Positions 1-64,000 of a stretch of DNA of 64,000 nucleotides are shown piece after piece. Source of the DNA: Escherichia coli. Its GTDB lineage: Bacteria > Pseudomonadota > Gammaproteobacteria > Enterobacterales > Enterobacteriaceae. Positions within the stretch are counted from its first letter, which is position 1; each line of letters starts with the position of its first letter. Both the position numbers and the translations under genes were made by a program. The DNA lies in the NCBI RefSeq assembly GCF_024502345.1, contig NZ_JALDNN010000001.1; one strand, 5' to 3'. The notes under the pieces are model-generated. The model was not told where the DNA came from. It saw only the letters and a list, made by a program, of their open reading frames with translations, and made no database searches.

Positions 1-1158
1 GGCGAGGCACAAGAACGCATCATTCTTGAAACGTTTATCTGGTTTGAGGATGACGTCGGCAAACAGCTGCATGCGGCACTACTGGCAGCAGCGCAACGCG
101 GGGTTAAAGCGGAAGTCTTGCTGGATGGCTACGGTTCGCCGGATCTCAGCGATGAGTTTGTCAATGAACTGACGGCAGCTGGCGTGGTATTTCGCTACTA
201 CGATCCCCGCCCTCGCCTTTTTGGTATGCGCACCAATGTGTTTCGCCGGATGCATCGCAAAATTGTGGTGATCGACGCGCGTATAGCCTTTATTGGCGGG
301 CTGAATTACTCCGCCGAGCATATGTCCAGCTACGGTCCAGAGGCCAAACAGGATTACGCGGTACGCCTTGAAGGGCCGATTGTTGAAGATATCCTCCAGT
401 TTGAACTGGAAAATCTGCCAGGACAGAGCGCGGCACGACGCTGGTGGCGACGTCATCACAAAGCGGAAGAGAACCGCCAGCCGGGAGAAGCGCAGGTATT
501 GCTGGTCTGGCGCGATAACGAAGAACATCGCGATGATATTGAACGTCACTATCTGAAAATGCTCACTCAGGCGCGGCGAGAAGTCATTATCGCCAACGCC
601 TACTTCTTCCCCGGCTATCGATTTTTACACGCCTTGCGTAAAGCGGCACGGCGCGGGGTGCGGATCAAACTGATCATTCAGGGCGAACCGGATATGCCGA
701 TTGTCAGAGTCGGTGCGCGCTTGCTGTATAACTATCTGGTTAAAGGCGGCGTTCAGGTATTTGAGTACCGCCGCCGCCCGCTCCACGGCAAAGTGGCATT
801 GATGGACGATCACTGGGCGACAGTAGGGTCCAGTAATCTCGATCCGCTCAGTTTGTCACTGAATCTCGAAGCAAATGTCATCATCCACGATCGTCATTTT
901 AACCAGACGCTGCGCGATAATCTGAACGGCATTATTGCCGCAGATTGTCAGCAGGTCGATGAGACCATGCTGCCGAAACGCACCTGGTGGAACCTGACCA
1001 AAAGCGTGCTGGCGTTCCACTTTTTACGCCACTTCCCGGCGCTGGTTGGCTGGCTTCCGGCACACACACCACGTCTGACGCAGGTTGATCCCCCCGCACA
1101 ACCGACAATGGAAACGCAGGATCGGGTAGAAACTGAAAACACGGGGGTAAAACCCTGA
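1..1158 (+). CDS. clsB: Cardiolipin synthase B (PLD/HKD family), 5'-partial; start lies upstream of window
   Basis: Open frame from nt 1 to stop at 1156-1158; HxK(x)4D motif (HRKIVVID); matches remembered E. coli ClsB/YbhO C-terminal region. Confidence 0.9.
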   Translation, partial: GEAQERIILETFIWFEDDVGKQLHAALLAAAQRGVKAEVLLDGYGSPDLSDEFVNELTAAGVVFRYYDPRPRLFGMRTNVFRRMHRKIVVIDARIAFIGGLNYSAEHMSSYGPEAKQDYAVRLEGPIVEDILQFELENLPGQSAARRWWRRHHKAEENRQPGEAQVLLVWRDNEEHRDDIERHYLKMLTQARREVIIANAYFFPGYRFLHALRKAARRGVRIKLIIQGEPDMPIVRVGARLLYNYLVKGGVQVFEYRRRPLHGKVALMDDHWATVGSSNLDPLSLSLNLEANVIIHDRHFNQTLRDNLNGIIAADCQQVDETMLPKRTWWNLTKSVLAFHFLRHFPALVGWLPAHTPRLTQVDPPAQPTMETQDRVETENTGVKP

Positions 1159-2114
1159 TGAGTAAATCACACCCGCGCTGGCGCTTAGCAAAGAAGATCC
1201 TCACCTGGCTGTTTTTTATCGCGGTGATTGTGTTGCTGGTGGTCTACGCCAAAAAAGTGGACTGGGAAGAGGTCTGGAAGGTCATCCGCGACTACAATCG
1301 CGTTGCGCTGCTTAGTGCGGTCGGGCTGGTGGTCGTCAGCTATCTGATTTACGGCTGCTATGACCTGCTCGCCCGCTTTTACTGCGGTCACAAACTGGCG
1401 AAGCGCCAGGTGATGCTGGTGTCGTTTATCTGCTACGCCTTCAACCTGACGCTCAGTACCTGGGTCGGCGGCATTGGTATGCGCTATCGTTTGTACTCCC
1501 GACTAGGGTTACCGGGCAGCACTATTACGCGGATTTTCTCGCTCAGTATTACCACCAACTGGCTGGGCTATATTTTACTGGCAGGGATTATCTTTACCGC
1601 AGGCGTGGTGGAGTTGCCGGATCACTGGTATGTCGATCAAACTACGCTGCGTATTCTCGGCATTGGCTTACTGATGATTATCGCGGTTTATTTGTGGTTT
1701 TGCGCTTTCGCGAAGCACCGCCATATGACCATCAAAGGGCAAAAGCTGGTGCTGCCTTCATGGAAATTCGCCCTCGCTCAGATGCTGATTTCCAGCGTTA
1801 ACTGGATGGTAATGGGAGCGATAATCTGGCTGTTACTTGGTCAAAGCGTGAACTATTTCTTTGTACTGGGCGTGTTGCTGGTTAGTAGTATTGCTGGTGT
1901 CATCGTGCATATTCCGGCGGGAATTGGTGTGCTGGAAGCGGTGTTTATCGCGCTACTGGCTGGGGAGCATACATCCAAAGGCACAATTATCGCCGCCCTA
2001 CTCGCTTATCGCGTCCTGTATTACTTTATCCCGCTGCTGCTGGCGCTGATCTGTTACCTGCTACTGGAAAGCCAGGCGAAGAAGCTACGGGCGAAAAATG
2101 AAGCGGCGATGTGA
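1158..2114 (+). CDS. ybhN: Inner membrane protein YbhN (UPF0104 / lysyl-PG synthase-like)
   Basis: 318 aa multi-TM ORF; ATGA overlap with clsB stop; matches remembered K-12 YbhN. Confidence 0.9.
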   Translation: MSKSHPRWRLAKKILTWLFFIAVIVLLVVYAKKVDWEEVWKVIRDYNRVALLSAVGLVVVSYLIYGCYDLLARFYCGHKLAKRQVMLVSFICYAFNLTLSTWVGGIGMRYRLYSRLGLPGSTITRIFSLSITTNWLGYILLAGIIFTAGVVELPDHWYVDQTTLRILGIGLLMIIAVYLWFCAFAKHRHMTIKGQKLVLPSWKFALAQMLISSVNWMVMGAIIWLLLGQSVNYFFVLGVLLVSSIAGVIVHIPAGIGVLEAVFIALLAGEHTSKGTIIAALLAYRVLYYFIPLLLALICYLLLESQAKKLRAKNEAAM

Positions 2115-2149
2115 AGTTTAGTTAAGTTCTTTAGTATCTGCATTTACGA

Positions 2150-2863
2150 CTAATGAAAAAAACGCGTATGCCTTTGCCAGACAAGCGTTATAGCTATCGC
2201 GGCAAGTATCCCAAAGAAGCCGATAAAATAGTAATAGAGTGTTAATGCACCTGTAACAGCGCAACGAACCGGACTCCACAACTCTTCACTATGGCATTTT
2301 CCTGCCAGTTCAAGGAGCTTATTTCGTCCATGCGAGATAATGCCTGGCCATAACACAATCATTAAGCAACTTATTACCCAAACGGGTCGTTCACTCATTA
2401 ATGCGGCATTCATGATGATCACCAGGGCCAAACCTGTCAACGTCATCATAATGATAAAACGGTGAGAACCAGGATCAACATTAAATAATAAACCGGCCAG
2501 CATACTGATTAAAAACATCGCGCCCGCAGTGCTGAACACGACGATAATGGCAGGTACAGGAGCTAAACTTGCAACGACAATCGCCACCAAAGAGAGTAAA
2601 AACAGATATATTACGCCTGCGATGACGGCATTTATCTTGTTGATATCCTTACTTAAGCCATACATACAAAGTAATAATAACCCTATGGCGACATACATTG
2701 GTGGTGAATCATATTTGGTTGCCGTAATTTCGAGATACTTAGCACCCCAGGCCAGCCCTGCGGTTGCCACCAAACCTAAAGCGGTAATGAGCCATATACC
2801 GTTTAATATCCTGGTCTCGTGCTGAAAATCTAATTTATTGCTGTTTTGCAAGTATGATTCCAT
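2150..2863 (-). CDS. ybhM: Inner membrane protein YbhM (BAX inhibitor-1 family)
   Basis: 237 aa hydrophobic multi-TM ORF; position and length as in K-12. Confidence 0.85.
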   Translation of the reverse strand: MESYLQNSNKLDFQHETRILNGIWLITALGLVATAGLAWGAKYLEITATKYDSPPMYVAIGLLLLCMYGLSKDINKINAVIAGVIYLFLLSLVAIVVASLAPVPAIIVVFSTAGAMFLISMLAGLLFNVDPGSHRFIIMMTLTGLALVIIMNAALMSERPVWVISCLMIVLWPGIISHGRNKLLELAGKCHSEELWSPVRCAVTGALTLYYYFIGFFGILAAIAITLVWQRHTRFFH

Positions 2864-3026
2864 TCTTTTAGTTGTCCTTATAGAAAAATATTAATATTCA
2901 TCATGAATAAATTTAAACCCACGCATACAAAATACTTTTGTTTTTATGGATACGGAAAACGCTTCCGCTCGGCCATAAGGCATATTTTATACCTGGTACT
3001 TGTTAAGTGTCGTTTTTAGTAAGAAA

Positions 3027-3058
3027 AAAAATCCCGGCACCAGGCCGGGATCAGCAGG
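3027..3058 (-). terminator. Rho-independent terminator downstream of ybhL
   Basis: GC hairpin cccggcaccaggccggg followed by T-run on minus strand. Confidence 0.6.
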
Positions 3059-3068
3059 AAGAAGAGAA

Positions 3069-3773
3069 TTAACGACGATTGCCAAAAATTCGCAGCAACA
3101 TCAGGAACAGGTTGATGAAGTCCAGATACAAGGTTAACGCGCCAAGAATGGAATATTTGCGCAGGTTCGACGTGTCGCGAGTATCAATCTGCTCACCCAT
3201 ATTTTTCAATTTCTGAGTGTCATACGCCGTCAGTCCGACAAAGACAATCACGCCGATGTAGGTAACTGCCCACATCAATGCTTCGCTTTTCAGCCAGAAG
3301 TTGACCAGCGATGCCAGCACAATGCCGATTAACGCCATAAACAGCATATTGCCAAAGCCACTTAAATCGCGCTTCGTGGTGTAACCGTACAGGCTCATTG
3401 CGCCGAACATCCCGGCAGTAACGACGAAGGTACTGGCGATAGAAGCAGCGGTATAAACAATGAAAATACTGGAAAGCGTAAGACCCGTCAGCGCCGAATA
3501 AAGCATAAAGAGCATCGTCGTTACACCTGCGCTCAGCTTTTGAATCATCGCTGATAACACAATAACCAATGCTAATTGCGCGATGATCAGACCGATTAAA
3601 AAGACACGGTTAGTGAACAACAGCTCCATCACGGCCGCGGAATTAGCCGCATACCAGGCAACAAATGCGGTCAGCAACAAGCCAACGGTCATCCAGCCAT
3701 AGACTTGCGCCATATAAGTCTGCAAGCCAGCCCGGGGTTGTACAATTGAATCAGAACGTGGGAATCTGTCCAT
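3069..3773 (-). CDS. ybhL: Inner membrane protein YbhL (BAX inhibitor-1 family)
   Basis: ORF track 3069..3854; start placed at internal MDRFPRS to give 234 aa as remembered for K-12 YbhL. Confidence 0.85.
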   Translation of the reverse strand: MDRFPRSDSIVQPRAGLQTYMAQVYGWMTVGLLLTAFVAWYAANSAAVMELLFTNRVFLIGLIIAQLALVIVLSAMIQKLSAGVTTMLFMLYSALTGLTLSSIFIVYTAASIASTFVVTAGMFGAMSLYGYTTKRDLSGFGNMLFMALIGIVLASLVNFWLKSEALMWAVTYIGVIVFVGLTAYDTQKLKNMGEQIDTRDTSNLRKYSILGALTLYLDFINLFLMLLRIFGNRR

Positions 3774-3908
3774 GACGATCTCCTGAAGATATAAGGAATA
3801 TCTTAAGGATACTGCAAAATGATGAGGCTGTGCATCGACGCAGCGTAAACGCATGTACTGAGCGGTGAAATTGCCGGACGCAGCGGTGCCTTATCCGGCT
3901 AACAAAAA

Positions 3909-4361
3909 CTACCAGCGTTTTGCCGCCTGCTGATCGCTCTCCCGAGCTTCGACCCAGCGGTCGCCCTCCGGCGTGGCTTCGCGCTTCCAGAACGGTGCGC
4001 GGGTTTTGAGATAATCCATAATAAACTGCCCGGCTTCAAACGCACTGCTGCGATGCGCACTGGTGACACCGACAAAAACGATTTCATCGCCCGGCCATAA
4101 TTCCCCGATGCGGTGAATCACCGTGACGCGCCCCAGCGGCCAGCGGTTACGCGCTTCATCGACAATTTCTGCCAGTGCTTTTTCAGTCATCCCCGGATAG
4201 TGTTCGAGGGTTAATGCTTTGACGCTGTCGCCCAGGTTATGGTTGCGCACCTTACCGGTAAAGGTGACTACCGCACCGTCTTCGTCACGCTCCGCCAGCC
4301 ACGGGTACTCTTCTCCTACGCTGAACGGCTGCGGACCAACAACAATTTTGGTTTCTGCCAT
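3909..4361 (-). CDS. moaE: Molybdopterin synthase catalytic subunit MoaE
   Basis: 150 aa; sequence matches remembered MoaE; last gene of moaABCDE. Confidence 0.95.
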   Translation of the reverse strand: MAETKIVVGPQPFSVGEEYPWLAERDEDGAVVTFTGKVRNHNLGDSVKALTLEHYPGMTEKALAEIVDEARNRWPLGRVTVIHRIGELWPGDEIVFVGVTSAHRSSAFEAGQFIMDYLKTRAPFWKREATPEGDRWVEARESDQQAAKRW

Positions 4362-4362
4362 C

Positions 4363-4608
4363 TTAACCTCCGGTTACCGGCGGGAAGAAAGCTACTTCGT
4401 CGCCGTCAGTCAGCGGATGGTCAAAACTCACCAGCGTCTGGTTGACGGCAGCCAGTAATTTGCCATCTTCCAGCGCCAGCGCCCAGCGATCGCTCTGCGC
4501 AGCCAGGTGCTGGCGTAACGCTTCAACGGTTGGGAAATCCGCAGCCACTTCGGTTGCATCTGTTCCTACCAACTCGCGCACCTGGGCGAAAAAAAGAACT
4601 TTAATCAT
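4363..4608 (-). CDS. moaD: Molybdopterin synthase sulfur-carrier subunit MoaD
   Basis: 81 aa from [13 protein letters not shown] to C-terminal GG; ORF-track start is an upstream alternative start overlapping moaC. Confidence 0.9.
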
Positions 4609-5086
4609 CCGCTTCCACCTTAAAGTCACCCGACTTGCCGCCGCTCTTCGCCAGCAAACGTACCGGACCAATCACCATATCTTTTTGCACCGCTTTGCAC
4701 ATGTCATAAATGGTCAGCGCCGCCACGGAGGCCGCGGTTAACGCTTCCATTTCGACACCGGTTTTCCCGGTCAGGCGGCATAAGGTTTCTATACGCACCC
4801 GATTGTGCTCCGGCTCGGCCTGTAAATTGACTTCAACTTTGCTGAGCATCAGCGGATGACAGAGCGGGATCAGATCCCAGGTGCGTTTTGCCGCCTGAAT
4901 ACCGGCAATACGCGCAGTGGCAAATACGTCGCCTTTGTGGTGGCGACCATCAATAATCATCGCCAGCGTCTCGCTGCGCATGGTGACAAAGGCTTCCGCC
5001 CGCGCTTCACGCACGGTTTCCGCTTTGGCGGAGACATCCACCATGTGCGCTTCGCCAGCGGCGTTGATATGGGTCAGTTGCGACAT
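4601..5086 (-). CDS. moaC: Cyclic pyranopterin monophosphate synthase MoaC
   Basis: 161 aa; matches remembered MoaC; 8 nt overlap with moaD. Confidence 0.95.
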
Positions 5087-5088
5087 AC

Positions 5089-5601
5089 TTATTTCTTCAA
5101 ATGTGGATGGAAATTACACGGACGCGTACGGGCATCCAGCTGCGGCGCGATGATATTTTCCCATGCGGTACGGCACGCTTTGGTCGAACCCGGCATGGCG
5201 AAAATCAGCGTTTTGTTGGCGACGCCCGCTACCGCACGAGATTGCAACGTGGAAGTGCCAATCTCTTCAAAAGACAACATCCGGAACACTTCACCAAAAC
5301 CTTCAACTTCACGGTCGAACAACGGCAGCAATGCTTCGGGAGCCTGATCACCTTCCGTCAGGCCAGTACCACCCGTAATCAATACCACTTGTACATCGTC
5401 GCTGGCGATCCACGCAGATACCTGAGCGCGAATAGCGTAGCGGTTTTCTTTCACAATGGCTTTATCGACAACGTGATGGCCCGCTTCTTGCGCCGAATCG
5501 CGCAGATAGTGACCGGAGGTATCGTCTTCTTCACCGCGACGATTAGAAACCGTAAGAATAGCAATACGGGTCGGGATAAATTCAGTGCTTACCTGACTCA
5601 T
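5089..5601 (-). CDS. moaB: Molybdenum cofactor biosynthesis protein MoaB
   Basis: 170 aa MogA/MoaB-fold ORF in operon position. Confidence 0.95.
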
Positions 5602-5622
5602 CTGATCTCTCCTTTTGACGTT

Positions 5623-6612
5623 TTAGCCGCCAATGTACGATAAGTTTTGCGTAATACCGGTGTTGTTTTGATGCAGGAAATGGGTCTGTTTCTTCTCCCG
5701 CAGCGCCGCTGAAATACGCGCTTCCAGCGCCTGTTGCTGGGTATCGTCTTCCAGCAGATCGCGCAGGTTAACGCCGCCTTCACCAAACAGGCAGAGATGG
5801 AGTTTACCAATGGAGGAAACGCGCAGGCGGTTGCAAGTGGCGCAGAAGTCTTTTTCATACGGCATGATAAGGCCAATCTCTCCGGCGTAATCTGGATGGC
5901 AAAAGACTTGCGCGGGACCGTCGCTGCGTTGACGTAATTGGTGGATCCAGCCGCGACGCAGTAGCTCGTCACGCAGAACCTGACCAGAGATGTGATGCTT
6001 ACGGAAGAGCTCGCTGCCCTCGCCCGTTTCCATCAGTTCGATGAAACGCAGCTGGATAGGGCGATGCTGGATCCAGTTCAGAAAGGTGTCGAGCTGGTGA
6101 TGATTAACATCACGCATCAGCACGGTATTGACTTTGACCTTCTCAAAACCGGCCTCAAATGCAGCATCAATCCCCGCCATGACCTGGTTGAATTTATCCT
6201 GCCCGGTAATAGCGTGAAACTGGCGGGCGTCCAGACTGTCGACACTGACGTTAATGCCAGTAAGTCCCGCATCGCGCCAGTTCGCCACATCGCGTTCCAG
6301 ACGGTAACCATTGGTGGTGACCGCAATCTGGCGGATAGCGTCGTTTTCCCGCACAGCGGCGATGATATCGGTAAAGTCGCGGCGTAAAGACGGCTCACCG
6401 CCTGTCAGGCGCACTTTTTCGGTGCCCAGACTGGCGAAGGCGCGCGTAACCCGGCGAATTTCATCGACGGTAAGAAAGCCTTTATTGGTGACGCCGCTCG
6501 GTTTGTAGCCATCCGGCAGGCAGTAGGTGCAACGAAAGTTACACACATCGGTAATCGACAGGCGCAAGTAGTAAAACTTACGCGCAAATGCATCAGTCAG
6601 TTGTGAAGCCAT
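5623..6612 (-). CDS. moaA: GTP 3',8-cyclase MoaA (radical SAM)
   Basis: CNFRCTYC radical-SAM cysteine motif; start set at MASQLTDAF (329 aa) rather than upstream alternative start. Confidence 0.95.
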
Positions 6613-6760
6613 GTACACCTTTCCAGATACGGGAGGCGAAGTCATTTCTTCCTTCGCCCTGGTGGCAATCTTTACGAGCATTGTCACGGCCAAAGCACCG
6701 TATCAGTTGACCCAGGTGCAGAGGCTAGAGTGTTTAGTGGTTATGCCGATACTAGCGTGT
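6613..6760 (-). promoter_or_regulatory. moaA 5' leader; expected location of the molybdenum-cofactor (Moco) riboswitch
   Basis: Long structured leader directly upstream of moaA ending in ..ggaaaggtgtacATG; Moco RNA is known in E. coli moaA leader; exact boundaries not determined. Confidence 0.55.
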
Positions 6761-6948
6761 AAATGAGATTTTTACCATCCACACTTTCGCTATGTAATCA
6801 TGTATATAGCGTCATGATCGTGCTATTTCGCTACAGAATAAGGGAAAATGGCGGTTTTACTTTGATATACATCATCAGGGAGGCATAGCGTGCATCGTCC
6901 TTTAGAGGTAGAAGAAAATAGTTTGTATCCTCAATATTGGCAGGTTAA

Positions 6949-7917
<969 letters not shown>

Positions 7918-7974
7918 CGGAAATCCGAAGGAAAATTCCGGCTTCCTATTGAAGACAAAGTGCGCGTTGTTTAT

Positions 7975-8071
7975 GCCGGATGCGGCGTGAACGCCTTATC
8001 CGGCCTACAAACCGCGCAAATTCAATATATTGCGGAGAAAATGTAGGCCTGATAAGCGTAGCGCATCAGGC
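7975..8071. repeat. REP elements (pair) between ybhK and uvrB
   Basis: gccggatgcggcgtgaacgccttatccggcctac and gtaggcctgataagcgtagcgcatcaggc match the E. coli REP consensus family. Confidence 0.7.
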
Positions 8072-8108
8072 TGTTTTCCGTTTGTCATCAGTCTTCTTCG
8101 CTATCCTG

Positions 8109-10130
8109 TTACGATGCCGCGATAAACAGCTCACGCAGCTGATGCAACTGGTCACGAATTTGCGCCGCTTCTTCGAACTCCAGATTCTGCGCGTGTTGCA
8201 TCATCAACCCTTCCAGCTCATGGATTTTCTGCTGCAACGCTTTAGGCGACATATCCATCGGCACATTATCCGGCTCAACAATCGGGCGCGATTTTCCTCT
8301 GCCCTTCGCTTTGGTTTTGGCAATGTTCTGCCCCAGCGCCAGGATATCGACCACTTTCTTGTTCAAGCCTTGCGGCGTAATGCCGTGTTCCTCGTTGTAC
8401 TTCTGCTGTTTCTCACGGCGACGTTCGGTTTCGCCAATCGCTTTCGCCATTGATGGGGTGATCTTATCGCCGTAGAGAATCGCTTTACCGTTAACGTTAC
8501 GTGCCGCACGACCAATGGTCTGGATCAACGAACGTTCGGAACGCAGGAAGCCTTCTTTGTCAGCGTCGAGGATCGCCACCAGCGACACTTCCGGCATATC
8601 CAGACCTTCGCGCAGTAAGTTGATCCCTACCAGCACGTCGAACTCACCCAGACGCAAGTCGCGGATAATCTCCATACGTTCGACGGTGTCGATATCTGAG
8701 TGAAGATAACGCACGCGCTCGCCATGTTCTTCGAGATATTCGGTAAGATCTTCCGCCATCCGCTTGGTCAGTGTGGTGACCAGTACGCGTTCGTTAATTG
8801 CCGCTCGCTGACGAATCTCCGAAAGAAGATCATCAACCTGTGTCGCCACCGGCCGCACTTCGATAATCGGGTCAAGCAATCCGGTTGGACGCACCACCTG
8901 ATCCACCACATCGCCGCCGGATTTTTCCAGCTCATAATTACCCGGCGTCGCCGAAACATAGATGGTTTGCGGCGCTAATGCTTCGAACTCTTCAAACTTA
9001 AGCGGACGGTTATCCAGCGCTGATGGCAGGCGGAAGCCGTACTCCACCAGTGTCTCTTTACGCGCCCGGTCACCGCGATACATGCCGCCAATTTGTGGAA
9101 TGGTGACGTGAGATTCATCGACCACCAGCAGCCCATCAGCAGGGAGGTAATCAAACAGCGTCGGCGGTGGCTCACCCGGTCCACGACCGGAGAGGAAGCG
9201 CGAGTAGTTTTCAATCCCCGAACAGTAGCCCAGCTCGTTCATCATCTCCAGATCAAACTGGGTACGCTGGGTCAGCCGCTGCTCTTCCAGCAGTTTGTTG
9301 TTTTCCAACAGCACTTTGCGTCTGGCGGCCAGCTCTTCTTTGATCTCCTCCATCGCCTGTACGATGCGCTCGCGCGGTGTGACGTAGTGCGTTTTCGGGT
9401 AGATGGTAAAACGTGGAATAGTGGAAACAATCTGCCCGGTCAGCGGGTCAAATAACGACAATCGTTCCACTTCCTCGTCAAACAGTTCCACGCGAAGTGC
9501 AATGTCATCCGATTCTGCCGGGAAGATATCTATCACCTCGCCACGAACGCGGAAAGTACCACGCTGGAATGCTTGATCATTACGAGCGTATTGCAGCTCC
9601 GCCAGTCGGCGCAGAATCGCGCGCTGATCGATAATCATACCGACCGTGAGATGGAGCATCATCTTGAGATATAAATCAGGATCGCCCAGACCATAAATCG
9701 CGGAAACAGACGCCACCACAACCACATCACGCCGCTCCAGCATCGCTTTGGTGGCGGATAAACGCATCTGCTCAATATGTTCGTTAACCGAGGCATCTTT
9801 CTCAATGAAAGTGTCGGAACTCGGTACATAGGCTTCCGGCTGATAGTAGTCGTAGTAGGAGACGAAATACTCCACCGCGTTTTCCGGGAAGAACTCTTTC
9901 ATTTCGCCATACAGCTGGGCCGCCAGCGTTTTGTTGGGCGCAAGTACCATGGTTGGGCGCTGAAGGTCAGCAATGACATTGGCAATGGTGAAGGTTTTCC
10001 CTGAGCCAGTCACGCCAAGTAACGTCTGGTGCGCCAGGCCATCTTCCAGCCCCTCTTCGAGACGTCGAATCGCCTCTGGCTGATCGCCAGAAGGTTTAAA
10101 AGCGGAATTCAGTTTGAACGGTTTACTCAT
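8109..10130 (-). CDS. uvrB: Excinuclease ABC subunit B
   Basis: 673 aa; Walker A GSGKT and helicase motifs; matches remembered UvrB. Confidence 0.97.
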
Positions 10131-10204
10131 GAGTCGCTACCTGAAGGAGTTGGGCGGGCAGGTATGTAATTTTACTCGTCGTACTTAATTATGCCAACAA
10201 ATTA

Positions 10205-10224
10205 TACTGGATAAAAAAACAGTT
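10205..10224 (-). promoter_or_regulatory. LexA operator (SOS box) of uvrB
   Basis: tactggataaaaaaacagtt = CTG-N10-CAG palindrome about 75 bp upstream of uvrB start. Confidence 0.8.
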
Positions 10225-10708
10225 CATCACCATAATATTTCTGATACAGCGTAAACTCCGCTGTCAATCATGAGCAAAATTTACTCTGTGGCGAGATAAA
10301 ACTCCGGCCTTACCGGGTTATCCCCAAAGCAACGGCTTTTTTAACATTTGTCAAGATGAGTGATGACAGTTTTATGGCAAGAGATGCCTGTTCAGTGACT
10401 GCCATTGCATTTATCTAACCAGTTAAAAAATAAAAGATATTTCTTTGAGCCGTCTTTAACGCCAATTCGCGTGCAAGCCGCGTATTCTCTCGCTTGCCTC
10501 GTGTTTTCTAACTCTAATACACATGGTTATCCACAGGAATAGTGGATAACTGTCTCCAGCCCCTATCCCCCGCCGCCTGGGCAATTCCCACATTCGCCGC
10601 ATGAGGCGGAAGTAAAATTTTTTTCGTGATTATTTTAGAATTTAATTGGTTAAATTGCAGTCAATCGAAGACGCGATCTCGCTCGCAATTTAACCAAATA
10701 CAGGATGG

Positions 10709-11386
10709 CTACAACAAGGCAAGGTTTATGTACTTTCCGGTTGCCGCATTTTCTGGATTTTCTGCAAGCCAGGGGATCTCTCCCAGCAGCGGCGCGGGAA
10801 TCATGCGGGTGAGCGTGGTTATATATTCAGCGTGACGTTTTCCAGGAGGCGTGACATCATTCGCCACCCAACCCGCCAGCGTCAGTCCGGCGTGTTGTAT
10901 TGCCTGTGCAGTCAACATCGCGTGATTAATACAGCCGAGTTTCACGCCAACCACCAGTATTACCGGCAGTTGTTCCTGTGTTACCCAATCCGCAAAAGTG
11001 AAAGTGTCAGAAAGGGGCGTAAACCAGCCGCCAGCGCCTTCCACTAACACCCAGTCAGCCTGTTGTTCAAGCGCGCGTAATCCGGAGCTCATTACCGATG
11101 ATTCTATCGGCCTGCCCTCTTGCGCGCTGATGATGTGCGGTGAGGTGGGTTCTGCGAAGGTGTAAGGATTTACTGTTGCGTAATCCAGCTGCAGGCTGCT
11201 GTTGCGCTGTAACGCCAGCGCGTCGCTATTGCGTAAACCTTCCGGGGTCTTTTCGCTGCCAGAGGCGACCGGTTTATAACCTGCCGTCCGGTAGCCTGCT
11301 GCCTTTGCGGCTTGTAAAAGTGCACAACTGGCGACAGTTTTCCCCACTTCGGTATCCGTTCCGGTGACAAAATAACGTTTACTCAC
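10709..11386 (-). CDS. bioD: Dethiobiotin synthetase
   Basis: 225 aa with GTG start ([18 protein letters not shown]-loop); ORF track begins 2 codons upstream at TTG. Confidence 0.93.
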
Positions 11387-12134
11387 GAGCAATCACTCCC
11401 AAAAAAAGATGATACGTCAGAGGATATCGCCCCTGCTGTTGCGGCCAGGCCAGTTGCAATCGCTGCAACTGCGAACGCGTTAATATTCGCGGGTCGCGCC
11501 CTTCATGAAGATGCGTGGCACCGATGCCTTTCAGCGAACGCATGGCACTGAGCGCATCATCAAACCACAGCGTGATGGGCTGAATATGATGTTGATAATG
11601 CACGCCGTTCAGCGACTGTTCGATTTCATCTGGCGGTAAAAAGCGATTAGCATGCGGACGCTCGTCCACCGCCTGCCACGCCTGATGCAGTTCGGGTAAG
11701 GATCCCTGCACCAGCGTGGTAAACGCGACCACGCCTTTGGGGCGCACCACCCGATACAGCTCGCGGAGTGCCGTGGATAAATTACCGCACCACTGCACTG
11801 CGAGATTGCTCCATGCAAGATCGAACGTCGCAGTCGCTAACGGCAGGGATTCGATATCTCCCGCCAGATAATGGTCTGCGGCATCCTTCTGGCGTGCCTG
11901 AACAAGCATTGGCGGCGAGAGATCTAAGGCCGTCACCTGCGCGTGACGTTCCCGCCAGTGGCGGCTCATCCAGCCAGGTCCACAACCCGCGTCCAGTACG
12001 TGGGTGTATTTACGCTGTGGGAGCATTGCCAGTAAGACGTCAGCACTCTGGCGCTGTAGATCTGCGTGTTGCTCATAGAGTGCGGCTGCCCGACCAAATG
12101 CCGCTGCAATGGCTTGTTTATTAACCGTTGCCAT
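11379..12134 (-). CDS. bioC: Malonyl-ACP O-methyltransferase
   Basis: 251 aa from [17 protein letters not shown]; SAM-MTase motif LDAGCGPG; 8 nt overlap with bioD. Confidence 0.93.
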
Positions 12135-13275
12135 GCAGCACCTCCAGCAGACGGTCGATATCCTGCATTTCATGCGCTGCGGTTAGCGTTAAGCGCAGTC
12201 GCGCAGTACCAGCGGGTACGGTTGGCGGGCGAATCGCCGTGACCCAGCAGCCTTGCTGGCGCAGTTTTTCTGCCAGTTGTAACGCACGGCTGTTATCACC
12301 GACGATCAATGGCTGGATGGCGCTGCATGAATCAGCCAGCGTAAACGGCAAATCCTGTACTCCGGCACGAAAACGCGCAATGAGTGACACCAGTTTTTCG
12401 CGCCGTGCATCCCCCTCATCACGGCGAATGACCGCCAGTGACGCACGTAATGCCTGCGCCTGAGCGGGCGGCATACTGGTGCTGTAGATAAGGTGGCGGG
12501 CGAATTGCAGCAGATAATCCGCCACCGTACTTGAGCAAAGCACCGCAGCCCCACTGACGCCAAATCCTTTGCCAAAAGTCACTACCAGCAATTCTGGTTT
12601 TACCTTTTGCAGCCAGCAGCTGCCGCGCCCCTGCTCCCCGATAACGCCCGTGCCGTGGGCATCATCGACCATCAACCAGCCATTGTGCTGTTGCGTTACC
12701 TGCTGGATTTCCGCCAGTGGCGCACTATCGCCGTCCATGCTGAACACGCCTTCTGTCACCACCAGTTGCTGCCCCGGACAGGGGGAAGCAAGCAATCGCG
12801 CCAAATGAGTGACATCGTTATGAGCAAAACGGCGAAGCTGCGACGGGCTTAAACTGGCAGCTTCCAGCAATGAGGCATGGCTAAGCCGGTCGGCAGCAAT
12901 ACGGTCCTCTTTCGCCATCATCGCGGCAATAACTGCCTGATTAGCGGCAAAACCAGAGATAAACAGCAGTGCCCGCGAATAGCCAAGCCACTCGGCCAGC
13001 TCTTCTTCCAGTGCCTGATGCACCACGCTATAACCGCTGACGTGACCGGAGCCGCCGCTACCGATGCCAAATTGCTCCGCCCCCTGCTGCCAGGCACGGA
13101 TAATTTGCGGATGATGGCTTAAACCTAAATAATCGTTACTGGAAAAGTTCAGATACTGGCGATCATCCGCCACCAGCCAGCGTCCGGCTCCTTGCGCCAC
13201 CGGATAACGGCGACGCAGGGCATCGGCAGCACGCCGCGCATCGAGCGCCGCGTTGATTTTCTCCTGCCAGCTCAT
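12121..13275 (-). CDS. bioF: 8-amino-7-oxononanoate synthase
   Basis: 384 aa PLP-dependent acyltransferase; overlaps bioC and bioB. Confidence 0.95.
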
Positions 13276-14312
13276 AATGCTGCCGCGTTGTAATATTCGT
13301 CGGTGTCCGGGGTCATCAGCGCCTGTTCAAGACGTTGCTGTTGTTCGTTATCCCCTGCCAGCACGGCAGTTTGCTGCGGATTTAGCCCCAGTTTGCGGAA
13401 CAGTTGCAGGTCTTTATCTTCTTCCGGATTCGGCGTGGTCAGCAGTTTGCAACCGTAGAAAATCGAGTTTGCGCCTGCCATAAAGCACATCGCCTGAGTC
13501 TGTTCGTTCATCTGCTCGCGTCCGGCAGAAAGGCGCACGTAAGAGGTTGGCATCATGATCCGCGCGACCGCAATGGTGCGAATAAAATCAAAGGCATCGA
13601 CATCATCGTTATCGGCAAGCGGCGTGCCTTTCACCTTCACTAGCATGTTGATTGGCACGCTTTCCGGCGGCGTCGGCAGGTTTGCCAGTTGCAGCAATAA
13701 TCCGGCGCGATCTTTTACCGTTTCGCCTAAGCCCACAATGCCGCCAGAACAGACTTTGATCCCGGCATCGCGCACTTTTTCCAGCGTATCGAGGCGTTCC
13801 TGATAAGTGCGGGTGGTGATGATATTGCCGTAAAACTCCGGCGAGGTGTCCAGGTTGTGGTTGTAGTAATCCAGCCCGGCGTTCGCGAGGCGCTGCGCCT
13901 GAGATTCACTCAACGTGCCCAGCGTCATACACGCCTCCAGCCCTAAATCTTTTACCCCCTGCACCATCTGCTCCAGGTACGGCATATCGCGTTCGTTGGG
14001 ATTCTTCCACGCCGCGCCCATGCAAAAACGCGTCGATCCCGCCGCTTTCGCTTTGCGCGCCGACTCCAGCACCTGTTCAACTTCCATCAACCGCTCGGCT
14101 TCCAGCCCGGTTTTATAGCGCGAGCTTTGCGGGCAATATTTGCAATCTTCCGGACAAGCTCCGGTCTTAATCGACAGCAACGTGCTGACCTGGACCTGAC
14201 GAGGATCAAAATGCTGGCGATGGACCTGCTGCGCTTCAAACAGCAGATCCAGCAACGGTTTTTCAAATAATTCTGTGACTTGCGACAAGGTCCAGCGTGG
14301 GCGGTGAGCCAT
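13272..14312 (-). CDS. bioB: Biotin synthase (radical SAM)
   Basis: 346 aa; [10 protein letters not shown] radical-SAM motif. Confidence 0.95.
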
Positions 14313-14356
14313 GGGGCTTCTCCAAAACGTGTTTTTTGTTGTTAATTCGGTGTAGA

Positions 14357-14392
14357 CTTGTAAACCTAAATCTTTTCAATTTGGTTTACAAG
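14357..14392. promoter_or_regulatory. bioO: bio operator (BirA binding site) between divergent bioB and bioA
   Basis: Near-perfect palindrome cttgtaaacc-taaatcttttcaattt-ggtttacaag. Confidence 0.85.
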
Positions 14393-14398
14393 TCGATT

Positions 14399-15688
14399 AT
14401 GACAACGGACGATCTTGCCTTTGACCAACGCCATATCTGGCACCCATACACATCCATGACCTCCCCGCTGCCGGTTTATCCGGTGGTGAGCGCCGAAGGT
14501 TGCGAGCTGATTTTGTCTGACGGCAGACGCCTGGTTGACGGAATGTCGTCCTGGTGGGCGGCGATCCACGGCTACAATCACCCGCAGCTTAATGCGGCGA
14601 TGAAGTCGCAAATTGATGCCATGTCGCATGTGATGTTTGGCGGTATCACCCATGCGCCAGCCATTGAGCTGTGCCGCAAACTGGTGGCGATGACGCCGCA
14701 ACCGCTGGAGTGCGTTTTTCTCGCGGACTCCGGTTCCGTAGCGGTGGAAGTGGCGATGAAAATGGCGTTGCAGTACTGGCAAGCCAAAGGCGAAGCGCGC
14801 CAGCGTTTTCTGACCTTCCGCAATGGTTATCATGGCGATACCTTTGGCGCGATGTCGGTGTGCGATCCGGACAACTCAATGCACAGCCTGTGGAAAGGCT
14901 ATCTGCCAGAAAACTTGTTTGCTCCCGCCCCACAAAGCCGTATGGATGGCGAATGGGATGAGCGCGATATGGTGGGCTTTGCCCGCCTGATGGCGGCGCA
15001 TCGTCATGAAATCGCGGCGGTGATCATTGAGCCGATTGTCCAGGGCGCAGGCGGGATGCGCATGTACCATCCGGAATGGTTAAAACGAATCCGCAAAATA
15101 TGCGATCGCAAAGGTATCTTGCTGATTGCCGACGAGATCGCCACTGGATTTGGTCGTACCGGGAAACTGTTTGCCTGTGAACATGCAGAAATCGCGCCGG
15201 ACATTTTGTGCCTCGGTAAAGCCTTAACCGGCGGCACAATGACCCTTTCCGCCACACTCACCACGCGCGAGGTTGCAGAAACCATCAGTAACGGTGAAGC
15301 CGGTTGCTTTATGCATGGGCCAACTTTTATGGGCAATCCGCTGGCCTGCGCGGCAGCAAACGCCAGCCTGGCGATTCTCGAATCTGGCGACTGGCAGCAA
15401 CAGGTGGCGGATATTGAAGTACAGCTGCGCGAGCAACTTGCCCCCGCCCGTGATGCCGAAATGGTTGCCGATGTGCGCGTACTGGGGGCCATTGGCGTGG
15501 TCGAAACCACTCATCCGGTGAATATGGCGGCGCTGCAAAAATTCTTTGTCGAACAGGGTGTCTGGATCCGGCCTTTTGGCAAACTGATTTACCTGATGCC
15601 GCCCTATATTATTCTCCCGCAACAGTTGCAGCGTCTGACCGCAGCGGTTAACCGCGCGGTACAGGATGAAACATTTTTTTGCCAATAA
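14399..15688 (+). CDS. bioA: Adenosylmethionine-8-amino-7-oxononanoate aminotransferase
   Basis: 429 aa from [17 protein letters not shown]; ORF-track start upstream is an alternative start inside the operator region. Confidence 0.95.
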
Positions 15689-15746
15689 CGAGAAGTCCGC
15701 GTGAGGGTTTCTGGCTACACTTTCTGCAAACAAGAAAGGAGGGTTC

Positions 15747-16223
15747 ATGAAACTCATCAGTAACGATCTGCGCGATGGCGATAAATTGCCGCATCGTCAT
15801 GTCTTTAACGGCATGGGTTACGATGGCGATAATATTTCACCGCATCTGGCGTGGGATGATGTTCCTGCGGGAACGAAAAGTTTTGTTGTCACCTGCTACG
15901 ACCCGGATGCGCCAACCGGCTCCGGCTGGTGGCACTGGGTAGTTGTTAACTTACCCGCTGATACCCGCGTATTACCGCAAGGGTTTGGCTCTGGTCTGGT
16001 AGCAATGCCAGACGGCGTTTTGCAGACGCGTACCGACTTTGGTAAAACCGGGTACGATGGCGCAGCACCGCCGAAAGGCGAAACTCATCGCTACATTTTT
16101 ACCGTTCACGCGCTGGATATAGAACGTATTGATGTCGATGAAGGTGCCAGCGGCGCGATGGTCGGGTTTAACGTTCATTTCCACTCTCTGGCAAGCGCCT
16201 CGATTACTGCGATGTTTAGTTAA
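15747..16223 (+). CDS. ybhB: PEBP-family protein YbhB
   Basis: 158 aa; CYDPDAPTGSGWWHW PEBP signature. Confidence 0.9.
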   Translation: MKLISNDLRDGDKLPHRHVFNGMGYDGDNISPHLAWDDVPAGTKSFVVTCYDPDAPTGSGWWHWVVVNLPADTRVLPQGFGSGLVAMPDGVLQTRTDFGKTGYDGAAPPKGETHRYIFTVHALDIERIDVDEGASGAMVGFNVHFHSLASASITAMFS

Positions 16224-16374
16224 TCACTCTGCCAGATGGCGCAATGCCATCTGGTATCACTTAAAGGTATTAAAAACAACTTTTTGTCTTTTTACCTTCC
16301 CGTTTCGCTCAAGTTAGTATAAAAAAGCAGGCTTCAACGGATTCATTTTTCTATTTCATAGCCCGGAGCAACCT

Positions 16375-17658
16375 GTGAACACATTTTCAGTTTCCCGTCT
16401 GGCGCTGGCATTGGCTTTTGGCGTGACGCTGACCGCCTGTAGCTCAACCCCGCCCGATCAACGTCCTTCTGATCAAACCGCGCCTGGTACCTCTTCTCGC
16501 CCGATTCTGTCGGCAAAAGAAGCGCAGAATTTCGATGCTCAACACTATTTTGCATCCCTGACACCAGGTGCTGCAGCGTGGAATCCTTCCCCGATTACCC
16601 TGCCTGCGCAACCTGACTTTGTTGTCGGCCCGGCGGGCACTCAAGGTGTAACGCATACCACGATTCAGGCGGCGGTAGATGCGGCAATTATCAAGCGTAC
16701 CAACAAGCGCCAGTATATTGCCGTGATGCCTGGTGAGTATCAGGGAACGGTATATGTCCCTGCCGCTCCGGGTGGAATTACTCTGTACGGTACAGGTGAA
16801 AAACCGATTGATGTGAAGATTGGGCTTTCCCTTGATGGTGGCATGAGCCCTGCCGACTGGCGTCACGACGTCAACCCGCGCGGCAAATATATGCCAGGTA
16901 AACCAGCGTGGTATATGTACGATAGCTGCCAGAGCAAACGCAGCGACAGTATCGGTGTTCTCTGCTCTGCGGTCTTCTGGTCACAAAACAATGGCCTGCA
17001 ACTGCAAAATCTGACCATCGAAAACACGCTGGGCGATAGCGTAGATGCAGGTAACCATCCGGCGGTGGCACTGCGTACTGATGGTGACCAGGTACAGATT
17101 AACAACGTTAACATTCTCGGTCGTCAGAACACCTTCTTTGTCACCAACAGCGGTGTGCAGAACCGTCTGGAAACGAATCGTCAGCCGCGTACGCTGGTGA
17201 CCAACAGCTACATTGAAGGGGATGTGGATATCGTTTCTGGTCGCGGCGCAGTGGTGTTCGATAACACCGAATTCCGCGTGGTGAACTCACGTACTCAGCA
17301 AGAAGCGTATGTGTTTGCACCGGCTACGCTGTCCAACATTTACTACGGTTTCCTCGCCGTAAACAGCCGTTTCAATGCTTTCGGTGATGGTGTGGCGCAA
17401 CTGGGCCGCTCGCTGGATGTTGATGCCAATACCAACGGTCAGGTGGTGATCCGTGATAGCGCCATCAACGAAGGTTTTAACACGGCTAAACCGTGGGCCG
17501 ATGCGGTGATCTCTAATCGTCCGTTTGCGGGTAATACCGGCAGCGTAGATGATAACGACGAAATACAGCGCAATCTGAATGACACTAACTACAACCGCAT
17601 GTGGGAATACAATAACCGCGGCGTGGGTAGTAAAGTGGTTGCAGAGACGAAGAAGTAA
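16375..17658 (+). CDS. ybhC: Outer-membrane lipoprotein YbhC (pectinesterase-like fold)
   Basis: 427 aa; lipobox LTAC near N-terminus. Confidence 0.9.
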   Translation: MNTFSVSRLALALAFGVTLTACSSTPPDQRPSDQTAPGTSSRPILSAKEAQNFDAQHYFASLTPGAAAWNPSPITLPAQPDFVVGPAGTQGVTHTTIQAAVDAAIIKRTNKRQYIAVMPGEYQGTVYVPAAPGGITLYGTGEKPIDVKIGLSLDGGMSPADWRHDVNPRGKYMPGKPAWYMYDSCQSKRSDSIGVLCSAVFWSQNNGLQLQNLTIENTLGDSVDAGNHPAVALRTDGDQVQINNVNILGRQNTFFVTNSGVQNRLETNRQPRTLVTNSYIEGDVDIVSGRGAVVFDNTEFRVVNSRTQQEAYVFAPATLSNIYYGFLAVNSRFNAFGDGVAQLGRSLDVDANTNGQVVIRDSAINEGFNTAKPWADAVISNRPFAGNTGSVDDNDEIQRNLNDTNYNRMWEYNNRGVGSKVVAETKK

Positions 17659-17671
17659 GAGCAATTAACTA

Positions 17672-17878
<207 letters not shown>

Positions 17879-17891
17879 CACATGGCGCTTT

Positions 17892-20153
17892 TTACATCTG
17901 ACGGTTTTTATTGAAGTTAATCAAACTACCCGCCTTGATAATCTCGCGCTCTTCAGCAGTCAGACTTTCCATATAGAGCGTAATTTCCGTTACCGGCGCA
18001 TCTTCATGGATCACATAACCTTTAAACGTCGTACCCGGATTATCCAGCGCCGCTTTAATGCCAGGGATGTAAATGTAATCCCCCACTTCAAAGGTTGGCA
18101 CTTCCGCCATCTGCAGCGGTAACATCCCCCAGTTGATGACGTTAGAACGGTAGCGTTTAGTCGCGTACTCTTCGGCAATATTCGCTAGACCGCCAATCAC
18201 ACGCTGGCAGCTCGCCGCCTGTTCACGCGCAGAACCATCGCCTGGTTTCACCGCATATACCATGCTGCCAATTTCAGTTTGCAGCGGATCAATATGCTCC
18301 TGACCAGCAATCTGCTTAATGCGCGCAAACACCTCTGTCAGCTCGCTGACATTCCCCGCCAGACGCTGATTTTCCAGCTCAGCAGTCGCTTTACTTCTGC
18401 CAACATAACCGGGATCGCGGCGTGACAGGGTAAACTCCGCCAGACCAATCGGATTTGAACGATAAGAAGAGGTTTCACCGGAAGGAATCAGTTCGTCGGT
18501 GGTGGTCACTTCGTCGAGGATCTTCGAGCACACTTTCAGGACGATATTGTCAGTCAGCGCACCCAATTCCGGCCAGTCTTTAATGTTCGGTCCGTAAATC
18601 AGCGGTTGCTGAGTTGCCCCTTTCACAAAGCCCTGATAAACACGGTTTTTATACGGCGTTACATCGAAGGCGTACTCCGGCACGTTGTCCCAGCAATCAA
18701 GTTCGCTGGCAGAGGTTAAATAGCCACCGTTTGCCGCAGTCGCAGCGATAGAACGAGCGTCCATCAACGCCACCGCTGACATCTGCCCATTAGCTGGCTT
18801 AGAGCCTTCGCGGTTCGGGAAGTTACGCGTGGTGTGGCGAATACTCAAACCGTTGTTGATTGGCGTATCGCCCGCGCCAAAGCATGGGCCGCAGAACGCG
18901 GTTCTGATGATTGCGCCTGCGCCAATCAAATCTGCTACCACACCTTTTTTGGCGAGATCCATAAACACCGGCTGTGATGACGGGTAAACTGCCAGCGAGA
19001 AGGTGTCATTGCCACAGGATTGACCGCGCAGTGCATTCGCCGCCGCGATGACGTTTTCGTAGTTACCGCCAGAACAGCCCGCGATAATCCCCTGCTGCAC
19101 TTTCAGGCGACCATTTTCCACTTTATCCAGCAGCGAGAGTTTGGCTTTACCGTGCGCCACGCGTTCGGACTCAATTTCAATCTCACGCAGAATGTCGGTC
19201 AGGTTCTGGTTCAGTGTGTCGATTTCATACACGTTGCTCGGGTGGAACGGCAGCGCAATCATTGGTTTGATGGCGCTTAAATCAACGCTGATGCAGCCAT
19301 CGTAGTACGCCATCGGTTGAGGGTTAAGCTGGCAGTAATCCTGGCCGCGACCGTGCAGCGCCAGCCAGTTATGGACTTCTTCATCGGTTTGCCAGACAGA
19401 ACTTAAACAGGTCGTTTCCGTGGTCATAACGTCAACGCTGTTACGGAAATCGGTAGAGAGCGCAGCAACACCGGGACCTACGAATTCCATCACTTTGTTT
19501 TTGACGTAGCCGTTTTTGAACACGGCACCGATGATAGCCAGCGCCACATCCTGCGGCCCCACATACGGCGCTGGTTTTCCGGTCAGATGCACCGCAACCA
19601 CGCCCGGATAGTCGATATCCCAGGTGTCATTAAGCAGCTGTTTTACCAACTCACCGCCGCCCTCACCGACTGCCATTGTCCCTAATGCACCGTAACGGGT
19701 GTGGCTGTCTGACCCGAGGATCATTTTGCCGCCGCCTGCCATCATCTCACGCATATATTGATGGATGACCGCAATGTGCGGAGGCACAAAAATACCGCCA
19801 TAACGCTGGGCCGCCGATAAACCAAAAACATGGTCATCACCGTTAATAGTGCCGCCGACGGCGCAGAGTGAGTTATGGCAGTTGGTCAGCACATACGGCA
19901 GCGGGAAACGTTCCATACCGGACGCTTTAGCGGTCTGTACAATACCAACAAAGGTAATATCGTGAGAGGCTAATGAATCAAACTTAATTTTAAGTTTATC
20001 CATATTTCCGGACGTATTATGCGAAGAGAGAATAGACCAGGCAATAGTGCCTTTTTTGGCTTCTTCTTTTTTAATTTCGCCGGTGAAATGTTCTTCGGCA
20101 ATTATTTCGTTATTACTGGCGAGAAACACGCCTTTTTCAGATAACTTGATCAT
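17892..20153 (-). CDS. ybhJ: Aconitase-family (4Fe-4S hydro-lyase) protein YbhJ
   Basis: Aconitase-like Cys ligand context (CGPCFGAG); start placed at MIKLSEKG (753 aa) from memory of K-12 length. Confidence 0.85.
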
Positions 20154-20335
20154 CAAATGCTCCAGATATCTGCGCACCGTGAAGTGCGCAGAAAGATAAT
20201 AAATGGATATATTCTAAATAATTCGAGTTGCAGGAAGGCGACAAGTGAGTGAATCCCCAGGAGCTTACATAAGTAAGTGACTGGGGTGAGCGAACGCAAA
20301 CGCAGCACATGCAACTTGAAGTATGACGAGTATAT

Positions 20336-21769
20336 TTACAGCATGTTCCAGCCGATCAGCATATTCCACCACCACACGCCGAGGGTGATATGCACCAGGA
20401 AGGTTAATATCGTCAGTACCGCACCGACCAACCACCAGGATTTAATATCGTTGTAACCCACGCCAAAGATGACCGGACCTGCCGCGCCGCCATAGTGAGT
20501 AACCATGCCGCCATAGGAGTTGGAGAACAACAGTGCCAGCGCGGTTAACATTAACGGTGCGCCGGAGACGTTCGCCAGCATGGCAAATACCGGTAACATA
20601 GCAACGATATAGGCACTACCGGAAGCGAAGAAATAACGCACGATAATGCTGAGGAAAATAATAACGAAGAAAGCAACGTTACCGTGACCATCAAATGCCA
20701 GGTTATTTTTAAAGACTTCAGCTAACCATTCGAAGAATTTAACTTTCGATAATAAGGAGCTTAATCCGATAATACCGCCGTACCAGATTAAGGTATTCCA
20801 GCCGCCTTTATTTTTAACCACGTCTTCCCAGGTAACGATACCCAGCAGCAGCATGGTCGCCATAACAACGATTGCCACGGTGGATTCATCACCCCCCAGA
20901 GACTTACTGAAAATCCAGCCCAGCAGCGCCAGCACAAAGACACCGAGCAGCATTTTTTCGCGGATTTTCATCGGTCCCAGTTCGGCAAGGCCCGCTTTAG
21001 CGATGGTTTTATTATCCACCTTCTTAATTTCTGGCGGATACATGGTATAAATCACCAGCGGGGTGACCAGCAGCATAATGATGCCCGGCAATCCGGCGGC
21101 CAGTGCCCATCCACCCCAGCTAATTTGCAGGTGCAGAATGTCGTTGATCATTTTCAGCGCCAGAATGTTCCCCGCCATTGCGGTAAAGAACATATAGCTG
21201 GTGGTTTTGGTGACCATGTAAATGGACATCATCAGGTAATGTCCGACACGACGCGGACTTTTTTCCGGTTCGGACCCCAAAGCCACCGCCACGCTGTTGA
21301 TGATCGGTAACACAATGCCGCCCGCACGCGCGGTGTTAGACGGTGTTGCCGGAGCCAATACCAGATCGAGGAATACCGTAACGTAACCCAGACCCAGCGT
21401 GGTGTTACCGATTTTACCAATCAGCAGATAGGCAATACGTTTACCTAAACCGGTGGTCACAAATGCGGCGCTTAAGGTAAACGCCGAGAACACCAGCCAG
21501 GTAGTACCTGAAGAGTAACCGCTTAATACGGCGGTGGTCTTAAACGCACCGTCGGATAAGTTACCGACCACCACCATGGAGGCAGCAACGGCAATTAACA
21601 GTACGACAGGTTCCGGGAAAGGCTTGATAACCAGACCCACAATGGCCGCCAGGTAAATACCAAAAAGCACCCACGCCAGTTCGCTTAATCCTGCCGGAGC
21701 TGGCATAAAGCCAATAATACATGGGATCGCTAATATCACAATTAGCTTCCATAACGATTTCTTATTCAT
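20336..21769 (-). CDS. ybhI: DASS-family anion:sodium symporter YbhI
   Basis: 477 aa polytopic membrane protein. Confidence 0.9.
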   Translation of the reverse strand: MNKKSLWKLIVILAIPCIIGFMPAPAGLSELAWVLFGIYLAAIVGLVIKPFPEPVVLLIAVAASMVVVGNLSDGAFKTTAVLSGYSSGTTWLVFSAFTLSAAFVTTGLGKRIAYLLIGKIGNTTLGLGYVTVFLDLVLAPATPSNTARAGGIVLPIINSVAVALGSEPEKSPRRVGHYLMMSIYMVTKTTSYMFFTAMAGNILALKMINDILHLQISWGGWALAAGLPGIIMLLVTPLVIYTMYPPEIKKVDNKTIAKAGLAELGPMKIREKMLLGVFVLALLGWIFSKSLGGDESTVAIVVMATMLLLGIVTWEDVVKNKGGWNTLIWYGGIIGLSSLLSKVKFFEWLAEVFKNNLAFDGHGNVAFFVIIFLSIIVRYFFASGSAYIVAMLPVFAMLANVSGAPLMLTALALLFSNSYGGMVTHYGGAAGPVIFGVGYNDIKSWWLVGAVLTILTFLVHITLGVWWWNMLIGWNML

Positions 21770-21844
21770 TTAAAATCCTGTTCTTTCTGTATGACTCATA
21801 CAGAAGTCCTTTATTGATTGTCCTTATCCTGACAACGAATTTTT

Positions 21845-22897
21845 TCAGGGAAGATAAACTTCACCGGAAAATATTTTTCTGGTCGTCCGAATAACAGATG
21901 CGCGTAACGTCGTGGCATCCTGACCTTCATTACTTAAATGAACGTCGAGCGCACCACTGGGGTGTTCAATATTGATATTGCCATATCCTACAGAAGGGAC
22001 GATTTGTCGGGTGACGGTGCCTTCCAATGCACAACTACTGGAAATAGCAATAGCACCGGTTATCGCCAACGCGCGATGGCAAGAATGCGGCATAAAATAA
22101 CGCACATTAATTGCCCCGCCTTTCTGCGCTGGAGAAATAAGCACAGGTTTAGGGATAACCATATTACTGACATCACCTAAGCCCATTGCTTTACCCGCTT
22201 GTAGACGGATAGATTCAATGCGGGCTAATAATGCTTTGTCGGCATCCAGTTCCGCCGGTAATTCATAGCCTGTTTTTCCCAGATATTCAGCCGGAATAAT
22301 GACGACTGGCATCGCCATATCGATACAGGTCACCGGGACATCGTCAAAATAATCAATCTGATTATCAGTCGGGAAAACTTTTCCGGTTTTGGTTCCAGCG
22401 GCATTCAGGAAAGTGAGCGCAACCGGTGCGGCAGTACCCGGTACGCCGTCAATTCTGGCGCTACCCTCGTACTCGACAACACCATTTGGTGTTTGCACAT
22501 CAGCTTCGATAAACGTACCCGTATTGACGTTGCGGATACGTACGCGGGTAACTGGCGAAGTCGCTGCAATCAAACCATTTTCAATGGCGAATGCCCCAAC
22601 GCCAGACAGCATATTGCCGCAGTTAGGCGTGGTATCGACACGTTGCTCATGGACGATAACTTGAGCAAACAGATAATCGACATCAGCACGCGGATCGCTG
22701 GAACGGCTAATAATGGCGACTTTACTGGTCAGCGGATTACCGCCGCCAATACCGTCAATTTCCAGATCGTTACCGGAACCCATAATTGCCATCAATATTT
22801 TATCGCGCTGCGTTTGATCTTCGGGTAAATGTTCCGCTAACAGGAACGCGCCCCTCGAGGTTCCACCTCGCATCATCACGCAGGGTATTTTTTTCAT
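21845..22897 (-). CDS. ybhH: PrpF/AcnD-accessory-like isomerase YbhH
   Basis: 350 aa; gene order ybhH-ybhI-ybhJ as in K-12. Confidence 0.85.
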   Translation of the reverse strand: MKKIPCVMMRGGTSRGAFLLAEHLPEDQTQRDKILMAIMGSGNDLEIDGIGGGNPLTSKVAIISRSSDPRADVDYLFAQVIVHEQRVDTTPNCGNMLSGVGAFAIENGLIAATSPVTRVRIRNVNTGTFIEADVQTPNGVVEYEGSARIDGVPGTAAPVALTFLNAAGTKTGKVFPTDNQIDYFDDVPVTCIDMAMPVVIIPAEYLGKTGYELPAELDADKALLARIESIRLQAGKAMGLGDVSNMVIPKPVLISPAQKGGAINVRYFMPHSCHRALAITGAIAISSSCALEGTVTRQIVPSVGYGNINIEHPSGALDVHLSNEGQDATTLRASVIRTTRKIFSGEVYLP

Positions 22898-23080
22898 AAT
22901 AATGCCCTCAATTTAAAAACATAACTTATTGCGATATGGTTACATTAAGGGCAAAGCATCTCTAATGACTTTAGCTCAACGATTAATAACATTTTTTCAT
23001 TAATTTAAGTTGGCTAAATGCAGTTAAAATTTTTAACGGCCAGCCACCCAAAATCAACGCTTCCATTTTCCGGAGTAATA

Positions 23081-24034
23081 ATGAAGCATGAATTATCAAG
23101 TATGAAGGCATTTGTCATACTGGCAGAGTCCAGTTCATTTAACAATGCCGCTAAATTACTCAATATTACGCAACCTGCATTAACGCGAAGAATAAAAAAG
23201 ATGGAGGAAGATTTACATATTCAACTATTTGAGCGTACAACTCGCAAGGTTACGTTAACAAAAGCAGGAAAAAGGTTGCTCCCGGAGGCGCGGGAATTAA
23301 TAAAGAAATTCGATGAAACGCTTTTTAATATTCGTGATATGAATGCTTATCATCGTGGTATGGTGACGTTAGCGTGTATTCCGACCGCAGTATTTTATTT
23401 TTTACCGCTGGCAATCGGTAAATTTAATGAGCTGTATCCCAATATTAAAGTGCGGATTCTGGAACAAGGCACGAATAATTGCATGGAATCGGTGCTATGT
23501 AACGAATCAGACTTTGGCATAAACATGAACAACGTCACAAATTCATCCATTGATTTTAGCCCACTGGTCAACGAGCCGTTCGTGCTGGCCTGTCGGCGTG
23601 ACCATCCATTGGCCAAAAAGCAGCTTGTAGAATGGCAGGAGTTAGTGGGTTACAAAATGATTGGCGTACGCTCCTCCAGCGGCAACCGACTGTTGATAGA
23701 ACAACAGCTAGCCGACAAGCCCTGGAAGCTGGACTGGTTTTACGAAGTGCGTCATCTTTCGACGTCATTAGGACTGGTGGAGGCAGGACTGGGGATTTCA
23801 GCGCTTCCTGGTCTGGCAATGCCCCATGCGCCCTATTCTTCGATTATTGGTATCCCACTGGTGGAACCCGTTATACGTCGGACATTGGGGATTATTCGCC
23901 GCAAAGATGCCGTGCTTTCTCCGGCAGCTGAACGCTTTTTTGCCTTGCTGATTAATTTGTGGACTGACGATAAAGACAATTTGTGGACCAATATCGTCGA
24001 ACGCCAGAGACATGCGTTACAGGAGATAGGTTAA
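23081..24034 (+). CDS. ybhD: LysR-family transcriptional regulator YbhD
   Basis: N-terminal LysR HTH; divergent from ybhH; start placed at MKHELSS. Confidence 0.85.
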   Translation: MKHELSSMKAFVILAESSSFNNAAKLLNITQPALTRRIKKMEEDLHIQLFERTTRKVTLTKAGKRLLPEARELIKKFDETLFNIRDMNAYHRGMVTLACIPTAVFYFLPLAIGKFNELYPNIKVRILEQGTNNCMESVLCNESDFGINMNNVTNSSIDFSPLVNEPFVLACRRDHPLAKKQLVEWQELVGYKMIGVRSSSGNRLLIEQQLADKPWKLDWFYEVRHLSTSLGLVEAGLGISALPGLAMPHAPYSSIIGIPLVEPVIRRTLGIIRRKDAVLSPAAERFFALLINLWTDDKDNLWTNIVERQRHALQEIG

Positions 24035-24074
24035 TACACCGGCGCAGGAGAGACTGCGCCGGGTAAATCAGCGG

Positions 24075-25106
<1,032 letters not shown>

Positions 25107-25224
25107 CTAAAATTAGTCGCTTTTGGCGGTGAATGCTGAATTAAAACGCAGAATTTTGTCCGATAGTGGTATCGGTGTACCATTCGCGCAGAAGAAAATT
25201 CTTAACCTTAATCTGGAATACGCC

Positions 25225-26043
25225 ATGACCACACGCGTGATTGCTCTCGACTTAGACGGCACCTTATTGACCCCGAAAAAGACCTTGCTTCCATCATCGA
25301 TAGAAGCCCTGGCCCGCGCTCGCGAAGCAGGCTATCAATTAATCATCGTCACAGGTCGCCATCACGTCGCTATTCATCCTTTTTATCAGGCGCTGGCGCT
25401 GGATACACCTGCTATTTGCTGTAATGGCACCTATTTGTATGATTATCATGCAAAAACCGTGCTGGAAGCGGACCCAATGCCCGTTAATAAAGCCCTGCAA
25501 CTCATTGAGATGCTGAATGAACACCACATTCACGGTCTGATGTATGTCGATGATGCAATGGTCTATGAGCACCCGACCGGGCATGTCATTCGCACGTCTA
25601 ACTGGGCGCAAACCCTGCCGCCGGAACAGCGTCCGACTTTCACACAAGTCGCTTCTCTGGCTGAAACGGCGCAACAAGTTAACGCCGTATGGAAGTTCGC
25701 CCTGACGCACGATGACCTGCCGCAATTGCAGCATTTTGGTAAGCATGTCGAACATGAACTGGGACTGGAGTGTGAATGGTCCTGGCACGATCAGGTTGAT
25801 ATTACACGCGGCGGCAACAGCAAAGGTAAACGTTTGACGAAATGGGTTGAGGCGCAAGGCTGGTCGATGGAAAACGTCGTGGCGTTCGGCGATAACTTTA
25901 ATGATATCAGTATGCTGGAAGCCGCTGGTACAGGCGTGGCGATGGGCAACGCCGATGACGCGGTAAAAGCGCGCGCCAACATTGTGATTGGTGATAACAC
26001 CACCGACAGCATTGCCCAGTTCATTTATAGCCACCTGATTTAA
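25225..26043 (+). CDS. ybhA: HAD-family sugar/pyridoxal phosphate phosphatase YbhA
   Basis: HAD motif I (IALDLDGTL) immediately after start MTTRV; 272 aa. Confidence 0.9.
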   Translation: MTTRVIALDLDGTLLTPKKTLLPSSIEALARAREAGYQLIIVTGRHHVAIHPFYQALALDTPAICCNGTYLYDYHAKTVLEADPMPVNKALQLIEMLNEHHIHGLMYVDDAMVYEHPTGHVIRTSNWAQTLPPEQRPTFTQVASLAETAQQVNAVWKFALTHDDLPQLQHFGKHVEHELGLECEWSWHDQVDITRGGNSKGKRLTKWVEAQGWSMENVVAFGDNFNDISMLEAAGTGVAMGNADDAVKARANIVIGDNTTDSIAQFIYSHLI

Positions 26044-27102
26044 TCAGGCGGTTATCGACACACTTTTAATTTGCGCGTACAGCCACAGGCCAGGTTTGAT
26101 CGCCAGTTCATCCCTGGCCCACGGGCTGATACGCGCCCACAGCGTTTTACCGCCGACTTCCAGTTCCACTTCCACCTGGCCGTTGTCGTCATAACTATTA
26201 ACAACTTTTGCCCGCAATACGTTACGAATGCTGGTTTGCTGCGGCGGTTGTAAAACCAGAGAAACATCGGAAGCCTGAATGCGGATACGTAGCGCAGCTT
26301 GCAGCGGTTCGTCCAGCTTATTGACCCACAAATGCTGATCGCCCAGCGCCAGCGCGGTCATCGCGTAATGCGGATGATGCTCAAGCACCGTCACTTTCAG
26401 AATGCTACTTTGTTGCTCTTTCGGCAGCCACGGATTCATCACGCTACTACCCCAGACTTCTTCCAGCGCGCCAAAGGCTTTCACCTGACCGTTTTCCAGT
26501 ACCATCACTCTGTCTGCCAGATGGAGGATCTCATCCAGCGAATGGCTGACATACAACATCGGGATGTTGATTTCCCGCGTCAGACGTTGCAGATAAGGCA
26601 ACAGTTCGCGTTTACGCGGAATATCCAGTGACGCCAGCGGTTCATCCAGCAACAGCAATTCTGGTGCCGTCAGCAAAGCCCGCCCAATCGCTACGCGCTG
26701 TTTTTCGCCTCCGGACAGGCTGCCTGGTAAACGGTCAAGCAACGGTTCAATGCCTAAAAGCGCCAGCAGCTTATCGAACTGATCGACCATGCTTTTCGCC
26801 ATGCCGTAGCGCAGATTGCCACGCACTTTGTAATGCGGGAACAGCCGCGCATCCTGAAAAACATAGCCAACGCGACGCTTTTCCGGCGTCAGGCAGATAC
26901 CTTTTTCGGCATCATTTAGTACCCGCCCATTGAGGACAATCCGCCCTTTTTGCGGGCGCGTCAGTCCACTGATGGCGTTAATCAGCGAAGTTTTTCCGGC
27001 ACCGGAGACGCCAAAGATAGCAGTGATGCCATTGGCGGGCAGCGTTTCATTAATGGTCAGGCAATGGTTGCCCAACGTCTGGGAAAAATTCAGTTCCAGC
27101 AT
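26044..27102 (-). CDS. modC: Molybdate ABC transporter ATP-binding protein
   Basis: Walker [12 protein letters not shown] signature LSGGEKQR, C-terminal Mop/TOBE domain. Confidence 0.95.
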
Positions 27103-27104
27103 GA

Positions 27105-27794
27105 TTAGCGCCCCGCCCGTTCACGGCTGATTCTGGCCAGCCATTCTGAAATCAACAGGGAGATCATCGCCAGTGCAATAGAAATAATGCACAGTCTCGC
27201 CGCTCCACTTTCCCCGCCGGGGGTCTGGATCAGGGTATACATGGCAGAAGGAATGGTTCGCGTTTCACCAGGAATGTTCGACACAAAGGTGATGGTTGCA
27301 CCAAACTCACCGAGAGAACGAGCAAAAGCCAGTACCGTACCAACAATAATGCCCGGTAATGTCAGCGGTAACGTGATAGTAAAGAAAACGCGCCAGCGCC
27401 CGGCCCCCAGTGTTCTTGCGGCCTGTTCCAGTTTGACATCAACCCCTTCCAGCGCCAGACGAATTGCCCGCACCATCAGCGGAAACGACATGACGGCGGC
27501 AGCGAGAACCGCGCCGCGCCAGCTAAAGGCGAAGGTAATACCAAACCAGTCATACAGACGTTCACCGATAAATCCGCGCCGTCCCATCGAAACTAATAAT
27601 AAGTAACCGACGACCACGGGCGGTAACACCAGCGGTAGATGCAGTACGCTGTCGAGCAGAGCTTTGCCCGGAAACGTGCATCGCACCAGTAACCAGGCAA
27701 AAAAGATCCCAAACGGCAGGCTAAACAGCACAGCCAGGGAAGAAACTTTCAGGCTTAATAAAACTGCCTGCCATTCTGGATCGGTCAGTATCAT
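27105..27794 (-). CDS. modB: Molybdate ABC transporter permease
   Basis: 229 aa permease in operon position. Confidence 0.95.
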
Positions 27795-28567
27795 TACTTG
27801 GTTGTAAATCCGTAACGTTTAAAGATTTCCGCTGCCTGCGGTCCCTTCAGATAATCATAAAATGCTTTCACTGTCGCATTGTTATGCCCTTCCACAACAG
27901 CAACCGGATATTCCACTTTTTTATGTGAATCTTCCGGGAAGGTGGCAACCACTTTTACCCCTTTGCTGGCAACTGCGTCAGAACCGTAAACAATACCCAA
28001 CGGCGCTTCATTGCGTTCGACCAACGCCAGCGCGCCACGAACATCTTCCGCCGGAGCCAGTTTCGGGGAGAGCGTATCCCATGCGCCCAGTTTTTGCAGT
28101 GCTTCTTTTGCATAAATGCCAGCAGGGACATGTTCCGGATCGCCAACCGCGAGGCGACCGCCATTCAGCAGCGAAGTCCAGTTAGTTTTGCTGTCGATGA
28201 TGAAATCTTTCTGCTCGCTGGCTTTCGGTGCTACAACGACCAGGCTATTGCCGAGCAGTGTCTGGCGCGAAGCCGTATCGATCGCTTTTTTATCAACCGC
28301 ATAATCCATCCATTTCTGATCGGCAGAAATAAACAGATCCGCAGGCGCACCCGCTTCAATCTGACGGGCGAGTGTAGATGACGAAGCGAAAGAAGAAACC
28401 ACATCCACGCCTTTCTCTTTTTTATACTGCGTAGCAATGTCCTGCATTGCGTTAGTCAGTGATGCGGCGGCGAACACCGTGATTTTCCCTTCATCTGCCA
28501 GTGCATTGCCAGCAACAGCGAAAGAGAGTGCCGCCCCGGCAAACAAGTTCAACCATTTACGAGCCAT
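27794..28567 (-). CDS. modA: Molybdate-binding periplasmic protein
   Basis: 257 aa with signal peptide; first gene of modABC. Confidence 0.95.
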   Translation of the reverse strand: MARKWLNLFAGAALSFAVAGNALADEGKITVFAAASLTNAMQDIATQYKKEKGVDVVSSFASSSTLARQIEAGAPADLFISADQKWMDYAVDKKAIDTASRQTLLGNSLVVVAPKASEQKDFIIDSKTNWTSLLNGGRLAVGDPEHVPAGIYAKEALQKLGAWDTLSPKLAPAEDVRGALALVERNEAPLGIVYGSDAVASKGVKVVATFPEDSHKKVEYPVAVVEGHNNATVKAFYDYLKGPQAAEIFKRYGFTTK

Positions 28568-28575
28568 TGGTAACC

Positions 28576-28610
28576 CCTTAATGTAACGTTATGTAGGCGA
28601 CAATATAACG
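28576..28610 (-). promoter_or_regulatory. ModE operator at the modA promoter
   Basis: Minus strand reads cgttatattgtcgcctacataacgttacattaagg, matching the remembered ModE site (CGTTATATT / TACAT). Confidence 0.8.
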
Positions 28611-28693
28611 ACTAACTCGGAATTTTCCCAGCAGTTATTGCTAACCTTTGTGAGGTAGATAAGAAAAAATATCGGCAGGAAAAGCAGGAAGTT

Positions 28694-28726
28694 GAGAAAA
28701 AGAAAATGCCCGACTAAGCGGGCATT
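28694..28726 (-). terminator. Rho-independent terminator downstream of acrZ
   Basis: Hairpin aatgcccgcttagtcgggcatt followed by TTTTCTTTTT on minus strand. Confidence 0.65.
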
Positions 28727-28733
28727 CAGGGAA

Positions 28734-28901
<168 letters not shown>

Positions 28902-29011
28902 TCATGAGACTATTCTAACCGCTAAGCACAGAAAAGCACTCCCCTTTTGTGCGGTCAGCTTTGCGTGGCGTTCGTTTTCCGTCACAATAAGACTTTTGCC
29001 AGGACATTGTT

Positions 29012-29800
29012 ATGCAGGCCGAAATCCTTCTCACCCTTAAGCTCCAACAAAAATTATTCGCCGACCCGCGCCGCATTTCGCTACTAAAACACATTGCGCT
29101 TTCCGGTTCCATTAGCCAGGGAGCGAAAGATGCCGGTATCAGCTATAAAAGCGCCTGGGATGCCATTAACGAGATGAATCAGTTAAGTGAGCATATTCTG
29201 GTCGAGCGCGCAACAGGCGGTAAAGGTGGCGGCGGCGCAGTACTGACCCGCTATGGTCAGCAACTGATTCAGCTCTATGACTTACTGGCGCAAATCCAGC
29301 AAAAAGCCTTTGATGTGTTAAGTGACGATGACGCCCTGCCGCTGAACAGCCTGCTGGCCGCGATCTCACGTTTTTCACTGCAAACCAGCGCCCGTAACCA
29401 GTGGTTCGGCACCATCACCGCCCGCGATCATGATGACGTTCAACAGCATGTTGATGTCTTACTGGCTGACGGAAAAACACGCCTGAAAGTCGCAATTACC
29501 GCACAAAGCGGCGCGCGTCTGGGGCTGGATGAAGGCAAAGAAGTGTTGATATTGCTAAAAGCGCCGTGGGTAGGCATTACTCAGGACGAAGCGGTCGCGC
29601 AAAACGCTGACAACCAATTACCGGGTATTATTAGTCATATTGAGCGCGGCGCAGAGCAGTGCGAAGTATTAATGGCGCTACCGGACGGGCAAACACTGTG
29701 CGCCACAGTGCCGGTAAATGAAGCGACTTCTCTTCAGCAAGGACAGAATGTCACGGCCTACTTTAATGCCGACAGCGTGATTATCGCCACGCTGTGCTAA
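29012..29800 (+). CDS. modE: Molybdate-responsive transcriptional regulator ModE
   Basis: 262 aa; N-terminal HTH plus tandem Mop domains. Confidence 0.95.
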   Translation: MQAEILLTLKLQQKLFADPRRISLLKHIALSGSISQGAKDAGISYKSAWDAINEMNQLSEHILVERATGGKGGGGAVLTRYGQQLIQLYDLLAQIQQKAFDVLSDDDALPLNSLLAAISRFSLQTSARNQWFGTITARDHDDVQQHVDVLLADGKTRLKVAITAQSGARLGLDEGKEVLILLKAPWVGITQDEAVAQNADNQLPGIISHIERGAEQCEVLMALPDGQTLCATVPVNEATSLQQGQNVTAYFNADSVIIATLC

Positions 29801-29867
29801 GCGTGTTGACAATTTGTTATGAAACACGTATCCCTGTCAGTAATCGCTGCACAAAATGGGATATAAA

Positions 29868-31340
29868 ATGTCATCGTTGCAAATTTTGCAAGGCACGTTT
29901 CGTCTTAGCGACACAAAAACGCTGCAATTGCCTCAGCTAACGTTAAACGCGGGTGATAGTTGGGCGTTTGTCGGTTCGAATGGAAGCGGGAAATCGGCCC
30001 TGGCCCGCGCGCTGGCGGGGGAACTTCCGCTTTTGAAAGGTGAACGGCAAAGCCAGTTTTCCCACATCACTCGTCTCTCCTTCGAGCAATTGCAAAAGCT
30101 CGTCAGCGACGAATGGCAGCGCAATAACACCGATATGCTCGGCCCTGGCGAAGATGACACCGGGCGTACCACGGCTGAGATCATTCAGGATGAAGTTAAG
30201 GATGCACAGCGTTGCACGCAGCTGGCGCAGCAGTTCGGTATTACCGCCCTCCTCGACCGACGCTTTAAATACCTTTCCACTGGTGAAACGCGTAAAACCC
30301 TGCTCTGTCAGGCACTGATGTCGGAGCCTGACTTATTGATTCTTGATGAACCGTTCGATGGTCTGGATGTTGCCTCACGTCAGCAGTTGGCTGAGCTACT
30401 CGCCTCGTTACATCAGTCCGGTATTACCCTGGTACTGGTGCTCAATCGCTTCGATGAGATCCCGGAATTTGTCCAGTTTGCTGGCGTGCTGGCGGATTGC
30501 ACGTTAGCGGAAACGGGCGCTAAAGAGGAACTGCTCCAGCAAGCACTCGTCGCGCAACTGGCACATAGCGAACGGCTTGATGGCGTGCAACTGCCGGAAC
30601 CAGATGAACCTTCAGCACGTCACGCCTTACCCACCAACGAACCGCGCATTGTGCTGAATAATGGCGTGGTTTCTTATAATGATCGCCCCATTCTTAATAA
30701 CCTTAGCTGGCAGGTGAATCCTGGCGAGCACTGGCAAATTGTCGGACCAAATGGTGCGGGAAAATCGACGTTATTAAGCCTGATTACTGGCGATCATCCG
30801 CAAGGTTACAGCAACGATTTGACGCTTTTCGGACGACGTCGTGGCAGCGGCGAAACCATCTGGGATATCAAAAAGCATATCGGTTACGTCAGCAGTAGTT
30901 TGCATCTGGATTACCGGGTCAGTACTACTGTGCGTAATGTGATTCTTTCTGGCTATTTTGATTCGATTGGCATTTATCAGGCCGTTTCGGATCGCCAGCA
31001 AAAACTGGTGCAGCAGTGGCTGGATATTCTCGGCATTGATAAACGCACGGCTGACGCTCCGTTCCATAGTCTTTCCTGGGGACAGCAGCGTCTGGCGCTG
31101 ATTGTCCGCGCACTGGTGAAACATCCGACGTTGCTTATTCTCGATGAACCACTACAGGGGCTTGATCCGCTCAATCGCCAGCTTATCCGCCGTTTTGTTG
31201 ATGTGCTGATTAGCGAAGGTGAAACGCAATTGTTGTTTGTTTCGCACCACGCTGAAGATGCGCCTGCCTGTATTACCCATCGTCTTGAGTTCGTGCCGGA
31301 CGGTGGACTCTATCGCTATGTGCTGACAAAAATATATTGA
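29868..31340 (+). CDS. modF: ABC-family ATPase ModF (two NBDs)
   Basis: Two Walker A motifs (GSNGSGKS, GPNGAGKS); start at MSSLQILQG. Confidence 0.93.
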   Translation: MSSLQILQGTFRLSDTKTLQLPQLTLNAGDSWAFVGSNGSGKSALARALAGELPLLKGERQSQFSHITRLSFEQLQKLVSDEWQRNNTDMLGPGEDDTGRTTAEIIQDEVKDAQRCTQLAQQFGITALLDRRFKYLSTGETRKTLLCQALMSEPDLLILDEPFDGLDVASRQQLAELLASLHQSGITLVLVLNRFDEIPEFVQFAGVLADCTLAETGAKEELLQQALVAQLAHSERLDGVQLPEPDEPSARHALPTNEPRIVLNNGVVSYNDRPILNNLSWQVNPGEHWQIVGPNGAGKSTLLSLITGDHPQGYSNDLTLFGRRRGSGETIWDIKKHIGYVSSSLHLDYRVSTTVRNVILSGYFDSIGIYQAVSDRQQKLVQQWLDILGIDKRTADAPFHSLSWGQQRLALIVRALVKHPTLLILDEPLQGLDPLNRQLIRRFVDVLISEGETQLLFVSHHAEDAPACITHRLEFVPDGGLYRYVLTKIY

Positions 31341-31395
31341 GTCGGTAGTGCTGACCCTGCCGGAGGCGGCCTAAGCGCCCTCTCCGGCCAACGGT

Positions 31396-31430
31396 TCGAC
31401 GCATGCAGGCATGAAACCGCGTCTTTTTTT
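31396..31430 (+). terminator. Candidate terminator after modF
   Basis: Stem gacgc..gcgtc followed by T7 run; weak stem, low confidence. Confidence 0.4.
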
Positions 31431-31507
31431 CAGATAAAAAGCGCAATCATTCATAAACCCTCTGTTTTATAATCACTTAATCGCACATAAAAAATGGCTA
31501 AACTCTT

Positions 31508-31523
31508 GTGTAAACGATTCCAC
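31508..31523. promoter_or_regulatory. gal external operator OE (GalR/GalS)
   Basis: gtgtaaacgattccac matches the remembered gal OE sequence. Confidence 0.85.
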
Positions 31524-31590
31524 TAATTTATTCCATGTCACACTTTTCGCATCTTTGTTATGCTATGGTTATTTCATACCATAAGCCTAA
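31524..31590 (+). promoter_or_regulatory. gal P1/P2 promoter region with CRP site
   Basis: ttattccatgtcacactttt (CRP half-site TCACA), extended -10 tatgctatggtta upstream of galE. Confidence 0.7.
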
Positions 31591-31601
31591 TGGAGCGAAT
31601 T

Positions 31602-32618
31602 ATGAGAGTTCTGGTTACCGGTGGTAGCGGTTACATTGGAAGTCATACCTGCGTGCAACTACTGCAAAACGGTCATGATGTCATCATTCTTGATAACCTC
31701 TGTAACAGTAAGCGCAGCGTACTGCCTGTTATCGAGCGTTTAGGCGGCAAACATCCAACGTTTGTTGAAGGCGATATCCGTAACGAAGCGTTGATGACCG
31801 AGATCCTGCACGATCACGCTATCGACACCGTGATCCACTTCGCCGGGCTGAAAGCCGTTGGCGAATCGGTACAAAAACCGCTGGAATATTACGACAACAA
31901 TGTCAACGGTACTCTGCGCCTGATTAGCGCCATGCGCGCCGCTAACGTCAAAAACTTTATTTTTAGCTCCTCCGCCACCGTTTATGGCGATCAGCCCAAA
32001 ATTCCATACGTTGAAAGCTTCCCGACCGGCACACCGCAAAGCCCTTACGGCAAAAGCAAGCTGATGGTGGAACAGATCCTCACCGATCTGCAAAAAGCCC
32101 AGCCGGACTGGAGCATTGCCCTGCTGCGCTACTTCAACCCGGTTGGCGCGCATCCGTCGGGCGATATGGGCGAAGATCCGCAAGGCATTCCGAATAACCT
32201 GATGCCATACATCGCCCAGGTTGCTGTAGGCCGTCGCGACTCGCTGGCGATTTTTGGTAACGATTATCCGACCGAAGACGGTACTGGCGTACGCGATTAC
32301 ATCCACGTAATGGATCTGGCGGACGGTCACGTCGTGGCGATGGAAAAACTGGCGAACAAGCCAGGCGTACACATCTACAACCTCGGTGCTGGCGTAGGCA
32401 GCAGCGTGCTGGACGTGGTTAATGCCTTCAGCAAAGCCTGCGGCAAACCAGTTAACTATCATTTTGCACCGCGTCGCGAGGGCGACCTTCCGGCCTACTG
32501 GGCGGACGCCAGCAAAGCCGACCGTGAACTGAACTGGCGCGTAACGCGCACACTCGATGAAATGGCGCAGGACACCTGGCACTGGCAGTCACGCCATCCA
32601 CAGGGATATCCCGATTAA
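31602..32618 (+). CDS. galE: UDP-glucose 4-epimerase
   Basis: 338 aa from MRVLVTGGSGYIGSH (Rossmann GxxGxxG). Confidence 0.97.
   Translation: MRVLVTGGSGYIGSHTCVQLLQNGHDVIILDNLCNSKRSVLPVIERLGGKHPTFVEGDIRNEALMTEILHDHAIDTVIHFAGLKAVGESVQKPLEYYDNNVNGTLRLISAMRAANVKNFIFSSSATVYGDQPKIPYVESFPTGTPQSPYGKSKLMVEQILTDLQKAQPDWSIALLRYFNPVGAHPSGDMGEDPQGIPNNLMPYIAQVAVGRRDSLAIFGNDYPTEDGTGVRDYIHVMDLADGHVVAMEKLANKPGVHIYNLGAGVGSSVLDVVNAFSKACGKPVNYHFAPRREGDLPAYWADASKADRELNWRVTRTLDEMAQDTWHWQSRHPQGYPD
31621..31636. promoter_or_regulatory. gal internal operator OI
   Basis: gtggtagcggttacat inside the galE 5' coding region. Confidence 0.85.
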
Positions 32619-32627
32619 GGAACGACC

Positions 32628-33674
32628 ATGACGCAATTTAATCCCGTTGATCATCCACATCGCCGCTACAACCCGCTCACCGGGCAATGGATTCTGGTTT
32701 CACCGCACCGCGCTAAGCGCCCCTGGCAGGGGGCGCAGGAAACGCCAGCCAAACAGGTGTTACCTGCGCACGATCCAGATTGCTTCCTCTGCGCAGGTAA
32801 TGTGCGGGTGACAGGCGATAAAAACCCCGATTACACCGGGACTTACGTTTTCACTAATGACTTTGCGGCCTTAATGTCTGACACGCCAGATGCGCCAGAA
32901 AGCAACGATCCGCTGATGCGTTGCCAGAGCGCGCGCGGTACCAGCCGGGTGATCTGCTTTTCACCGGATCACAGTAAAACGCTGCCAGAGCTAAGTGTTG
33001 CGGCATTGACGGAAATCGTCAAAACCTGGCAGGAGCAAACCGCAGAACTGGGGAAAACGTACCCATGGGTGCAGGTCTTTGAAAACAAAGGCGCGGCGAT
33101 GGGCTGCTCTAACCCGCATCCGCACGGACAGGTTTGGGCAAATAGCTTCCTGCCTAACGAAGCTGAGCGCGAAGACCGCCTGCAAAAAGAATATTTTGCC
33201 GAGCAGAAATCACCAATGCTGGTGGATTATGTTCAGCGCGAGCTGGCAGACGGTAGCCGTACCGTTGTCGAAACCGAACACTGGTTAGCCGTAGTGCCTT
33301 ACTGGGCTGCCTGGCCGTTCGAAACGCTACTGCTGCCCAAAGCCCACGTTTTACGGATCACCGATTTGACCGACGCCCAGCGCAGCGATCTGGCGCTGGC
33401 GTTGAAAAAGCTGACCAGTCGTTATGACAACCTCTTCCAGTGCTCCTTCCCCTACTCTATGGGCTGGCACGGCGCGCCATTTAATGGCGAAGAGAATCAA
33501 CACTGGCAGCTGCACGCGCACTTTTATCCGCCTCTGTTGCGCTCCGCCACCGTACGTAAATTTATGGTTGGTTATGAAATGCTGGCAGAAACCCAGCGAG
33601 ACCTGACCGCAGAACAGGCAGCAGAGCGTTTGCGCGCAGTCAGCGATATCCATTTTCGCGAATCCGGAGTGTAA
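32628..33674 (+). CDS. galT: Galactose-1-phosphate uridylyltransferase
   Basis: 348 aa; HPHGQ active-site motif. Confidence 0.97.
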
Positions 33675-33677
33675 GAA

Positions 33678-34826
33678 ATGAGTCTGAAAGAAAAAACGCA
33701 ATCTCTGTTTGCCAACGCATTTGGCTACCCTGCCACTCACACCATTCAGGCGCCTGGCCGCGTGAATTTGATTGGTGAACACACCGACTACAACGACGGT
33801 TTCGTTCTGCCCTGCGCCATTGATTATCAAACCGTGATCAGTTGTGCGCCACGCGATGACCGTAAAGTTCGCGTAATGGCAGCCGATTATGAAAATCAGC
33901 TCGACGAGTTTTCCCTCGATGCGCCCATTGTCGCGCATGAAAACTATCAATGGGCGAACTACGTTCGTGGCGTGGTGAAACATCTGCAACTGCGTAACAA
34001 CAGCTTCGGCGGTGTGGACATGGTGATCAGCGGCAATGTGCCGCAGGGTGCCGGGTTAAGTTCTTCCGCTTCACTGGAAGTCGCGGTCGGAACCGTATTG
34101 CAGCAGCTTTATCATCTGCCGCTGGACGGCGCACAAATCGCGCTTAACGGTCAGGAAGCAGAAAACCAGTTTGTTGGCTGTAACTGCGGGATCATGGATC
34201 AGCTAATTTCCGCACTCGGCAAGAAAGATCATGCCTTGCTGATTGACTGTCGCTCACTGGGGACCAAAGCAGTTTCCATGCCGAAAGGTGTGGCTGTCGT
34301 CATCATCAACAGTAACTTCAAACGTACCCTGGTTGGCAGCGAATACAACACCCGTCGTGAACAGTGCGAAACCGGTGCGCGTTTCTTCCAGCAGCCAGCT
34401 CTGCGCGATGTCACCATTGAAGAGTTCAACGCTGTTGCACATGAGCTGGACCCAATCGTGGCGAAACGCGTGCGTCATATCCTGACTGAAAACGCCCGCA
34501 CCGTTGAAGCTGCCAGTGCGCTGGAGCAAGGCGACCTGAAACGTATGGGCGAGTTGATGGCGGAGTCTCATGCCTCTATGCGCGATGATTTCGAAATCAC
34601 CGTGCCGCAAATTGACACTCTGGTAGAAATCGTCAAAGCTGTGATTGGCGACAAAGGTGGCGTACGCATGACCGGCGGCGGATTTGGCGGCTGTATCGTC
34701 GCGCTGATCCCGGAAGAGCTGGTGCCTGCCGTACAGCAAGCTGTCGCTGAACAATATGAAGCAAAAACAGGTATTAAAGAGACTTTTTACGTTTGTAAAC
34801 CATCACAAGGAGCAGGACAGTGCTGA
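33678..34826 (+). CDS. galK: Galactokinase
   Basis: 382 aa GHMP kinase ([10 protein letters not shown]). Confidence 0.97.
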
Positions 34827-35860
34827 ACGAAACTCCCGCACTGGCACCCGATGGTCAGCCGTACCGACTGTTAACTTTGCGTAACAACGCAGGGATGGTA
34901 GTCACGCTGATGGACTGGGGTGCGACTTTACTTTCAGCCCGTATTCCGCTTTCCGATGGCAGCGTCCGCGAGGCGCTGCTCGGCTGTGCCAGCCCGGAAT
35001 GCTATCAGGATCAGGCCGCGTTTCTGGGGGCCTCTATTGGTCGTTATGCCAACCGCATCGCCAATAGCCGTTATACCTTTGACGGTGAAACCGTGACGCT
35101 TTCGCCAAGTCAGGGCGTTAACCAGCTGCACGGCGGCCCGGAAGGGTTCGACAAACGTCGCTGGCAGATTGTGAACCAGAACGATCGTCAGGTGCTGTTT
35201 GCCCTGACTTCAGATGATGGCGATCAGGGCTTCCCGGGTAATCTCGGCGCGACGGTGCAATATCGTCTGACCGACGATAACCGTATCTCCATTACTTATC
35301 GCGCCACAGTTGATAAACCTTGCCCGGTGAATATGACTAATCACGTCTATTTCAATCTTGACGGCGAGCAGTCTGACGTGCGCAATCACAAGTTGCAGAT
35401 TCTGGCGGACGAATATCTGCCGGTTGATGAAGGCGGCATTCCGCACGACGGCCTGAAATCTGTCGCCGGAACGTCTTTTGATTTCCGCAGCGCCAAAATC
35501 ATCGCCAGTGAGTTTCTTGCCGACGACGATCAGCGCAAAGTGAAAGGTTACGATCACGCGTTCTTGTTACAGGCCAAAGGCGATGGCAAGAAAGTGGCGG
35601 CGCATGTCTGGTCAGCAGATGAAAAATTGCAGCTGAAGGTCTACACCACCGCTCCGGCTCTGCAATTCTACTCCGGCAACTTCCTCGGCGGCACACCGTC
35701 GCGGGGAACCGAACCTTACGCCGACTGGCAAGGGCTGGCGTTGGAAAGCGAGTTTCTGCCGGACAGCCCGAACCACCCTGAATGGCCGCAACCGGACTGC
35801 TTCCTGCATCCTGGTGAAGAGTATTCCAGCCTGACGGAATATCAGTTTATTGCTGAGTAA
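34820..35860 (+). CDS. galM: Aldose 1-epimerase (galactose mutarotase)
   Basis: 346 aa; overlaps galK end by 7 nt. Confidence 0.96.
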
Positions 35861-35864
35861 GTTT

Positions 35865-35892
35865 AAGCCCTCGCGATGAGGGCTTTCCCCTT
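35865..35892 (+). terminator. Candidate gal operon terminator
   Basis: Hairpin aagccctcgcgatgagggctt just after galM stop; poor U-tract. Confidence 0.5.
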
Positions 35893-36020
35893 GTATTGTT
35901 CAAATCACCAGCAAACACCGACATATTTGCAACTCAATATTCACAACAACCTTACACTGCGACACTATTTTCGCTATGGTTATGCGTAAGCATTGCTGTT
36001 GCTTCGTCACGGCAATATAA

Positions 36021-36040
36021 TGAGAATTATTATCATTAAA
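36021..36040. promoter_or_regulatory. Candidate Fur box upstream of gpmA
   Basis: tgagaattattatcattaaa resembles the GATAATGATAATCATTATC consensus; gpmA is reported Fur-regulated. Confidence 0.4.
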
Positions 36041-36062
36041 AGATGATTTGAGGAGTAAGTAT

Positions 36063-36815
36063 ATGGCTGTAACTAAGCTGGTTCTGGTTCGTCATGGCGA
36101 AAGTCAGTGGAACAAAGAAAACCGTTTCACCGGTTGGTACGACGTGGATCTGTCTGAGAAAGGCGTAAGCGAAGCAAAAGCAGCAGGTAAGCTGCTGAAA
36201 GAGGAAGGTTACAGCTTTGACTTTGCTTACACCTCTGTGCTGAAACGTGCTATCCATACCCTGTGGAATGTGCTGGACGAACTGGATCAGGCATGGCTGC
36301 CCGTTGAGAAATCCTGGAAACTGAACGAACGTCACTACGGTGCGTTGCAGGGTCTGAACAAAGCGGAAACTGCTGAAAAGTATGGCGACGAGCAGGTGAA
36401 ACAGTGGCGTCGTGGTTTTGCAGTGACTCCGCCGGAACTGACCAAAGATGATGAGCGTTATCCGGGTCACGATCCGCGTTACGCGAAACTAAGCGAGAAA
36501 GAGCTGCCGCTGACTGAAAGCCTGGCGCTGACTATTGACCGCGTGATCCCTTACTGGAATGAAACCATTCTGCCGCGTATGAAGAGCGGTGAGCGCGTAA
36601 TCATCGCTGCACACGGTAACTCGTTACGTGCGCTGGTGAAATATCTCGATAACATGAGCGAAGAAGAGATTCTTGAGCTGAATATCCCGACCGGCGTGCC
36701 GCTGGTTTATGAGTTTGACGAGAACTTCAAACCGCTGAAACGCTATTATCTGGGTAATGCTGACGAGATCGCGGCGAAAGCAGCAGCCGTTGCGAACCAG
36801 GGTAAAGCGAAGTAA
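36063..36815 (+). CDS. gpmA: 2,3-bisphosphoglycerate-dependent phosphoglycerate mutase
   Basis: 250 aa; RHGESQWN phosphohistidine motif. Confidence 0.95.
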
Positions 36816-36837
36816 ACGTCATTCGTTTAAAAATGAG

Positions 36838-36872
36838 AAAGCCGACTGCAAGTGAGTCGGCTTTTTTGTTTG
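36838..36872 (+). terminator. Rho-independent terminator after gpmA
   Basis: aaagccgactgcaagtgagtcggcttttttg. Confidence 0.8.
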
Positions 36873-36896
36873 TCGTCGCTAACAATGGAGCACATT

Positions 36897-36975
36897 GCCT
36901 GATGCGACGCTGCGCGTCTTGTCAGGGCTACGGTGATTCATCGGATACGCCACTCTGACGGCGCATCCGACAATT
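36897..36975. repeat. REP element(s) between gpmA and aroG
   Basis: gcctgatgcgacgctgcgcgtcttgtcagggctac REP-type palindrome plus second copy. Confidence 0.6.
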
Positions 36976-36980
36976 AAACT

Positions 36981-38033
36981 TTACCCGCGACGCGCTTTCA
37001 CTGCGTTCGCCAGTTGACGTAACAGAGCATCGGTATCTTCCCAGCCGATGCAGGCATCGGTGATGCTCTTACCGTAGGCCAGCGGCTCCCCGCTCTCGAG
37101 GCTCTGATTGCCTTCCACCAGATGGCTTTCCACCATCACGCCAATAATGGCCTTTTCGCCACCGGCAATCTGCTGGCAAACGTCAGCACAAACATCCATC
37201 TGCTTTTTGAATTGTTTTGACGAGTTAGCATGGCTGAAATCGATCATCACCTGTGCTGGCAGGCCTGCTTTGTTCAGCCCTTCTTTCACTTCAGCAACGT
37301 GCTTCGCGCTGTAGTTAGGCTCTTTACCGCCGCGCAGAATGATATGGCAATCACCGTTACCGCTGGTATTCACAATCGCCGAATGCCCCCATTTCGTTAC
37401 GGACAGGAAGCAGTGCGGCGCACCGGCGGCATTAATGGCATCGATAGCCACTTTAATCGTACCGTCGGTGCCATTTTTGAAGCCGACCGGACAAGAAAGC
37501 CCTGATGCCAGTTCGCGGTGCACCTGCGATTCGGTGGTACGTGCGCCAATTGCGCCCCAGCTCATCAGGTCAGCGAGATATTGTGGGGTGATCATATCGA
37601 GAAACTCACCCGCCGCTGGCAGACCGCTGTCGTTAATATCAAGCAGCAATTTACGGGCTATACGCAGACCGTCGTTGATCTGGAAGCTGTTATCCATATG
37701 CGGATCGTTAATCAGCCCTTTCCAGCCCACCGTGGTACGCGGCTTTTCAAAATAGACGCGCATTACGATTTCCAGCTCATCTTTCAGCTCTTCACGCAGC
37801 GCCAGCAAGCGAGTGGCATACTCTTTAGCCGCGACAGGATCATGAATTGAGCACGGGCCAATCACCACCAACAGGCGATCATCATTCCCTTTCAGGATTT
37901 TATGGATCGCTTTTCGGACATGGGCAACCGTATTAGCGGCATTTTCAGTAGCGGGGAATTTTTCCAGCAATGCGACAGGAGGAAGTAACTCTTTGATTTC
38001 TTTGATGCGTAAATCGTCGTTCTGATAATTCAT
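36981..38033 (-). CDS. aroG: Phe-sensitive DAHP synthase
   Basis: 350 aa matching remembered AroG. Confidence 0.95.
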   Translation of the reverse strand: MNYQNDDLRIKEIKELLPPVALLEKFPATENAANTVAHVRKAIHKILKGNDDRLLVVIGPCSIHDPVAAKEYATRLLALREELKDELEIVMRVYFEKPRTTVGWKGLINDPHMDNSFQINDGLRIARKLLLDINDSGLPAAGEFLDMITPQYLADLMSWGAIGARTTESQVHRELASGLSCPVGFKNGTDGTIKVAIDAINAAGAPHCFLSVTKWGHSAIVNTSGNGDCHIILRGGKEPNYSAKHVAEVKEGLNKAGLPAQVMIDFSHANSSKQFKKQMDVCADVCQQIAGGEKAIIGVMVESHLVEGNQSLESGEPLAYGKSITDACIGWEDTDALLRQLANAVKARRG

Positions 38034-38103
38034 GTCTGTTCCAGTGTTGCCATACTTATCTTAGTGAATGCAATACCTCCAATCTATATCTTCCGTCAGA
38101 ATG

Positions 38104-38121
38104 TGTAAACGGGGTTTTACA
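38104..38121. promoter_or_regulatory. TyrR box upstream of aroG
   Basis: tgtaaacggggttttaca = TGTAAA-N6-TTTACA palindrome. Confidence 0.7.
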
Positions 38122-38348
38122 CTATGAACGGATTAATCCTGGAATTAGCAAGAAAAACGCCAGATTGTCGCGAAAAACGAGATCTCTCCTACAATTTCTA
38201 ACTGTAACTCCTTTGTTTGTTAATTATTTCAAGATTCTCTGCTGGATTTCTTTGCCTGGCTGAAATCTTAAACCAATGCCTTATATTCACCTGCAAATGC
38301 ACTGTTGGAAGAGGTTATCCGACATAACGACCATAACAGGAGCATCCT

Positions 38349-38729
38349 ATGAAAATGACAAAACTGGCCACACTATTTCTGACTGCCACTCTAAGCCTTG
38401 CCAGCGGTGCCGCACTGGCTGCCGATAGCGGAGCGCAAACCAATAACGGCCAGGCAAACGCCGCAGCTGATGCGGGCCAGGTAGCCCCTGACGCCCGTGA
38501 AAATGTCGCGCCAAATAACGTCGACAATAACGGGGTAAATACCGGTTCTGGCGGCACTATGCTGCATCCGGATGGTTCTTCAATGAACAATGACGGCATG
38601 ACCAAAGATGAAGAGCACAAGAACACCATGTGCAAAGATGGTCGCTGCCCGGATATCAATAAAAAGGTACAAACCGGTGATGGCATCAATAATGATGTCG
38701 ATACCAAAACCGACGGTACCACGCAGTAA
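38349..38729 (+). CDS. ybgS: Secreted protein YbgS
   Basis: 126 aa; signal peptide; low-complexity N/G/D-rich mature part. Confidence 0.9.
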
Positions 38730-38750
38730 CCCTGCAAAATAGCCAATAAT

Positions 38751-38781
38751 GGGAGAGCGGAGTCTCTCCCTTTTAATTTTT
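38751..38781 (+). terminator. Rho-independent terminator after ybgS
   Basis: gggagagcggagtctctccc hairpin + ttttaattttt. Confidence 0.75.
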
Positions 38782-38842
38782 CACTTCTAAAAGCAGTATG
38801 ATGTCATAAAGTTAAGTGAGAATAATTAAGGGATGACTCGTC

Positions 38843-39784
38843 ATGGCGCACTCACACTCACACACGTCCTCACACCTGCCAGAAGATAATAATGCTCGTC
38901 GCTTGTTGTATGCTTTCGGCGTGACTGCCGGGTTTATGCTGGTAGAAGTCATTGGTGGTTTTCTTTCTGGTTCTCTGGCTTTGCTGGCCGATGCGGGTCA
39001 TATGTTGACCGATACTGCCGCCCTGCTTTTCGCTCTACTCGCCGTGCAATTTTCACGTCGTCCTCCCACCATTCGCCACACTTTCGGTTGGCTAAGACTG
39101 ACCACGCTCGCGGCGTTTGTGAATGCCATCGCCCTGGTGGTGATTACCATTTTGATTGTCTGGGAGGCGATAGAACGCTTCCGCACACCGCGTCCGGTCG
39201 AGGGCGGCATGATGATGGCAATTGCCGTGGCTGGGTTGCTGGCAAATCTACTTTCTTTCTGGTTACTTCATCACGGCAGCGAAGAGAAAAACCTCAACGT
39301 ACGAGCAGCGGCACTGCATGTGCTCGGGGACCTGCTGGGTTCGGTTGGGGCTATTATTGCCGCGTTGATTATTATCTGGACCGGCTGGACACCTGCTGAC
39401 CCCATTCTCTCGATACTGGTGTCGCTTCTGGTTCTGCGTAGCGCGTGGCGACTGTTGAAAGATAGCGTGAATGAATTACTTGAGGGTGCACCGGTATCGC
39501 TGGATATCGCTGAACTGAAGCGTCGTATGTGCCGGGAAATCCCGGAAGTCCGCAATGTGCACCATGTGCATGTATGGATGGTAGGCGAGAAGCCGGTGAT
39601 GACGTTGCATGTGCAGGTGATCCCGCCACACGATCACGATGCCTTGTTGGATCAGATCCAACACTACCTGATGGATCACTATCAGATTGAGCACGCCACC
39701 ATTCAGATGGAATATCAACCTTGTCATGGGCCAGACTGCCACCTGAATGAAGGGGTGTCTGGCCATTCACATCATCACCATTAA
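38843..39784 (+). CDS. zitB: Zinc efflux CDF transporter
   Basis: 313 aa; His-rich termini (HSHSH / HSHHHH); six TM. Confidence 0.95.
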
Positions 39785-40500
39785 TGGGACAGCGCGCGTG
39801 AGCCTCTTTCACGTGCGCTGTTGATCCACATCCGGCTGCCGTTGAGCGCAATAAAGGTCAGGATGATGTACTCCAGAGACATGGCGTAAACGCCCTGAAG
39901 TGCAAAAATAACGACGCTAATCACGTTAATAATCACCCACAACAGCCAGTTTTCCACATACTTACGCGTCATCAGAATCATTGCCACGATAGATAACACC
40001 ATCATGCATGAATCCCAGAACGGGAAAGCGTCCGGTTGCAGTTCAGGCATCACAACCTGTAATCCTAATGCTTGCATGATCATGACTGCCACGCGGGTCA
40101 AAAATGCAAACACCGGATTGATAAATACCGTCATCAGACCAATCGAAACAACGCAAACCGCCAACCAGCTTAGCGCCTTCGGCAATGGCAACCAGCGAAT
40201 TTTCAACTCCGCCTCGTTCTGACTGGTTTGTCGCGACCACGCATACCAACCGTAAATATTCGCGGCAAAGAAAAACACCTGTAATAGCAGGCTGGCATAC
40301 AGCTGAATCTGAAAGAAAATAATGCCAAACAAGGTGACGTTGATCAGGCCAAAGAAGTAGTTGCTGATCTTCTCCAGACTGGCAAGGCCAATACACAGCA
40401 ACCCGGCGATCGTGCCTACCGCTTCGATCCATGAGAGATCATAACCGCCTGCTCCTATTGGTATATGTACCAGGATATTCTGCACACTAAAAAAATCCAT
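39781..40500 (-). CDS. pnuC: Nicotinamide riboside transporter
   Basis: 239 aa membrane protein downstream of nadA. Confidence 0.95.
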
Positions 40501-40537
40501 CTTTCCCCCAAAGCGTAACGTTACGCCTTATTATTCG

Positions 40538-41581
40538 TTATCCACGTAGTGTAGCCGCAAAATCCAGCATACGATTGAGCGGCACCAGCGCCCTCTCTCG
40601 CAGCCTTTCATCAACATGAACCTCGTGATTGCTTCCTTCCTGTTCTAATGCCTCTGCGATGGCCTGAAGGCCATTCATGGCCATCCACGGACAATGCGCG
40701 CAGCTGCGGCAGGTTGCACCCTCACCCGCGGTTGGTGCTTCCAGTAACTCTTTATCTGGCACCGCCTGCTGCATTTTGTAGAAAATACCCCGATCGGTTG
40801 CCACAATAAGCCTCTGATGTGGCAATGTTTTCGCAGCAGCGATCAGTTGACTGGTGGAACCGACCGCATCCGCCATATCGACAATAGCTTGTGGTGATTC
40901 TGGATGCACCAGTATGGCAGCATCCGGGTATTCTTCTTGCAAGCGGGTTAACGCCTGAGTCTTAAATTCATCATGCACAATGCAGGCACCCTGCCAGCAT
41001 AAAATGTCTGCGCCCGTCTGTTTTTGCACGTAACGCCCCAGATGTTTGTCGGGTGCCCAGATGATTTTTTCACCCAAACTATCCAGATGATCAATAAGTT
41101 CGACGGCAATGCTTGAAGTTACCACCCAATCTGCCCGCGCTTTTACCGCAGCAGAAGTGTTGGCGTAGACGACGACAGTATGATCGGGATGGGCATCGCA
41201 AAATGCGTTAAATTCTTCAACAGGGCAGCCGAGATCCAGTGAACATTCAGCCTGAAGTGTCGGCATCAGAATTGTTTTTTCCGGACTGAGAATTTTGGCG
41301 GTTTCTCCCATAAATCTCACCCCAGCGACTAACAACGTAGAGGCGGGATGCTTTGCACCGAAGCGCGCCATTTCCAAAGAATCAGAAATGCAGCCACCGG
41401 TTTCTTCTGCCAGTTGTTGAATTTCGGGATCGGTATAGTAGTGGGCAACCATCACCGCATTACGTTCTTTTAGCAGACGTTTTATCTTCTCGCGGTAATA
41501 CGCTTTTTCATCAATGCTTAACGGCGTCGGCTTCGGGGGGAAAGGATAAATCGCCGTGTCTGGATCAAACATCACGCTCAT
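40538..41581 (-). CDS. nadA: Quinolinate synthase A
   Basis: 347 aa; conserved Cys ligands; matches remembered NadA. Confidence 0.95.
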
Positions 41582-41653
41582 CTTACCATCTCGTTTTACA
41601 GGCTTAACGTTAAAACCGACATTAGCGTGATATTCGCTGTTATCGGTGTGATT

Positions 41654-41671
41654 TGTTTTATATGCTAAACA
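41654..41671. promoter_or_regulatory. NadR (NAD box) operator of nadA-pnuC
   Basis: tgttttatatgctaaaca = TGTTTA-N6-TAAACA palindrome. Confidence 0.7.
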
Positions 41672-41858
41672 AGATAGTCGAATGGTGGGGAAAAGTCACT
41701 CGAATTACGTATGAGATGCCGAATGCCACACTTTGCGTCTTATTCCTCCGACGTAAAGTTGTTTACGCAGCAAGCGCGGAGTATGTCATCAGGGTCAAGA
41801 ATTGAAATTGAGAGATGCCTGAATAGCAAAAAAGCGCCTTTAGGGCGCTTTTTTACAT

Positions 41859-41978
41859 TGGTGGGTCGTGCAGGATGACTCGCTTCGCTCGCCCTTCGGG
41901 CCGTCGCCGCGAGCGGCTCCGTTGTTTCGCTGCGCTCAACTCAAACCTGCTGCAGGTTCGAATCTTTGAGTATCGCAG
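41859..41978. repeat. tRNA-derived fragment block distal to lysQ
   Basis: 17 nt copy of tRNA-Lys 3' end (tggtgggtcgtgcagga) plus inverted T-arm-like gcaggttcgaatc; the 41823-41877 segment duplicates the terminator + tRNA 3' end at 41989-42031. Confidence 0.6.
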
Positions 41979-41984
41979 ATAGCA

Positions 41985-42010
41985 AAAAAGCGCCTTTAGG
42001 GCGCTTTTTT
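41985..42010 (-). terminator. Rho-independent terminator of the lysT tRNA operon
   Basis: aaaaaagcgcc-ctaa-aggcgctttttt hairpin directly 3' of last tRNA; second copy at about 41825-41850. Confidence 0.75.
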
Positions 42011-42014
42011 ACAT

Positions 42015-42090
42015 TGGTGGGTCGTGCAGGATTCGAACCTGCGACCAATTGATTAAAAGTCAACTGCTCTACCAACTGAGCTAACGACCC
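42015..42090 (-). tRNA. lysQ: tRNA-Lys (anticodon UUU)
   Basis: Exact 76 nt match to remembered E. coli tRNA-Lys incl. CCA; anticodon loop CUUUUAA. Confidence 0.95.
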
Positions 42091-42123
42091 CTTGCGGGAT
42101 TATGCTGCTTTAATCATTCAGGA

Positions 42124-42199
42124 TGGTGGGTCGTGCAGGATTCGAACCTGCGACCAATTGATTAAAAGTCAACTGCTCTACCAACTGAGCTAACGACCC
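42124..42199 (-). tRNA. lysZ: tRNA-Lys (anticodon UUU)
   Basis: Identical 76 nt tRNA-Lys copy. Confidence 0.95.
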
Positions 42200-42247
42200 A
42201 TACGGGTGTTACCTGAAAGATTTTTACTCGGGGCCAATCTTTAAGAT

Positions 42248-42323
42248 TGGTGGGTCGTGCAGGATTCGAACCTGCGACCAATTGATTAAAAGTCAACTGC
42301 TCTACCAACTGAGCTAACGACCC
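42248..42323 (-). tRNA. lysY: tRNA-Lys (anticodon UUU)
   Basis: Identical 76 nt tRNA-Lys copy. Confidence 0.95.
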
Positions 42324-42326
42324 GAG

Positions 42327-42402
42327 TGGTGGGTGATGACGGGATCGAACCGCCGACCCCCTCCTTGTAAGGGAGGTGCTCTCCCAGCTGAGCTAATCAC
42401 CC
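42327..42402 (-). tRNA. valZ: tRNA-Val (anticodon UAC)
   Basis: 76 nt match to remembered tRNA-Val(UAC); 3 nt spacer to lysY. Confidence 0.95.
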
Positions 42403-42453
42403 GATACTGCGCTAGATACTACAAACTACTTCCACCGAACCCACCGTAATTAG

Positions 42454-42529
42454 TGGTGGGTCGTGCAGGATTCGAACCTGCGACCAATTGATTAAAAGTC
42501 AACTGCTCTACCAACTGAGCTAACGACCC
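42454..42529 (-). tRNA. lysW: tRNA-Lys (anticodon UUU)
   Basis: Identical 76 nt tRNA-Lys copy. Confidence 0.95.
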
Positions 42530-42531
42530 GG

Positions 42532-42607
42532 TGGTGGGTGATGACGGGATCGAACCGCCGACCCCCTCCTTGTAAGGGAGGTGCTCTCCCAGCTGAGCTA
42601 ATCACCC
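42532..42607 (-). tRNA. valT: tRNA-Val (anticodon UAC)
   Basis: 76 nt tRNA-Val copy; 2 nt spacer to lysW. Confidence 0.95.
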
Positions 42608-42642
42608 GATACTACGCTGGATACTACAACTAACTATGTTAG

Positions 42643-42703
42643 TGGTGGGTCGTGCAGGATGACTCGACTTCGTCTCGCCCTTCGGGCCGTTGCTGATGCA
42701 ACG
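42643..42703 (-). repeat. tRNA-Lys 3'-end-derived pseudo-tRNA fragment in lysT-valT spacer
   Basis: tggtgggtcgtgcagga + tgactcg(a)cttcg(t)ctcgcccttcgggccg, near-identical to the fragment at 41859. Confidence 0.6.
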
Positions 42704-42742
42704 TTATCCTTCACGTTTTACTACCGCTTCCACCTTAGCGAT

Positions 42743-42818
42743 TGGTGGGTCGTGCAGGATTCGAACCTGCGACCAATTGATTAAAAGTCAACTGCTCTAC
42801 CAACTGAGCTAACGACCC
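42743..42818 (-). tRNA. lysT: tRNA-Lys (anticodon UUU)
   Basis: Identical 76 nt tRNA-Lys copy; first gene of operon. Confidence 0.95.
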
Positions 42819-42982
42819 ACTTTTTCGTTGCTTTCGGTTTGTTTGATATCCCGTGGCAACGGCGGCATATATTACTGATTTCAGACTTGAGCGCAACAAA
42901 AATTTCGATGTAGATCACTCAACTGCTTATGATTCGCACGACACGACCAGAAATAATGCGACTTCTGGTCGTGTGTTATGCA

Positions 42983-43774
42983 TTACATCGCGTTCAGACG
43001 TTTTTGTGCCTGTTTAGCGCCATCAGTACCAGGGTATTTACTGATAACCTGCTGGTATACGGCTTTCGCTTTTGCGGTGTCACCTTTGTCCTGCATGATG
43101 ACGCCGACTTTAAACATCGCATCTGCAGCCTTTGGTGACTTCGGATAGTTTTTCACTACCGAAGCAAAATAGTACGCCGCATCATCTTTTTTACCCTTGT
43201 TGTAGTTTAACTGACCCAGCCAATAATTGGCGTTTGGCAGGTAAGTTGAATCAGGGTAATTTTTGATGAAATTCTGAAATGCCACCATTGCGTCATCCTG
43301 GCGGGATTTATCCTGCACCAGCGCAATAGCTGCATTGTAATCCGTGTTTGCATCACCGCTTTTCACCGGCGCGCCAGCATTCGCAGTACCAGCATCAGCT
43401 GTCGGCGTCGTTGATGCCGCCGCACCGCTTTGATCGACGCTGGTTGATTGCGCCGCTGCACCACCGCTGCTGAGGCTATCGATCTGCAACAGGATCTGCT
43501 TTTGCCGCTCCACGACCTGATTCAGTTGATACTGATTTTCCTGAATCTGACCACGCAGGGAATCAATATCGGATTGATTATCAGAGAGTTGTTGCTGGAG
43601 TTGGGTTAAAAGCTGGCTGTGAGCATTAGAAATACGCTCAAGTTGAGTGACGCGGTCTTCGACCGAGCCTGAGCCGACACTACTGATTGGTGCCTGAGCA
43701 AAAGCGGCCCAGGGGGCCGCTATACCAACCAGTAACGACAGACTCAATAGTTGATGTCTGAAGTTACTGCTCAT
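42983..43774 (-). CDS. cpoB: Cell division coordinator CpoB (YbgF), TPR protein
   Basis: 263 aa; signal peptide, coiled-coil, C-terminal TPR. Confidence 0.93.
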   Translation of the reverse strand: MSSNFRHQLLSLSLLVGIAAPWAAFAQAPISSVGSGSVEDRVTQLERISNAHSQLLTQLQQQLSDNQSDIDSLRGQIQENQYQLNQVVERQKQILLQIDSLSSGGAAAQSTSVDQSGAAASTTPTADAGTANAGAPVKSGDANTDYNAAIALVQDKSRQDDAMVAFQNFIKNYPDSTYLPNANYWLGQLNYNKGKKDDAAYYFASVVKNYPKSPKAADAMFKVGVIMQDKGDTAKAKAVYQQVISKYPGTDGAKQAQKRLNAM

Positions 43775-43783
43775 GCAATTCTC

Positions 43784-44329
<546 letters not shown>

Positions 44330-44339
44330 TTAATTATTA

Positions 44340-45632
44340 TCACAGATACGGCGACCAGGCAGGGAATTTGACCTGTCCATCAGTTGCCGGAAGACGCGCT
44401 TTGAAACGCCCATCTGTAGAAACCAAATTCAGCACGGCTCCCATCCCCTGAGAAGAGCTGTAGATTACCATAGTGCCGTTAGGTGCCAGACTTGGCGTTT
44501 CATCCAGGAACGTGGACGACAGAACTTGTACGCCTCCCGTTGCCAGATCTTGTTTGGCAATGTGCTGCTGCCCACCATTGGAGCTGACCATTACCATAAA
44601 TTTACCGTCGCTGCTGACATCCGCATCCTGGTTCTGCGAACCTTCCCAGGTAATACGTTGTGGCGCACCGCCGTTGATATTCACTTTATAAACCTGGGGA
44701 CGACCGGCCTGGTCAGAAGTAAATGCCAGGTTCTGGCTGTCCGGGAACCAGGTCGGTTCGGTATTGTTACTGCGACCATCAGTCACCTGGCGGATCTGAC
44801 CAGAAGCCAAATCCATTACGTACAGGTTCAGGCTACCGGTTTTCGACAAGGCGAATGCCAGTTTGCTGCCGTCTGGCGAGAATGCAGGTGCACCGTTGTG
44901 ACGCGGGAATGAAGCCACCTGGCGTACAGCGCCATTTGCCAGCGTTTGGATGACCAGCGCGGAACGACCGCTTTCGAAGGTCACATAAGCCAGTTTAGAA
45001 CCGTCTGGTGACCACGCCGGAGACATCAGCGGCTGTGGTGAACGGTGAACGACAAACTGGTTGTAACCGTCATAGTCAGATACGCGCAGTTCATACGGGA
45101 ACTGACCGCCGTTGGTCTGAACAACGTAGGCAATACGGGTACGGAACGCACCTTTAATGCCGGTCAGTTTTTCAAACACTTCATCACTGGCGGTATGACC
45201 AGCATAACGCAGCCACTGCTTGTTCACTTTGTACGAGTTCTGAGCAAGTACAGTACCCGGTGCGCCGCCAGTGTCAACAAGTTGATAAGCAACATTGTAA
45301 GAACCATCCGGATTCGGAGTGACCTGACCGACAACTACAGCGTCAATGCCCAGTGCGGACCATGCAGCTGGTTGTACTTCCTGCGCACTACCCGGCTGCT
45401 GTGGCAGACGAGCGCGATCTAACGGATTAAATTTACCGCTGTTACGCAAGTCAGCAGCAACGATGCCGCCAATATCTTCAGGTGCTGCACCAGGACCCGC
45501 CCACTGGAAAGGAACAACGCCAATAGGACGACCGGAATCTACACCGCTGTCGATCACAATGCGGACTTCAGCATGCAGAACTGATGCCCACAGTATGAGA
45601 AAACCAAATGCTACTCGTAATGCCTGCTTCAT
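44340..45632 (-). CDS. tolB: Tol-Pal system periplasmic beta-propeller protein TolB
   Basis: 430 aa from [12 protein letters not shown]. Confidence 0.95.
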
Positions 45633-45764
45633 CATATCTCCCTTATCTGGACCGATGGCCCACGATAATTTAGCAGAATGTTAACAAACTAAAATACACA
45701 AAACTACCAGAACCCTGTGGCAACCGGTGCCTGATGTTGACCGTCGGAACAGTCACCATCACGA

Positions 45765-47030
45765 TTACGGTTTGAAGTCCAATGGCGCGTTTTTGAACAC
45801 TTCATATACTGCCTGGCTTGGTGGTTTCGGGATCTTCGCAAGTTTAGCTGCTGCCAACGCAGCCTGACAAAGTGCGGGATCGCCACCTTCAGGTTTGATA
45901 TCCAGTAACATACCATCGGGTGCCAGTTTTATGCGCAGCGTACAGGTTTTGCCTGCATAGGACGATGCGTCATAGAACTTACTTTCGATAGCAGATTTAA
46001 TCTGTCCGGCATAGTTATTGATATCGGCCCCTGATGCGCCATTGTTTTTAGTATTACCACTCCCGGCAGGCGAAGCATTGTTCCCTTTCGCCCCTCCCCC
46101 CGTTTTCGGTGCATTCTTACCAGAGCTTAGCTCACCGAAAATATCATCTGCCTCTGCGGCCGCTTTTGCTGCAGCGGCTTTTTCAGCTGCAGCTTTTGCC
46201 GCTGCCGCTTTTTTGTCTGCGGCGGCTTTTTCTGCCGCTGCTTTCTTATCAGCTGCTGCCTTTTCAGCAGCCGCTTTTTCTGCTGCTTTTTTGTCGGCTG
46301 CAGCTTTCTCTGCTGCCGCTTTCTTATCAGCTGCAGCCTTTTCAGCAGCCGCTTTCTTCTCAGCTTCTGCTTTGGCTTTTTCAGCAGCTTCAGTTGCCGC
46401 TTTCTTTCTTGCTTCAGCTGCAGCTGCTTCTGCCGCTTCCGCTTTCTTCTTCAGTGCCGCAGCGGCTGCCTCGGCTTTTTTCTGCGCTTCGGCTGCGGCT
46501 TTGGCGGCTTCTGCTTCTGCTTTTTTCTTTGCGTCTGCAGCCGCTTTCTTCGCTGCTTCTTCCGCAGCTTTAGCATCTGCTTCGGCCTTCGCTTTAGCAT
46601 CTGCCGCCGCTTTCGCTGCCGCCTCTTCAGCTTGCTTCTGCTTTAACTCGGCCTGTTTTGCGGCTTCTTCAGCCTGCTTTTTCTGCTCCTGAGCCGCTAA
46701 CCGCTCTTTCTCAAGTTGCTTCAGGCGTTCCTGTTCAGCCGCTTGTTTCTCACGCAGTTCTTCAGCAGCCTGCTGTTCCTTCATCTTGCGCTGTTCATCA
46801 GAACGCTTCGCGCTTGATTCCTGGCTTTGCATGCGTTTGTACTGCTCAACTACCGCACCTGAATCAACCATGACAGCGTCGATGGACGAACCACCGCCGC
46901 CTCCGGCTGAAGCTTCTATATTCTCATCGAACGAACTCCAGATCAGCGCCGCAAATAAGATGACATGCAGCACTGCTGAAATAATTATCGCCCGCTTGAG
47001 CTTGTCGTTTTGTTCGGTTGCCTTTGACAC
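45765..47030 (-). CDS. tolA: Tol-Pal system protein TolA
   Basis: 421 aa; long Ala/Lys/Glu-rich helical domain with AAEKAAADKKAA repeats. Confidence 0.95.
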   Translation of the reverse strand: MSKATEQNDKLKRAIIISAVLHVILFAALIWSSFDENIEASAGGGGGSSIDAVMVDSGAVVEQYKRMQSQESSAKRSDEQRKMKEQQAAEELREKQAAEQERLKQLEKERLAAQEQKKQAEEAAKQAELKQKQAEEAAAKAAADAKAKAEADAKAAEEAAKKAAADAKKKAEAEAAKAAAEAQKKAEAAAAALKKKAEAAEAAAAEARKKAATEAAEKAKAEAEKKAAAEKAAADKKAAAEKAAADKKAAEKAAAEKAAADKKAAAEKAAADKKAAAAKAAAEKAAAAKAAAEADDIFGELSSGKNAPKTGGGAKGNNASPAGSGNTKNNGASGADINNYAGQIKSAIESKFYDASSYAGKTCTLRIKLAPDGMLLDIKPEGGDPALCQAALAAAKLAKIPKPPSQAVYEVFKNAPLDFKP

Positions 47031-47094
47031 TCTCGGTTTCCAAAAACTGTTCGCCTGTTACCCGCTCTCTTTCAAGCAAGGGAAACGCAGATGT

Positions 47095-47523
47095 TTAGAT
47101 AGGCTGCGTCATTAAACCAACCGATTTCACACCCGCACTATGTAACAAGTTCAGTGCTTTAATTATTTCATCGTAAGGCACATCTTTTGCGCCACCGATC
47201 AGAAAGACCGTTTTCGGGTTGGCCTTGAAACGGCTGGACACTTCCGCCACCACCTGCTCTGGTGGTAAACGCTCCAGGCGATCTTTCTCAACCACCACGG
47301 TGTACTGACCAATACCAGACACTTCAACAATCACTGGCGGATTATCGTTACTGCTCACCGCCTGTGATTCAGTAGCGTCTGGCAGATCGACCTCCACGCT
47401 CTGGGTGATGATGGGCGCTGTCGCCATAAAGATCAGCAACAGCACCAGCAGTACGTCCAGCAACGGTACAATGTTGATTTCGGACTTGAGATCGCGACGA
47501 CCTCGTCCACGCGCTCTGGCCAT
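47095..47523 (-). CDS. tolR: Tol-Pal system protein TolR
   Basis: 142 aa ExbD/TolR family. Confidence 0.95.
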   Translation of the reverse strand: MARARGRGRRDLKSEINIVPLLDVLLVLLLIFMATAPIITQSVEVDLPDATESQAVSSNDNPPVIVEVSGIGQYTVVVEKDRLERLPPEQVVAEVSSRFKANPKTVFLIGGAKDVPYDEIIKALNLLHSAGVKSVGLMTQPI

Positions 47524-47526
47524 GGC

Positions 47527-48620
<1,094 letters not shown>

Positions 48621-48769
48621 TTTACATCCCGGTAATGCAACAAAAGTTAGAGCTTTTAAACGCTGCTACTATACGCGCGCGATTGAGGTTTGGGAATGAG
48701 GGCAAGTTAAGGGAGCGTAAAAATTTATGGGCCTGGAGCGGCCCATAATTTTTTAAAGAGAATTCTGAT

Positions 48770-49063
48770 TTAAAAGAAGAAGAAAATCAGCCCGACAATG
48801 AGAACAATATCGGCAAGCAATGGGCAAAAAATCCCTTGCCAAAGAACCTTCTGCGGACGAAAGCCCACGCCGTGAATCACACCAGCACAGACGGCCCACA
48901 TCAGCAATAAACCATGCCAGATTTCCAGTTCACTGGTCTTCGCGGCAAAACGAGATGGGTCCCAAAACATACATCCTGCTAACAGAAGCGCCATCACGAA
49001 GGAAAGCGCCCGCAGGGGGCGCTTGTCCATTACCGCATACAAAGTCGCGATAATCTTACTCAT
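48770..49063 (-). CDS. ybgE: cyd-operon membrane protein YbgE
   Basis: 97 aa hydrophobic ORF downstream of cydX. Confidence 0.88.
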   Translation of the reverse strand: MSKIIATLYAVMDKRPLRALSFVMALLLAGCMFWDPSRFAAKTSELEIWHGLLLMWAVCAGVIHGVGFRPQKVLWQGIFCPLLADIVLIVGLIFFFF

Positions 49064-49176
49064 CAGATGTCTTCTTGACCGGCTTTGCCTGATTCGACGT
49101 GTTCAAGCGCCAGCGCGGTGATTACCCCAAACGAACAGGCAAGAAGCGTTCCCAGAATCCATGCGAAATACCACAT
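49063..49176 (-). CDS. cydX: Cytochrome bd-I small subunit CydX (37 aa)
   Basis: Hand-translated (below ORF-track cutoff): MWYFAWILGTLLACSFGVITALALEHVESGKAGQEDI; stop overlaps ybgE start (TGATG). Confidence 0.9.
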   Translation of the reverse strand: MWYFAWILGTLLACSFGVITALALEHVESGKAGQEDI

Positions 49177-49190
49177 TTTTAGCTCCTTAC

Positions 49191-50330
49191 TTAGTACAGA
49201 GAGTGGGTGTTACGTTCAATATCTTCTTTGGTGATACGACCGAACATTTTCCAGTAACACCAGGCGGTGTAGAGCAGAATGATCGGTACCAGAACCACCG
49301 CAACCCAGGTCATGACGTTAAGCGTCAGCTGGCTGGAAGTTGCATCCCACATTGTCAGACTTGCGTTCATCATGGTGCTGGACGGCATCACAAACGGGAA
49401 CATTGCGATACCGGCTGTCAGGATGATGCAGGCCAGCGCCAGGGAGGAGAACACAAACGCCCACGCGGCTTTATCCATACGTGCAGTCAGGATGGTCAGC
49501 AGCGGCAGAACCACACCCAGTGCCGGAATAGCCCACAGAATTGGCGTGTTGTTGAAGTTAACCAGCCATGCGCCAGCTTCACGAACCACTTCTTTATTCA
49601 GTGGGTTAGAGGCTGCGTAATGGTCCATTGTCGATTTCACGACATAACCATCGATACCGTACATCACCCATACGCCAGCCAGTGCGAAACAGACCAGTGT
49701 CACCAGCGCAGCCACCTGAGCCGTTGCACGGGTACGCAGGTGCAGTTCGCCCACGGTACGCATTTGCAGATAGGTTGCGCCCTGAGTAATGATCATCCCT
49801 ACGCTCACCACGCCTGCCAGCAGGCCGAACGGGTTAAGCAACTGGAAGAAGTTACCGGTGTAGTACAGACGCAGATATTCATCAACGTTGAACGGTACGC
49901 CCTGCAACAGGTTACCGAACGCTACACCAATTACCAGCGGCGGAACGAAGCTACCAATGAAGATGCCCCAGTCCCACATGTTACGCCAGCGGGTTTCTTC
50001 AATCTTGGAGCGGTAGTCAAAACCGACCGGACGGAAGAACAAAGACGCCAGCACGAGGATCATCGCCACATAGAAGCCGGAGAACGCAGCGGCATAGACC
50101 ATCGGCCAGGCAGCAAAGAGTGCGCCGCCCGCGGTGATCAGCCAAACCTGGTTACCGTCCCAGTGTGGTGCAATGGAGTTAATCATAATTCGACGCTCGG
50201 TGTCGTTACGACCGAGGAAACGGGTGAGCATGCCCACCCCCATGTCGAAACCGTCAGTGACTGCAAAACCAATCAGCAGAACGCCAACCAGCAGCCACCA
50301 GATAAAACGCAATACTTCATAATCGATCAT
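49191..50330 (-). CDS. cydB: Cytochrome bd-I ubiquinol oxidase subunit II
   Basis: 379 aa polytopic membrane protein. Confidence 0.95.
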   Translation of the reverse strand: MIDYEVLRFIWWLLVGVLLIGFAVTDGFDMGVGMLTRFLGRNDTERRIMINSIAPHWDGNQVWLITAGGALFAAWPMVYAAAFSGFYVAMILVLASLFFRPVGFDYRSKIEETRWRNMWDWGIFIGSFVPPLVIGVAFGNLLQGVPFNVDEYLRLYYTGNFFQLLNPFGLLAGVVSVGMIITQGATYLQMRTVGELHLRTRATAQVAALVTLVCFALAGVWVMYGIDGYVVKSTMDHYAASNPLNKEVVREAGAWLVNFNNTPILWAIPALGVVLPLLTILTARMDKAAWAFVFSSLALACIILTAGIAMFPFVMPSSTMMNASLTMWDATSSQLTLNVMTWVAVVLVPIILLYTAWCYWKMFGRITKEDIERNTHSLY

Positions 50331-50345
50331 TTGACGACTCCTGTC

Positions 50346-51914
50346 TTAGCGTGCCGGCTGAGTAGTCGTGGAAGACTGCTCAAAGTGATAGCGACCGGTT
50401 TTCAGGCTGCTTGGGCCGAGGCGTGCAAACTTGAACATTAAGAACAATTCTGCCACCAGGAACAGGGTATACAGGCCGCAAATCAGCACCATTGAGAAGA
50501 TGAGATCGCCTGCGGTCAGTGACGAGTTCGCCACAGCTGTCGGCAGCACTTCACCGATAGCCCACGGTTGGCGGCCATATTCAGCCACGAACCAGCCCGC
50601 TTCTACAGCAATCCACGGCAGCGGAATACCGTACAGCGCGGCGCGCAGCAGCCATTTTTTCTCGCCAATGCGGTTGCGGATGACACTCCAGAAAGAGAGC
50701 GCGATGATTGCCAGCAGCAGGAAGCCACACGCCACCATGATACGGAACGCGAAGTACAGCGGCGCTACACGCGGAATGGAGTCTTTGGTTGCCTGTTGAA
50801 TCTGCGCTTCAGTCGCATCAGCCACGTTTGGCGTATAGCGTTTCAGCAGCAGACCGTAACCGAGGTCTTTCTTCATGCTATTGAACTGGTCACGAACTGC
50901 CTGGTCGGTAGAACCAGAACGCAGTTGCTCGAGCAGAGAGTACGCCTTCATCCCGTTACGAATGCGTTCTTCATGCTGCACCATCAGTTCTTTCAGGCCG
51001 ATAACTGGAGTATCCACGGAACGCGTTGCAATGATGCCCAGCGCGTAAGGGATCTGGATCGCAAATTTGTTCGTCTCCTCTTCCTGATCAGGAATGCCGA
51101 ACAGAGTAAAGGCAGCAGGCGCAGGTTGCGTTTCCCACTCGGCTTCAATAGCAGCCAGTTTGGTTTTCTGCACGTCGCCCATTTCGTAACCAGATTCATC
51201 ACCCAGAACAATAACAGACAGAACGGCAGCCATACCGAAGCTGGCAGCGATAGCAAAGGAGCGTTTAGCGAAGGCGAAGTCACGACCTTTCAGCATATAC
51301 CATGCGCTGATACCGAGGATGAACATCGCGCCAGTCACATAACCAGACGCTACAGTGTGAACGAATTTCACCTGAGCAACCGGGTTAAGCACCAGCTCGG
51401 AGAAGCTCACCATCTCCATACGCATAGTTTCAAAGTTGAAATCGGACGCGATTGGGTTTTGCATCCAGCCGTTCGCAACCAGAATCCACAGTGCGGACAG
51501 GTTTGAACCGAGCGCCACCAGCCAGGTGACACACATATGCTGAACTTTACCCAGACGATCCCAACCGAAGAAGAACAGACCTACAAAGGTGGATTCGAGG
51601 AAGAAGGCCATCAGACCTTCGATTGCCAGCGGCGCACCGAAGATATCCCCTACATAGTGGGAATAGTAAGACCAGTTAGTCCCGAACTGGAACTCCATGG
51701 TCAGACCGGTAGCCACACCCAGAGCGAAGTTGATACCAAACAACTTGCCCCAGAACTTGGTCATATCTTTATAAATCTGTTTGCCGGAAAGGACGTAGAC
51801 CGTTTCCATAATGGCCAGCAGGAACGCCATACCGAGCGTCAGTGGCACAAAAAGGAAGTGGTACATCGCGGTCAAGGCAAACTGTAAGCGCGACAGTTCG
51901 ACTATATCTAACAT
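50346..51914 (-). CDS. cydA: Cytochrome bd-I ubiquinol oxidase subunit I
   Basis: 522 aa from [15 protein letters not shown]. Confidence 0.95.
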
Positions 51915-52251
51915 CATGACTCCTTGCTCATCGCATGAAGACTCCGAGAGTGAACCCCGTTAGAAAGGGTCACACGCATGCCCCAATACAAAATTATTTG
52001 CTCGCCTCTATCGTTGCCATTTCATCAAAAGAGGAAAAGACAATGATAAAAAAGTTACAAATATGTTAATGAATAAACCAAATTGATCCCGTAATTATAT
52101 TACGCCGCAAAATCCTTACAATAAACAGGTTTTTATTGAGCAAATTTGCATTTTTCGACAGTGATCAATTTATAGCGAAATTGTCACGATCTCACCAATT
52201 TGATCTACGACAATTTATCGTGTTTTGCAGATTTTTTTCAAGAATTAAAAA

Positions 52252-52265
52252 TTGATTTATATCAA
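52252..52265. promoter_or_regulatory. FNR-type box in the cydA upstream region
   Basis: ttgatttatatcaa = TTGAT-N4-ATCAA about 340 bp upstream of cydA. Confidence 0.55.
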
Positions 52266-52719
52266 AACCAACCAAATATGTTAATTATGTATAAACCATA
52301 GATCATTGGTGATTTTATTGTTAATTTATTGTGAAATATTTATGCAACACAATTATTACAATGAAAAGGTATAGATAAAAAACCAGTGTTTTATTTAACA
52401 GAACCGCCCAATCAACTTTTTATAATACCAATTGATTAGAGTAGCCAATTTGTTGCTATTTTACATAACATATTTTTATCAAAGTTAATTGATTGTTGCC
52501 TTTATGAGCACCGACCGTAAGCCCGTTATGTTATTGTTTCATTAGTAATAATCACTTAAATGTATCGATGAAACAGGTATGACTTACCGGGAGTGATTGT
52601 TTCTGAGTGAACAGAGGCCACTTTCGCCTGATAAATGAAAAATGAGCGATTTTTGCAAGTTAGTTTTTCTATAGCCGAGTACGCTCAGCGCCTCGCTTGA
52701 TTACAATGAGGTTGCTGCT

Positions 52720-53664
52720 ATGAGTCCTGATAATATCGGTTCGGCTGTCAATCGCTTCTCAGGTTGGCCATCTAATGATCCTCTAAAAACAGATGAAGAA
52801 TCAATGAAATCACCCGTGACTGTGCAAGTAATAAAGATGATTGCCGCCATCCTTGACCCACATCGGATAGTCGTTGGAATTGATACACTTTATACAACGC
52901 AGCGCGAAACATTTACCTCAGAGAGTCAACAGCTCATTGAATCAGCATTGCAAACACTTCATGTGATGAATTTAAATAATCTGGAAACAAATCGCGATGA
53001 AGAAGGTCACTATCTGGCTTTTGAATATAACGTTGACACCTCTGACAGAATAACCGTTTCTGCTTATAATGAAAAAAAGCCTGGCTGCTATGGCCAATGT
53101 CTTTTAATACAGGATGACGAAACAGACTTATTTAACCTGATAAAAATTAAAATTTTCGAAGCCAGGCATAATTATGTCGCTCAATTGATGAGCGATCCGG
53201 AATTTATGTTCAAATTCAGTTATAGCGCTCAACAAAATAGATTAGAACCTCATCTTCTGGTTCCCGCTTATTTCCCTCTAAAAACAAACGAACCGGTTAC
53301 GCAAGAGGATGTACTGTTACTTTATCGTTTCTTTAAAATGAATGATGATTTTAATAAATTAACATCAGAGGAATACATGAGTATCATGACTCCTCTGATG
53401 AAGTGTGAGCGTAGCGTCCACGACAACAACAGGTATGTGACGGGCAAAGATACCCATCTTCTGGACTATCCTCCTTCTGGTAACCAGATACATTTCCATA
53501 TTTTTCCTGACGAATCAGCAACACTAGTCCTTTATTTTTCAAACAATGACCTTGAATGTTTCGTCTTTGAAAGAGATATTCCTAGCCAGTATCGCTTTTT
53601 CAAAATGTTTACCAATCTGGCACTGGTTATAGATCAGTTAACCGAAGCCAATAAAATACTTTAA
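52720..53664 (+). CDS. Hypothetical protein (314 aa), AT-rich accessory gene, no recognised domain
   Basis: Intact ORF with SD (gagg) 9 nt upstream; visibly AT-rich codon usage; no TM segment, signal peptide or P-loop; Ser/Asn/Pro-rich N-terminus. Confidence 0.6.
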   Translation: MSPDNIGSAVNRFSGWPSNDPLKTDEESMKSPVTVQVIKMIAAILDPHRIVVGIDTLYTTQRETFTSESQQLIESALQTLHVMNLNNLETNRDEEGHYLAFEYNVDTSDRITVSAYNEKKPGCYGQCLLIQDDETDLFNLIKIKIFEARHNYVAQLMSDPEFMFKFSYSAQQNRLEPHLLVPAYFPLKTNEPVTQEDVLLLYRFFKMNDDFNKLTSEEYMSIMTPLMKCERSVHDNNRYVTGKDTHLLDYPPSGNQIHFHIFPDESATLVLYFSNNDLECFVFERDIPSQYRFFKMFTNLALVIDQLTEANKIL

Positions 53665-53744
53665 TTTTCTATATATCCCTATGGCAAATATTGCTAAACA
53701 ATGCCTGGGGATTAATTTTTATTACTCACGGAAAGATTTAAATA

Positions 53745-54167
53745 ATGATACCATCTCAGATCTCTTTCAATACCCTTCCAGTCAATGCAACATACGCTTC
53801 AGAGACAACAGTTGACACACAAAAATTCTCTGACATCCTCTACTCAGCGGGGTGTTCCCTAAAGGATATGGCTTATCTGAGCAGATGTCTGGCATCAATA
53901 CACCCGACTCTCGCCAAAAACATTTATGAAACAGAAAATCTCAGCGATCAAAAATTACTGCATATTGATTGCCGTAGTACAAATGACATCAAGATAAATA
54001 TCTTTTTTGGTCAGCAACGAGAAGGATTAATTGAAATTAGTTCTGACACAGTTATTTTTTCGATACTGTCTTCATTGATTGACTCCGCCATTTCTAAATT
54101 TCAACATCAAAACCCCGTTAACGGTTCAGTTAATCCTGAACTATTGTATAAGGATTATACTGATTAA
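53745..54167 (+). CDS. Hypothetical protein (140 aa), AT-rich accessory gene, no recognised domain
   Basis: Intact ORF 80 bp downstream of the 314 aa ORF, same strand, SD-like ggaaag; Ser/Thr/Asn-rich N-terminus. Confidence 0.55.
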   Translation: MIPSQISFNTLPVNATYASETTVDTQKFSDILYSAGCSLKDMAYLSRCLASIHPTLAKNIYETENLSDQKLLHIDCRSTNDIKINIFFGQQREGLIEISSDTVIFSILSSLIDSAISKFQHQNPVNGSVNPELLYKDYTD

Positions 54168-54714
54168 ACCCACCCAGTCGCGAAAAATGGCCTGCGTTAT
54201 TGCCAGACGTAATAAAACCGTTGATTAACGTTACTCATACTGGTAGCACCTTCATGTACCTCTCTTTTTTACGAAAAATCAAAAGAGCTAACTAAGGTCA
54301 TAATTCGCATGAATCATTAACCATTTGTTATTTTCAACATTATTTTTACATTAAGCAGAAATGAATTGCAGTGAAATTCGACTTAAATCTTATGAAATGC
54401 ATTTACTCATGGCTAAAACCACGTCACAAAAATGCAAATTAGAAGTAGATCACAATTATCTCAATACATTAAATCAAGTTAATTTTAAAAATTTAACATT
54501 CATGTCATTAGTTGACATAACACACTGAATTAACATGGAAATTTAAAAACACACTTTAAACAATCATTTCCCGAAAGACATTTTGAAAATAGATCAATTG
54601 CAACATTACGGTCAGATAAAGACACTCCTGTGATATTAAACCTGTGCCGTTATGAACGGCCATAAATACGACGTGTGTAACTTATTTTACTCTCTGTCTT
54701 ACAAAGGATTACCC

Positions 54715-55164
54715 ATGAAGAAAGCAACACTTGTGATTGGCGTTATTGGCGCGGACTGCCATGCAGTAGGCAATAAAGTTCTGGACCGCGTTTTTAGCAA
54801 CCACGACTTCAGAGTCATTAATCTGGGCGTAATGGTCAGCCAGGACGAATATATTGATGCTGCCATCGAAACTGGCGCTGACGCGATTATCGTCTCCTCT
54901 ATCTATGGGCATGGCGATATCGACTGTCTGGGCATGCGCGAACGCTGCATCGAGCGTGGACTGGGTGACATCCTCCTCTATGTGGGCGGTAACCTGGTGG
55001 TCGGAAAACATGACTTCGCTGACGTGGAAACCAAGTTCAAAGAGATGGGATTTGATCGCGTCTTTGCCCCAAGTCATGACTTAGAAGATGTTTGTCAGCT
55101 GATGGCCCACGATATCAATCAACGTCATGACGTTGATACTCGTATTCTTGAAGAGGCTATCTGA
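54715..55164 (+). CDS. glmS: Glutamate mutase sigma subunit (B12-binding)
   Basis: Cobalamin-binding DxHxxG motif ([10 protein letters not shown]); close match to remembered Clostridium GlmS/MutS; start at MKKATLVIG. Not the GlcN-6-P synthase glmS. Confidence 0.88.
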
Positions 55165-56552
55165 TGCAAATCGTCTCTGTCGATATTGGATCGACGTGGA
55201 CCAAAGCTGCCCTCTTCACCCGGGAGGGGGACGCGTTAACGTTGGTTAACCACGTACTGACCCCAACCACCACCCATCATCTGGCGAAGGGGTTTTTCTC
55301 CAGCCTGAACCAGGTGTTAAACGTAGATAATGCCCTCCCCCTGTTAAACAGCGGTGAGGTTGCATTGAAGTATTCCTCCTCTGCCAAAGGTGGGCTGGCG
55401 GTTGCCGCAATGGGATTGGTGCCTTCTATCACCCTGGAAACCGCGAAAGTAACCGCTCACTCTGCGGGGGCTAAAATTGCGCAATATTACGCCTACAAGC
55501 TGAACCGCCGTGATATCCAGGCACTGGAAGAAACGCAGCCCGATATTCTCTTGTTCACCGGCGGCACCGACGGCGGAGAAGAAAGCTACGGACTGAATAA
55601 CGCCCGTGTGCTGGCAGAATCCAAACTCGACTGCGCCATTATTTATGCCGGAAACCGGGATATTCAGGACGAGGTGCAGGAGATCCTCGGGCATAAAGAC
55701 CTGACCATCGTCGACAATGTTCTGCCCGATCTTGACCATCCGAACCCTTTAGCCGCACGCCAGGCTATTTGCGACATATTCCTTAAACGCATCGTTAAAG
55801 GGAAAGGGCTGGATGTCATTGTTGATAAAACAGGCGAAGAACCAATGCCGACACCATGGACGGTCTTTGAACTGGTCAAGGCAATCAGTAACGTCGATCA
55901 CAGCTGGAAAGAGTTCATGCTGATCGACATGGGCGGCGCAACCACCGATGTTTATTCCGCCGGTGCCAACACGCTCTCGCCCGACACCGTTTTACACGGC
56001 GTACCGGAACCCTTCGTAAAACGGACGGTGGAAGGCGATCTGGGAATGCGCGTCTCGGCAGTGGTGGTTGGTGAAAGTGCGAAAGAGTTAGTCAATGTGA
56101 ATTTTGCTCAGCAACCCGCACAGCTGGACGCTTTTTATCATTACCTCCGTCATCTAGTCGCTCATCCCGACTACTTACCCGCAAATGCAGAAGAGAAATA
56201 TTTCGATACCGTCCTGGCCGGACTGTGTGTGGGTTATGCCACCGAAAGACATGCGGGCACCAAAAAAGAGGTCTGCACCTGCGTCGGCAATGTCGATTTA
56301 CAGATGGGACGTGACCTGACAACCGTGCGTAAAGTCGTCGGATCCGGCGGATGGCTCTCGCGTGCCAGTCAGTTCGATATGCATCACTGGTTGAAATACC
56401 GCGAGTTAAACGACGACGGTAAACGCATTCTCTTACCGACCGAATTTGAATATTACCGCGATTCCCGGGGGCTATTACCACTGCTGGCAAACGTCGCCAG
56501 AGTCGATCCGCTGGCCGCCGCGCGCACCAGTATTCAATGCTTAACCCTATAA
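55164..56552 (+). CDS. glmL: Glutamate mutase-associated protein GlmL/MutL (actin-like ATPase fold)
   Basis: 462 aa; N-terminal VDIGSTWTKAALF phosphate-1 motif; sits between S and E subunit genes; ATGA overlap with glmS. Confidence 0.8.
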   Translation: MQIVSVDIGSTWTKAALFTREGDALTLVNHVLTPTTTHHLAKGFFSSLNQVLNVDNALPLLNSGEVALKYSSSAKGGLAVAAMGLVPSITLETAKVTAHSAGAKIAQYYAYKLNRRDIQALEETQPDILLFTGGTDGGEESYGLNNARVLAESKLDCAIIYAGNRDIQDEVQEILGHKDLTIVDNVLPDLDHPNPLAARQAICDIFLKRIVKGKGLDVIVDKTGEEPMPTPWTVFELVKAISNVDHSWKEFMLIDMGGATTDVYSAGANTLSPDTVLHGVPEPFVKRTVEGDLGMRVSAVVVGESAKELVNVNFAQQPAQLDAFYHYLRHLVAHPDYLPANAEEKYFDTVLAGLCVGYATERHAGTKKEVCTCVGNVDLQMGRDLTTVRKVVGSGGWLSRASQFDMHHWLKYRELNDDGKRILLPTEFEYYRDSRGLLPLLANVARVDPLAAARTSIQCLTL

Positions 56553-56570
56553 CAATTAAGGCTGCAATCA

Positions 56571-58016
56571 ATGGAACTTCGAAATAAGAAATTAACCCAT
56601 GACGAATTCATGACCGAGCGGCAACAGGTACTGAAAACCTGGGAAACCGGCAAGGATGTTGAAAACTTTGAAGATGGCGTTAAATACCAACAAAACATTC
56701 CTGAGCATAAACGCTTCTCTCATGCCCTGCTGAAAGCAGACAAGGAAGGTAAAACCCTTAGCCAACCGCGCGCAGGTGTGGCGCTGATGGACGAACACAT
56801 CGAACTGCTGAAAACACTACAAGAAGAGTGCGATCTGCTGCCAAGCACCATCGATGCATATACCCGTCTGAATCGGTACGAAGAAGCGGCTGTAGGGATT
56901 AAAAAATCCATCGAAGCCGGAACCTCTAAACTGAACGGTTTACCGGTAGTTAACCATGGTGTCGCAGCTTGCCGTCGCCTCACCGAAACCCTGCAAAAAC
57001 CGCTACAGATCCGCCACGGCACGCCAGATGCGCGTCTGCTGGCTGAAATCTCAATGGCCAGCGGCTTTACCAGTTATGAAGGCGGTGGCATTTCCTACAA
57101 CATTCCGTATGCCAAACGTGTAACGCTGGAAAAATCGATCCGCGACTGGCAGTACTGCGACCGTTTAATGGGGATGTACGAAGAACACGGGATCCGCATC
57201 AACCGCGAACCGTTTGGCCCACTAACGGGTACGCTGATCCCGCCGTTTATCTCGCACTCTATCGCGATAATCGAAGGCTTGCTGGCGCTGGAACAGGGTG
57301 TGAAATCTATCACCGTTGGTTATGGCCAGGTCGGCAGCCTGACGCAGGATGTTGCGGCGATCCAGTCTCTGCGTGAACTTGCACACGAATACTTTCAGAG
57401 CTATGGCTATACCGACTATGAATTAAGTACCGTGTTTCACCAGTGGATGGGCGGCTTTCCGGAAGACGAATCGAAAGCGTTCGCTATTATCTCCTGGGGC
57501 GCAGCCGTCGCGGGGATGTCTGGTGCCACCAAACTCATCACCAAAAGTCCGCACGAAGCCTGGGGCATTCCGACTGCCGCTGCCAACATTCAGGGGCTGA
57601 AAGCCTCCCGCCAGATGCTCAACATGGTCAATGAGCAGAAATTCCCGCCGTGCCCTGCGGTTGAACTGGAAATTGAACTGATTAAGAGCGAGGTTCGCGC
57701 AGTACTGAATAAAGTGTTCGAACTGGGTAATGGTGATATTGCGCGCGGAACGGTGCTGGCATTTGAAGCGGGCGTACTGGATGTGCCGTTTGCGCCAGCC
57801 GCCTGCAACGCGGGCAAAATTCTTCCGGTCCGTGACAACACCGGCGCGATACGCGTACTGGAAGCCGGAGCCGTTCCATTGCCAAAAGATATTCTCGACC
57901 TCCACCACGATTACGTTGCGGAACGCGCACGCTGTGAAGGACGCCAACCGACATTCCAGATGGTTGTAGATGACATCAATGCTGTATCCCACAGTAAATT
58001 AATAGGAAGACCATAA
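56571..58016 (+). CDS. glmE: Glutamate mutase epsilon (catalytic) subunit
   Basis: 481 aa; extensive identity to remembered Clostridium GlmE (LPSTIDAYTR, HGTPD, VFHQWMGGFP, KTPHEA). Confidence 0.9.
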   Translation: MELRNKKLTHDEFMTERQQVLKTWETGKDVENFEDGVKYQQNIPEHKRFSHALLKADKEGKTLSQPRAGVALMDEHIELLKTLQEECDLLPSTIDAYTRLNRYEEAAVGIKKSIEAGTSKLNGLPVVNHGVAACRRLTETLQKPLQIRHGTPDARLLAEISMASGFTSYEGGGISYNIPYAKRVTLEKSIRDWQYCDRLMGMYEEHGIRINREPFGPLTGTLIPPFISHSIAIIEGLLALEQGVKSITVGYGQVGSLTQDVAAIQSLRELAHEYFQSYGYTDYELSTVFHQWMGGFPEDESKAFAIISWGAAVAGMSGATKLITKSPHEAWGIPTAAANIQGLKASRQMLNMVNEQKFPPCPAVELEIELIKSEVRAVLNKVFELGNGDIARGTVLAFEAGVLDVPFAPAACNAGKILPVRDNTGAIRVLEAGAVPLPKDILDLHHDYVAERARCEGRQPTFQMVVDDINAVSHSKLIGRP

Positions 58017-59257
58017 TGAAAATAAAACAGGCCCTGTTCACCGCTGGCTATTCCTCATTCTATTTCGATGACCAGCAGGCGATAAAAAACGGAGCGGGTC
58101 ATGACGGCTTTTTTTATACCGGGGAGCCGGTAACACAGGGGTTTAACGCCGTTCGTCAGGCCGGGGAGTGCGTATCGGTACAGTTGATTCTGGAAAACGG
58201 CGCGGTCGCCGTAGGTGACTGTACTGCCGTACAGTATTCCGGGGCAGGCGGTCGCGATCCACTGTTCCTCGCAGAGCACTTTATTCCGTTCCTCAACGAC
58301 CATATCAAGCCATTACTGGTAGGCCGCGATGTGGATGCTTTCCTGCCGAATGCCCGTTTCTTCGACAAATTGCGTATTGACGGCAACTTGCTGCATACCG
58401 CCGTGCGCTACGGATTATCACAGGCGCTGCTTGATGCTACCGCGCTGGCAACCGGCCGTCTGAAAACTGAAGTGGTCTGTGATGAATGGCAGTTGCCACG
58501 CGTGGCGGAATCCATTCCATTATTTGGTCAGAGCGGCGACGATCGATATATCGCCGTCGATAAGATGATCCTTAAAGGCATCGACGTGCTGCCCCATGCG
58601 CTGATTAATAACGTCGAAGAGAAGCTGGGCTTTAAAGGTGAAAAACTGCGCGAATATGTCCACTGGCTGTCGGATCGCATTCTGAGCAAGCGCACCAGCG
58701 CACGCTACCACCCAACCCTGCACATCGATGTATACGGCACTATCGGTCTGATCTTCGATATGGATCCGCTTCGCTGTGCGCAATACATCGCCAGCCTGGA
58801 AAAAGAAGCGCAAGGCCTGCCGCTCTACATCGAAGGGCCGGTCGATGCCGGTAACAAGCCCGATCAAATTCGCCTGCTGACCGCGATTACCAAAGAGCTG
58901 ACGCGCCTCGGTTCCGGCGTGAAAATTGTGGCCGATGAATGGTGTAACACCTACCAGGATATTGTTGATTTCACTGATGCTGCCAGTTGTCACATGGTGC
59001 AAATCAAAACCCCGGATCTGGGCAGTATTCACAACATCGTCGATGCGGTTCTTTACTGCAACAGCCACAGCATGGAAGCGTACCAGGGCGGCACCTGCAA
59101 TGAAACTGATGTCAGTGCCCGCACCTGTGTCCACGTCGCCCTTGCCGCTCGCCCTATGCGTATGCTGGTAAAACCAGGGATGGGCTTTGACGAAGGCCTC
59201 GATATCGTCTTCAACGAAATGAATCGTACTATCGCGCTGTTGCAGGCTAAGGATTAA
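58016..59257 (+). CDS. mal: 3-methylaspartate ammonia-lyase
   Basis: 413 aa; enolase-superfamily; strong identity to remembered Clostridium MAL (GAGHDGF, VQYSGAGGRDPLFLA, HMVQIKTPDLG); ATGA overlap with glmE. Confidence 0.92.
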   Translation: MKIKQALFTAGYSSFYFDDQQAIKNGAGHDGFFYTGEPVTQGFNAVRQAGECVSVQLILENGAVAVGDCTAVQYSGAGGRDPLFLAEHFIPFLNDHIKPLLVGRDVDAFLPNARFFDKLRIDGNLLHTAVRYGLSQALLDATALATGRLKTEVVCDEWQLPRVAESIPLFGQSGDDRYIAVDKMILKGIDVLPHALINNVEEKLGFKGEKLREYVHWLSDRILSKRTSARYHPTLHIDVYGTIGLIFDMDPLRCAQYIASLEKEAQGLPLYIEGPVDAGNKPDQIRLLTAITKELTRLGSGVKIVADEWCNTYQDIVDFTDAASCHMVQIKTPDLGSIHNIVDAVLYCNSHSMEAYQGGTCNETDVSARTCVHVALAARPMRMLVKPGMGFDEGLDIVFNEMNRTIALLQAKD

Positions 59258-59260
59258 CAA

Positions 59261-60631
59261 ATGGCTCGTTCTTTTAAAGTCTTATCGCCAACGGCAATCC
59301 TCGGGTATGGATTCCCGGAAGAGAGCTTCCGCAAAGCGATGGCAGAATCGCCCGATCTGATCGCCGTTGATGCAGGCTCTTCCGATCCAGGCCCCCACTA
59401 CCTCGGGGCAGGCAAACCGTTTACCGATCGCGCAGGGGTCAAGCGCGATCTGCGCTATATGATCACCGCAGGCGTGCAAAATAATATACCGGTGGTGATC
59501 GGAACGGCTGGCGGTTCTGGTGCCGCACCACACCTGGAGTGGTGCCGAGAAATAATTCATGAGATTGCCCGGGAAGAGCACCTCTCGTTCTCGATGGCGC
59601 TGATCCCGGCAGACGTTGACAAAGCCATCGTCCACCAGGCGCTGGATAACGGCAAAATCACGGCGCTGGAGTTTGTCCCGCCGTTAACCCACGACGCGAT
59701 TGACGAAAGTACGTATATCGTCGCGCAAATGGGCATCGAACCCTTCCAGCGTGCGCTAAAAGAAGGCGCGCAAGTGGTGCTGGGTGGGCGCGCTTACGAC
59801 CCGGCCTGCTTTGCTGCGCTACCGATCATGCAAGGCTTTGATGAAGGTCTGGCGCTGCATTGTGGGAAAATCCTTGAGTGCGCAGCAATCGCCGCAACGC
59901 CCGGCTCAGGCTCTGACTGTGCGATGGGCATCATTGATGACAACGGCTTTACGCTGAAGACATTTAATCCGAAGCGTAAATTTACCGAAACGTCAGCAGC
60001 TGCACACACACTGTATGAGAAATCCGATCCTTACTTCCTGCCAGGACCTGGCGGCGTGTTGAATCTGAAAGGCTGCACATTTAAAGCGGTCAATAACGGC
60101 GAAGTGTACGTCAGCGGTTCTAAGCATGAAGAAACGCCGTATGCCCTGAAACTGGAAGGTGCACGACGGGTGGGCTTCCGCTGTCTGACCATCGCCGGAA
60201 CGCGCGACCCGATTATGATCGCCGGGATCGATAAAATCATCGATGAAGTCAAAACCAGCGTTTCGCGTAACCTGTCGCTCGACGATGACAGCATTCGCAT
60301 CAATTTCCACCTGTACGGCAAAAACGGGGTGATGGGAGACCATGAACCGATGCAAACTGCCGGGCATGAGCTGGGGATTGTCCTTGATGTAGTTGCACCG
60401 ACCCAGGAAATTGCCAACAGCGTTTGCTCGCTGGTGCGCTCTACCATGCTGCACTACGGCTATGAAAACCGCATCGCTACCGCAGGCAATCTGGCGTTCC
60501 CGTTCTCCCCTTCTGATATCCAGGGCGGGCCGGTATACGAATTTTCCATATATCACCTGATTGAAGCCAACGACGCTCTGCGTTTTGATTTCCATATTGA
60601 ACAGGTGACGCCAGAAGGAGTTCAGGCATGA
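59261..60631 (+). CDS. DUF1446 (AtuA N-terminal domain-like) protein of unknown function
   Basis: 456 aa ORF 4 nt after mal; family assignment from memory, not searched. Confidence 0.7.
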   Translation: MARSFKVLSPTAILGYGFPEESFRKAMAESPDLIAVDAGSSDPGPHYLGAGKPFTDRAGVKRDLRYMITAGVQNNIPVVIGTAGGSGAAPHLEWCREIIHEIAREEHLSFSMALIPADVDKAIVHQALDNGKITALEFVPPLTHDAIDESTYIVAQMGIEPFQRALKEGAQVVLGGRAYDPACFAALPIMQGFDEGLALHCGKILECAAIAATPGSGSDCAMGIIDDNGFTLKTFNPKRKFTETSAAAHTLYEKSDPYFLPGPGGVLNLKGCTFKAVNNGEVYVSGSKHEETPYALKLEGARRVGFRCLTIAGTRDPIMIAGIDKIIDEVKTSVSRNLSLDDDSIRINFHLYGKNGVMGDHEPMQTAGHELGIVLDVVAPTQEIANSVCSLVRSTMLHYGYENRIATAGNLAFPFSPSDIQGGPVYEFSIYHLIEANDALRFDFHIEQVTPEGVQA

Positions 60632-60945
60632 AACAGTCAATTGTCTCACTGGCGCAAGTCATTCGTTCGAAAAATGCCGGACCTTACGAACTGGTTTTAG
60701 ATATTTTATTTAAAACGAAAGAAAACTATGAGCGAGTTAAATCATCAGGGCAATTAACCCCAGAACTGATTGCGCGCTTATATCATGTTGAACCTGACTT
60801 TATTCATCGTATTGTCTGGTTTGATCCTTCTAACGCAGTAAAAATCGTCATGCCACGAGATATTATCTCCGGGAATGTAGGTGACAATGATGTCTATGGT
60901 GCACAGCAACATGCACCTTTATTAAATATGAGTTTCGATTTGTAA
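60628..60945 (+). CDS. DUF4387 (AtuA C-terminal domain-like) small protein
   Basis: 105 aa ORF overlapping preceding ORF by 4 nt (ATGA); family assignment from memory. Confidence 0.65.
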   Translation: MKQSIVSLAQVIRSKNAGPYELVLDILFKTKENYERVKSSGQLTPELIARLYHVEPDFIHRIVWFDPSNAVKIVMPRDIISGNVGDNDVYGAQQHAPLLNMSFDL

Positions 60946-61028
60946 AAATCCGAATACTTTTAGCCAACTGACATCCCGTCACTTATTACAGTTCAACACT
61001 TCAGCTATTTGTAAGGTTGTAATAGCAG

Positions 61029-61060
61029 GTAGATGCCTGAATCTCTATTCAGGCATCTAC
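61029..61060 (+). terminator. Inverted repeat / possible attenuator between DUF4387 gene and transporter gene
   Basis: gtagatgcctgaatctctattcaggcatctac perfect 14 bp stem; no clean U-tract. Confidence 0.4.
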
Positions 61061-61084
61061 TTCTCCTGATTCTGATTTATCGCC

Positions 61085-61378
61085 GTGCACCTGATGGAGG
61101 AAAAAATGAAGAAAATAAGTTTAACCACGATGATTCTTTTGGCGCTGGTACTTGGAATGATTATCGGCGTAGTGCTCAATAACACTGTTTCACCGGAAAC
61201 AGCAAAACTCTATGCGCAAGAAATATCGATATTCACGACGATTTTCTTACGACTGATAAAAATGATTATCGCTCCGTTAGTGGTCTCTACCCTGGTGGTA
61301 GGTATTGCTAAAATGGGAGATGCCAAAGCCCTTGGTCGTATTTTTTCTAAAACACTCTTTTTATTTATTTGCGCCTCA
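61085..61378 (+). pseudogene. 5' fragment (98 codons) of a DAACS-family (GltP/DctA-like) dicarboxylate/amino acid:cation symporter gene, truncated by IS1
   Basis: [30 protein letters not shown] matches the GltP N-terminal signature; reading frame runs into IS1 and stops after 8 IS1-encoded codons. Confidence 0.85.
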
Positions 61379-61433
61379 GGTGATGCTGCCAACTTACTGA
61401 TTTAGTGTATGATGGTGTTTTTGAGGTGCTCCA

Positions 61434-61709
61434 GTGGCTTCTGTTTCTATCAGCTGTCCCTCCTGTTCAGCTACTGACGGGGTGGTGCGTAACGGCAAAA
61501 GCACCGCCGGACATCAGCGCTATCTCTGCTCTCACTGCCGTAAAACATGGCAACTGCAGTTCACTTACACCGCTTCTCAACCCGGTACGCACCAGAAAAT
61601 CATTGATATGGCCATGAATGGCGTTGGATGCCGGGCAACCGCCCGCATTATGGGCGTTGGCCTCAACACGATTTTCCGCCATTTAAAAAACTCAGGCCGC
61701 AGTCGGTAA
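61434..61709 (+). CDS. insA: IS1 protein InsA
   Basis: 91 aa; zinc-finger CPSC..CSHC; matches remembered InsA. Confidence 0.95.
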
Positions 61710-62131
61710 CCTCGCGCATACAGCCGGGCAGTGACGTCATCGTCTGCGCGGAAATGGACGAACAGTGGGGATACGTCGGGGCTAAATCGCGCCAGCGCTG
61801 GCTGTTTTACGCGTATGACAGGCTCCGGAAGACGGTTGTTGCGCACGTATTCGGTGAACGCACTATGGCGACGCTGGGGCGTCTTATGAGCCTGCTGTCA
61901 CCCTTTGACGTGGTGATATGGATGACGGATGGCTGGCCGCTGTATGAATCCCGCCTGAAGGGAAAGCTGCACGTAATCAGCAAGCGATATACGCAGCGAA
62001 TTGAGCGGCATAACCTGAATCTGAGGCAGCACCTGGCACGGCTGGGACGGAAGTCGCTGTCGTTCTCAAAATCGGTGGAGCTGCATGACAAAGTCATCGG
62101 GCATTATCTGAACATAAAACACTATCAATAA
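61628..62131 (+). CDS. insB: IS1 transposase InsB (expressed as InsAB' by -1 frameshift)
   Basis: 167 aa ORF in -1 frame relative to insA. Confidence 0.93.
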
Positions 62132-62146
62132 GTTGGAGTCATTACC

Positions 62147-62555
62147 AATCGCCGTTATTAGCTAAAGAATGAATATTAACAATAATATCGGGATGTAACT
62201 TTGTGAATTCATGTAAATTTGGGATTAACCAGTGGGTACTAAAAGTAGGATTAACGGCAAGTTCAATAACCTGAACCGTAGGCTGCCAGGTCATAATGGT
62301 ATTGGTATCGCGTTCCAGCTTATTTAATGTTTCTTTTACTATCCCCAGGTAATACTTCCCTGCATCATTAAGAAAAATGCGTTTTTTAGAGTGTGAAAAT
62401 AACGGAGTACGTAAAAATTCCTCCAGCGCACTTACTTGTCTGAATACTGCACTTTGGGTTAACGCTAACTCCTCTGCCGCTCTGGTATAACTTTCATGAC
62501 GTGCGACGACCTCAAAAGTCACCAGCAGTTCCGTTTTAGGTATTTTCCCTCGCAT
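62147..62555 (-). pseudogene. LysR-family regulator, 3'-truncated by IS1 (only about 135 N-terminal codons remain)
   Basis: LysR HTH (TFEVVARHESYTRAAEELALTQSAVFRQVSALE); last codon and stop are supplied by the IS1 end. Confidence 0.85.
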
Positions 62556-63118
62556 AATGCCGTCCCTTAAAAATAGTTTAAACCATCAAAAATACATTAC
62601 TTATTACGAAGTAATGGTAACAAAGCAGCAATAAATAATTTATAAGAATCATGATTGACATTTATAAACCAGTAAGGCTGGCGTGACAAATATCTTAATC
62701 AGATAATAATAATCCGAAAAGCACAGCGCCTTTCGAATTATCCGGAATCACATTAAGTGAAAATTATTAAATTGATATCATTTATCATATCTGTGGATAT
62801 TATGATAAACAATCAACAAAGATTTTATTTTTGATTTATAGCATATCCATCTAAGAATTTTTGCGATGCTGCAATATCCGGGGTAAAGACCCGATCCTGG
62901 CTGACAAATGGCACGACTTGACGAAAAGCGGTGAACATCGCTTTTGTTGATTTACTTAACGCTACGGTCAAACGCTGGGAAGCCAGTGCATCAGGTAACG
63001 ATTCGAAATTCGCCGTCGTTCTTATTCGTGGCTTGCGGTCGGTCGCGGCAATCCACAGTGGCTGTGGTCATGCAGTCAAGCCTGCAGTCAGATTTCGACC
63101 GTGGTTAACCGTTTAAGG

Positions 63119-63220
63119 TATAAAAAAGGCCATCATACGATGGCCAACCATGTCGAAACCGACAGCCCTTCGCCATTCCTGTAGAGGGAAGCGGCGAGGG
63201 CTATTTCTTATTACAGATAT
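63119..63220 (-). ncRNA. sdhX: sucD 3'UTR with terminator; expected location of 3'UTR-derived sRNA SdhX
   Basis: Immediately after sucD stop; ends in hairpin ggccatcgtatgatggcc + T6; SdhX is reported to derive from the sdh-suc operon 3' end. Confidence 0.55.
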
Positions 63221-64000
63221 TTATTTCAGAACAGTTTTCAGTGCTTCACCGATATCCGCCAGGCTGCGAACGGTTTTCACGCCTGCGGCTTCCAGAGCAG
63301 CGAATTTCTCATCCGCAGTCCCTTTCCCACCGGCAATGATGGCACCCGCGTGGCCCATACGTTTGCCTTTCGGCGCAGTCACACCAGCGATGTAACCCAC
63401 AACTGGCTTGGTAACGTGCTCTTTGATGTACGCAGCTGCTTCTTCTTCAGCGCTACCGCCGATCTCACCGATCATCACGATCGCTTCGGTCTGCGGATCT
63501 TTTTCGAACATTTCGAGAATGTCGATAAAGTTAGAGCCAGGGATCGGGTCACCGCCGATACCGACACAGGTCGACTGACCGAAACCGTAATCCGTGGTCT
63601 GTTTAACCGCTTCATAGGTCAGTGTACCGGAACGGGAAACGATACCCACTTTACCCGGTTTGTGAATGTGACCCGGCTGGATACCGATTTTGCATTCACC
63701 CGGAGTGATAACGCCCGGGCAGTTCGGGCCGATCATACGAACGCCGGCTTCGTCCAGTTTCACTTTCACAGTCAGCATATCCAGCGTCGGGATGCCTTCA
63801 GTGATGGTGATAATCAGTTTGATGCCTGCATCAATAGCTTCCAGAATGGAGTCTTTGCAGAACGGTGCTGGTACGTAGATAACAGAAGCGGTAGCGCCAG
63901 TAGCAGCAACAGCTTCACGCACGGTGTTGAACACCGGCAGGCCGAGGTGGGTAGTACCGCCTTTACCTGGGGTTACGCCGCCAACCATTTTAGTGCCGTA
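63221..64000 (-). CDS. sucD: Succinyl-CoA synthetase alpha subunit, 5'-partial (start beyond window end)
   Basis: Frame open to window edge; matches remembered SucD through C-terminal ..ALKTVLK. Confidence 0.95.

Follow-up and report, generated by a model that had tools for sequence, protein, structure and literature searches.

A probable IS1-truncated copy of the enterobacterial methylaspartate-pathway cluster between cydA and sucD in Escherichia coli

In the window, by which we mean the whole stretch of 64,000 nucleotides of Escherichia coli DNA that was analysed, cydA and sucD enclose a segment whose content is different from that of K-12. The cydA gene (50346-51917, minus strand) encodes a protein with 100% identity to Sakai CydA (tblastn), and as far as ~51750 its DNA shares 99-100% identity with K-12. 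When the window was compared with K-12 using blastn, homology near the interval was found only at 50372-52290 (cydA and the 373 bp upstream of it) and at 63122-64000 (SdhX/sucD). On the latter side the core flank restarts in the SdhX sRNA and sucD terminator (63120-63220, minus strand), with K-12 homology from 63122, which corresponds to position 3149 of the K-12 locus within its annotated sdhX (3051-3151); the terminator hairpin occupies 63145-63128 and is followed by a T-run. The non-K-12 part spans 52291-63121, i.e. 10,831 bp versus 5,936 bp in K-12, where the MG1655 annotation gives the order sucD-SdhX-mngR-mngA-mngB-cydA. This is the K-12 map that the first-pass annotation had assumed, and its account of the interval as a different, variable segment with particular genes and junctions is supported: mngR, mngA and mngB had no tblastn match within the whole 64-kb window, and the genes that it listed in their place were confirmed by tblastn and profile searches. 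Of the ends it had given, 63120 is exact (the last base of the terminator T-run), whereas 52700 marks the first ORF and lies ~400 bp inside the true boundary.

The cydA regulatory region (51918-52290; 373 bp) is an allele strongly diverged from K-12, with 79% identity distributed as conserved blocks alternating with diverged spacers. The same region is 100% identical in Sakai and in E. coli F9792 and 96% identical in Escherichia sp. E1V33, and the K-12 allele is approximately equidistant from all genera compared (71-80%). It is followed by extended cydA-glmS intergenic DNA (52291-52555), absent from K-12 and common to E1V33 and a B2-like E. coli, with homology to both extending to 52555. The next segment (52556-54308, plus strand) is an insertion relative to E1V33 and carries two orphan genes, orf314 (52720-53664) and orf140 (53745-54167). 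Neither matched a family in Pfam, NCBIfam, PADLOC or PHROGs, and searches of 5.8e9 and 1.84e9 proteins returned only near-identical or fragmentary relatives. Of 5426 E. coli genomes, 1138 have the pair and 1135 the glm core, and dN/dS is ~0.5 for orf314 and ~0.2 for orf140. The pair was not found in any non-Escherichia copy of the cluster or in E1V33, and a homologue of orf314 adjoins cydA in an E. albertii-like contig without the glm cluster. Judged by these sequence relatives, the orphan pair is a separate, Escherichia-only module. GC content, taken from the colinear Sakai copy with which the profile of the window agrees, is 38% for orf314 and 36% for orf140 versus 50-55% for glmS to AtuA. 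The compositional layering proposed earlier holds insofar as the first two ORFs are richer in AT and have a history separate from that of glm-mal, but composition does not divide the interval neatly into two blocks, because the DUF4387 gene (38%), lysR (44.5%) and intergenic stretches (32-41%) of the Sakai copy are AT-rich too.

Downstream of the orphan pair, the plus strand carries glmS, glmL, glmE, mal, cmlA and cmlB, all of which are intact in the window. The gene for the B12-binding subunit S of glutamate (methylaspartate) mutase, glmS (54715-55164, from the annotated start; the mechanical ORF begins at 54652), was identified by NF002612 and TIGR01501 (E = 1e-74 to 1e-76), and its product has 99.3% identity to the Sakai protein (tblastn). 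It is followed by glmL (mutL) for the accessory/reactivating protein of the mutase (55164-56552; TIGR01319 and NF040745), glmE for its subunit E (56571-58016; TIGR01503, E = 2e-260) and mal for 3-methylaspartate ammonia-lyase (58016-59257; TIGR01502, E = 5e-163); the NCBIfam equivalogs for these four proteins are curated, and all scores exceed their cut-offs. The presumed operon promoter would lie in the glmS upstream region (54309-54714), in which no promoter signal above chance was found; this region is homologous to the DNA upstream of glmS in E1V33, with short matching stretches also in Citrobacter, Salmonella and Klebsiella. The last two genes, cmlA (59261-60631; AtuA/DUF1446 family, Pfam AtuA PF07287) and cmlB (60628-60945; Pfam DUF4387, E = 3e-39), overlap by 4 bp. 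CmlA matches chain A of PDB 9ERQ/9EVF, deposited as 'Citramalate lyase, subunit A (cmlA)', over its full length (E = 8e-292, ~92% identity), and CmlB matches chain B, deposited as 'Citramalate lyase, subunit B (cmlB)' (E = 5e-57). That the DUF1446/DUF4387 pair has a solved structure had been overlooked in the first-pass annotation. The cmlAB genes of Raoultella planticola have been used as a lyase that converts citramalate to pyruvate and acetate (2026 preprint, bioRxiv 10.64898/2026.01.16.699985). From glmS to cmlB dN/dS is 0.01-0.17 (0.03-0.12 for cmlA).

Since this pair matches the citramalate lyase structures, the intact cluster encodes a route from glutamate to pyruvate and acetate. In this route, the adenosylcobalamin-dependent mutase GlmS/GlmE with its accessory protein GlmL converts glutamate to 3-methylaspartate, Mal converts the latter to mesaconate and ammonia, FumD hydrates mesaconate to (S)-citramalate, and CmlA/CmlB cleave citramalate to pyruvate and acetate. 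The encoded set is completed by a transporter resembling GltP, by CobO, a cob(I)alamin adenosyltransferase, and by a regulator of the LysR type. The composition of this glutamate-fermentation cluster in O157:H7 Sakai (ECs0755-ECs0767) and the mesaconase activity of FumD (ECs0757) were reported previously (Kronen and Berg 2015, PMC4682846). The overall chemistry is shared with the clostridial methylaspartate pathway, whose cluster (C. tetanomorphum/C. tetani, glmS-mutL-glmE-mal-mesAB with a citDEF-like lyase; PMC4682846) has the same first two enzymes. In contrast, the hydratase is MesAB in clostridia and the single-chain class I fumarase FumD in enterobacteria (the step deleted in the window), and the lyase is a citrate-lyase-like CitDEF complex in the former and the AtuA/DUF4387-type CmlAB in the latter. 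The haloarchaeal methylaspartate cycle (PMC5592240) activates mesaconate as mesaconyl-CoA in the assimilation of acetate, whereas the present locus lacks the CoA-transferase and hydratase genes of that cycle and its CmlAB suggests that citramalate is cleaved directly.

Compared with Sakai, the window is 99.0% identical and colinear over 50000-61378 and 62147-64000, with an IS1 element between. The two share the locus, the gene order, the orphan ORFs and the hutH/rtcB relics described below at 99% nucleotide identity, and Sakai has a further 3,910 bp that IS1 replaces in the window. Neither the identity with the O157:H7 cluster nor the deletion accompanying IS1 had been recognised in the first-pass annotation. 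IS1 (61379-62146, plus strand; 768 bp, 99.9% identity to the annotated IS1B of 14EC033) is flanked by two gene fragments. On one side, the 5' 273 nt (91 of 426 codons) of a gltP-like glutamate/aspartate symporter gene remain (61106-61378, plus strand; NF008440 GltP, E = 2e-20, profile positions 4-88 only), and colinearity with Sakai ECs_0758 stops at 61378. On the other side are the 5' 409 nt (136 of 301 codons) of a LysR-family regulator gene (62147-62555, minus strand; LysR-family matches at profile positions ~3-140 only), 98.5% identical to residues 1-137 of Sakai ECs_0755 and deprived of the effector-binding domain. The missing DNA (positions 11981-15890 of the Sakai locus) comprises the 3' 79% of the gltP-like gene, all of fumD (ECs_0757) and cobO (ECs_0756) and the 3' 55% of lysR.

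Both end-points of this deletion are exactly the two ends of IS1, and no target duplication was found, the flanking 9-mers TGCGCCTCA and AATCGCCGT being unlike. IS1-mediated adjacent deletions are classical behaviour of this element in E. coli, and the present case, with an intact IS1 left at the junction without the 9-bp target duplication, is in no way unusual. Because IS1 lies at the gap without a duplication, the 3,910 bp would have been removed by such an adjacent deletion or by recombination of two IS1 copies in direct repeat, which leave an indistinguishable result. It is very improbable that IS1 represents a simple insertion, the 3.9 kb having been lost in an unrelated event or never having belonged to this lineage's version of the cluster. 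An IS1 insertion without deletion does exist in the same gene neighbourhood in 2018-05-2CC, and E1V33 naturally lacks gltP and cobO; however, besides the coincidence of end-points and the absent duplication, what remains of gltP and lysR is severed mid-gene and has 98.5-99% identity to the O157 genes, and in 14EC033 a comparable deletion is bounded by IS1 but ends at different points. Strain 23CRST031 has an IS1-bounded deletion with other end-points as well. The truncated form is a real variant, as exact copies of both IS1 fusion ORFs occur in a draft NCBI assembly and on contigs from human-gut metagenomes, the two being present in the same samples. It is rare, because 1127 complete E. coli genomes have the deleted segment versus 1135 with the core, so that ~99% of the cluster-bearing genomes retain it.

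Between the lysR fragment and the sucD terminator lie remnants of two further genes. A hutH-like histidine ammonia-lyase gene left two relics (62828-63016, minus strand; tblastn, and blastn to the HB42 locus), corresponding to residues 511-556 at 62965-62828 (85%, E = 2e-23) and residues 378-397 at 63016-62957 (90%). Of rtcB, one internal stretch and the 3' end are left (63022-63118, plus strand); they match positions 12233-12289 (89%) and 12465 onward (96%) of the HB42 locus by blastn and RtcB residues ~377-398 and ~451-462 by tblastn. In HB42 and EC19 the order is cluster-hut-rtcB-sucD, and in F9792 and WCHEC000837 it is cydA-orphans-cluster-rtcB-mngB-mngA-mngR-sucD. The K-12 mngR-mngA-mngB segment (mannosylglycerate utilisation) resembles the cluster in its position and SdhX-terminator junction but is not allelic to it, since both coexist in the latter two genomes with rtcB between them; the proposal that the cluster replaces mngRAB one-for-one is true only as a comparison with K-12. 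The rtcB region that marks the F9792-type order is matched by up to ~145 complete E. coli genomes, which may likewise contain both, the arrangement having been seen in the two genomes checked. A B2-like E. coli with mngRAB retains a glmS relic beside cydA. Overall, the cluster occurs in 21% of complete E. coli genomes and is missing from the other 79%.

The cluster was seen beside cydA in six genera. Outside E. coli it has this position in other Escherichia species, Citrobacter spp., Klebsiella oxytoca, Pseudescherichia vulneris and Salmonella enterica arizonae, and in the five loci whose fetched flank extends far enough, sucD follows at its other end. The identities of its proteins follow those of CydA and SucD, and that of GlmE follows that of CydA. 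No single ancestral order fits every arrangement, because the mngRAB genes of Citrobacter sedlakii are found at the opposite end of the cluster, between cydA and glmS.

We consider 52291-63121 to be an IS1-truncated copy of the enterobacterial methylaspartate-pathway cluster at an old locus between cydA and sucD (probability about 0.85). Because of its coexistence with mngRAB, the hutH, rtcB and glmS relics and the shared cydA-sucD position across genera, the cluster is probably ancestral at the locus and was lost in other lineages. We infer this direction from the gene identities, colinearity, deletion, relics and genome distribution observed above. The opposite view, that a horizontally acquired island made up of two or more acquisition layers took the place of mngR-mngAB in a single event, appears improbable. 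The absence of the cluster from K-12 and most complete E. coli genomes, the heterogeneous composition and the truly distinct orphan pair speak for it, but it is countered by the genomes holding both segments, by the lack of any integrase, tRNA or flanking repeats, and by the relics. A recent acquisition of the glm-mal block is likewise at odds with the same locus being occupied in several genera at species-level divergence. Somewhat less unlikely, though still doubtful, is that the cluster is old in Enterobacteriaceae but was not inherited vertically in this lineage, having been re-imported from another Escherichia or enterobacterial lineage by homologous recombination at the cydA/sucD flanks and overwriting a K-12-like mngRAB haplotype. 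The low frequency of the cluster and a cydA upstream allele 21% off K-12 would also fit such an import through conserved flanks, as would the K-12 identity of 99-100% through tol-cydB-cydA with its abrupt, breakpoint-like drop at ~51750, a K-12-like background next to a 99% O157-like cluster, and a similar decay at the mngB 3' end between K-12 and F9792. On the other hand, the cluster-linked allele is Escherichia-like and the K-12 allele is not closer to any one genus, so that the imported haplotype, if any, may be that of K-12, and the closest sampled non-Escherichia donor has only 85-92% protein identity.

Under the preferred reading of an old, truncated cluster, the interval would be a mosaic of the Escherichia-only orphan pair, the glm-mal cluster, hut genes, rtcB and mngRAB, from which different lineages deleted different modules. 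The lineage of the window would derive from a form with hut and rtcB beside sucD, and its lack of mngRAB would be separate from the IS1 deletion; other parts of the genome of this strain could still contain mngRAB or another copy of fumD. For the intact O157 cluster, no conditions of expression or of glutamate-supported growth were found (Kronen and Berg, PMC4682846), and a crippled state of the cluster is indistinguishable from an already silent one. In the truncated form, mesaconate hydration would fall to the housekeeping FumA/FumB, coenzyme B12 adenylation to BtuR and glutamate uptake to other transporters. With nothing novel in kind, the locus represents a known cluster in an ordinary, decayed state and not a new island, and its pathway is probably either leaky or silent.

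In MG1655 the genes run sucD, the SdhX sRNA, mngR, mngA, mngB and then cydA, so the K-12 map given in the first-pass annotation (sucD-mngR-mngA-mngB-cydA) is correct. Using blastn, we found K-12 homology of window positions 50000-64000 only at 50372-52290 (cydA and 373 bp upstream of it) and at 63122-64000 (SdhX and sucD). The 10,831 bp between them (52291-63121) have no K-12 counterpart and occupy the place of 5,936 bp at the K-12 locus; tblastn gave no match to MngR, MngA or MngB within the 64-kb window. The right boundary proposed earlier, 63120, falls where the sucD/SdhX terminator (hairpin 63145-63128 with a T-run) ends. The left one, 52700, only marks the first ORF, as homology already stops at 52290.

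All of the content previously listed for this interval is present: two orphan ORFs without a family (52720-53664, orf314, and 53745-54167, orf140), glmS, glmL, glmE and mal with curated NCBIfam equivalog matches above cut-off, an AtuA/DUF1446 gene and a DUF4387 gene following mal (Pfam PF07287 and PF14330), a GltP-like fragment of 91 codons, IS1, and a LysR fragment of 136 codons. The proposed compositional heterogeneity was confirmed as a contrast, with 36-38% GC in the orphans versus 50-55% from glmS to the AtuA gene on the colinear Sakai copy. It does not form a clean two-block pattern, since DUF4387 (38% GC) and lysR (44.5% GC) are likewise AT-rich. A mobile genomic island of the integrase/tRNA type was rejected: no integrase was found among the interval ORFs, no tRNA in 50000-64000, and the search for flanking direct repeats, including around the orphan module, gave only short, chance-level repeats. 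IS1 is the sole mobile element and lies inside the interval, not at its ends. An Rfam E-value scan of 51800-64000 returned nothing, with no B12 riboswitch ahead of glmS and SdhX itself undetected, and promoter and terminator consensus scans gave counts at shuffle level, with only the sucD/SdhX terminator convincing. Elsewhere in the window, the K-12 comparison of a lysT-valT-lysW-type tRNA array (41800-42820) showed many internal repeat matches, and the arrangement of copies there appears different.

By gene content and order, the region is the methylaspartate-pathway cluster already known from E. coli O157:H7. The window is colinear with Sakai from cydB to 61378 and again from 62147 to sucD, corresponding to ECs_0767 to ECs_0755. 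In megablast searches, at least 80% of the query was found in 1,118 of 5,426 complete E. coli genomes, and O157:H7 and O55:H7 matches had 99.0% identity. Glutamate mutase subunits S and E and GlmL/MutL all scored above curated cut-offs (NF002612/TIGR01501, TIGR01503 and TIGR01319/NF040745), as did mal (TIGR01502, E = 5e-163, 542.7 bits versus a cut-off of 286), and the ORF lengths of glmS, glmE and glmL are the same as in Sakai. Taken mechanically, the glmS ORF begins at 54652 and has 170 aa; since profile alignments set in only at residue 22-24 and the RefSeq protein has 149 aa, 54715 is the likely start. The cluster was given by Kronen & Berg (PLoS One 2015, PMC4682846) as GlmS-MutL-GlmE-Mal-DUF1446-...-GltP-FumD-CobA-LTTR and detected in roughly one in four E. 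coli and in many Enterobacteriaceae. The same study showed FumD (ECs0757) to be a mesaconase/fumarase, saw no expression of the intact O157 cluster under the conditions tried, and left open the fate of citramalate. Our literature search found no EDL933 O-island number or Z/ECs locus tags for the cluster.

The citramalate gap now appears closed by the gene pair downstream of mal (59261-60945, Sakai ECs_0760/ECs_0759), which can be re-annotated as citramalate lyase CmlAB. Both proteins match chains of PDB 9ERQ/9EVF over their full length: the AtuA-like protein pairs with chain A, "Citramalate lyase, subunit A (cmlA)" (E = 8e-292, ~92% identity), and the DUF4387 protein with chain B, "subunit B (cmlB)" (E = 5e-57). 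RefSeq still names them 'AtuA family' and 'DUF4387', and the Sakai record labels them '3-methylaspartate ammonia-lyase' and 'acyl-CoA synthetase'. A 2026 preprint (bioRxiv 10.64898/2026.01.16.699985) used Raoultella planticola cmlAB, a gift of the Berg laboratory, as an enzyme for cleaving citramalate directly to pyruvate and acetate. With CmlA/CmlB as citramalate lyase, an intact cluster would encode the entire glutamate route, from glutamate through 3-methylaspartate, mesaconate and (S)-citramalate to pyruvate and acetate, and would also supply a transporter, a B12 adenosyltransferase and a regulator.

The copy in the window is not intact. IS1 (61379-62146) is itself complete, 768 bp long, 99.9% identical to the annotated IS1B of the E. 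coli genome 14EC033, with ends GGTGATGCTGCCAACTTACTGAT and GTTGGAGTCATTACC and ORFs at 61434-61709 and 61628-62131 corresponding to insA/insB'. Exactly where it sits, 3,910 bp of the Sakai locus (L001 11981-15890) are missing. The deletion took fumD and cobO entirely, together with the 3' 79% of the transporter gene and the 3' 55% of lysR, leaving the 91 gltP and 136 lysR codons. The Sakai fumD (L001 13096-14748) falls inside the missing segment, and tblastn found no FumD match in the 64-kb window, which we accordingly regard as carrying a truncated member of the cluster. The 9-mers flanking IS1, TGCGCCTCA and AATCGCCGT, differ, so that there is no 9-bp target-site duplication and a simple IS1 insertion is ruled out. 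The junctions fit either a deletion associated with IS1 or recombination between two copies of the element, two routes that are indistinguishable here.

The right IS1 junction occurs in no complete RefSeq E. coli genome. The left one was matched only by 14EC033, in two pieces 198 bp apart and thus as a different junction, so that neither exact junction of the window is present among these complete genomes. Both junction-spanning fusion ORFs are found exactly in the NCBI draft GCA_050022275.1 and, together in the same samples, in human-gut metagenome contigs, which shows that the variant is real and circulating. Of the complete E. coli genomes, 1,135 have the glmS-cmlB core and 1,127 the deleted segment (~99% keep it); the truncated form is a rare degenerate copy. 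Other genomes bear their own IS scars: 2018-05-2CC has a simple IS1 insertion at another point in lysR, 14EC033 an IS1-bounded deletion with both end-points different from those of the window, and 23CRST031 has lost nearly the whole cluster between IS903B and IS1. These cases point to recurrent IS activity at the cluster locus.

The six remaining genes are full length, and dN/dS of 0.01-0.17 across E. coli haplotypes indicates that the cluster is normally under purifying selection. Judged from what is left of it, the copy in the window would be silent or leaky. Its regulator has lost the effector-binding domain, B12 adenylation and glutamate uptake would rest on housekeeping genes, and mesaconate hydration would rest on FumA/FumB, whose catalytic efficiency with mesaconate is 4% and 19% of that with fumarate (PMC4682846).

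We compared the interval in other E. coli. In F9792 and WCHEC000837 the order is cydA-orphans-cluster-rtcB-mngB-mngA-mngR-sucD, so the cluster and mngRAB are not allelic; the rtcB region that marks this order is matched over at least 80% of its length in about 145 complete genomes, of which these two were checked directly. Across complete E. coli genomes, mngRAB was counted in 3,887, the cluster core in 1,135 and rtcB at the locus in 301. HB42 and EC19 have the order cydA-orphans-cluster-hutH-hutG-hutI-hutD-permease-hutU-rtcB-sucD. There, a complete hut cluster (histidine to glutamate) directly adjoins the methylaspartate cluster, which points to one contiguous pathway leading from histidine via glutamate to pyruvate and acetate. 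The seemingly intergenic stretch 62556-63121 of the window is made of relics: hutH is represented by its last 46 codons (85% amino-acid identity, E = 2e-23) and by a second piece, and rtcB by two pieces ending right at the SdhX terminator. Sakai O157 holds the same hutH/rtcB relics (window 62828-63118). The O157-type arrangement, and hence the window, therefore descends by deletions from a form with hut and rtcB in which rtcB abutted sucD.

A B2-like genome (L104, NZ_OZ040091.1) has the order sucD-mngRAB-TPR gene-cydA. Its cydA upstream DNA is homologous to the window up to 52555, and beyond this point comes a glmS relic (76% identity in nucleotides; 35 amino acids at E = 1e-5), from which we conclude that this genome has lost the cluster. 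The stretch 9159-11050 represents a further arrangement, in which this relic is joined by a gene for a 397-aa tetratricopeptide-repeat protein between mngB and cydA. In K-12, the 470 bp from mngB to the shared cydA upstream DNA (L003 8613-9085, K-12 770613-771084) contain REP-like palindromic sequence, and no cluster relic was found there; B2-like genomes are without this stretch.

Scanning one genome per species with GlmE and mapping the loci by tblastn, we found the same gene order adjoining cydA in Citrobacter spp., Klebsiella oxytoca, Salmonella enterica subsp. arizonae and Pseudescherichia vulneris, as well as in two further Escherichia species and an Enterobacteriaceae MAG. In the five loci whose fetched flank extends far enough, the far side is occupied by sucD. 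GlmE identity to the window is 97% in Escherichia sp. E1V33, 90-92% in Citrobacter, Salmonella and Klebsiella, 83% in P. vulneris and 80-83% in Yersinia and Morganella, and CydA identity parallels it (100%, 93-97% and 89% for E1V33, the three genera and P. vulneris, respectively). Morganella, Yersinia, Hafnia and Budvicia have the cluster away from cydA. In Citrobacter sedlakii NBRC 105722, mngB-mngA-mngR occupies the space between cydA and glmS, the other side of the cluster from that seen in F9792, so the module order has changed at least once.

The orphan pair has a narrower distribution. Its AT-rich module (~52556-54308) is an insertion in the cydA-glmS spacer relative to E1V33, and no cluster copy outside Escherichia carries orf314 or orf140; relatives of orf140 are limited to E. 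coli, Shigella dysenteriae and E. albertii. In an E. albertii-like Escherichia relative (L100, Logan SRR11658232 contig; ~88% nucleotide identity), the cydA-sucD interval holds a homologue of orf314 (63% amino-acid identity) and a pseudogene of orf140, with no glm cluster. That interval also contains, at 9907-10683, an unrelated 258-aa ORF with no Pfam match and a hydrophobic, signal-peptide-like start, which may be an outer-membrane protein. The acquisition layers (at least two) proposed in the first-pass annotation are thus borne out to the extent that the orphan pair has its own history. Counted separately over complete E. coli genomes, the totals are nearly equal, 1,138 for the orphan segment and 1,135 for the cluster core. 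Neither orphan ORF matches a family in NCBIfam, Pfam, PADLOC or PHROGs, a remote-homologue search of 1.84 billion representative proteins gave only fragments of the same protein, and AlphaFold2 on a four-sequence alignment produced an unusable model (mean pLDDT 48). dN/dS values of ~0.5 for orf314 and ~0.2 for orf140 suggest weak constraint.

Divergence extends into the shared DNA next to the interval. The window and K-12 are 99-100% identical from the tol genes through cydA, and identity falls at ~51750. Over the 373 bp upstream of cydA it is 79%, as low as when E. coli is compared with Salmonella, Citrobacter or Klebsiella, which against such flanks indicates two deeply diverged cydAB promoter alleles in E. 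coli. The allele in the window is 100% identical to that of Sakai and F9792 and 96% to that of E1V33. Since conserved blocks, including TTGAT-N4-ATCAA-like motifs, persist amid diverged spacers, the regulatory logic of cydA is probably kept. The mngB 3' end shows a matching decay to 78-87% between K-12 and F9792, and together these observations mark the K-12-type mngB-cydA junction as an old or foreign haplotype.

The interval had initially been read as an accessory island of about 10.5 kb that replaced mngRAB. The segment is indeed variable relative to K-12, but a one-step replacement is contradicted by the two genomes that hold both modules, by the relics and by the same locus in other genera, so that "replaced mngRAB" would be true only as a description of the K-12 comparison. 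What the window holds is a known metabolic cluster in a rare IS1-truncated state and no novel island. Recent acquisition is probably also to be dismissed, as gene order, relics and identities to other genera fit it poorly. The locus is most economically read as an old interval of several modules that has eroded differently among lineages. Because the K-12-type mngB-cydA junction is an old or foreign haplotype, we give re-import of the cluster by homologous recombination through the conserved flanks some weight and do not claim strict vertical descent, yet consider this route rather unlikely. We tentatively propose (probability of roughly 0.45) that the sucD-cydA interval is an ancient, family-wide metabolic hot spot with the methylaspartate cluster as ancestral occupant and the K-12 state derived. 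On this proposal, E. coli has two cydAB promoter alleles differing by ~21%, as much as between genera, one linked to the cluster and the other to the K-12-type mngB-cydA junction, and the Escherichia-only orf314/orf140 pair, for which no relatives are detectable, sits directly beside the cydAB promoter region. Our literature search found no paper linking mngRAB, cydA and methylaspartate.

The value of these results lies mainly in annotation and interpretation, with no major shift in what is currently understood. Their useful products are the new annotation of CmlAB, the history of the locus as read from its relics, and the cydA promoter alleles that have diverged deeply. For comparative genomics they carry a caution, namely that a difference from K-12 need not be an acquired island, K-12 probably being the genome that lost DNA here. 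In hut-bearing E. coli, the longer catabolic route may matter for gut colonisation. If the hot-spot proposal is true, the divergent promoter alleles or the orphan pair could affect cytochrome bd-I regulation or hold an unrecognised function.

Follow-up and report, generated by a model that had tools for sequence, protein, structure and literature searches.

A314 and B140, two AT-rich orphan genes restricted to Escherichia, at the cydA-proximal end of the sucD–cydA interval

The window that we analysed is a 64,000-nucleotide stretch of Escherichia coli DNA containing two neighbouring genes, A314 and B140, for which RefSeq gives no function (Table 1). Both genes are intact and co-oriented, lie 80 bp apart, and have identical RefSeq coordinates in related genomes. 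They occupy the cydA-proximal edge of the variable sucD–cydA interval; the first-pass annotation had placed them at the cydA-proximal edge of an accessory island. Each is preceded by a plausible Shine-Dalgarno site: GAGG, 8 nt before the ATG of A314, and GGAAAG, a weaker site, 9 nt before that of B140. The AT-richness attributed to the genes was borne out, with a GC fraction of 0.36–0.41 versus 0.50–0.56 in cydA and the glm genes (about 52% for the flanks); the two spacers bordering the pair are at 0.28–0.33. Per gene, GC was 0.38 for A314, 0.37 for B140 and 0.53 for glmL. At third codon positions, the GC fraction was 0.35 for A314 and 0.34 for B140 compared with 0.62 for cydA and 0.59 for glmL. 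A terminator-like hairpin was not found in the A314–B140 spacer (53665–53744), and scans of the 51.5–55.2 kb region for Rfam matches (E ≤ 1), promoters, terminators and repeats gave nothing above background.

Table 1. Positions of A314, B140 and the flanking features in the window
Feature	Coordinates	Strand	Remarks
cydA (cytochrome bd-I subunit I)	50346–51917	−	Conserved core neighbour, divergent from A314; ORF and RefSeq annotation
AT-rich intergenic region common to divergent cydA and A314	51918–52719		802 bp; GC 0.28–0.39
A314, orphan coding gene, 314 aa	52720–53664	+	Sakai ECs_0767, WP_001310136 family; RefSeq "hypothetical protein"
A314–B140 spacer	53665–53744		80 bp; contains the weak Shine-Dalgarno site of B140
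B140, orphan coding gene, 140 aa	53745–54167	+	Sakai ECs_0766, WP_000613119 family; RefSeq "hypothetical protein"
AT-rich spacer upstream of glmS	54168–54714		547 bp; GC about 0.31; no conserved ORF, no Rfam match
glmS, first gene of the glutamate mutase / methylaspartate ammonia-lyase operon	54715–55164	+	About 51–53% GC; PMC4682846

The two genes had been described as bracketed by ORF-free, AT-rich DNA of an accessory island. Such spacers are present on both sides (802 and 547 bp), but most of the upstream one is not island DNA. The segment from 51918 to about 52555 is the cydAB control region and is conserved in E. coli genomes without A314 and B140. When 51900–54700 was used as the query, positions 1–656 matched these pair-less genomes at about 91%, and only about 52556–52719 of the upstream spacer was specific to pair-carrying genomes. 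The upstream spacer (51918–52719) is 85% identical to that of E. albertii and 94% identical to that of a cryptic Escherichia clade. The downstream spacer, which presumably holds the promoter of the glm operon, is 92% identical in loci L002 and L008. The sucD–cydA interval is a hypervariable hotspot with at least four alternative contents. Horizontal acquisition of the pair, also proposed at first, is plausible from base composition, but the same position is kept in E. coli, E. albertii and the cryptic clade. Any acquisition must therefore be older than the divergence of these species.

Coding status was assessed from chance ORF length and from substitution patterns. When the AT-rich segment was shuffled 2000 times, no shuffle yielded a stop-free run of at least 314 codons, and 1.25% yielded one of at least 140 codons. 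The dN/dS of A314 was 0.28–0.45 (Fisher P about 1e-7), compared with 0.80 and 0.93 for the other two frames, and the pN/pS of B140 was 0.23–0.42. Mean pN/pS values across nine E. coli loci were 0.37 for A314 and 0.27 for B140. The A314 ORF of E. albertii is exactly 314 codons long at 64% amino acid identity and a dS of about 0.5. From these data we conclude that A314 and B140 are genuine protein-coding genes under weak, frame-specific purifying selection. As dN/dS is well below 1, the two genes do something.

Neither protein had been credited with a recognisable domain, and the searches agreed. Pfam (single sequences and alignment), NCBIfam, PADLOC, PHROGs and PDB (sequence and profile) yielded nothing below an E-value of about 0.04 for A314 or B140. 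A phmmer search with A314 against 1.84 billion representatives returned only its own fragments, and word-indexed searches of 5.8 billion proteins with both sequences gave matches only in Escherichia and Shigella. Among 100,044 species genomes scanned, hits were confined to E. albertii, Escherichia sp. MOD1-EC7003 and two MAG contigs with E. coli-like DNA. Plasmid and phage relatives were not found (phages by tblastn); the matches labelled as plasmids include two records of about 4.9 Mb that are evidently chromosomes. Thus, A314 and B140 are restricted to the genus Escherichia (including Shigella), and neither relatives nor proteins of similar fold could be detected for them.

Of 5426 complete E. 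coli genomes, 1134 carry the pair, and the segment is retained at 80% coverage or more in 1134 of the 1135 genomes that match it. Carriers include O157:H7, O55:H7, O145 and EPEC E2348/69, as well as a porcine O139:H1 strain and an ETEC strain; roughly two thirds of the carrier genomes are non-O157, from dogs, poultry, pigs, humans and water. Splitting or breakage of the pair is very rare within E. coli, as would also be expected of a functional pair. Examination of nine E. coli loci identified an intact A314 in all nine and an intact B140 in eight, the exception being ETEC1701, in which B140 is frameshifted and A314 is intact. B140 also lacks its first ~280 nt in locus L008. In E. albertii, loci L003 and L007 carry A314 without glm genes, and in L003 A314 is intact while B140 has been degraded to a remnant. 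The P0004 cluster comprises 131 member sequences with a representative of 314 aa, and the same length is found in A0ABD7E639, a second and diverged A314 allele of E. albertii; both show that in this species A314 was kept long after the decay of B140. B140 is less stable than A314. The proposal of a two-gene module is weakened by the survival of A314 without an intact B140 in E. albertii and ETEC1701; no sign that either gene depends on the other was seen, and we conclude that the two genes are not an obligate two-gene system.

The smaller protein had been judged acidic, and B140 has a pI of 4.88; this property is not peculiar to B140, as A314 is likewise acidic (pI 4.85). Transmembrane helices are absent, in agreement with the initial reading, the maximum KD19 value being 1.25 for A314 and 1.52 for B140. 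AlphaFold2 models of both proteins were of low confidence (mean pLDDT 48 for A314 and 43.5 for B140), and structural neighbours of these models were not found. Both N-termini had pLDDT values below 50 and no predicted secondary structure, and hence are predicted to be disordered. In B140 the disordered tail is followed by a predicted alpha-alpha-beta-beta-beta-alpha pattern, which is predicted twice in A314. Derivation of A314 by tandem duplication of a B140-like module was considered and was unsupported by hhalign and by shuffled Smith-Waterman alignment (z = 1.5, 0.6 and −0.6). Several Cys, His, Asp and Glu residues of A314 are invariant, such as C127, a C229-E-R-S-x-H-D motif, H260 and D264-E265.

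Expression data point to near-silence of the locus in culture. In EDL933, all four ORFs between glmS and cydA had RPKM values of 0–12 in 11 conditions, so that A314 and B140, whichever of the four they correspond to, are near-silent in culture. The adjoining cydAB control region has been reported to contain three ArcA-binding regions and multiple transcription start sites, to bind FNR, to be subject to H-NS antagonism and, in K-12, to be H-NS-repressed and ArcA-antirepressed. A314 and B140 are probably silenced by H-NS as well. The 2.75-kb AT-rich block that runs from the cydAB control region through A314 and B140 to the glm leader may constitute a single H-NS-silenced domain, in which case the two genes would be expressed only once silencing was relieved, for example by ArcA-type anti-repression or by another anti-silencer. 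A314 and B140 resemble the H-NS-silenced, lineage-restricted ORFans of enterobacteria in that they are AT-rich relative to the genome, confined to one genus, without homologues, fast-evolving and near-silent in culture, and in that they adjoin a documented H-NS-controlled region, the cydAB promoter. Unlike such ORFans, they are on no recognisable mobile element and have apparently been inherited vertically since before the split of E. coli and E. albertii.

Taken together, we favour on balance, if with limited confidence, the view that A314 and B140 are real, Escherichia-only orphan genes that have long resided at the cydA-proximal end of the sucD–cydA interval and that are neither components of the glm system nor an obligate pair. 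According to this view, A314 would be soluble and acidic, with two domains and a disordered N-terminal tail; it would most likely act by itself and by binding proteins, not as an enzyme or as a regulator that binds DNA, and B140 would be a dispensable accessory gene undergoing loss. Because the AlphaFold2 models are of low confidence, the two-domain, non-enzymatic description of A314 is weak, and a catalytic site built from its invariant Cys, His, Asp and Glu residues is equally conceivable.

One alternative is that A314 and B140 are functionless, decaying relics of an old insertion, with their intactness in E. coli attributable to short time and silencing. Decay is evident outside E. coli: the type strain of E. 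albertii has a frameshift in A314, ERIC insertions have wrecked both genes in the cryptic clade, Escherichia sp. MOD1-EC7003 carries ERIC insertions and a deletion, and only fragments are left in Shigella dysenteriae. Near-zero expression is also consistent with a relic, as are dN/dS values roughly tenfold or more higher than the value for cydA (0.006–0.035) and several-fold above that of glmL. However, pN/pS is significantly below 1 and this constraint is specific to the annotated frame, A314 has kept exactly 314 codons across a dS of about 0.5, and the full segment persists in 1134 of 1135 E. coli carriers. The P0004 cluster and the A0ABD7E639 allele likewise show that A314 outlasted B140 in E. 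albertii. We therefore consider it unlikely that the genes are relics, and retain the interpretation that they are long-term resident orphan genes.

A second alternative, which we regard as quite unlikely, is that one or both proteins would be secreted through a type III system (LEE or ETT2), with H-NS silencing lifted only under virulence-inducing conditions; either both would be effectors, or A314 would be an effector and the small acidic B140 its chaperone. This idea arose from the N-termini, which had been described as rich in Ser, Thr, Asn and Pro and poor in Leu. The description was accurate: S, T, N, P and Q together account for a fraction of 0.44 of the first 25 residues in A314 and 0.52 in B140, with a single Leu in each, whereas the 44 other ORFs of the window averaged 0.25 ± 0.09 with a maximum of 0.40. 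Judged from the sequence, this composition is real and is the sole evidence for the effector idea. Other features would be in keeping with it. Like the non-LEE effectors (such as the Nle, EspX, EspY and EspL families) and the class I chaperones known from EHEC, EPEC and E. albertii, A314 and B140 have low GC, are restricted to one genus, are silent in broth, have N-termini predicted to be disordered, and consist of a gene with a small acidic partner alongside it; the size and pI of B140 are those of a class I chaperone. They are also carried by the attaching/effacing pathogens O157:H7, O55:H7, O145, EPEC E2348/69 and E. albertii. In contrast to known effectors and chaperones, neither protein has sequence or fold similarity to those families, and the locus lies among cydAB and metabolic genes, outside any prophage, effector locus or pathogenicity island and with neither an integrase nor phage genes as neighbours. 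The topology predicted for B140 differs from the class I chaperone fold, and the signal-like tail is found on B140 as well. Tails rich in Asn, Ser and Thr are common in AT-rich genes anyway, such that this N-terminal feature is not specific. Many carriers are of pathotypes not known to have LEE; the non-O157 majority includes one porcine O139:H1 strain and one ETEC strain, whose pathotypes are not known to carry it. A314 and B140 are not known to be among the proteins listed in published secretome surveys of Sakai and E2348/69.

It had also been suggested that the genes form a toxin/immunity or abortive-infection-type defence pair. With two small genes of unequal size side by side on one strand in foreign-looking DNA, the locus is reminiscent of type II toxin-antitoxin and two-gene abortive-infection systems, both proteins are acidic like many immunity proteins, and the predicted alpha-alpha-beta-beta-beta-alpha pattern, present twice in A314 and once in B140, might represent a common module architecture. 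The similarity between these putative modules was not significant by the alignment tests given above. A PADLOC run on both proteins (PADLOC-DB v2) gave 0 families at E ≤ 1, and there were no matches to PHROGs or to Pfam toxin, antitoxin or immunity domains. The 80-bp gap in place of an overlap, an acidic upstream protein of 314 aa and the missing DNA-binding domain are all atypical of type II systems. The genes have no copies on mobile elements, plasmids or phages, their neighbours are metabolic genes and not a defence island, and they are silent in 11 conditions, whereas toxin-antitoxin and defence genes are usually expressed. The specific arrangement with A314 as the toxin and B140 as the antitoxin was rejected: A314 is intact while B140 is degraded (E. 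albertii L003) or frameshifted (ETEC1701), so A314 is not a toxin neutralised by B140. The reverse arrangement, with B140 as the toxin, would be compatible with these loci. We therefore consider a toxin-antitoxin, immunity or defence function very unlikely.

Least probable of all, and hardly credible in our view, is that A314 and B140 are accessory or regulatory factors of a neighbouring operon, either the glutamate mutase–methylaspartase pathway, as the first-pass annotation had raised, or cytochrome bd. The glm-mal-fumD cluster (Kronen and Berg 2015) is the immediate neighbour of the pair and co-occurs with it almost perfectly within E. coli (1134–1138 genomes versus 1131 with glmE), and A314 is always divergent from cydA, with a common control region, in the three Escherichia lineages examined; but across taxa the association does not hold, as E. 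albertii carries A314 with no glm genes, E2348/69 retains both genes intact although glmL, glmE and mal are deleted, and the glm cluster is found in Klebsiella, Citrobacter, Salmonella, Yersinia, Morganella and other genera, where it is described without A314 or B140 (PMC4682846) and where no homologues of either gene exist. The difference in base composition (GC 0.38 versus 0.53; GC3 0.35 and 0.34 versus 0.59 for glmL), the approximately 79% of E. coli that run cydAB without the pair, and the acidic nature of both proteins together with their lack of a DNA-binding or cofactor-binding signature also argue against such a role. Toxin-antitoxin, defence and glm-regulation roles are thus disfavoured for A314 and B140.

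A bolder reading is conceivable, although we consider it unlikely: A314, possibly with B140, may found a new protein family that is specific to Escherichia, has a fold of its own and plays an active role, with H-NS keeping it silent until it is deployed in the host. Examples of such a role would be a cryptic LEE or ETT2 type III secretion substrate, or a new conflict or host-interaction factor.

About one in five complete E. coli genomes, including O157:H7, O55:H7, O145 and EPEC E2348/69, carry both genes. The candidate roles have been narrowed: these are real genes that do not serve glutamate fermentation, are not a recognisable defence or toxin-antitoxin system and are not an obligate pair. 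Should A314 prove to be secreted or host-induced, it would add an Escherichia-specific player to the biology of attaching/effacing pathogens; otherwise, A314 would be one more silenced, slowly eroding orphan gene.

Two intact, co-oriented ORFs, A314 and B140, lie 80 bp apart between the divergent cydA gene and glmS, the first gene of a glutamate mutase/methylaspartate ammonia-lyase/FumD cluster (PMC4682846). GAGG precedes the A314 start codon by 8 nt, and the weaker GGAAAG precedes that of B140 by 9 nt. GC content was 0.36-0.41 across the two ORFs, 0.28-0.33 in both flanking spacers, and cydA and the glm genes have 0.50-0.56; GC3 was 0.35 (A314) and 0.34 (B140) versus 0.62 for cydA and 0.59 for glmL. 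These values and the coordinates agree with the first-pass annotation, which had described an AT-rich pair with Shine-Dalgarno-like sites. The window is chromosomal E. coli DNA, and its positions 51900-54700 were best matched by strain F9792 (99.6%). The same two CDS are present in RefSeq records of related genomes as 'hypothetical protein', including O157:H7 Sakai (ECs_0767 for A314, ECs_0766 for B140) and another O157-like genome (WP_001310136 and WP_000613119, respectively). Elsewhere in the window, the skews of tolA presumably reflect its repetitive Ala/Lys/Glu-rich central domain.

Coordinates of features in the window and in the compared loci (L003, E. albertii-type contig; L007, E. albertii type strain; L008, Escherichia sp. 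MOD1-EC7003)
Feature	Coordinates	Strand	Remark
A314	window 52720-53664	+	314 aa, intact ORF
B140	window 53745-54167	+	140 aa, intact ORF
ORF in AT-rich glmS leader	window 54361-54528		55 aa
Longest glmS ORF	window 54652-55164		170 aa, begins 54652
sucD-cydA interval	window 51918-64000		compared with L009, L003, L018
tolA	window 46000-46750		strong AT skew (to -0.70) and GC skew (-0.2) at these positions inside tolA
ERIC elements	L008:8345-8474, 8716-8788, 9084-9213		inside A314 and A314-B140 spacer
E. albertii protein between A314 and sucD	L003:11786-12562		258 aa
Truncated form of this protein	L007:9862-10206		114 aa

A stop-free run of 314 codons did not occur in 2000 shuffles of the AT-rich segment, and one of at least 140 codons occurred in 1.25%. 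Over nine sampled E. coli loci the mean pN/pS was 0.37 for A314 and 0.27 for B140. Comparison of A314 between the window and L003, in which it has exactly 314 codons, zero indels and 64% amino-acid identity, yielded a dS of 0.53 and a dN/dS of 0.42 (Fisher p ~1e-7); the other two frames gave 0.80 and 0.93. A314 was intact in all nine E. coli loci (one without a stop codon) and B140 in eight. We conclude that both are genuine genes, although constraint is weak, as the dN/dS values of the neighboring cydA (0.006-0.035) and glmL (0.05-0.17) are far lower. That the two are a functionless relic is rather improbable, because purifying selection is specific to the annotated frame and the genes are almost universally intact in E. 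coli.

Both proteins are true orphans. Searches of Pfam, NCBIfam, PADLOC, PHROGs and PDB by sequence and profile gave no match better than E ~0.04 for either protein. When A314 was searched with phmmer against 1.84 billion cluster representatives, the only matches were 14 fragments of A314 itself, and word-indexed searches of 5.8 billion proteins matched both proteins only in E. coli, Shigella and E. albertii. A peptide-pattern scan of 100,044 species, with one genome each, matched four loci: the E. albertii type strain, MOD1-EC7003 and two MAG contigs. The latter, from GTDB species representatives named Collinsella sp. (JAIJJM010000209.1) and Citrobacter sp. (DXKH01000067.1), are E. coli DNA at 92-94% identity, probably owing to binning contamination or mislabelling. 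No phage relatives were found, and the sole 'plasmid' matches include two PLSDB records carrying the cydA-proximal locus (NZ_CP141089.1, 4.94 Mb; NZ_CP134663.1, 4.90 Mb) that are evidently chromosomes filed as plasmids. AlphaFold2 models were poor (mean pLDDT 48 for A314 and 43.5 for B140), with only residues ~190-300 of A314 reaching 66-86. An alpha-alpha-beta-beta-beta-alpha arrangement was predicted, with two copies in A314 and one in B140, which hints at a possible shared module; profile and shuffled pairwise comparisons did not show the three copies to be significantly similar.

Neither protein contains a TM-like segment. The smaller had been described as acidic; B140 has a pI of 4.88, but A314 is acidic as well (4.85). 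The Ser/Thr/Asn/Pro-rich N-termini were borne out, with S/T/N/P/Q fractions in the first 25 residues of 0.44 (A314) and 0.52 (B140) versus 0.25 ± 0.09 (maximum 0.40) in 44 other window ORFs. This composition, the low GC and the occurrence in attaching/effacing pathogens would fit secretion as a type III effector, either alone or together with a chaperone. We consider this unlikely, as the proteins resemble no known family, their location is non-phage and many strains of other pathotypes carry them.

The segment was present at ≥80% coverage in 1134 of 5426 complete E. coli genomes. More sensitive blastn added only one genome, with an IS4 insertion, and found no remnants in the others. As glmE was found in 1131 genomes, the pair goes with the glm cluster within E. 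coli; beyond this clonal frame the two come apart. The E. albertii order is cydA, A314, a B140 remnant (a trace of 31 residues or 50 nt), the 258-aa protein and sucD, with glm genes absent. There A314 is intact in L003 and frameshifted in the type strain; its protein cluster comprises 131 sequences and is represented by one of 314 aa. In E2348/69 (sucD, mngR, mngA', ISEc13, glmS, B140, A314, cydA) the glm-mal operon is lost beyond glmS, and A314 and B140 are intact at 93-94% identity. MOD1-EC7003 kept the glm operon, and its A314-B140 locus is inactivated by ERIC insertions: a 130-bp element interrupts A314, a second copy lies in the A314-B140 spacer, and B140 lacks its first ~280 nt. Shigella dysenteriae has only fragments. 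Because A314 is intact without B140 in L003 and B140 is frameshifted in ETEC1701, the proposed undescribed two-gene module is not supported. A toxin-antitoxin or defence pair is very unlikely, given that one partner survives alone and databases returned no matches. It is also very unlikely that the genes have an accessory role for the glm or cyd operons; the pair can occur apart from glm, and cydAB works without it in most E. coli.

The 802-bp spacer 5' of A314, previously described as ORF-free, is for the most part not island DNA but the cydAB control region, with only ~165 bp specific to carriers. Positions 51900 to ~52555 match E. coli genomes lacking the pair at ~91%. ChIP-seq located ArcA at three regions within this control region, along with multiple transcription starts; FNR also binds there, and ArcA is thought to activate cydAB by antagonising H-NS (PMC3798270, PMC3688515). 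The K-12-type allele (3181 records) is only ~82% identical to positions 51900-52290, lower than the 85% that E. albertii shows to the window across the entire spacer. The difference suggests that the control region holds an ancient polymorphism, or that a recombination boundary lies within it. Scans of window 51.5-55.2 kb detected neither an Rfam family nor a terminator or notable repeat.

The sucD-cydA interval is a hypervariable hotspot that can hold at least four different contents: mngR-mngAB in K-12 types, LysR-cobO-fumD-gltP-DUF4387-AtuA-mal-glmESL plus B140 and A314 in O157 types, a single TPR pseudogene in FDAARGOS_1255, A314 plus the 258-aa protein in E. albertii, and a mosaic in E2348/69. 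In the window's lineage the glm cluster replaces the mngR-mngAB genes of K-12. The N-terminus of the E. albertii protein looks like a signal peptide, and its sequence is beta-rich and outer-membrane-like; having no NCBIfam or precomputed Pfam match, it is a further orphan of this hotspot. At glmS, the RefSeq equivalent begins at 54715 (149 aa, MKKATLV...), which makes translation of the 21 codons ahead of it improbable. Nothing supports gene status for the leader ORF. Sakai locus tags skip ECs_0765 between glmS (ECs_0764) and B140, so the leader may formerly have had an annotated ORF that was later dropped.

In three lineages of Escherichia A314 lies at one and the same site by the cydAB control region, so if it was acquired, this happened before they diverged. 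This shared site, together with a dS of 0.53 versus 0.26 for the codon-biased cydA, indicates that A314 is an old hotspot resident and did not come in recently with the glm cluster, from which it also differs in composition (GC 0.38 versus 0.53).

The best-supported interpretation treats A314 and B140 as orphan genes confined to one genus, located in an AT-rich block of 2.75 kb that runs on into the H-NS-controlled cydAB promoter region. On this reading both are under weak constraint, several lineages can do without them, and they are not transcribed to any extent in culture; A314 keeps a selected function independent of B140 and the glm operon, and B140 is the more fragile partner. H-NS would silence the block, and A314 may act as a soluble protein-binding factor, neither enzyme nor regulator. 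There is a small residual chance of A314 being a new kind of factor that is secreted or induced in the host. The locus represents an ordinary, well-characterised case of lineage-specific orphan genes that are presumably silenced.

Follow-up and report, generated by a model that had tools for sequence, protein, structure and literature searches.

LysR-type regulators recognise sites of T-N11-A or ATAC-N7-GTAT architecture (PMC11495319). Kronen & Berg (2015; PMC4682846) describe the methylaspartate pathway cluster as enriched in pathogenic and opportunistic enterobacteria, propose a role for it in intestinal glutamate use and, in the legend to Figure 5, place a LysR-type regulator within the enterobacterial cluster. 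Searching the literature by locus tag and by topic, we found no study of the regulation of the glm/methylaspartate cluster, and no binding, transcription start site or expression experiment on the glmS promoter was found in the literature searched. Here we describe the spacer upstream of glmS in a 64,000-nucleotide stretch of Escherichia coli DNA (the window). On balance, we favour reading it as non-coding control DNA in two parts: a neutral distal part, and a proximal operator/promoter part that would be under the control of the cluster's own LysR regulator.

The glm island and its AT-rich spacer

The glm genes at this locus specify a B12-dependent glutamate (methylaspartate) mutase, glmS-glmL-glmE. 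The features around the spacer are as follows, the operon genes being placed from ORFs and the RefSeq annotation of near-identical records.

52720-53664: hyp1; it and hyp2 were inserted, in E. coli only, into what was ancestrally the intergenic region of cydA and glmS
53745-54167, + strand: hyp2, a 140-aa orphan and the upstream neighbour of the spacer, present in E. coli loci only and degraded in Escherichia sp. L031
54715-55164, + strand: glmS, methylaspartate (glutamate) mutase subunit S, first gene of the operon
55164-56552, + strand: glmL
56571-58016, + strand: glmE
58016-59257, + strand: methylaspartate ammonia-lyase
61379-62146, + strand: IS1, 768 bp, with InsA and IS1 transposase domains and located IS1 ends
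62142-62555, - strand: remnant of a GcvA-like LysR regulator, 137 aa, helix-turn-helix (HTH) only (Pfam HTH_1 only)

The glm cluster occurs in many genera at differing sites, and this glutamate-fermentation operon was acquired horizontally; the accessory island that carries it is present in 1135 of 5426 complete E. coli genomes (21%). Neither hyp1 nor hyp2 has a match in Pfam, NCBIfam or PHROGs, and hyp1 has no sequence match in the PDB; their dN/dS values are 0.15-0.5. In this genome, IS1 takes the place of 3.9 kb of the cluster, with the loss of fumD, cobO, the larger share of the glutamate/dicarboxylate symporter gene and all but the N-terminal third of the regulator. In the BLAST map, window positions 42743-61378 correspond to 1044-19679 of L001, which has the full-length regulator, and 62147-62573 to 23590-24016. 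The IS1 junction is found in none of the 5426 complete E. coli genomes. Since only the HTH domain of the regulator survives, and the genes for mesaconase and the B12 adenosyltransferase are deleted along with most of that for the transporter, the glm switch is probably dead in this genome.

The spacer itself extends from the end of hyp2 (54167) to the glmS ATG (54715), spanning 547 bp (54168-54714) with a GC content of 0.325 compared to 0.507 for the window as a whole. Only 1.06% of 547-nt segments in the window are as AT-rich. The initial annotation, which had described an AT-rich, ORF-free gap of about 550 bp before the glm operon, was correct in both coordinates and description. The other comparably AT-rich tract in the window is the region upstream of cydA. 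The ORF listing contains no ORF of at least 60 aa on either strand, as had been noted, but this absence is uninformative because base composition predicts it: 57% of composition-matched shuffles of the spacer likewise lack such an ORF. Long A/T runs are indeed present, in mild excess (7 runs of at least 5, against 3.3 +/- 1.7 in shuffles). Of the short palindromes reported, neither of the two quoted strings is palindromic as written; ttgacataacacac (54512-54525) contains no dyad, while atcaattgcaac (54593-54604) does hold the palindromic 6-mers CAATTG and TTGCAA. Both strings lie inside the two blocks that are conserved across genera (see below).

The spacer is also, as had been remarked, longer than a simple promoter needs, and its length is high for two genes in the same orientation. 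Essentially every cluster-bearing Enterobacterales genome has 400-1400 bp of AT-rich, ORF-free DNA before glmS. In E. coli the spacer is single-copy and its plasmid matches are confined to three records of 0.7-4.9 Mb, so it is neither a repeat nor a mobile element.

The distal part of the spacer

Three features define the distal part.

54168-54308: left segment, the 3' flank of the hyp1-hyp2 module, 41% GC, with an inverted repeat CTCTTTT...AAAAGAG at 54262-54287
54309-54515: AT-richest core, 25% GC, evolving neutrally and alignable only within Escherichia
54361-54528, + strand: 55-aa ORF, the sole spacer ORF of more than 50 aa, not a conserved gene

The distal ~350 bp evolves at the synonymous rate and is unconstrained. 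Between 54168 and 54515, K(JC) against the most divergent E. coli strain (L002) is 0.163, alongside dS values of 0.07-0.22 for the flanking genes; about 20% of the alignment columns vary among five strains, and BLAST finds no match in other genera to the left of ~54516. In E. whittamii and Escherichia sp. E1V33, which are without hyp1 and hyp2, homology ends at ~52560 and restarts only at 54309/54424, suggesting that part of the distal DNA arrived with the E. coli-specific hyp1-hyp2 insertion. About two-thirds of the spacer is neutral DNA, and a hidden gene is not needed to explain its unusual length.

The initial annotation had raised the possibility of such a gene, either a small RNA or a small ORF, and we consider this highly improbable. 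There is ample room for one, a minus-strand promoter-like site lies at 54482-54455, and the 55-aa ORF was probably once annotated as ECs0765/Z0896 (the Z0896 mapping being inferred from tag order); locus-tag gaps occur at its position in Sakai, where ECs_0765 is missing, and in two PGAP records. Against this, the ORF is frameshifted in L002 and in L031, its substitutions elsewhere are mostly non-synonymous, it has no Pfam match, and Z0896 received zero reads across 11 conditions of EDL933 RNA-seq. The small spacer ORFs, projected onto seven other lineages, proved not to be conserved; those other than the 55-aa ORF kept an open frame only within invariant stretches of DNA. The Sakai ribosome-profiling supplement, as far as its contents could be matched, has no entry with spacer coordinates or gene tags, which is weak evidence because its coordinate format is unverified. 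With respect to RNA, an Rfam search of 51800-55000 on both strands with permissive filters (E<=10) returned only chance matches to eukaryotic snoRNAs and lncRNAs. A consensus scan found zero terminator-like sites in the spacer, and no T-run follows the inverted repeat at 54262-54287. Sliding-window fold z-scores on both strands all lie within +/-2.4, with a weak signal (-1.7/-2.3) restricted to 54240-54339, and a single-sequence promoter scan found four promoter-like sites in the spacer where shuffles lead one to expect 5.6.

A more serious alternative gives the distal DNA a function in silencing. The entire 550 bp would act as a platform on which H-NS/StpA nucleates distally and spreads over the promoter, with a counter-silencer acting at the conserved block. 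This overlaps our preferred explanation, from which it differs mainly in assigning a function to the distal part. We regard it as a real possibility, albeit not the one we expect to hold. The control region of cydAB, adjacent to the island, is a known H-NS target. The spacer has a GC content of 25-33% in a 51% GC genome, making it well above average in AT, it belongs to a horizontally acquired island, and it shows the mild excess of A/T runs. The glm operon is also near-silent: in strand-specific RNA-seq of O157:H7 EDL933 (PMC4048457, supplement) the glm genes have RPKM values of 0-3 in 11 conditions, compared to 13-212 for the neighbouring cydA. Furthermore, an AT-rich, ORF-free tract of at least 400 bp is kept before glmS in all genera and genomic contexts despite sequence turnover, a hint that the distal part is perhaps more than filler. 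On the other hand, the distal sequence changes at the synonymous rate, AT-biased mutation of unconstrained DNA would yield the same composition, and the leftmost 140 bp, confined to E. coli, reaches no more than 59% AT. H-NS silencing of the spacer is best described as plausible, fitting its composition, horizontal origin and silence, but neutral AT-biased drift accounts for the composition equally well. In our preferred explanation, the distal part (54168 to ~54515) would have no sequence-specific function and would provide at most an AT-rich surface for H-NS-like nucleoid proteins, or an insulator.

The conserved region preceding glmS

The proximal ~200 bp (about 54516-54714) is under constraint and contains the following features.

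54518-54531, - strand: conserved upstream patch TAACACACTGAATT, with the IHF consensus WATCAANNNNTTR in most genera and two mismatches to it in E. coli
54560-54601, + strand: conserved block (candidate operator); upstream half of consensus aTCaTTTTnnGaAaGAT, downstream half the invariant 21-mer TTTTGAAAATAGATCAATTGC
54583-54597: dyad TTGA-N7-TCAA (T-N11-A), proposed LysR site, with a GATC Dam site at 54592-54595
54598-54626, + strand: best conserved sigma-70 candidate, -35 TTGCAA (54598-54603), 17-bp spacer, -10 GACACT (54621-54626)
54634-54639, + strand: conserved (c)TATTAA ('attaa' alignment columns), an alternative -10 (predicted start about 54646) or early-transcribed sequence
54646-54660, + strand: E. 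coli hairpin/palindrome GCCGTT-ATG-AACGGC in the presumed 5' UTR, lineage-specific
54690-54717, + strand: translation-initiation region, Shine-Dalgarno AGGA at 54705-54708 and glmS ATG at 54715-54717 (PGAP start)

Against the most divergent strain, K is 0.036 in the proximal part compared to 0.163 in the distal part, and the last 160 bp of the spacer contains just three variable columns among five E. coli lineages. Conservation is deepest in the 21-mer TTTTGAAAATAGATCAATTGC (54581-54601), in which none of the 34 aligned sequences, drawn from about 10 genera, shows a change: Escherichia, Klebsiella, Citrobacter, Salmonella and Enterobacter all have it intact, and in Yersinia it can still be recognised. 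All Enterobacteriaceae, Yersinia and Budvicia loci have exactly one copy of the motif, always before glmS on the + strand. The surrounding 35-nt segment (54572-54606) is single-copy and 100% identical in 1132 of the 1135 island-bearing E. coli genomes and, within the sensitivity of BLAST, absent from the island-less genomes among the 5426. From the 21-mer through the ATTAA block the alignment is gapless, and the distance to the glmS ATG is about 108-136 nt in most loci. The cross-genus DNA elements in the last ~200 bp, their fixed spacing from glmS and the glm RPKM values in EDL933 support the earlier proposal of a regulated promoter region. Morganella has the cluster but is missing the motif. 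In a Telmatospirillum MAG (L072) the DNA before glmS matches the motif with three mismatches, which is within chance for the amount of DNA searched and was discarded.

The box at 54583-54597 has the T-N11-A form and imperfect dyad symmetry of a LysR site, and we propose that it is bound by the LysR-type regulator of the cluster. Variants in Yersinia, Budvicia and Hafnia keep TGA-N7-TCA with altered interior bases, and 19 bp upstream of the dyad lies the centre of a weaker block. The 25-kb locus contains no second copy of the operator at <=3 mismatches, and its other TTGA-N7-TCAA matches are the anticodon stems of tRNA-Lys. The dyad centre falls at about -43 from the start predicted for GACACT or -56 from that for TATTAA; the textbook LysR site is at -65. 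Nearly the entire 19-mer is conserved, beyond the arms of the dyad, so the block may be a composite of dyad, -35 element and another site, or it may be the site of a different protein.

Such a protein might be a core-genome regulator (of the FNR/CRP family, IHF, ArcA, Lrp or similar) acting in place of the cluster's LysR protein, in which case oxygen or global nutrient status would control the glm operon directly. We think this unlikely. The TTGA...TCAA arms have the letters of FNR half-sites, and a dyad centre at about -42/-43 from the predicted start is in the class II position. Enterobacterial methylaspartate ammonia-lyase is reportedly made under oxygen limitation, and the LysR gene of the cluster is 10 kb away. 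However, FNR and CRP require half-sites separated by N6, and the conserved half-sites are N7 apart in every genus, unlike those of TTGA-N6-TCAA; on this spacing we rejected the dyad as an FNR/CRP site, and the two factors, for which the initial annotation had proposed ChIP, are not supported for it. With regard to IHF, ATCAA-N4-TT within the block resembles part of the IHF core in most genera, but the match fails in E. coli (TTGCAAC). Moreover, the motif is found nowhere else in the 25-kb locus or, by BLAST, which degenerate sites would escape, in the 5426 E. coli genomes.

A separate IHF-like element lies further upstream. In ~26 of the 33 loci from Enterobacteriaceae, the core WATCAANNNNTTR is matched with <=1 mismatch at a constant 65-66 bp before the dyad centre; the background density for the consensus is 0.53 matches per 100 nt. 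The corresponding E. coli patch (54518-54531) overlaps the first copy of a direct repeat, AACACACT (54519-26 and 54548-55).

Among candidate promoters, the TTGCAA/17/GACACT arrangement, with a predicted start at about 54632-54634, has a position-weight score of 3.55 averaged over 34 sequences; the next position scores 1.1. Its nAnACT and TTGC elements are conserved across all genera. TATTAA is the weaker -10 by score because the final T is missing, and no sigma-54 GG/GC pattern at -24/-12 was seen by eye. The translation-initiation region has the cross-genus consensus c..tcag.c.ta.AgaGGATtacccATG, and other genera do not share the in-frame ATG located upstream at 54652.

The conserved ~155 nt preceding glmS might also be an RNA leader, a riboswitch or attenuator sensing B12 or glutamate, but we give this very little credence. 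The region is riboswitch-sized, the enzyme is B12-dependent, and a possible -10 within the block (GAAAAT) would place most of the block in the transcript; lineage-specific hairpins follow downstream, and GC-rich hairpins near the position of 54646-54660 are present in many genera. Yet neither the cobalamin riboswitch (RF00174) nor any other credible Rfam family matches 51800-55000 on either strand at E<=10, and RNAalifold on 23 diverse leaders gave -0.92 kcal/mol with three trivial pairs, no compensatory change and no consensus structure. Pairing in register with the 54646-54660 hairpin involves 43% of cells, and slid controls score as high; lineage-specific hairpins were accordingly dropped as a covariation signal. 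Instead, the alternation of invariant blocks with spacers whose length is fixed but whose sequence varies freely is the pattern of DNA sites.

Returning to control by the cluster's own regulator, we infer a region ordered as an IHF-like patch (degenerate in E. coli), the 42-bp operator block and an abutting weak sigma-70 promoter. Transcription would start near 54633 (GACACT) or near 54646 (TATTAA) and continue through an unstructured leader of about 70-80 nt into the conserved ribosome-binding region. The GcvA-like LysR regulator would bind the dyad and the flanking half-conserved block and, given a pathway metabolite and probably under oxygen limitation, would activate the poor promoter; the operon would be silent without this activation.

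The candidate regulator and related systems

The full-length island regulator in L001 has 301 aa, contains HTH_1 and LysR_substrate domains, and has GcvA as its best NCBIfam match. In the island-bearing O157:H7 strain Sakai, whose regulator is intact, the gene is probably ECs0755, judging from tag order. In Citrobacter, Enterobacter and Salmonella, orthologues with 84-86% identity hold the corresponding end position in the cluster, irrespective of what lies beyond it. Yersinia has a 64%-identical orthologue upstream and divergent; Aromatoleum and Rhodoferax have theirs, of 42-45% identity, immediately next to glmS and divergent from it. The regulator gene is thus linked to its putative target operon from enterobacteria to beta-proteobacteria, as is usual for LysR systems. 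The divergent arrangement with a shared operator is not found in Enterobacteriaceae, where the gene is situated about 10 kb downstream of the operator and convergent with cobO, which is atypical for the family. Ahead of the regulator gene, 12 nt from its ATG, is an operator-like dyad, TTAAAAATAGTTTAA (62567-62581); identified post hoc (p~0.06 in 300 nt), it fits autoregulation and weakly suggests it. A motif search near the Yersinia regulator gene produced nothing convincing.

A bolder and more tentative proposal is that the 21-nt block and the fixed IHF-like site form the operator of an uncharacterised sensor of glutamate, methylaspartate or mesaconate, the long AT tract, which accompanies the cluster in every genus, being a selected silencing or insulating module. 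If true, enteric pathogens would use that sensor to turn on their B12-dependent fermentation of glutamate. The analysis yields a precisely delimited, deeply conserved candidate operator, a candidate regulator and a defined minimal promoter fragment.

The closest known counterparts are the promoters of LysR activators: BenM at benA (ATAC-N7-GTAT), GcvA at gcvT, AmpR at ampC and DsdC at dsdXA. The glmS region shares with them a 15-bp dyad with 4-bp arms separated by N7, a less conserved second block ~19 bp upstream, a poor promoter in need of help, and a regulator, here of the GcvA subgroup of LysR proteins, encoded within the same gene cluster. It departs from them in that the enterobacterial regulator is encoded at the opposite end of the cluster and not divergently, and TTGA-N7-TCAA differs from the motif bound by GcvA, CTAAT-N5-ATTAG. 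Class II sites for FNR and CRP (TTGAT-N4-ATCAA and TGTGA-N6-TCACA) resemble the dyad in their TTGA/TCAA letters and in a possible location touching the -35 element, but the half-sites here are 1 bp further apart and other features of FNR/CRP sites were not found. With H-NS-silenced control regions, and with the cydAB region, the locus has in common a long AT-rich, ORF-free tract before an accessory operon that stays silent under laboratory conditions. Unlike in those regions, the AT-rich part here is without sequence constraint, so that its composition could be a by-product of neutral drift. Finally, the clostridial mut/glm-mal clusters specify the same enzymes and pathway (Kronen & Berg, 2015; PMC4682846) but, according to the legend to Figure 4 of that paper, have a putative regulator of the GntR type, whereas the enterobacterial cluster combines a LysR-type regulator with the candidate operator described here.

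Setting and composition of the spacer

The window is a piece of Escherichia (or Shigella-like) chromosome, and the spacer is a feature of an ordinary class, a promoter/operator region flanked by neutral DNA, within an accessory metabolic island. The island runs glmS-glmL-glmE, methylaspartate ammonia-lyase, an AtuA-like gene, DUF4387, a symporter of the glutamate/dicarboxylate type, FumD (mesaconase), cobO and a LysR-type regulator, and corresponds to what Kronen & Berg 2015 (PMC4682846) call the 'glutamate fermentation cluster'. The product of glmS is the small subunit of the coenzyme-B12-dependent glutamate (methylaspartate) mutase rather than glucosamine-6-phosphate synthase. Of 5426 complete E. 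coli genomes, 1135 carry the island, singly except for one genome with two places, and none of the RefSeq records listed annotates a feature in the spacer.

Neighbours of the spacer
52720-54167, hyp1 and hyp2, AT-rich orphans of 314 and 140 aa found in E. coli only
53745-54167, hyp2, the 140-aa orphan upstream of the spacer
54715, ATG of glmS, downstream of the spacer

An in-frame ATG at 54652, 21 codons 5' of the glmS start, gives a mechanical ORF of 170 aa. It is not kept in other genera and precedes the conserved Shine-Dalgarno sequence (54652-54714), so 54715 is the real start.

At 547 bp and 32.5% GC (50.7% in the window), the spacer is as strongly AT-rich as the initial annotation held; only ~1% of windows of its size match it, and the sole comparable tract is the adjoining cydA control region. 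It does lack an ORF of at least 60 aa, but so do 57% of same-composition shuffles, and the absence is therefore uninformative. Long A/T runs are present (7 vs 3.3 +/- 1.7 expected), their enrichment being mild, while the two sequences quoted as palindromes are not true palindromes, though both fall within the two conserved blocks.

A GlmS scan taking one genome per species yielded 80 loci, among which hyp1 and hyp2 are confined to E. coli. Neither matched Pfam, NCBIfam or PHROG, and hyp1 had no PDB sequence match; their dN/dS values lie at 0.15-0.5, and Escherichia sp. MOD1-EC7003 (L031) has degraded copies of the two. The cluster occupies the same site in E. whittamii, Klebsiella, the Citrobacter freundii complex and Salmonella arizonae, where the cydA-to-glmS gap is uninterrupted, ORF-free and 1.2-1.4 kb long. 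This straight gap in relatives indicates that the hyp1-hyp2 module (~52560-54309) is an indel in the ancestral divergent intergenic region and that it includes the spacer's leftmost ~140 bp. The cydA upstream region (51918-52719, 800 bp) is the window's most AT-rich tract, down to 22% GC, and its cross-genus conservation ends at ~52265-52560, where the island-side sequence starts. In Enterobacter, Lelliottia, Yersinia, Hafnia, Morganella and Buttiauxella the cluster has other chromosomal contexts, and the ORF-free tract 5' of glmS is still 400-710 bp long with 22-41% GC (loci 43-56%).

Neutral flank, constrained core and the question of H-NS

BLAST alignment of E. coli with other genera begins only at ~54516. 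When five E. coli lineages were aligned over the spacer, the last ~160 bp before glmS contained 3 variable columns, against ~20% variable columns in the other ~390 bp. Compared with the most divergent strain, the distal spacer has a divergence of 0.163, equal to the synonymous divergence of neighbouring genes (0.07-0.22), and the proximal 200 bp one of 0.036; the distal part therefore behaves as neutral DNA, and the proximal part is under constraint. Among E. coli genomes, identity over the whole spacer spans 89-99.8%; a 35-nt segment around the operator motif has 100% identity in 1132 of the 1135 island-bearing genomes and is absent from the 4291 genomes without the island.

The proposal that a small RNA or small ORF is hidden here found no support. 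Rfam gave no match in the spacer, cobalamin riboswitch included, despite the enzyme's need for B12; no terminator-like site was found, neither strand folds with unusual stability, 23 diverse leaders gave no consensus RNA structure, and the register of an E. coli hairpin (54646-54660) is not kept in other genera. A 55-aa ORF (54361-54528) was rejected as a conserved gene, being frameshifted in two lineages. One locus tag is skipped between hyp2 and glmS in Sakai (L086; ECs_0765) and in two PGAP records (L001 and L004; C6W79_RS01690, RC72_RS09905), pointing to a withdrawn small-ORF annotation. In EDL933 the interval between glmS and cydA was assigned four hypothetical tags (Z0896-Z0899) and now has two annotated genes; here too small-ORF calls were withdrawn. 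Going by tag order, Z0896 would be the 55-aa ORF; this hypothetical gene beside glmS is among 144 genes with zero reads in eleven conditions (PMC4048457, Table S3).

In the same EDL933 data, of low sequencing depth, the glm genes reach RPKM 0-3 in all conditions vs 13-212 for cydA (PMC4048457), which is compatible with an inducible or silenced promoter. The text of the Sakai ribosome-profiling supplement has no entry under these coordinates or gene tags, a weak negative from conditions that would not induce the operon. The cydAB control region is an H-NS target, and H-NS binding to the spacer is plausible from its composition, foreign origin, silence and cydAB neighbourhood. AT-biased drift explains the composition equally well, since the AT-rich part diverges neutrally; the retention of a tract of at least 400 bp 5' of glmS in every genus, although its sequence has turned over completely, favours a role.

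Conserved elements of the glmS control region

A regulated promoter region, also proposed initially, is borne out by conserved DNA elements in the proximal spacer, whose order was taken from a multi-genus alignment.

Elements of the control region, 5' to 3'
54518-54531, minus strand, IHF-like patch (IHF consensus WATCAANNNNTTR)
54560-54601, operator block, 42 bp; its downstream 21 nt, TTTTGAAAATAGATCAATTGC, are invariant
54583-54597, dyad TTGA-N7-TCAA in the operator block
after the operator block, free sequence of ~20 nt, fixed in length
54620-54628, aGAcACTCC, conserved
54634-54639, (c)TATTAA, conserved
3' of (c)TATTAA, variable leader, then conserved ribosome-binding region

With a sigma-70 weight matrix averaged over 34 sequences, the top position (score 3.55, runner-up 1.1) combines a -35 TTGCAA (54598-54603), part of the invariant block, with a -10 GACACT (54621-54626) across a 17-bp spacer. 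The conserved TATTAA is an alternative candidate -10, and transcription is predicted to start near 54633 or 54646 according to which of the two serves. In ~26 of 33 Enterobacteriaceae loci the IHF-like patch departs from its consensus by no more than one base and is placed exactly 65-66 bp from the centre of the dyad; the background is 0.53 such matches per 100 nt, and the E. coli patch has two mismatches. Just 5' of the operator block lies a direct repeat, AACACACT (54519-54526 and 54548-54555, 29 bp apart), of which both copies are present in Buttiauxella too; a related GACACTCC makes up the -10 region.

In its 18-mer form the operator motif occurs exactly once in each Enterobacteriaceae, Yersinia and Budvicia locus, on the coding strand and 5' of glmS, and is absent from the Morganella loci. 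In the latter (L048, L051, L052, L054, L055) glmS has a 600-700 bp AT-rich upstream tract with no recognisable operator motif, and Morganella is not among the named matches to the regulator at E<=1e-60, most matches carrying no name. In Citrobacter amalonaticus S646 (L016) an insertion that resembles the ERIC (enterobacterial repetitive intergenic consensus) repeat lies between operator and glmS and brings the operator-ATG distance to 242 nt (usually ~130); a second ERIC-like copy lies beyond the regulator gene in strain 88-3493 (L001 24230-24340). An alphaproteobacterial Telmatospirillum MAG (L072) carries CTGAAAATAGATC at 3778-3795, ~120 nt 5' of a glmS homologue; with 3 mismatches to the 18-mer, the match is within chance expectation given how much DNA was searched, but its position is suggestive.

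The candidate regulator and known operator sites

The regulator contains HTH_1 and LysR_substrate domains and is nearest to the GcvA/DsdC group, scoring below the GcvA cut-off. Orthologues in Citrobacter, Enterobacter and Salmonella (84-86% identity) follow cobO in convergent orientation irrespective of the flanks; the Yersinia orthologue (64%) is divergent and 5' of the cluster, and those of Aromatoleum and Rhodoferax (42-45%) are directly divergent from glmS. The window was mapped onto L001, an intact relative.

Features around the regulator gene
61106-61378, symporter remnant, cut after ~270 nt by IS1
61379-62146, IS1, 768 bp, in place of 3.9 kb of the cluster
62142-62555, minus strand, regulator remnant, 137-aa HTH-only ORF
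62567-62581, operator-like dyad TTAAAAATAGTTTAA, 12 nt 5' of the regulator's own start codon

The IS1 lesion also deleted fumD and cobO, and none of the 5426 complete E. coli genomes has its junction; in strain 2018-05-2CC the regulator gene was hit independently by IS1. The glutamate-fermentation system is decaying in this genome, and the control region, intact in sequence, is owing to this lesion probably without its regulator and part of the pathway. A role of the dyad TTAAAAATAGTTTAA in autoregulation is conceivable: it differs from the glmS operator dyad at 3 positions, shares its interior AAATAG and shows partial conservation in Citrobacter (L088), but it was spotted post hoc and is only weakly significant (p~0.06 in 300 nt).

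The novelty is modest, a deeply conserved candidate operator for an unstudied glutamate-fermentation regulator, of which no description was found in the literature searched. FNR and CRP, named initially for this region, recognise TTGA-N6-TCAA sites. The half-site letters of the dyad resemble those of FNR, but it is one base pair wider (N7) in every genus, and it is therefore not filed as an FNR or CRP site. Its arms, TGA...TCA, are kept in Yersinia, Budvicia and Hafnia with different interior bases. A GATC (Dam methylation) site inside it (54592-54595) is invariant in Enterobacteriaceae and reads AATC or TATC in Yersinia; methylation-sensitive binding is conceivable. Geometry and linkage suggest that the regulator may bind the operator block: the dyad shares the T-N11-A geometry of LysR-type sites, such as ATAC-N7-GTAT of BenM (PMC11495319).

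Follow-up and report, generated by a model that had tools for sequence, protein, structure and literature searches.

The genes glmS, glmL, glmE and mal in the window, the whole 64,000-nucleotide stretch of Escherichia coli DNA analysed here, are the first four genes of a truncated derivative of the enterobacterial "glutamate fermentation" island between sucD and cydA, a reading that we hold with a probability of about 0.9. The gene cluster itself is not new. Kronen & Berg (2015, PMC4682846) described it from Enterobacteriaceae, E. coli O157:H7 among them, as an island of ~13.7 kb between these two genes with the order glmS-mutL-glmE-mal-DUF1446-gltP-fumD-cobA-LTTR. The locus, the gene order and the 98.9-99.0% identity of the remainder indicate a truncated derivative of this known island rather than a different system. 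In the published island the glm and mal genes are co-localised with fumD, a gltP-like transporter gene, cobA/cobO and an LTTR gene; here, an IS1 element cuts the symporter and LTTR genes, and nothing of fumD or cobO is left. A reading of the same DNA made from sequence alone (the sequence-only reading) had described a complete, free-standing entry module of four genes. The four genes are intact, but the locus is not, as IS1 has deleted fumD and cobO together with the 3' part of the symporter gene and half of the gene for the LysR regulator. Nor do the genes stand alone: they are the front of the ~13.7-kb island, and the tightly spaced block runs on into cmlA and cmlB (59261-60945), so the window also codes for the last step of the pathway.

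The island was found in 1120 of the 5426 complete E. coli genomes (20.6%), and the published share is 26.5% (PMC4682846); both figures agree with the earlier statement that the module is present in only a subset of the species. The E. coli background was likewise borne out by the exact Mal and CmlA proteins and both upstream hypothetical proteins, all labelled E. coli in NCBI. The sucD-cydA interval is a variable locus; roughly one E. coli in five, most O157:H7 among them, carries the island there. As a B12-dependent route of glutamate catabolism in ~20% of E. coli, the island is of moderate general interest.

Six intact enzyme genes

The retained block consists of the following genes.

54715..55164, + strand: glmS, glutamate (methylaspartate) mutase small B12-binding subunit, 149 aa (NCBIfam, structure alignment, motif)
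55164..56552, + strand: glmL (mutL), glutamate mutase accessory protein, 462 aa (NCBIfam, Pfam MutL)
56571..58016, + strand: glmE, glutamate mutase large catalytic subunit, 481 aa (NCBIfam, structure alignment)
58016..59257, + strand: mal, 3-methylaspartate ammonia-lyase, 413 aa (NCBIfam, structure alignment, residues)
59261..60631, + strand: cmlA, predicted citramalate lyase large subunit, in RefSeq AtuA family/DUF1446 (PDB 9ERQ/9EVF chain A, Pfam AtuA)
60628..60945, + strand: cmlB, predicted citramalate lyase small subunit, in RefSeq DUF4387 (PDB 9ERQ/9EVF chain B, Pfam DUF4387)

The identities of the first four genes were judged by NCBIfam equivalog profiles with their curated cut-offs. GlmS scored 253 bits with NF002612 (cut-off 110) and 246 with TIGR01501 (136), GlmL 893 with TIGR01319 (204) and 509 with NF040745 (475), GlmE 864 with TIGR01503 (390) and Mal 543 with TIGR01502 (286). 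With scores this high, chance is not an issue. As the sequence-only reading had stated, all four genes are intact where it had placed them; none has an internal stop, and cofactor and catalytic residues are kept.

GlmS aligned from residue 1 with the C. cochlearium/C. tetanomorphum GlmS/MutS structures 1I9C, 1CCW and 1BE1. It has the B12-binding fold and the base-off/His-on DxHxxG motif of glutamate mutase (EC 5.4.99.1), which the earlier reading had correctly noted and which reads D14-C-H16-A-V-G19. The sequence AAGGA lies 7-8 nt 5' of the start at 54715; a longer ORF from 54652 was rejected because homology to clostridial GlmS begins at M1 of the 54715 start. GlmE aligned over its full length to 6H9E and 1CCW, and its R67, R99, R148, E170, Y176 and Y180 are identical to clostridial R66, R100, R149, E171, Y177 and Y181 in the 6H9E alignment. 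They correspond to the substrate-binding arginines, Glu171 and Tyr177/181 (clostridial numbering) of the MthylAspMut_E family, to which the large subunit belongs. Mal aligned with the Citrobacter amalonaticus enzyme (1KKO) over 413/413 residues (E=7e-269). As an enolase-superfamily 3-methylaspartate ammonia-lyase (EC 4.3.1.2), it keeps all ten residues checked (Q172, H194, D238, E273, D307, Q329, K331, T360, C361 and L384), among which D238/E273/D307 are the Mg ligands and K331/H194 the bases. GlmL matched at equivalog level, its gene lies between glmS and glmE, and Pfam MutL is recorded on identical metagenome copies; GlmL/MutL is a reactivating chaperone of glutamate mutase, as cited in PMC4682846.

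We considered whether these genes might instead encode another B12-dependent mutase together with an enolase-superfamily enzyme acting on another substrate, and regard this as extremely improbable. The B12 domain of GlmS does match methylmalonyl-CoA mutase, ornithine/lysine aminomutases and methionine synthase weakly, but these matches are far under their cut-offs (e.g. 48 vs 57, 45 vs 800), whereas the glutamate mutase equivalogs were passed two-fold or more and GlmE matches glutamate mutase only. Another substrate is hard to reconcile with the end-to-end alignment of Mal to a crystallised, characterised methylaspartase with all active-site residues kept. The NCBIfam scores and structure alignments effectively refute a different mutase or lyase identity. 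GlmS and GlmE are predicted to form an AdoCbl-dependent glutamate mutase that interconverts L-glutamate and (2S,3S)-3-methylaspartate, and the enzyme identities and chemistry given earlier, from glutamate through (2S,3S)-3-methylaspartate to mesaconate, were right. Glutamate mutase needs adenosylcobalamin, which E. coli must salvage, and the sequence-only reading had this established knowledge right as well.

CmlA aligned over its full length with chain A of PDB 9ERQ/9EVF ('Citramalate lyase, subunit A (cmlA)'; E=8e-292, ~92% identity) and CmlB with chain B ('Citramalate lyase, subunit B (cmlB)'; E=5e-57). The pair thus comprises an AtuA/DUF1446-type protein of ~456 aa and a DUF4387 protein of ~105 aa, homologous to a solved enzyme and encoded by adjoining, overlapping genes. 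On the strength of the names given by the PDB depositors and of a single secondary preprint, CmlAB of this E. coli allele is predicted to be a two-subunit lyase that converts (S)-citramalate to pyruvate and acetate. The last missing enzyme of the island now has deposited structures, and the public labels of its genes are outdated, reading 'AtuA family' and 'DUF4387' or, for Sakai, 'methylaspartate ammonia-lyase' and 'acyl-CoA synthetase'.

All six genes are tightly spaced, with no frameshift or stop in any. The overlaps at 55164 and 58016, reported earlier as ATGA, are stop/start overlaps of 1 nt rather than 4 nt, in TGATG (55162-55166) and TAATG (58014-58018). The gap between glmL and glmE is 18 nt, cmlA starts 3 nt past the mal stop, and a true 4-nt ATGA overlap lies between cmlA and cmlB at 60628-60631. 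The six genes are under purifying selection, with pN/pS of 0.00-0.16 against two other alleles, values that record the history before the deletion and do not imply present function.

An IS1 element replaces 3910 bp of the island

Downstream of cmlB, the island is interrupted as follows.

61106..61378, + strand: remnant of a GltP-like dicarboxylate/amino-acid:cation symporter gene, first 91/426 codons (profile, L001 alignment)
61379..62146, + strand: IS1, 768 bp, at the 3910-bp deletion (ends, ORFs, identity to IS1A/IS1B)
62147..62555, - strand: remnant of a LysR-type regulator gene, N-terminal ~136/301 residues, HTH and linker (LysR-family profiles)

The element begins with GGTGATGCTGCCAACTTACTGAT and finishes with ...GTCATTACC. 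Its length of 768 bp, its terminal inverted repeats and its insA/insB' frames (61434-61709 and 61628-62131) are characteristic of IS1, and it is 99-100% identical to annotated IS1A/IS1B copies. Window positions 51900-61378 and 62147-63300 aligned to 1501-10978 and 14889-16043 of an intact island (L001), such that IS1 stands in place of L001 10979-14888, the 3910 bp that carry the symporter, class I fumarate hydratase, cobO and LysR genes. Both fumD (mesaconase) and cobO (adenosyltransferase) are lost in full; the symporter gene has lost most of its length, and the LysR regulator its C-terminal, effector-binding half. The symporter remnant matches only positions 2-88 of the 437 in the GltP profile NF008440, its alignment to L001 ends at 61378, and contigs L011 and L012 have it annotated as an SDF fragment of 99 aa. 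LysR-family profiles match the regulator remnant over only the first ~130-140 of ~300 positions, with HTH_1 as the sole Pfam record; the intact gene in L001 is 906 bp. The sequences flanking IS1, TGCGCCTCA and AATCGCCGT, differ and form no direct repeat. The lack of a target-site duplication agrees with IS1 having deleted adjacent DNA, or with two IS1 copies having recombined.

The deletion allele is rare. Its IS1 junction was found in 0 of the 5426 complete RefSeq E. coli genomes, among which the deleted segment occurs in 1122 and the retained part in 1120; the ~1120 cluster carriers all keep the deleted segment. Independent contigs from draft genomes and metagenomes carry both IS1 junctions at 100% identity, and so the deletion is not an artefact.

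Flanking elements

Three elements upstream of glmS and one downstream of cmlB complete the description of the locus.

52720..53664, + strand: orphan gene, 314 aa, low G+C (34-39%), no family match
53745..54167, + strand: orphan gene, 140 aa, low G+C, labelled hypothetical protein of E. coli
54168..54714, + strand: AT-rich intergenic region 5' of glmS, G+C 34-38% (sequence read)
61026..61056, + strand: strong hairpin 3' of cmlB and 5' of the symporter gene, with possible roles as terminator, as attenuator or in stabilising RNA (folding)

The 314-aa orphan had no NCBIfam, Pfam, PADLOC or PHROG match, its homologues are from Escherichia only, and its pN/pS is 0.52-0.53. A 64%-identical homologue sits at a cydA-sucD locus without any glm genes (L020), and the gene, which lies within this variable segment, probably does not belong to the pathway. 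Family searches (NCBIfam, Pfam and others) gave no match for the 140-aa orphan, whose pN/pS is 0.24-0.34. The promoter and control region of the glmS block presumably lie within 54168..54714. There is no Rfam match in this region, and hence no cobalamin riboswitch.

Fate of the retained pathway

In an intact island, a GltP-like symporter would bring in glutamate, GlmS/GlmE (AdoCbl-dependent and kept active by GlmL) would turn it into (2S,3S)-3-methylaspartate, Mal would strip ammonia from this product to give mesaconate, FumD would add water to yield (S)-citramalate, and CmlAB would split citramalate into pyruvate and acetate. CobO would adenosylate salvaged corrinoid, and the island's LysR-type regulator, judging by co-localisation only, presumably controls expression. 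Since fumD is deleted, coding capacity is kept for the mutase, methylaspartase and lyase steps but not for the dedicated hydration of mesaconate. The lost functions could be covered by the housekeeping proteins FumA/FumB, GltP/GltS and BtuR. Without the regulator, the block most likely cannot be induced or is expressed poorly.

One possible account, to which we give somewhat less than even odds, is that the locus is a decaying relic whose six remaining genes are neither expressed nor useful, and undamaged for no other reason than that the deletion happened recently. The deletion took the island's sole regulator gene along with three genes that serve or support the pathway, and the absence of the allele from the complete genomes is consistent with a young or minor lineage. 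Moreover, in an O157:H7 strain with an intact island, neither methylaspartase activity nor anaerobic growth dependent on glutamate was found (Kronen & Berg, PMC4682846), and thus even the complete cluster was silent under the laboratory conditions tried. The undamaged reading frames and catalytic residues nonetheless argue against decay, as does the same allele in several independent human-gut and other samples, which indicates that the lineage persists.

Mesaconase activity has been measured for FumD, FumA and FumB; on mesaconate, FumA reaches 4% and FumB 19% of the efficiency that each has with fumarate (PMC4682846). This activity also speaks against a relic, and it favors a pathway that still works from its own LysR-independent promoter, with housekeeping carriers, BtuR and FumA/FumB filling in to convert glutamate to pyruvate, acetate and ammonia. 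The intact, tightly spaced genes have good ribosome-binding sites, and the hairpin (MFE -25.2 kcal/mol over 71 nt, z = -3.8; 0/200 shuffles fold as well), which has no canonical U-tract 3' of it, suggests that the deleted genes were a separate downstream unit. We still consider a working pathway rather unlikely. Promoter-like matches in 54168..54714 were no commoner than in shuffles, with no convincing sigma-70 promoter 5' of glmS, and regulators of the LysR type usually act as activators that induction requires.

It is a long shot that the IS1 deletion created a natural pathway variant in which glmSLE-mal-cmlAB is deregulated, with mesaconate excreted by a gut lineage or routed via FumA/FumB to CmlAB where the intact island is silent. 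Because the locus is truncated, experiments on this strain would examine a cluster without mesaconase, transporter, adenosyltransferase and regulator. The tests proposed in the sequence-only reading have largely been tried already on the intact-island O157:H7 strain, where growth on glutamate and methylaspartase activity were both absent (PMC4682846). What re-examination adds is the truncated state of the locus, the outdated cmlA/cmlB labels and a natural lineage lacking the LTTR and fumD, a possible comparator for studies of regulation.

Comparison with known systems

The closest system is the O157:H7 island (PMC4682846; Sakai ECs_0755-ECs_0764), which occupies the same sucD-cydA locus in the same order, glmS-glmL-glmE-mal-DUF1446-DUF4387. 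The window is 98.9% identical in nucleotides to Sakai and EDL933 over 9.4 kb, and differs in having IS1 for the 3910 bp that hold fumD, cobO, most of the symporter gene and half of the LysR gene.

The clostridial methylaspartate operons (C. tetanomorphum, C. cochlearium and C. tetani: glmS/mutS, mutL, glmE/mutE, mal, mesAB and a citDEF-type citramalate lyase) follow the same overall route, from glutamate through mesaconate and citramalate to pyruvate and acetate. GlmS, GlmL, GlmE and Mal are homologous, with cofactor and substrate residues kept. Clostridia have a mesaconase of two subunits and a citramalate lyase, CitDEF, that resembles citrate lyase (PMC4682846). The enterobacterial island instead has FumD, a class I fumarase of a single chain whose gene is deleted here, and CmlAB, which is of the unrelated AtuA/DUF4387 type. 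The haloarchaeal methylaspartate cycle has glutamate mutase and methylaspartase in common with the window, but it converts mesaconate to mesaconyl-CoA for acetate assimilation, so that direction and purpose differ; no CoA-transferase or hydratase genes of that cycle are present here.

Finally, the 456-aa and 105-aa subunits of CmlAB (PDB 9ERQ/9EVF) align over their full length with the window proteins. The Raoultella planticola enzyme was used in bioRxiv 10.64898/2026.01.16.699985, and the window carries the E. coli allele.

Intact entry genes and citramalate lyase

A variable segment at about 52556-63119 occupies the intergenic locus (~52290-63120) that separates cydA from sucD. It encodes glutamate mutase and its chaperone, methylaspartase and citramalate lyase. 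The sequence-only reading had placed four intact genes for the entry steps here, and their coordinates were borne out, each reading frame being free of internal stops.

Genes of the cydA-sucD locus in the window
cydA, 50346-51917, minus strand
glmS, 54715-55164, 149 aa, no internal stop
glmL, 55164-56552, 462 aa, no internal stop
glmE, 56571-58016, 481 aa, no internal stop
mal, 58016-59257, 413 aa, no internal stop
cmlA, start at 59261, 3 nt past the mal stop, 456 aa, Pfam AtuA
cmlB, overlapping cmlA by ATGA at 60628-60631, 105 aa, Pfam DUF4387
sucD, 63221-63988, minus strand

The NCBIfam equivalog scores were 253 for GlmS (cut-off 110), 864 for GlmE (cut-off 390) and 543 for Mal (cut-off 286), while GlmL matched two models with 893 (cut-off 204) and 509 (cut-off 475). 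The DxHxxG motif reported earlier for GlmS is present as D14-C-H16-A-V-G19. Since the alignment of GlmS with clostridial structures begins at residue 1 and AAGGA lies 7-8 nt 5' of 54715, this position is the favoured glmS start; a longer reading frame from 54652 was ruled out by homology and by the position of the ribosome-binding site. GlmE aligned end to end with 6H9E/1CCW, and the counterparts of R66, R100, R149, E171, Y177 and Y181, which we take to be the substrate-binding set of glutamate mutase, are all identical. Mal aligned with the Citrobacter amalonaticus methylaspartase (1KKO) over 413/413 residues, and all 10 active-site residues checked are present. The junctions at 55164 and 58016, previously described as ATGA overlaps, are actually one-nucleotide TGATG and TAATG stop/start overlaps, and glmL and glmE are 18 nt apart.

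The two genes directly after mal were identified by structure matches. CmlA matched chain A of PDB 9ERQ/9EVF over its full length (E=8e-292, about 92% identity) and CmlB matched chain B, also over its full length (E=5e-57); the depositors named these chains 'Citramalate lyase, subunit A (cmlA)' and 'subunit B (cmlB)'. A 2026 preprint (bioRxiv 10.64898/2026.01.16.699985) employs the Raoultella planticola CmlAB, a gift of the Berg laboratory, for the direct cleavage of citramalate to pyruvate and acetate. No primary description of CmlAB was found in the literature searched. The fate of citramalate in the island was an open question in 2015 (PMC4682846), and CmlAB now appears to be the answer. 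RefSeq PGAP labels cmlA as 'acyclic terpene utilization AtuA family protein' and cmlB as 'DUF4387 domain-containing protein'. In the Sakai record (L010 13263-14947, corresponding to window 59261-60945), the labels for cmlA and cmlB are '3-methylaspartate ammonia-lyase' and 'acyl-CoA synthetase'. The public annotation of both genes is outdated or wrong.

Truncation of the island by IS1

The intact island of the reference L001 (CP021726) consists of two hypothetical genes, glmS, glmL, glmE, mal, an AtuA-family gene and a DUF4387 gene, then a dicarboxylate/amino-acid symporter gene, a class I fumarate hydratase gene, cobO and a LysR-family gene. The gene order in Sakai (ECs_0767-ECs_0755) is the same. 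Kronen and Berg named the fumarase FumD, with mesaconate as its preferred substrate, and gave the frequency of the island as 26.5% in E. coli and 90.6% in O157:H7 (PMC4682846). It is present in 1120 of 5426 complete RefSeq E. coli genomes, to which the island region of the window is at best 99.0% identical.

The module had been called complete, but the island in the window is truncated by IS1. In the alignment with L001, window 51900-61378 pairs with positions 1501-10978 and window 62147-63300 with positions 14889-16043; between these blocks a 768-bp IS1 (61379-62146), the one IS copy in the 64-kb window, stands in place of 3910 bp of L001. As a result, fumD and cobO are deleted entirely, the symporter gene has lost 335 of its 426 codons and the LysR protein the C-terminal ~165 of its 301 residues. 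The IS1 has typical ends and its flanks carry no direct repeat, which points either to an adjacent deletion by IS1 or to two copies of IS1 having recombined.

Two metagenome contigs (L011, L012) match the left IS1 junction with 100% identity, and eight contigs from drafts or metagenomes (L002-L009) match the right one equally well; this recurrence indicates that the deletion is real. These contigs belong to several independent assemblies and break off inside this same IS1, whichever of the two junctions they cover. A lineage with the truncated island is thus present in multiple public samples. The deletion is rare: the IS1 junction occurs in 0 of the 5426 complete RefSeq E. coli genomes searched, where the glm genes are found in 1120 and the deleted segment in 1122, and nearly all glm carriers keep the segment. 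This absence and the best identity of 99.0% had raised the suspicion that the window came from Shigella, which was rejected because the exact proteins carry E. coli labels in NCBI/UniRef and the 64 kb contain a single IS copy. Taken together, we place the probability of the gene identities and the island architecture described here at about 0.9 or higher.

The cydA-sucD locus is a replacement hotspot, occupied in other E. coli by mngRAB (L018), a TPR-repeat pseudogene (L019) or an orphan pair (L020), and by the glutamate island in the window. The remaining window is collinear with a reference E. coli chromosome and free of rearrangements. Its lysT-valT tRNA cluster (42015-42818, minus strand) holds five tRNA-Lys(UUU) and two tRNA-Val(UAC) genes, as many as in the reference strain; this cluster and a REP-like repeat at 17674-17868 are the only internal repeats in the window.

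Upstream orphan genes and regulatory signals

Two orphan genes at 52720-54167 encode 314 and 140 aa at a G+C content of 34-39%. They had no NCBIfam, Pfam, PADLOC or PHROG match, their homologues are confined to Escherichia, and the larger has a 64%-identical homologue at the L020 cydA-sucD locus, which lacks the glm cluster. These observations suggest that the orphans are neighbours of the pathway rather than parts of it; a defence system and a phage remnant were rejected on the same lack of family matches and the glm-free homologue. Their pN/pS against two other alleles was 0.24-0.53, reflecting relaxed constraint; for glmS, glmL, glmE, mal, cmlA and cmlB it was 0.00-0.16.

No cobalamin riboswitch or other known RNA was matched in Rfam at E<=1, either upstream of glmS or over all of 51800-63400, and consensus scans for promoters and terminators were uninformative, with counts no different from those in shuffles. 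A strong hairpin at 61026-61056 separates cmlB from the symporter gene and is much more stable than shuffled sequences, with -25 kcal/mol for the 71 nt folded (z -3.8). It contains a perfect 12-bp inverted repeat, with the stem extended to 16-17 bp, and has no canonical U-tract. This hairpin could be a terminator, an attenuator or a protein-binding palindrome, and the first transcription unit may end there.

Function in the truncated lineage

Glutamate mutase and methylaspartase convert glutamate via methylaspartate to mesaconate and NH3, citramalate lyase cleaves (S)-citramalate to pyruvate and acetate, and the AdoCbl required is derived from salvaged corrinoid. In this strain glutamate uptake would be left to housekeeping carriers, adenosylation to BtuR and the mesaconase step to FumA/FumB, whose efficiency on mesaconate is 4% and 19%, respectively, of that on fumarate (PMC4682846). 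Loss of the effector domain of the LysR-type regulator probably abolished induction. With housekeeping proteins bridging the pathway in this way, the retained block could be functional today, which we consider rather unlikely. O157:H7 ATCC 700728, which carries an intact cluster, showed neither methylaspartase activity nor glutamate-dependent growth (PMC4682846), and this silence makes present-day function in the truncated lineage uncertain. That the retained genes are an unexpressed, non-functioning leftover of the island is a tentative explanation, to which we give somewhat less than even odds. No expression studies naming ECs0757-0764 were found in the literature searched.

Comparison with known systems

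The first two enzymes of the clostridial pathway are homologous to those of the window. In contrast, the clostridial mesaconase differs from the single-chain class I fumarase of the enterobacterial island, and the clostridial citramalate lyase is of the CitDEF type whereas that of the island is CmlAB. The haloarchaeal methylaspartate cycle is likewise unlike the enterobacterial pathway. The locus in the window is a truncated member of the published island and nothing new in kind; its sole additions are the strain-specific IS1 deletion and the recognition that the public cmlAB annotation is out of date.

Follow-up and report, generated by a model that had tools for sequence, protein, structure and literature searches.

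The question raised by this locus is what the two open reading frames that directly follow mal, the gene for methylaspartate ammonia-lyase, contribute to a glutamate-fermentation island of Escherichia coli. The locus is found in a 64,000-nucleotide stretch of E. coli DNA (GCF_024502345.1 NZ_JALDNN010000001.1), which in its entirety is referred to here as the window. The pathway was considered by Kronen and Berg in 2015 (PMC4682846), who reported that the mesaconase FumD accompanies glmSLE and mal in enterobacteria, that E. coli is without detectable citramalate or citramalyl-CoA lyase, that E. coli O157:H7 has no detectable citramalate lyase of the classical kind and no such activity, and that "the fate of (S)-citramalate ... 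is still unclear". The same study drew attention to a DUF1446 gene located 3' of mal in both Enterobacteriaceae and Dictyoglomus, and mal is also listed beside AtuA-family genes in a Prevotella transcriptome table. Since 2015, the disposal of (S)-citramalate in O157:H7 and in other enterobacteria with glutamate mutase, methylaspartase and FumD had lacked an explanation.

The evidence assembled here makes it very likely that the two reading frames, of 456 and 105 codons, are cmlA and cmlB, and that their products assemble into a heteromeric lyase for (S)-citramalate that is independent of CoA and ACP. This assignment has a composite basis. Orthology, the pairing of the A and B subunits and the position after mal are established below, and the activity itself is taken from the names and ligands of deposited structures and from a recent preprint.

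Organization of the gene cluster

The cluster consists of six genes on the plus strand, all of which are full length in the window, and its neighbours are cydAB and sucABCD. The first gene, glmS (54715..55164), encodes methylaspartate (glutamate) mutase subunit S and is identified by the NCBIfam equivalogs NF002612 and TIGR01501 (E = 5e-76) as well as by the RefSeq annotation of the same locus; its longest reading frame begins at 54652, and the RefSeq-type start is at 54715. The mutase accessory or reactivating protein is encoded by an intact glmL (55164..56552; NCBIfam NF040745, 508.9 bits against a cut-off of 475), methylaspartate mutase subunit E by glmE (56571..58016; TIGR01503 equivalog, 864 bits), and methylaspartate ammonia-lyase by an intact mal (58016..59257; TIGR01502 equivalog, 542.7 bits). 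All four products score above the curated cut-offs of their NCBIfam equivalog models. They are followed by cmlA (59261..60631), for the putative large subunit of the citramalate lyase (456 aa, Pfam AtuA/DUF1446), and cmlB (60628..60945), for the putative small subunit (105 aa, Pfam DUF4387). Of 5,426 complete E. coli genomes, 1,135 (about 21%) carry the 6.5-kb cluster, with identities of 95-99%.

The two reading frames and the ATGA overlap between them had been described in an earlier note on this DNA, and the ORF list and the sequence bear this description out, the overlap being one of 4 nt. The same note had put the spacer between mal and the larger reading frame at 4 nt; it is in fact 3 nt long (CAA, 59258-59260). 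Its wider statement, that the junctions of the operon are tight and that the pair is coupled to mal, agrees with the overlaps of 1 nt at both glmS/glmL and glmE/mal and with the 18-nt gap between glmL and glmE. Shine-Dalgarno-like motifs, AAGGA and GAAGGAG, are found 7-8 nt 5' of the cmlA and cmlB starts.

The 139-nt spacer 3' of cmlB harbors a stem-loop on the plus strand (61027..61062) with a perfect 16-bp stem that is not accompanied by a clean U-tract. The RNA fold of the region 60940-61090 has a predicted energy of -36.6 kcal/mol (z = -3.3), and none of 200 shuffles was equally stable. A terminator scan detects just part of the structure, which may represent a transcript end, an attenuator or an mRNA stabilizer. 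A promoter scan of the cluster was uninformative, with fewer sigma-70-like sites than in shuffled sequence.

Domain composition and family membership

The identification of the pair as DUF1446/AtuA and DUF4387 proteins, which the earlier note had proposed, is confirmed by a Pfam scan. The cmlA product matches AtuA (PF07287) over residues 63-393 with E = 5.7e-19 and 68.6 bits, a score by which CmlA is a divergent member of that family, and the cmlB product matches DUF4387 (PF14330) with E = 2.9e-39. A model for CmlA or CmlB was not found in NCBIfam (June 2026). Homologues of the two proteins number in the thousands, with identities of 55-99%, and come from many phyla; because of these homologues and of the conserved tight junctions, cmlA and cmlB are real genes and not chance reading frames. 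The family as a whole is large and makes up at least 2,376 clusters, formed at 50% identity, from bacteria, archaea and fungi, and DUF1446/AtuA had previously been a large family for which no activity had been demonstrated. The two domains are also found fused elsewhere: proteins of 608 and 621 aa carry both PF07287 and PF14330, and the fused proteins closest to CmlA are fungal.

Correspondence to the citramalate lyase structures

The closest structural counterparts of the two proteins are found in PDB entries 9ERQ and 9EVF, whose depositors name the chains "Citramalate lyase, subunit A (cmlA)" and "subunit B (cmlB)". Entry 9EVF, released 2025-10-08, is entitled "Citramalate lyase - ADP - pyruvate complex", and 9ERQ, released 2025-10-22, is entitled "Citramalate lyase - AMPPNP - citramalate complex". 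The window's CmlA is identical to chain A of these entries at 420 of 456 positions (92.1%; phmmer E = 8e-292, residues 1-456 of both), and CmlB to chain B at 88 of 104 (84.6%; E = 5e-57). The predicted fold matches the CmlAB structure with a TM of 0.97.

Conservation within the family points in the same direction. In alignments of 55 CmlA and 66 CmlB sequences, 44 and 31 columns, respectively, count as conserved, and none of the substitutions relative to the PDB chains (36 in CmlA, 16 in CmlB) falls at such a column. CmlB keeps all 31 of its columns, which are conserved at ≥90%, and CmlA keeps the invariant acidic and basic residues D42, R177, D180, E206 and E299 together with the glycine-rich loops DAGSSDPGP and GTAGGSG. 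These are putative active-site and nucleotide-loop residues.

Function in vivo has been described in a preprint of January 2026 (bioRxiv 10.64898/2026.01.16.699985), in which Raoultella cmlAB, expressed with one ribosome-binding site per subunit, is used as a CoA-independent citramalate lyase. An E. coli strain auxotrophic for acetyl-CoA needs the cmlAB plasmid for growth on mesaconate, isotope labelling traces mesaconate carbon into acetyl-CoA, and host FumA together with cmlAB alone suffices for this carbon flow. The product is termed acetate, not acetyl phosphate, and evolved strains up-regulate Acs. The enzyme of the preprint is from Raoultella, and when a Raoultella planticola origin was sought for the PDB protein, the exact chain A sequence was encountered under Klebsiella michiganensis names. 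A primary biochemical paper on CmlAB was not found in the literature searched.

The role that the earlier note had suggested, in the route from glutamate through methylaspartate to mesaconate and with mesaconate or citramalate handling as an example, therefore includes what the PDB names and ligands indicate to be the right answer, citramalate lyase. Its expectation that this would be a new function has been overtaken, since the function is already known from structures released in October 2025 and from the January 2026 preprint; that DUF1446 is linked to mal had been on record since 2015 (PMC4682846).

Distribution and genomic context of cmlAB

The context of cmlAB was surveyed in a scan of species-representative genomes, from which the best 80 of at least 597 relatives were taken; these have 55-99% identity to CmlA, so that the 80 loci sample only relatives at or above 55%. 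They come from Enterobacterales, Rhodocyclales, Riflebacteria, Aminicenantes, Spirochaetes, Lentisphaerae, Deltaproteobacteria and several Firmicutes. In all 80, cmlB lies directly 3' of cmlA, with the 4-nt overlap in 41 and a gap of 30 nt or less in 74.

Upstream sequence extends for 1.4 kb or more in 74 loci. Of these, mal is detected in 67, including one locus in which it lies downstream of cmlB (L076), and in 68 if a downstream copy truncated by a contig end is counted (L077); the other 6 lack mal. It stands immediately upstream of cmlA and on the same strand in 65 of the 74, and the gap between mal and cmlA is 30 nt or less in 67 of 72. The genes glmS, glmE and mal occur together in 57 of the 65 loci with sufficient flank, and the order glmS-glmL-glmE-mal-cmlA-cmlB is shared by the window and most of the 80 loci. 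A similar frequency of the pair away from glm and mal, which would have spoken against the reading of the earlier note, is not seen for the orthologous clade, and it is seen for the wider family: among relatives sampled at 44-50% identity, too small a sample for statistics, the contexts are unrelated and no mal linkage was seen.

Clustering of the neighbouring ORFs of the 80 loci reveals a class I fumarase in 38, a DAACS symporter in 26, a GntR-type regulator in 21, CobO in 19, glutaminase A in 18 and a LysR-type regulator in 17. A 310-aa P-loop protein is encoded 3' of cmlB in 34 non-enterobacterial loci, and might be a further component of the system. CmlAB pairs without mal or glm are found in Shewanella, Desulfospira, Accumulibacter and the P0122 locus. 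The last of these (55% identity) has a two-subunit class I fumarase, an M20 peptidase, an amidohydrolase and DcuC, and at another mal-less locus, L064, a two-subunit class I fumarase/mesaconase adjoins cmlAB. The presence of a two-subunit fumarase beside mal-less cmlAB fits with citramalate arriving from another source.

Proposed pathway and mechanism

Along the proposed route, glutamate would be rearranged to (2S,3S)-3-methylaspartate by the B12-dependent GlmSE mutase, with GlmL acting as the accessory or reactivating protein, and 3-methylaspartate would be converted by Mal into mesaconate and ammonia. FumD would hydrate mesaconate to (S)-citramalate, a step left to FumA/FumB in the absence of fumD, as in the window, and CmlAB would cleave (S)-citramalate into pyruvate and a C2 unit (acetate). 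From its conservation after mal and its orthology, CmlAB would therefore supply the step that Kronen and Berg (2015) missed in E. coli O157:H7. The enterobacterial pathway would thereby be closed, with glutamate taken to pyruvate, acetate and ammonia by a route that needs neither CoA nor an ACP-type lyase.

ATP is probably a co-substrate of CmlAB that is consumed in turnover, because the crystals hold AMPPNP with citramalate and ADP with pyruvate. As judged from these ligands, a non-hydrolysable ATP analogue would be needed to trap citramalate, and ADP would accompany the product. The direct retro-aldol release of acetate requires stabilization of an acetate enolate, and the classical citrate and citramalate lyases employ an acyl-thioester on ACP. 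For CmlAB, an acyl phosphate on C4 would be the most economical chemistry and would make retro-aldol C-C cleavage feasible. We put the chances at a little under even that the C4 carboxylate of citramalate is indeed phosphorylated to an acyl phosphate and that retro-aldol cleavage then releases acetyl phosphate, which could be converted to acetate and ATP by acetate kinase or to acetyl-CoA by phosphotransacetylase. The acetate wording of the preprint and its up-regulation of Acs fit free acetate as the product of CmlAB, against acetyl phosphate. Neither an acetate kinase nor a phosphotransacetylase gene appears among the recurrent neighbour families of the 80 loci, and the sole case of an acetate kinase is at one fungal locus, with the gene 7 kb away.

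A broader and more doubtful proposal is that CmlAB could be the first to be solved among a very large family of C-C lyases that use ATP. Such enzymes would phosphorylate tertiary 3-hydroxy acids on the -CH2-COO- arm and release acetyl phosphate in place of acetate. If this were true, the last step of the methylaspartate pathway in enterobacteria would carry no net ATP cost after acetate kinase or phosphotransacetylase, and the CmlAB-like pairs without mal, among them those of Shewanella, Desulfospira, Accumulibacter, the P0122 locus and the fungal fusions, would cleave other hydroxy acids.

Relationship to known enzymes

The nearest relatives are the CmlAB proteins of Raoultella and Klebsiella, which have in common with those of the window the two-gene architecture, the lengths of 456 and 105 aa and the position after mal in an enterobacterial glutamate-fermentation island. 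They differ from the window's proteins by the substitutions given above, and in the window IS1 has removed the downstream half of the island.

AtuA shares its Pfam families with CmlAB and also the logic of its proposed chemistry, in which a tertiary alcohol gives up acetate from its -C(OH)-CH2-COO- arm (PMC4847356). The two plausibly share chemistry. However, AtuA, which belongs to the atu operon and has a proposed CoA-ester substrate, forms one chain of about 600 aa (615 aa in T. linaloolentis), whereas CmlAB is split, uses a free dicarboxylate and adjoins mal. A biochemical demonstration of AtuA activity was not found in the literature searched. The earlier remark that the function of AtuA is unknown holds only in part.

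The classical citramalate or citrate lyase, of the CitDEF type and known from Clostridium tetanomorphum, catalyzes the same net reaction, from (S)-citramalate to pyruvate and acetate, at the same place in the pathway (PMC4682846). It works through an acetyl-thioester on the prosthetic group of an ACP and needs CitC, CitX and CitG for its activation. In contrast, CmlAB has two subunits, no ACP and a bound adenine nucleotide, and is unrelated in sequence and fold; no homology to CitD (ACP), CitE or CitF was detected for CmlA or CmlB in Pfam or NCBIfam. The route through (S)-citramalyl-CoA lyase, which consists of succinyl-CoA:citramalate CoA-transferase and Ccl, cleaves the same carbon skeleton to pyruvate and a C2 unit. 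It requires activation with CoA, and its genes are missing in most enterobacteria (PMC4682846), whereas the Cml route is CoA-independent according to the preprint (bioRxiv 10.64898/2026.01.16.699985). The systems compared with CmlAB also included the carboxylate kinases of the amino-acid-kinase fold, namely aspartokinase, N-acetylglutamate kinase and carbamate kinase.

Truncation of the island by IS1

In intact strains, cmlB is followed by the gene for a DAACS symporter, fumD, cobO and a divergent LysR-type gene. In the window, the dicarboxylate/amino acid:cation symporter gene is reduced to a 5' remnant of ~98 codons (61085..61378, plus strand); NCBIfam GltP/DctA matches to this remnant are confined to the N-terminus, and collinearity with an intact locus, L001, ends at 61378. 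The gene is truncated by an IS1 element of 768 bp (61379..62146, plus strand), which has insA/insB-type ORFs, IS1 annotations under the match and the left end GGTGATGCTGCC at 61379. The element replaces 3,910 bp that, in the intact island, carry fumD (mesaconase/fumarase) and cobO as well as the remainder of the symporter gene and the 3' portion of the LysR gene; the alignment break in L001 runs from 18777 to 22688. On the far side of IS1, the N-terminal ~136 codons of the divergent LysR-type regulator, its HTH part, remain on the minus strand (62147..62555, within an ORF at 62142-62555). The intact regulator has 301 aa in L001, and it is kept beside the cluster in 17 enterobacterial loci.

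Regulation and uptake have thus probably been lost in the window strain, and its island is probably expressed poorly if at all. Since FumA and FumB are able to hydrate mesaconate (PMC4682846), the chemistry of the pathway would still be possible without fumD. Decay of another kind is seen in O145:H28 strain RM12761, in which glmL and mal, both intact in the window, are frameshifted.

Alternative interpretations

The position of the pair in the operon could also be read as that of a factor that chaperones, matures or protects Mal or glutamate mutase, with no catalytic part in the pathway. The translational coupling to mal, the existence of an accessory protein, GlmL, in the same cluster, and the small size of CmlB, whose Pfam family is not catalytic-looking, are all compatible with such a role. 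The crystal complexes with citramalate and pyruvate are not, and cmlAB functions in an E. coli host that has neither glm nor mal; these observations contradict the protecting or maturing function that the earlier note had offered as an option. CmlAB pairs at loci devoid of mal and glm, and a strong, active-site-like conservation of charged residues, also speak against it, and we regard a chaperone function as very improbable. CmlAB could instead be an ATP-dependent kinase or ligase that activates mesaconate or citramalate, with the C-C bond then cleaved by another protein or spontaneously. This is very unlikely, given that pyruvate, the cleavage product, is found in one of the complexes, that the depositors name the enzyme a lyase, and that cmlAB and host FumA suffice to take mesaconate to acetyl-CoA in an organism with no detectable citramalate or citramalyl-CoA lyase. 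Least credible of all is the reading implied by the RefSeq product name, by which the genes would be orthologues of Pseudomonas AtuA in the catabolism of acyclic terpenes (geranyl-CoA), and we give it almost no weight. The Pfam match is weak and partial, atu genes such as those for geranyl-CoA carboxylase, hydratase and acyl-CoA dehydrogenase were not found near the locus, and the conserved neighbours are instead glmSLE, mal and fumarase. The split architecture and a substrate that is not a CoA-ester, together with this absence of nearby atu genes, argue that CmlAB is not an AtuA orthologue.

A different kind of doubt concerns the window strain rather than the enzyme. The genes could be intact in sequence and nevertheless functionally dead cargo, the IS1 deletion having silenced or uncoupled the island and left cmlAB with no physiological role. 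This reading is compatible with the assignment of CmlAB as a lyase, because it is about expression and not gene content, and we treat it as a serious possibility, somewhat less likely than not. In its favour are the replacement of 3.9 kb by IS1, which took half of the LysR gene with it, the frameshifts in glmL and mal of other E. coli lineages, and the finding that even the intact cluster of O157:H7 was not expressed under any condition tried (PMC4682846). Set against these are the full-length reading frames from glmS to cmlB, with all conserved residues kept, and the capacity of FumA/FumB to replace FumD. E. coli also possesses a housekeeping adenosyltransferase, which counts against the reading as well.

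Consequences for annotation

With the lyase function already described elsewhere, the practical value of the assignment now lies in annotation, as the names in Pfam, NCBIfam and RefSeq lag behind. The window strain can be flagged as the carrier of a decapitated island, and some records misname CmlA as "3-methylaspartate ammonia-lyase" and CmlB as "acyl-CoA synthetase".

Composition of the island and its surroundings

The island that carries glmS-glmL-glmE-mal and the genes for the two subunits of citramalate lyase, cmlA and cmlB, follows a stretch of backbone. Window positions 16310-61378 are collinear with the O145:H28 reference, and this collinear backbone encompasses ybhC, mod, gal, aroG, nadA, the tRNA cluster, tol-pal, and cyd. 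Window positions 1-16310 are not collinear with the reference, which has a lambdoid prophage beside ybhC at this point.

The island itself is a compositional mosaic. The G+C content is 0.53-0.55 from glmL through cmlA, versus around 0.39-0.40 in the remnants of the symporter and LysR genes, and it falls steeply across the cmlA/cmlB boundary, from 0.549 in cmlA to 0.384 in cmlB. Between cydA and glmS lie two ORFs of 314 and 140 amino acids (window 52720-53664 and 53745-54167), both annotated as hypothetical in RefSeq and neither assigned to an NCBIfam family. The AT-rich stretch that holds them (G+C 0.34-0.39) has the look of filler gained by horizontal transfer at the island's margin.

The spacer that separates cmlB from the symporter gene contains a perfect 16-bp stem-loop (window 61027-61062; z = -3.3 against shuffled sequences), which lacks a clean U-tract. 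This structure may correspond to the 3' terminus of the glmS-cmlB transcript; alternatively, it may function as an attenuator.

Loss of island genes in Escherichia coli

A total of 3,910 bp of the island is replaced by an IS1 element (window 61379-62146), with island flanks at 61085-61378 and 62147-62555. This event has truncated the genes for the DAACS symporter and the LysR regulator, and has deleted fumD and cobO. The two IS1 junctions are found together in no complete E. coli genome of the collection searched; among these genomes, IS1 occupies the symporter site in some strains that retain fumD, and the IS1-LysR junction is present in other strains. In O145:H28 strain RM12761, the reference locus (L001), the annotation gives both glmL and mal as pseudogenes with frameshifts (L001 12565-13952 and 15416-16656), and the remainder of the island is intact. 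The parts of the pathway that are being lost seem to differ between E. coli lineages.

cmlAB pairs and a fused relative in other settings

Pairs of cmlAB with 57-68% identity are found in Shewanella (L055, L066, and L069), Desulfospira (L057), and Accumulibacter (L030), with no glm, mal, or fumarase genes nearby at any of these five loci. The Shewanella pairs are flanked by hrpA and a gene for an M4 metalloprotease. A further pair, with 55% identity, is encoded by a Bacillota MAG (the P0122 locus, L084:7001-14596) within an operon under an AraC regulator, together with an M20 peptidase, an Amidohydro_3 enzyme, a DcuC transporter, and a two-subunit class I fumarase. This operon has no mal gene, and may provide an alternative path by which citramalate or malate is supplied. 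The fungal contig SDIL01000071.1 (L082) encodes a fused AtuA-DUF4387 protein of 608 amino acids, with a gene for acetate kinase roughly 7 kb away. Acetate kinase genes are rare in fungi; the proximity, observed in this one case only, would be consistent with an acetyl-phosphate product but may be coincidence.

An associated P-loop protein and public annotation

Among the best 80 of at least 597 CmlA relatives (identity at least 55%), 34 non-enterobacterial loci (for example L053:1965-2897, L026:9857-10780, and L065:11796-12725) harbor an ORF of about 310 amino acids with a Walker A motif (GVIGSEGSGKST). The ORF is missing from E. coli. At most of these loci it lies directly 3' of cmlB, and at L058, L060, and L078 it is found just upstream of glmS. 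Searches of Pfam, NCBIfam, and the PDB gave no relative except via the P-loop. The protein is a putative NTPase tied to the glm-mal-cmlAB cluster.

In public databases, CmlB carries "Acyl-CoA synthetase" as one of its UniRef names, and the members of the 90% cluster of CmlA include two 413-aa proteins named methylaspartate ammonia-lyase.
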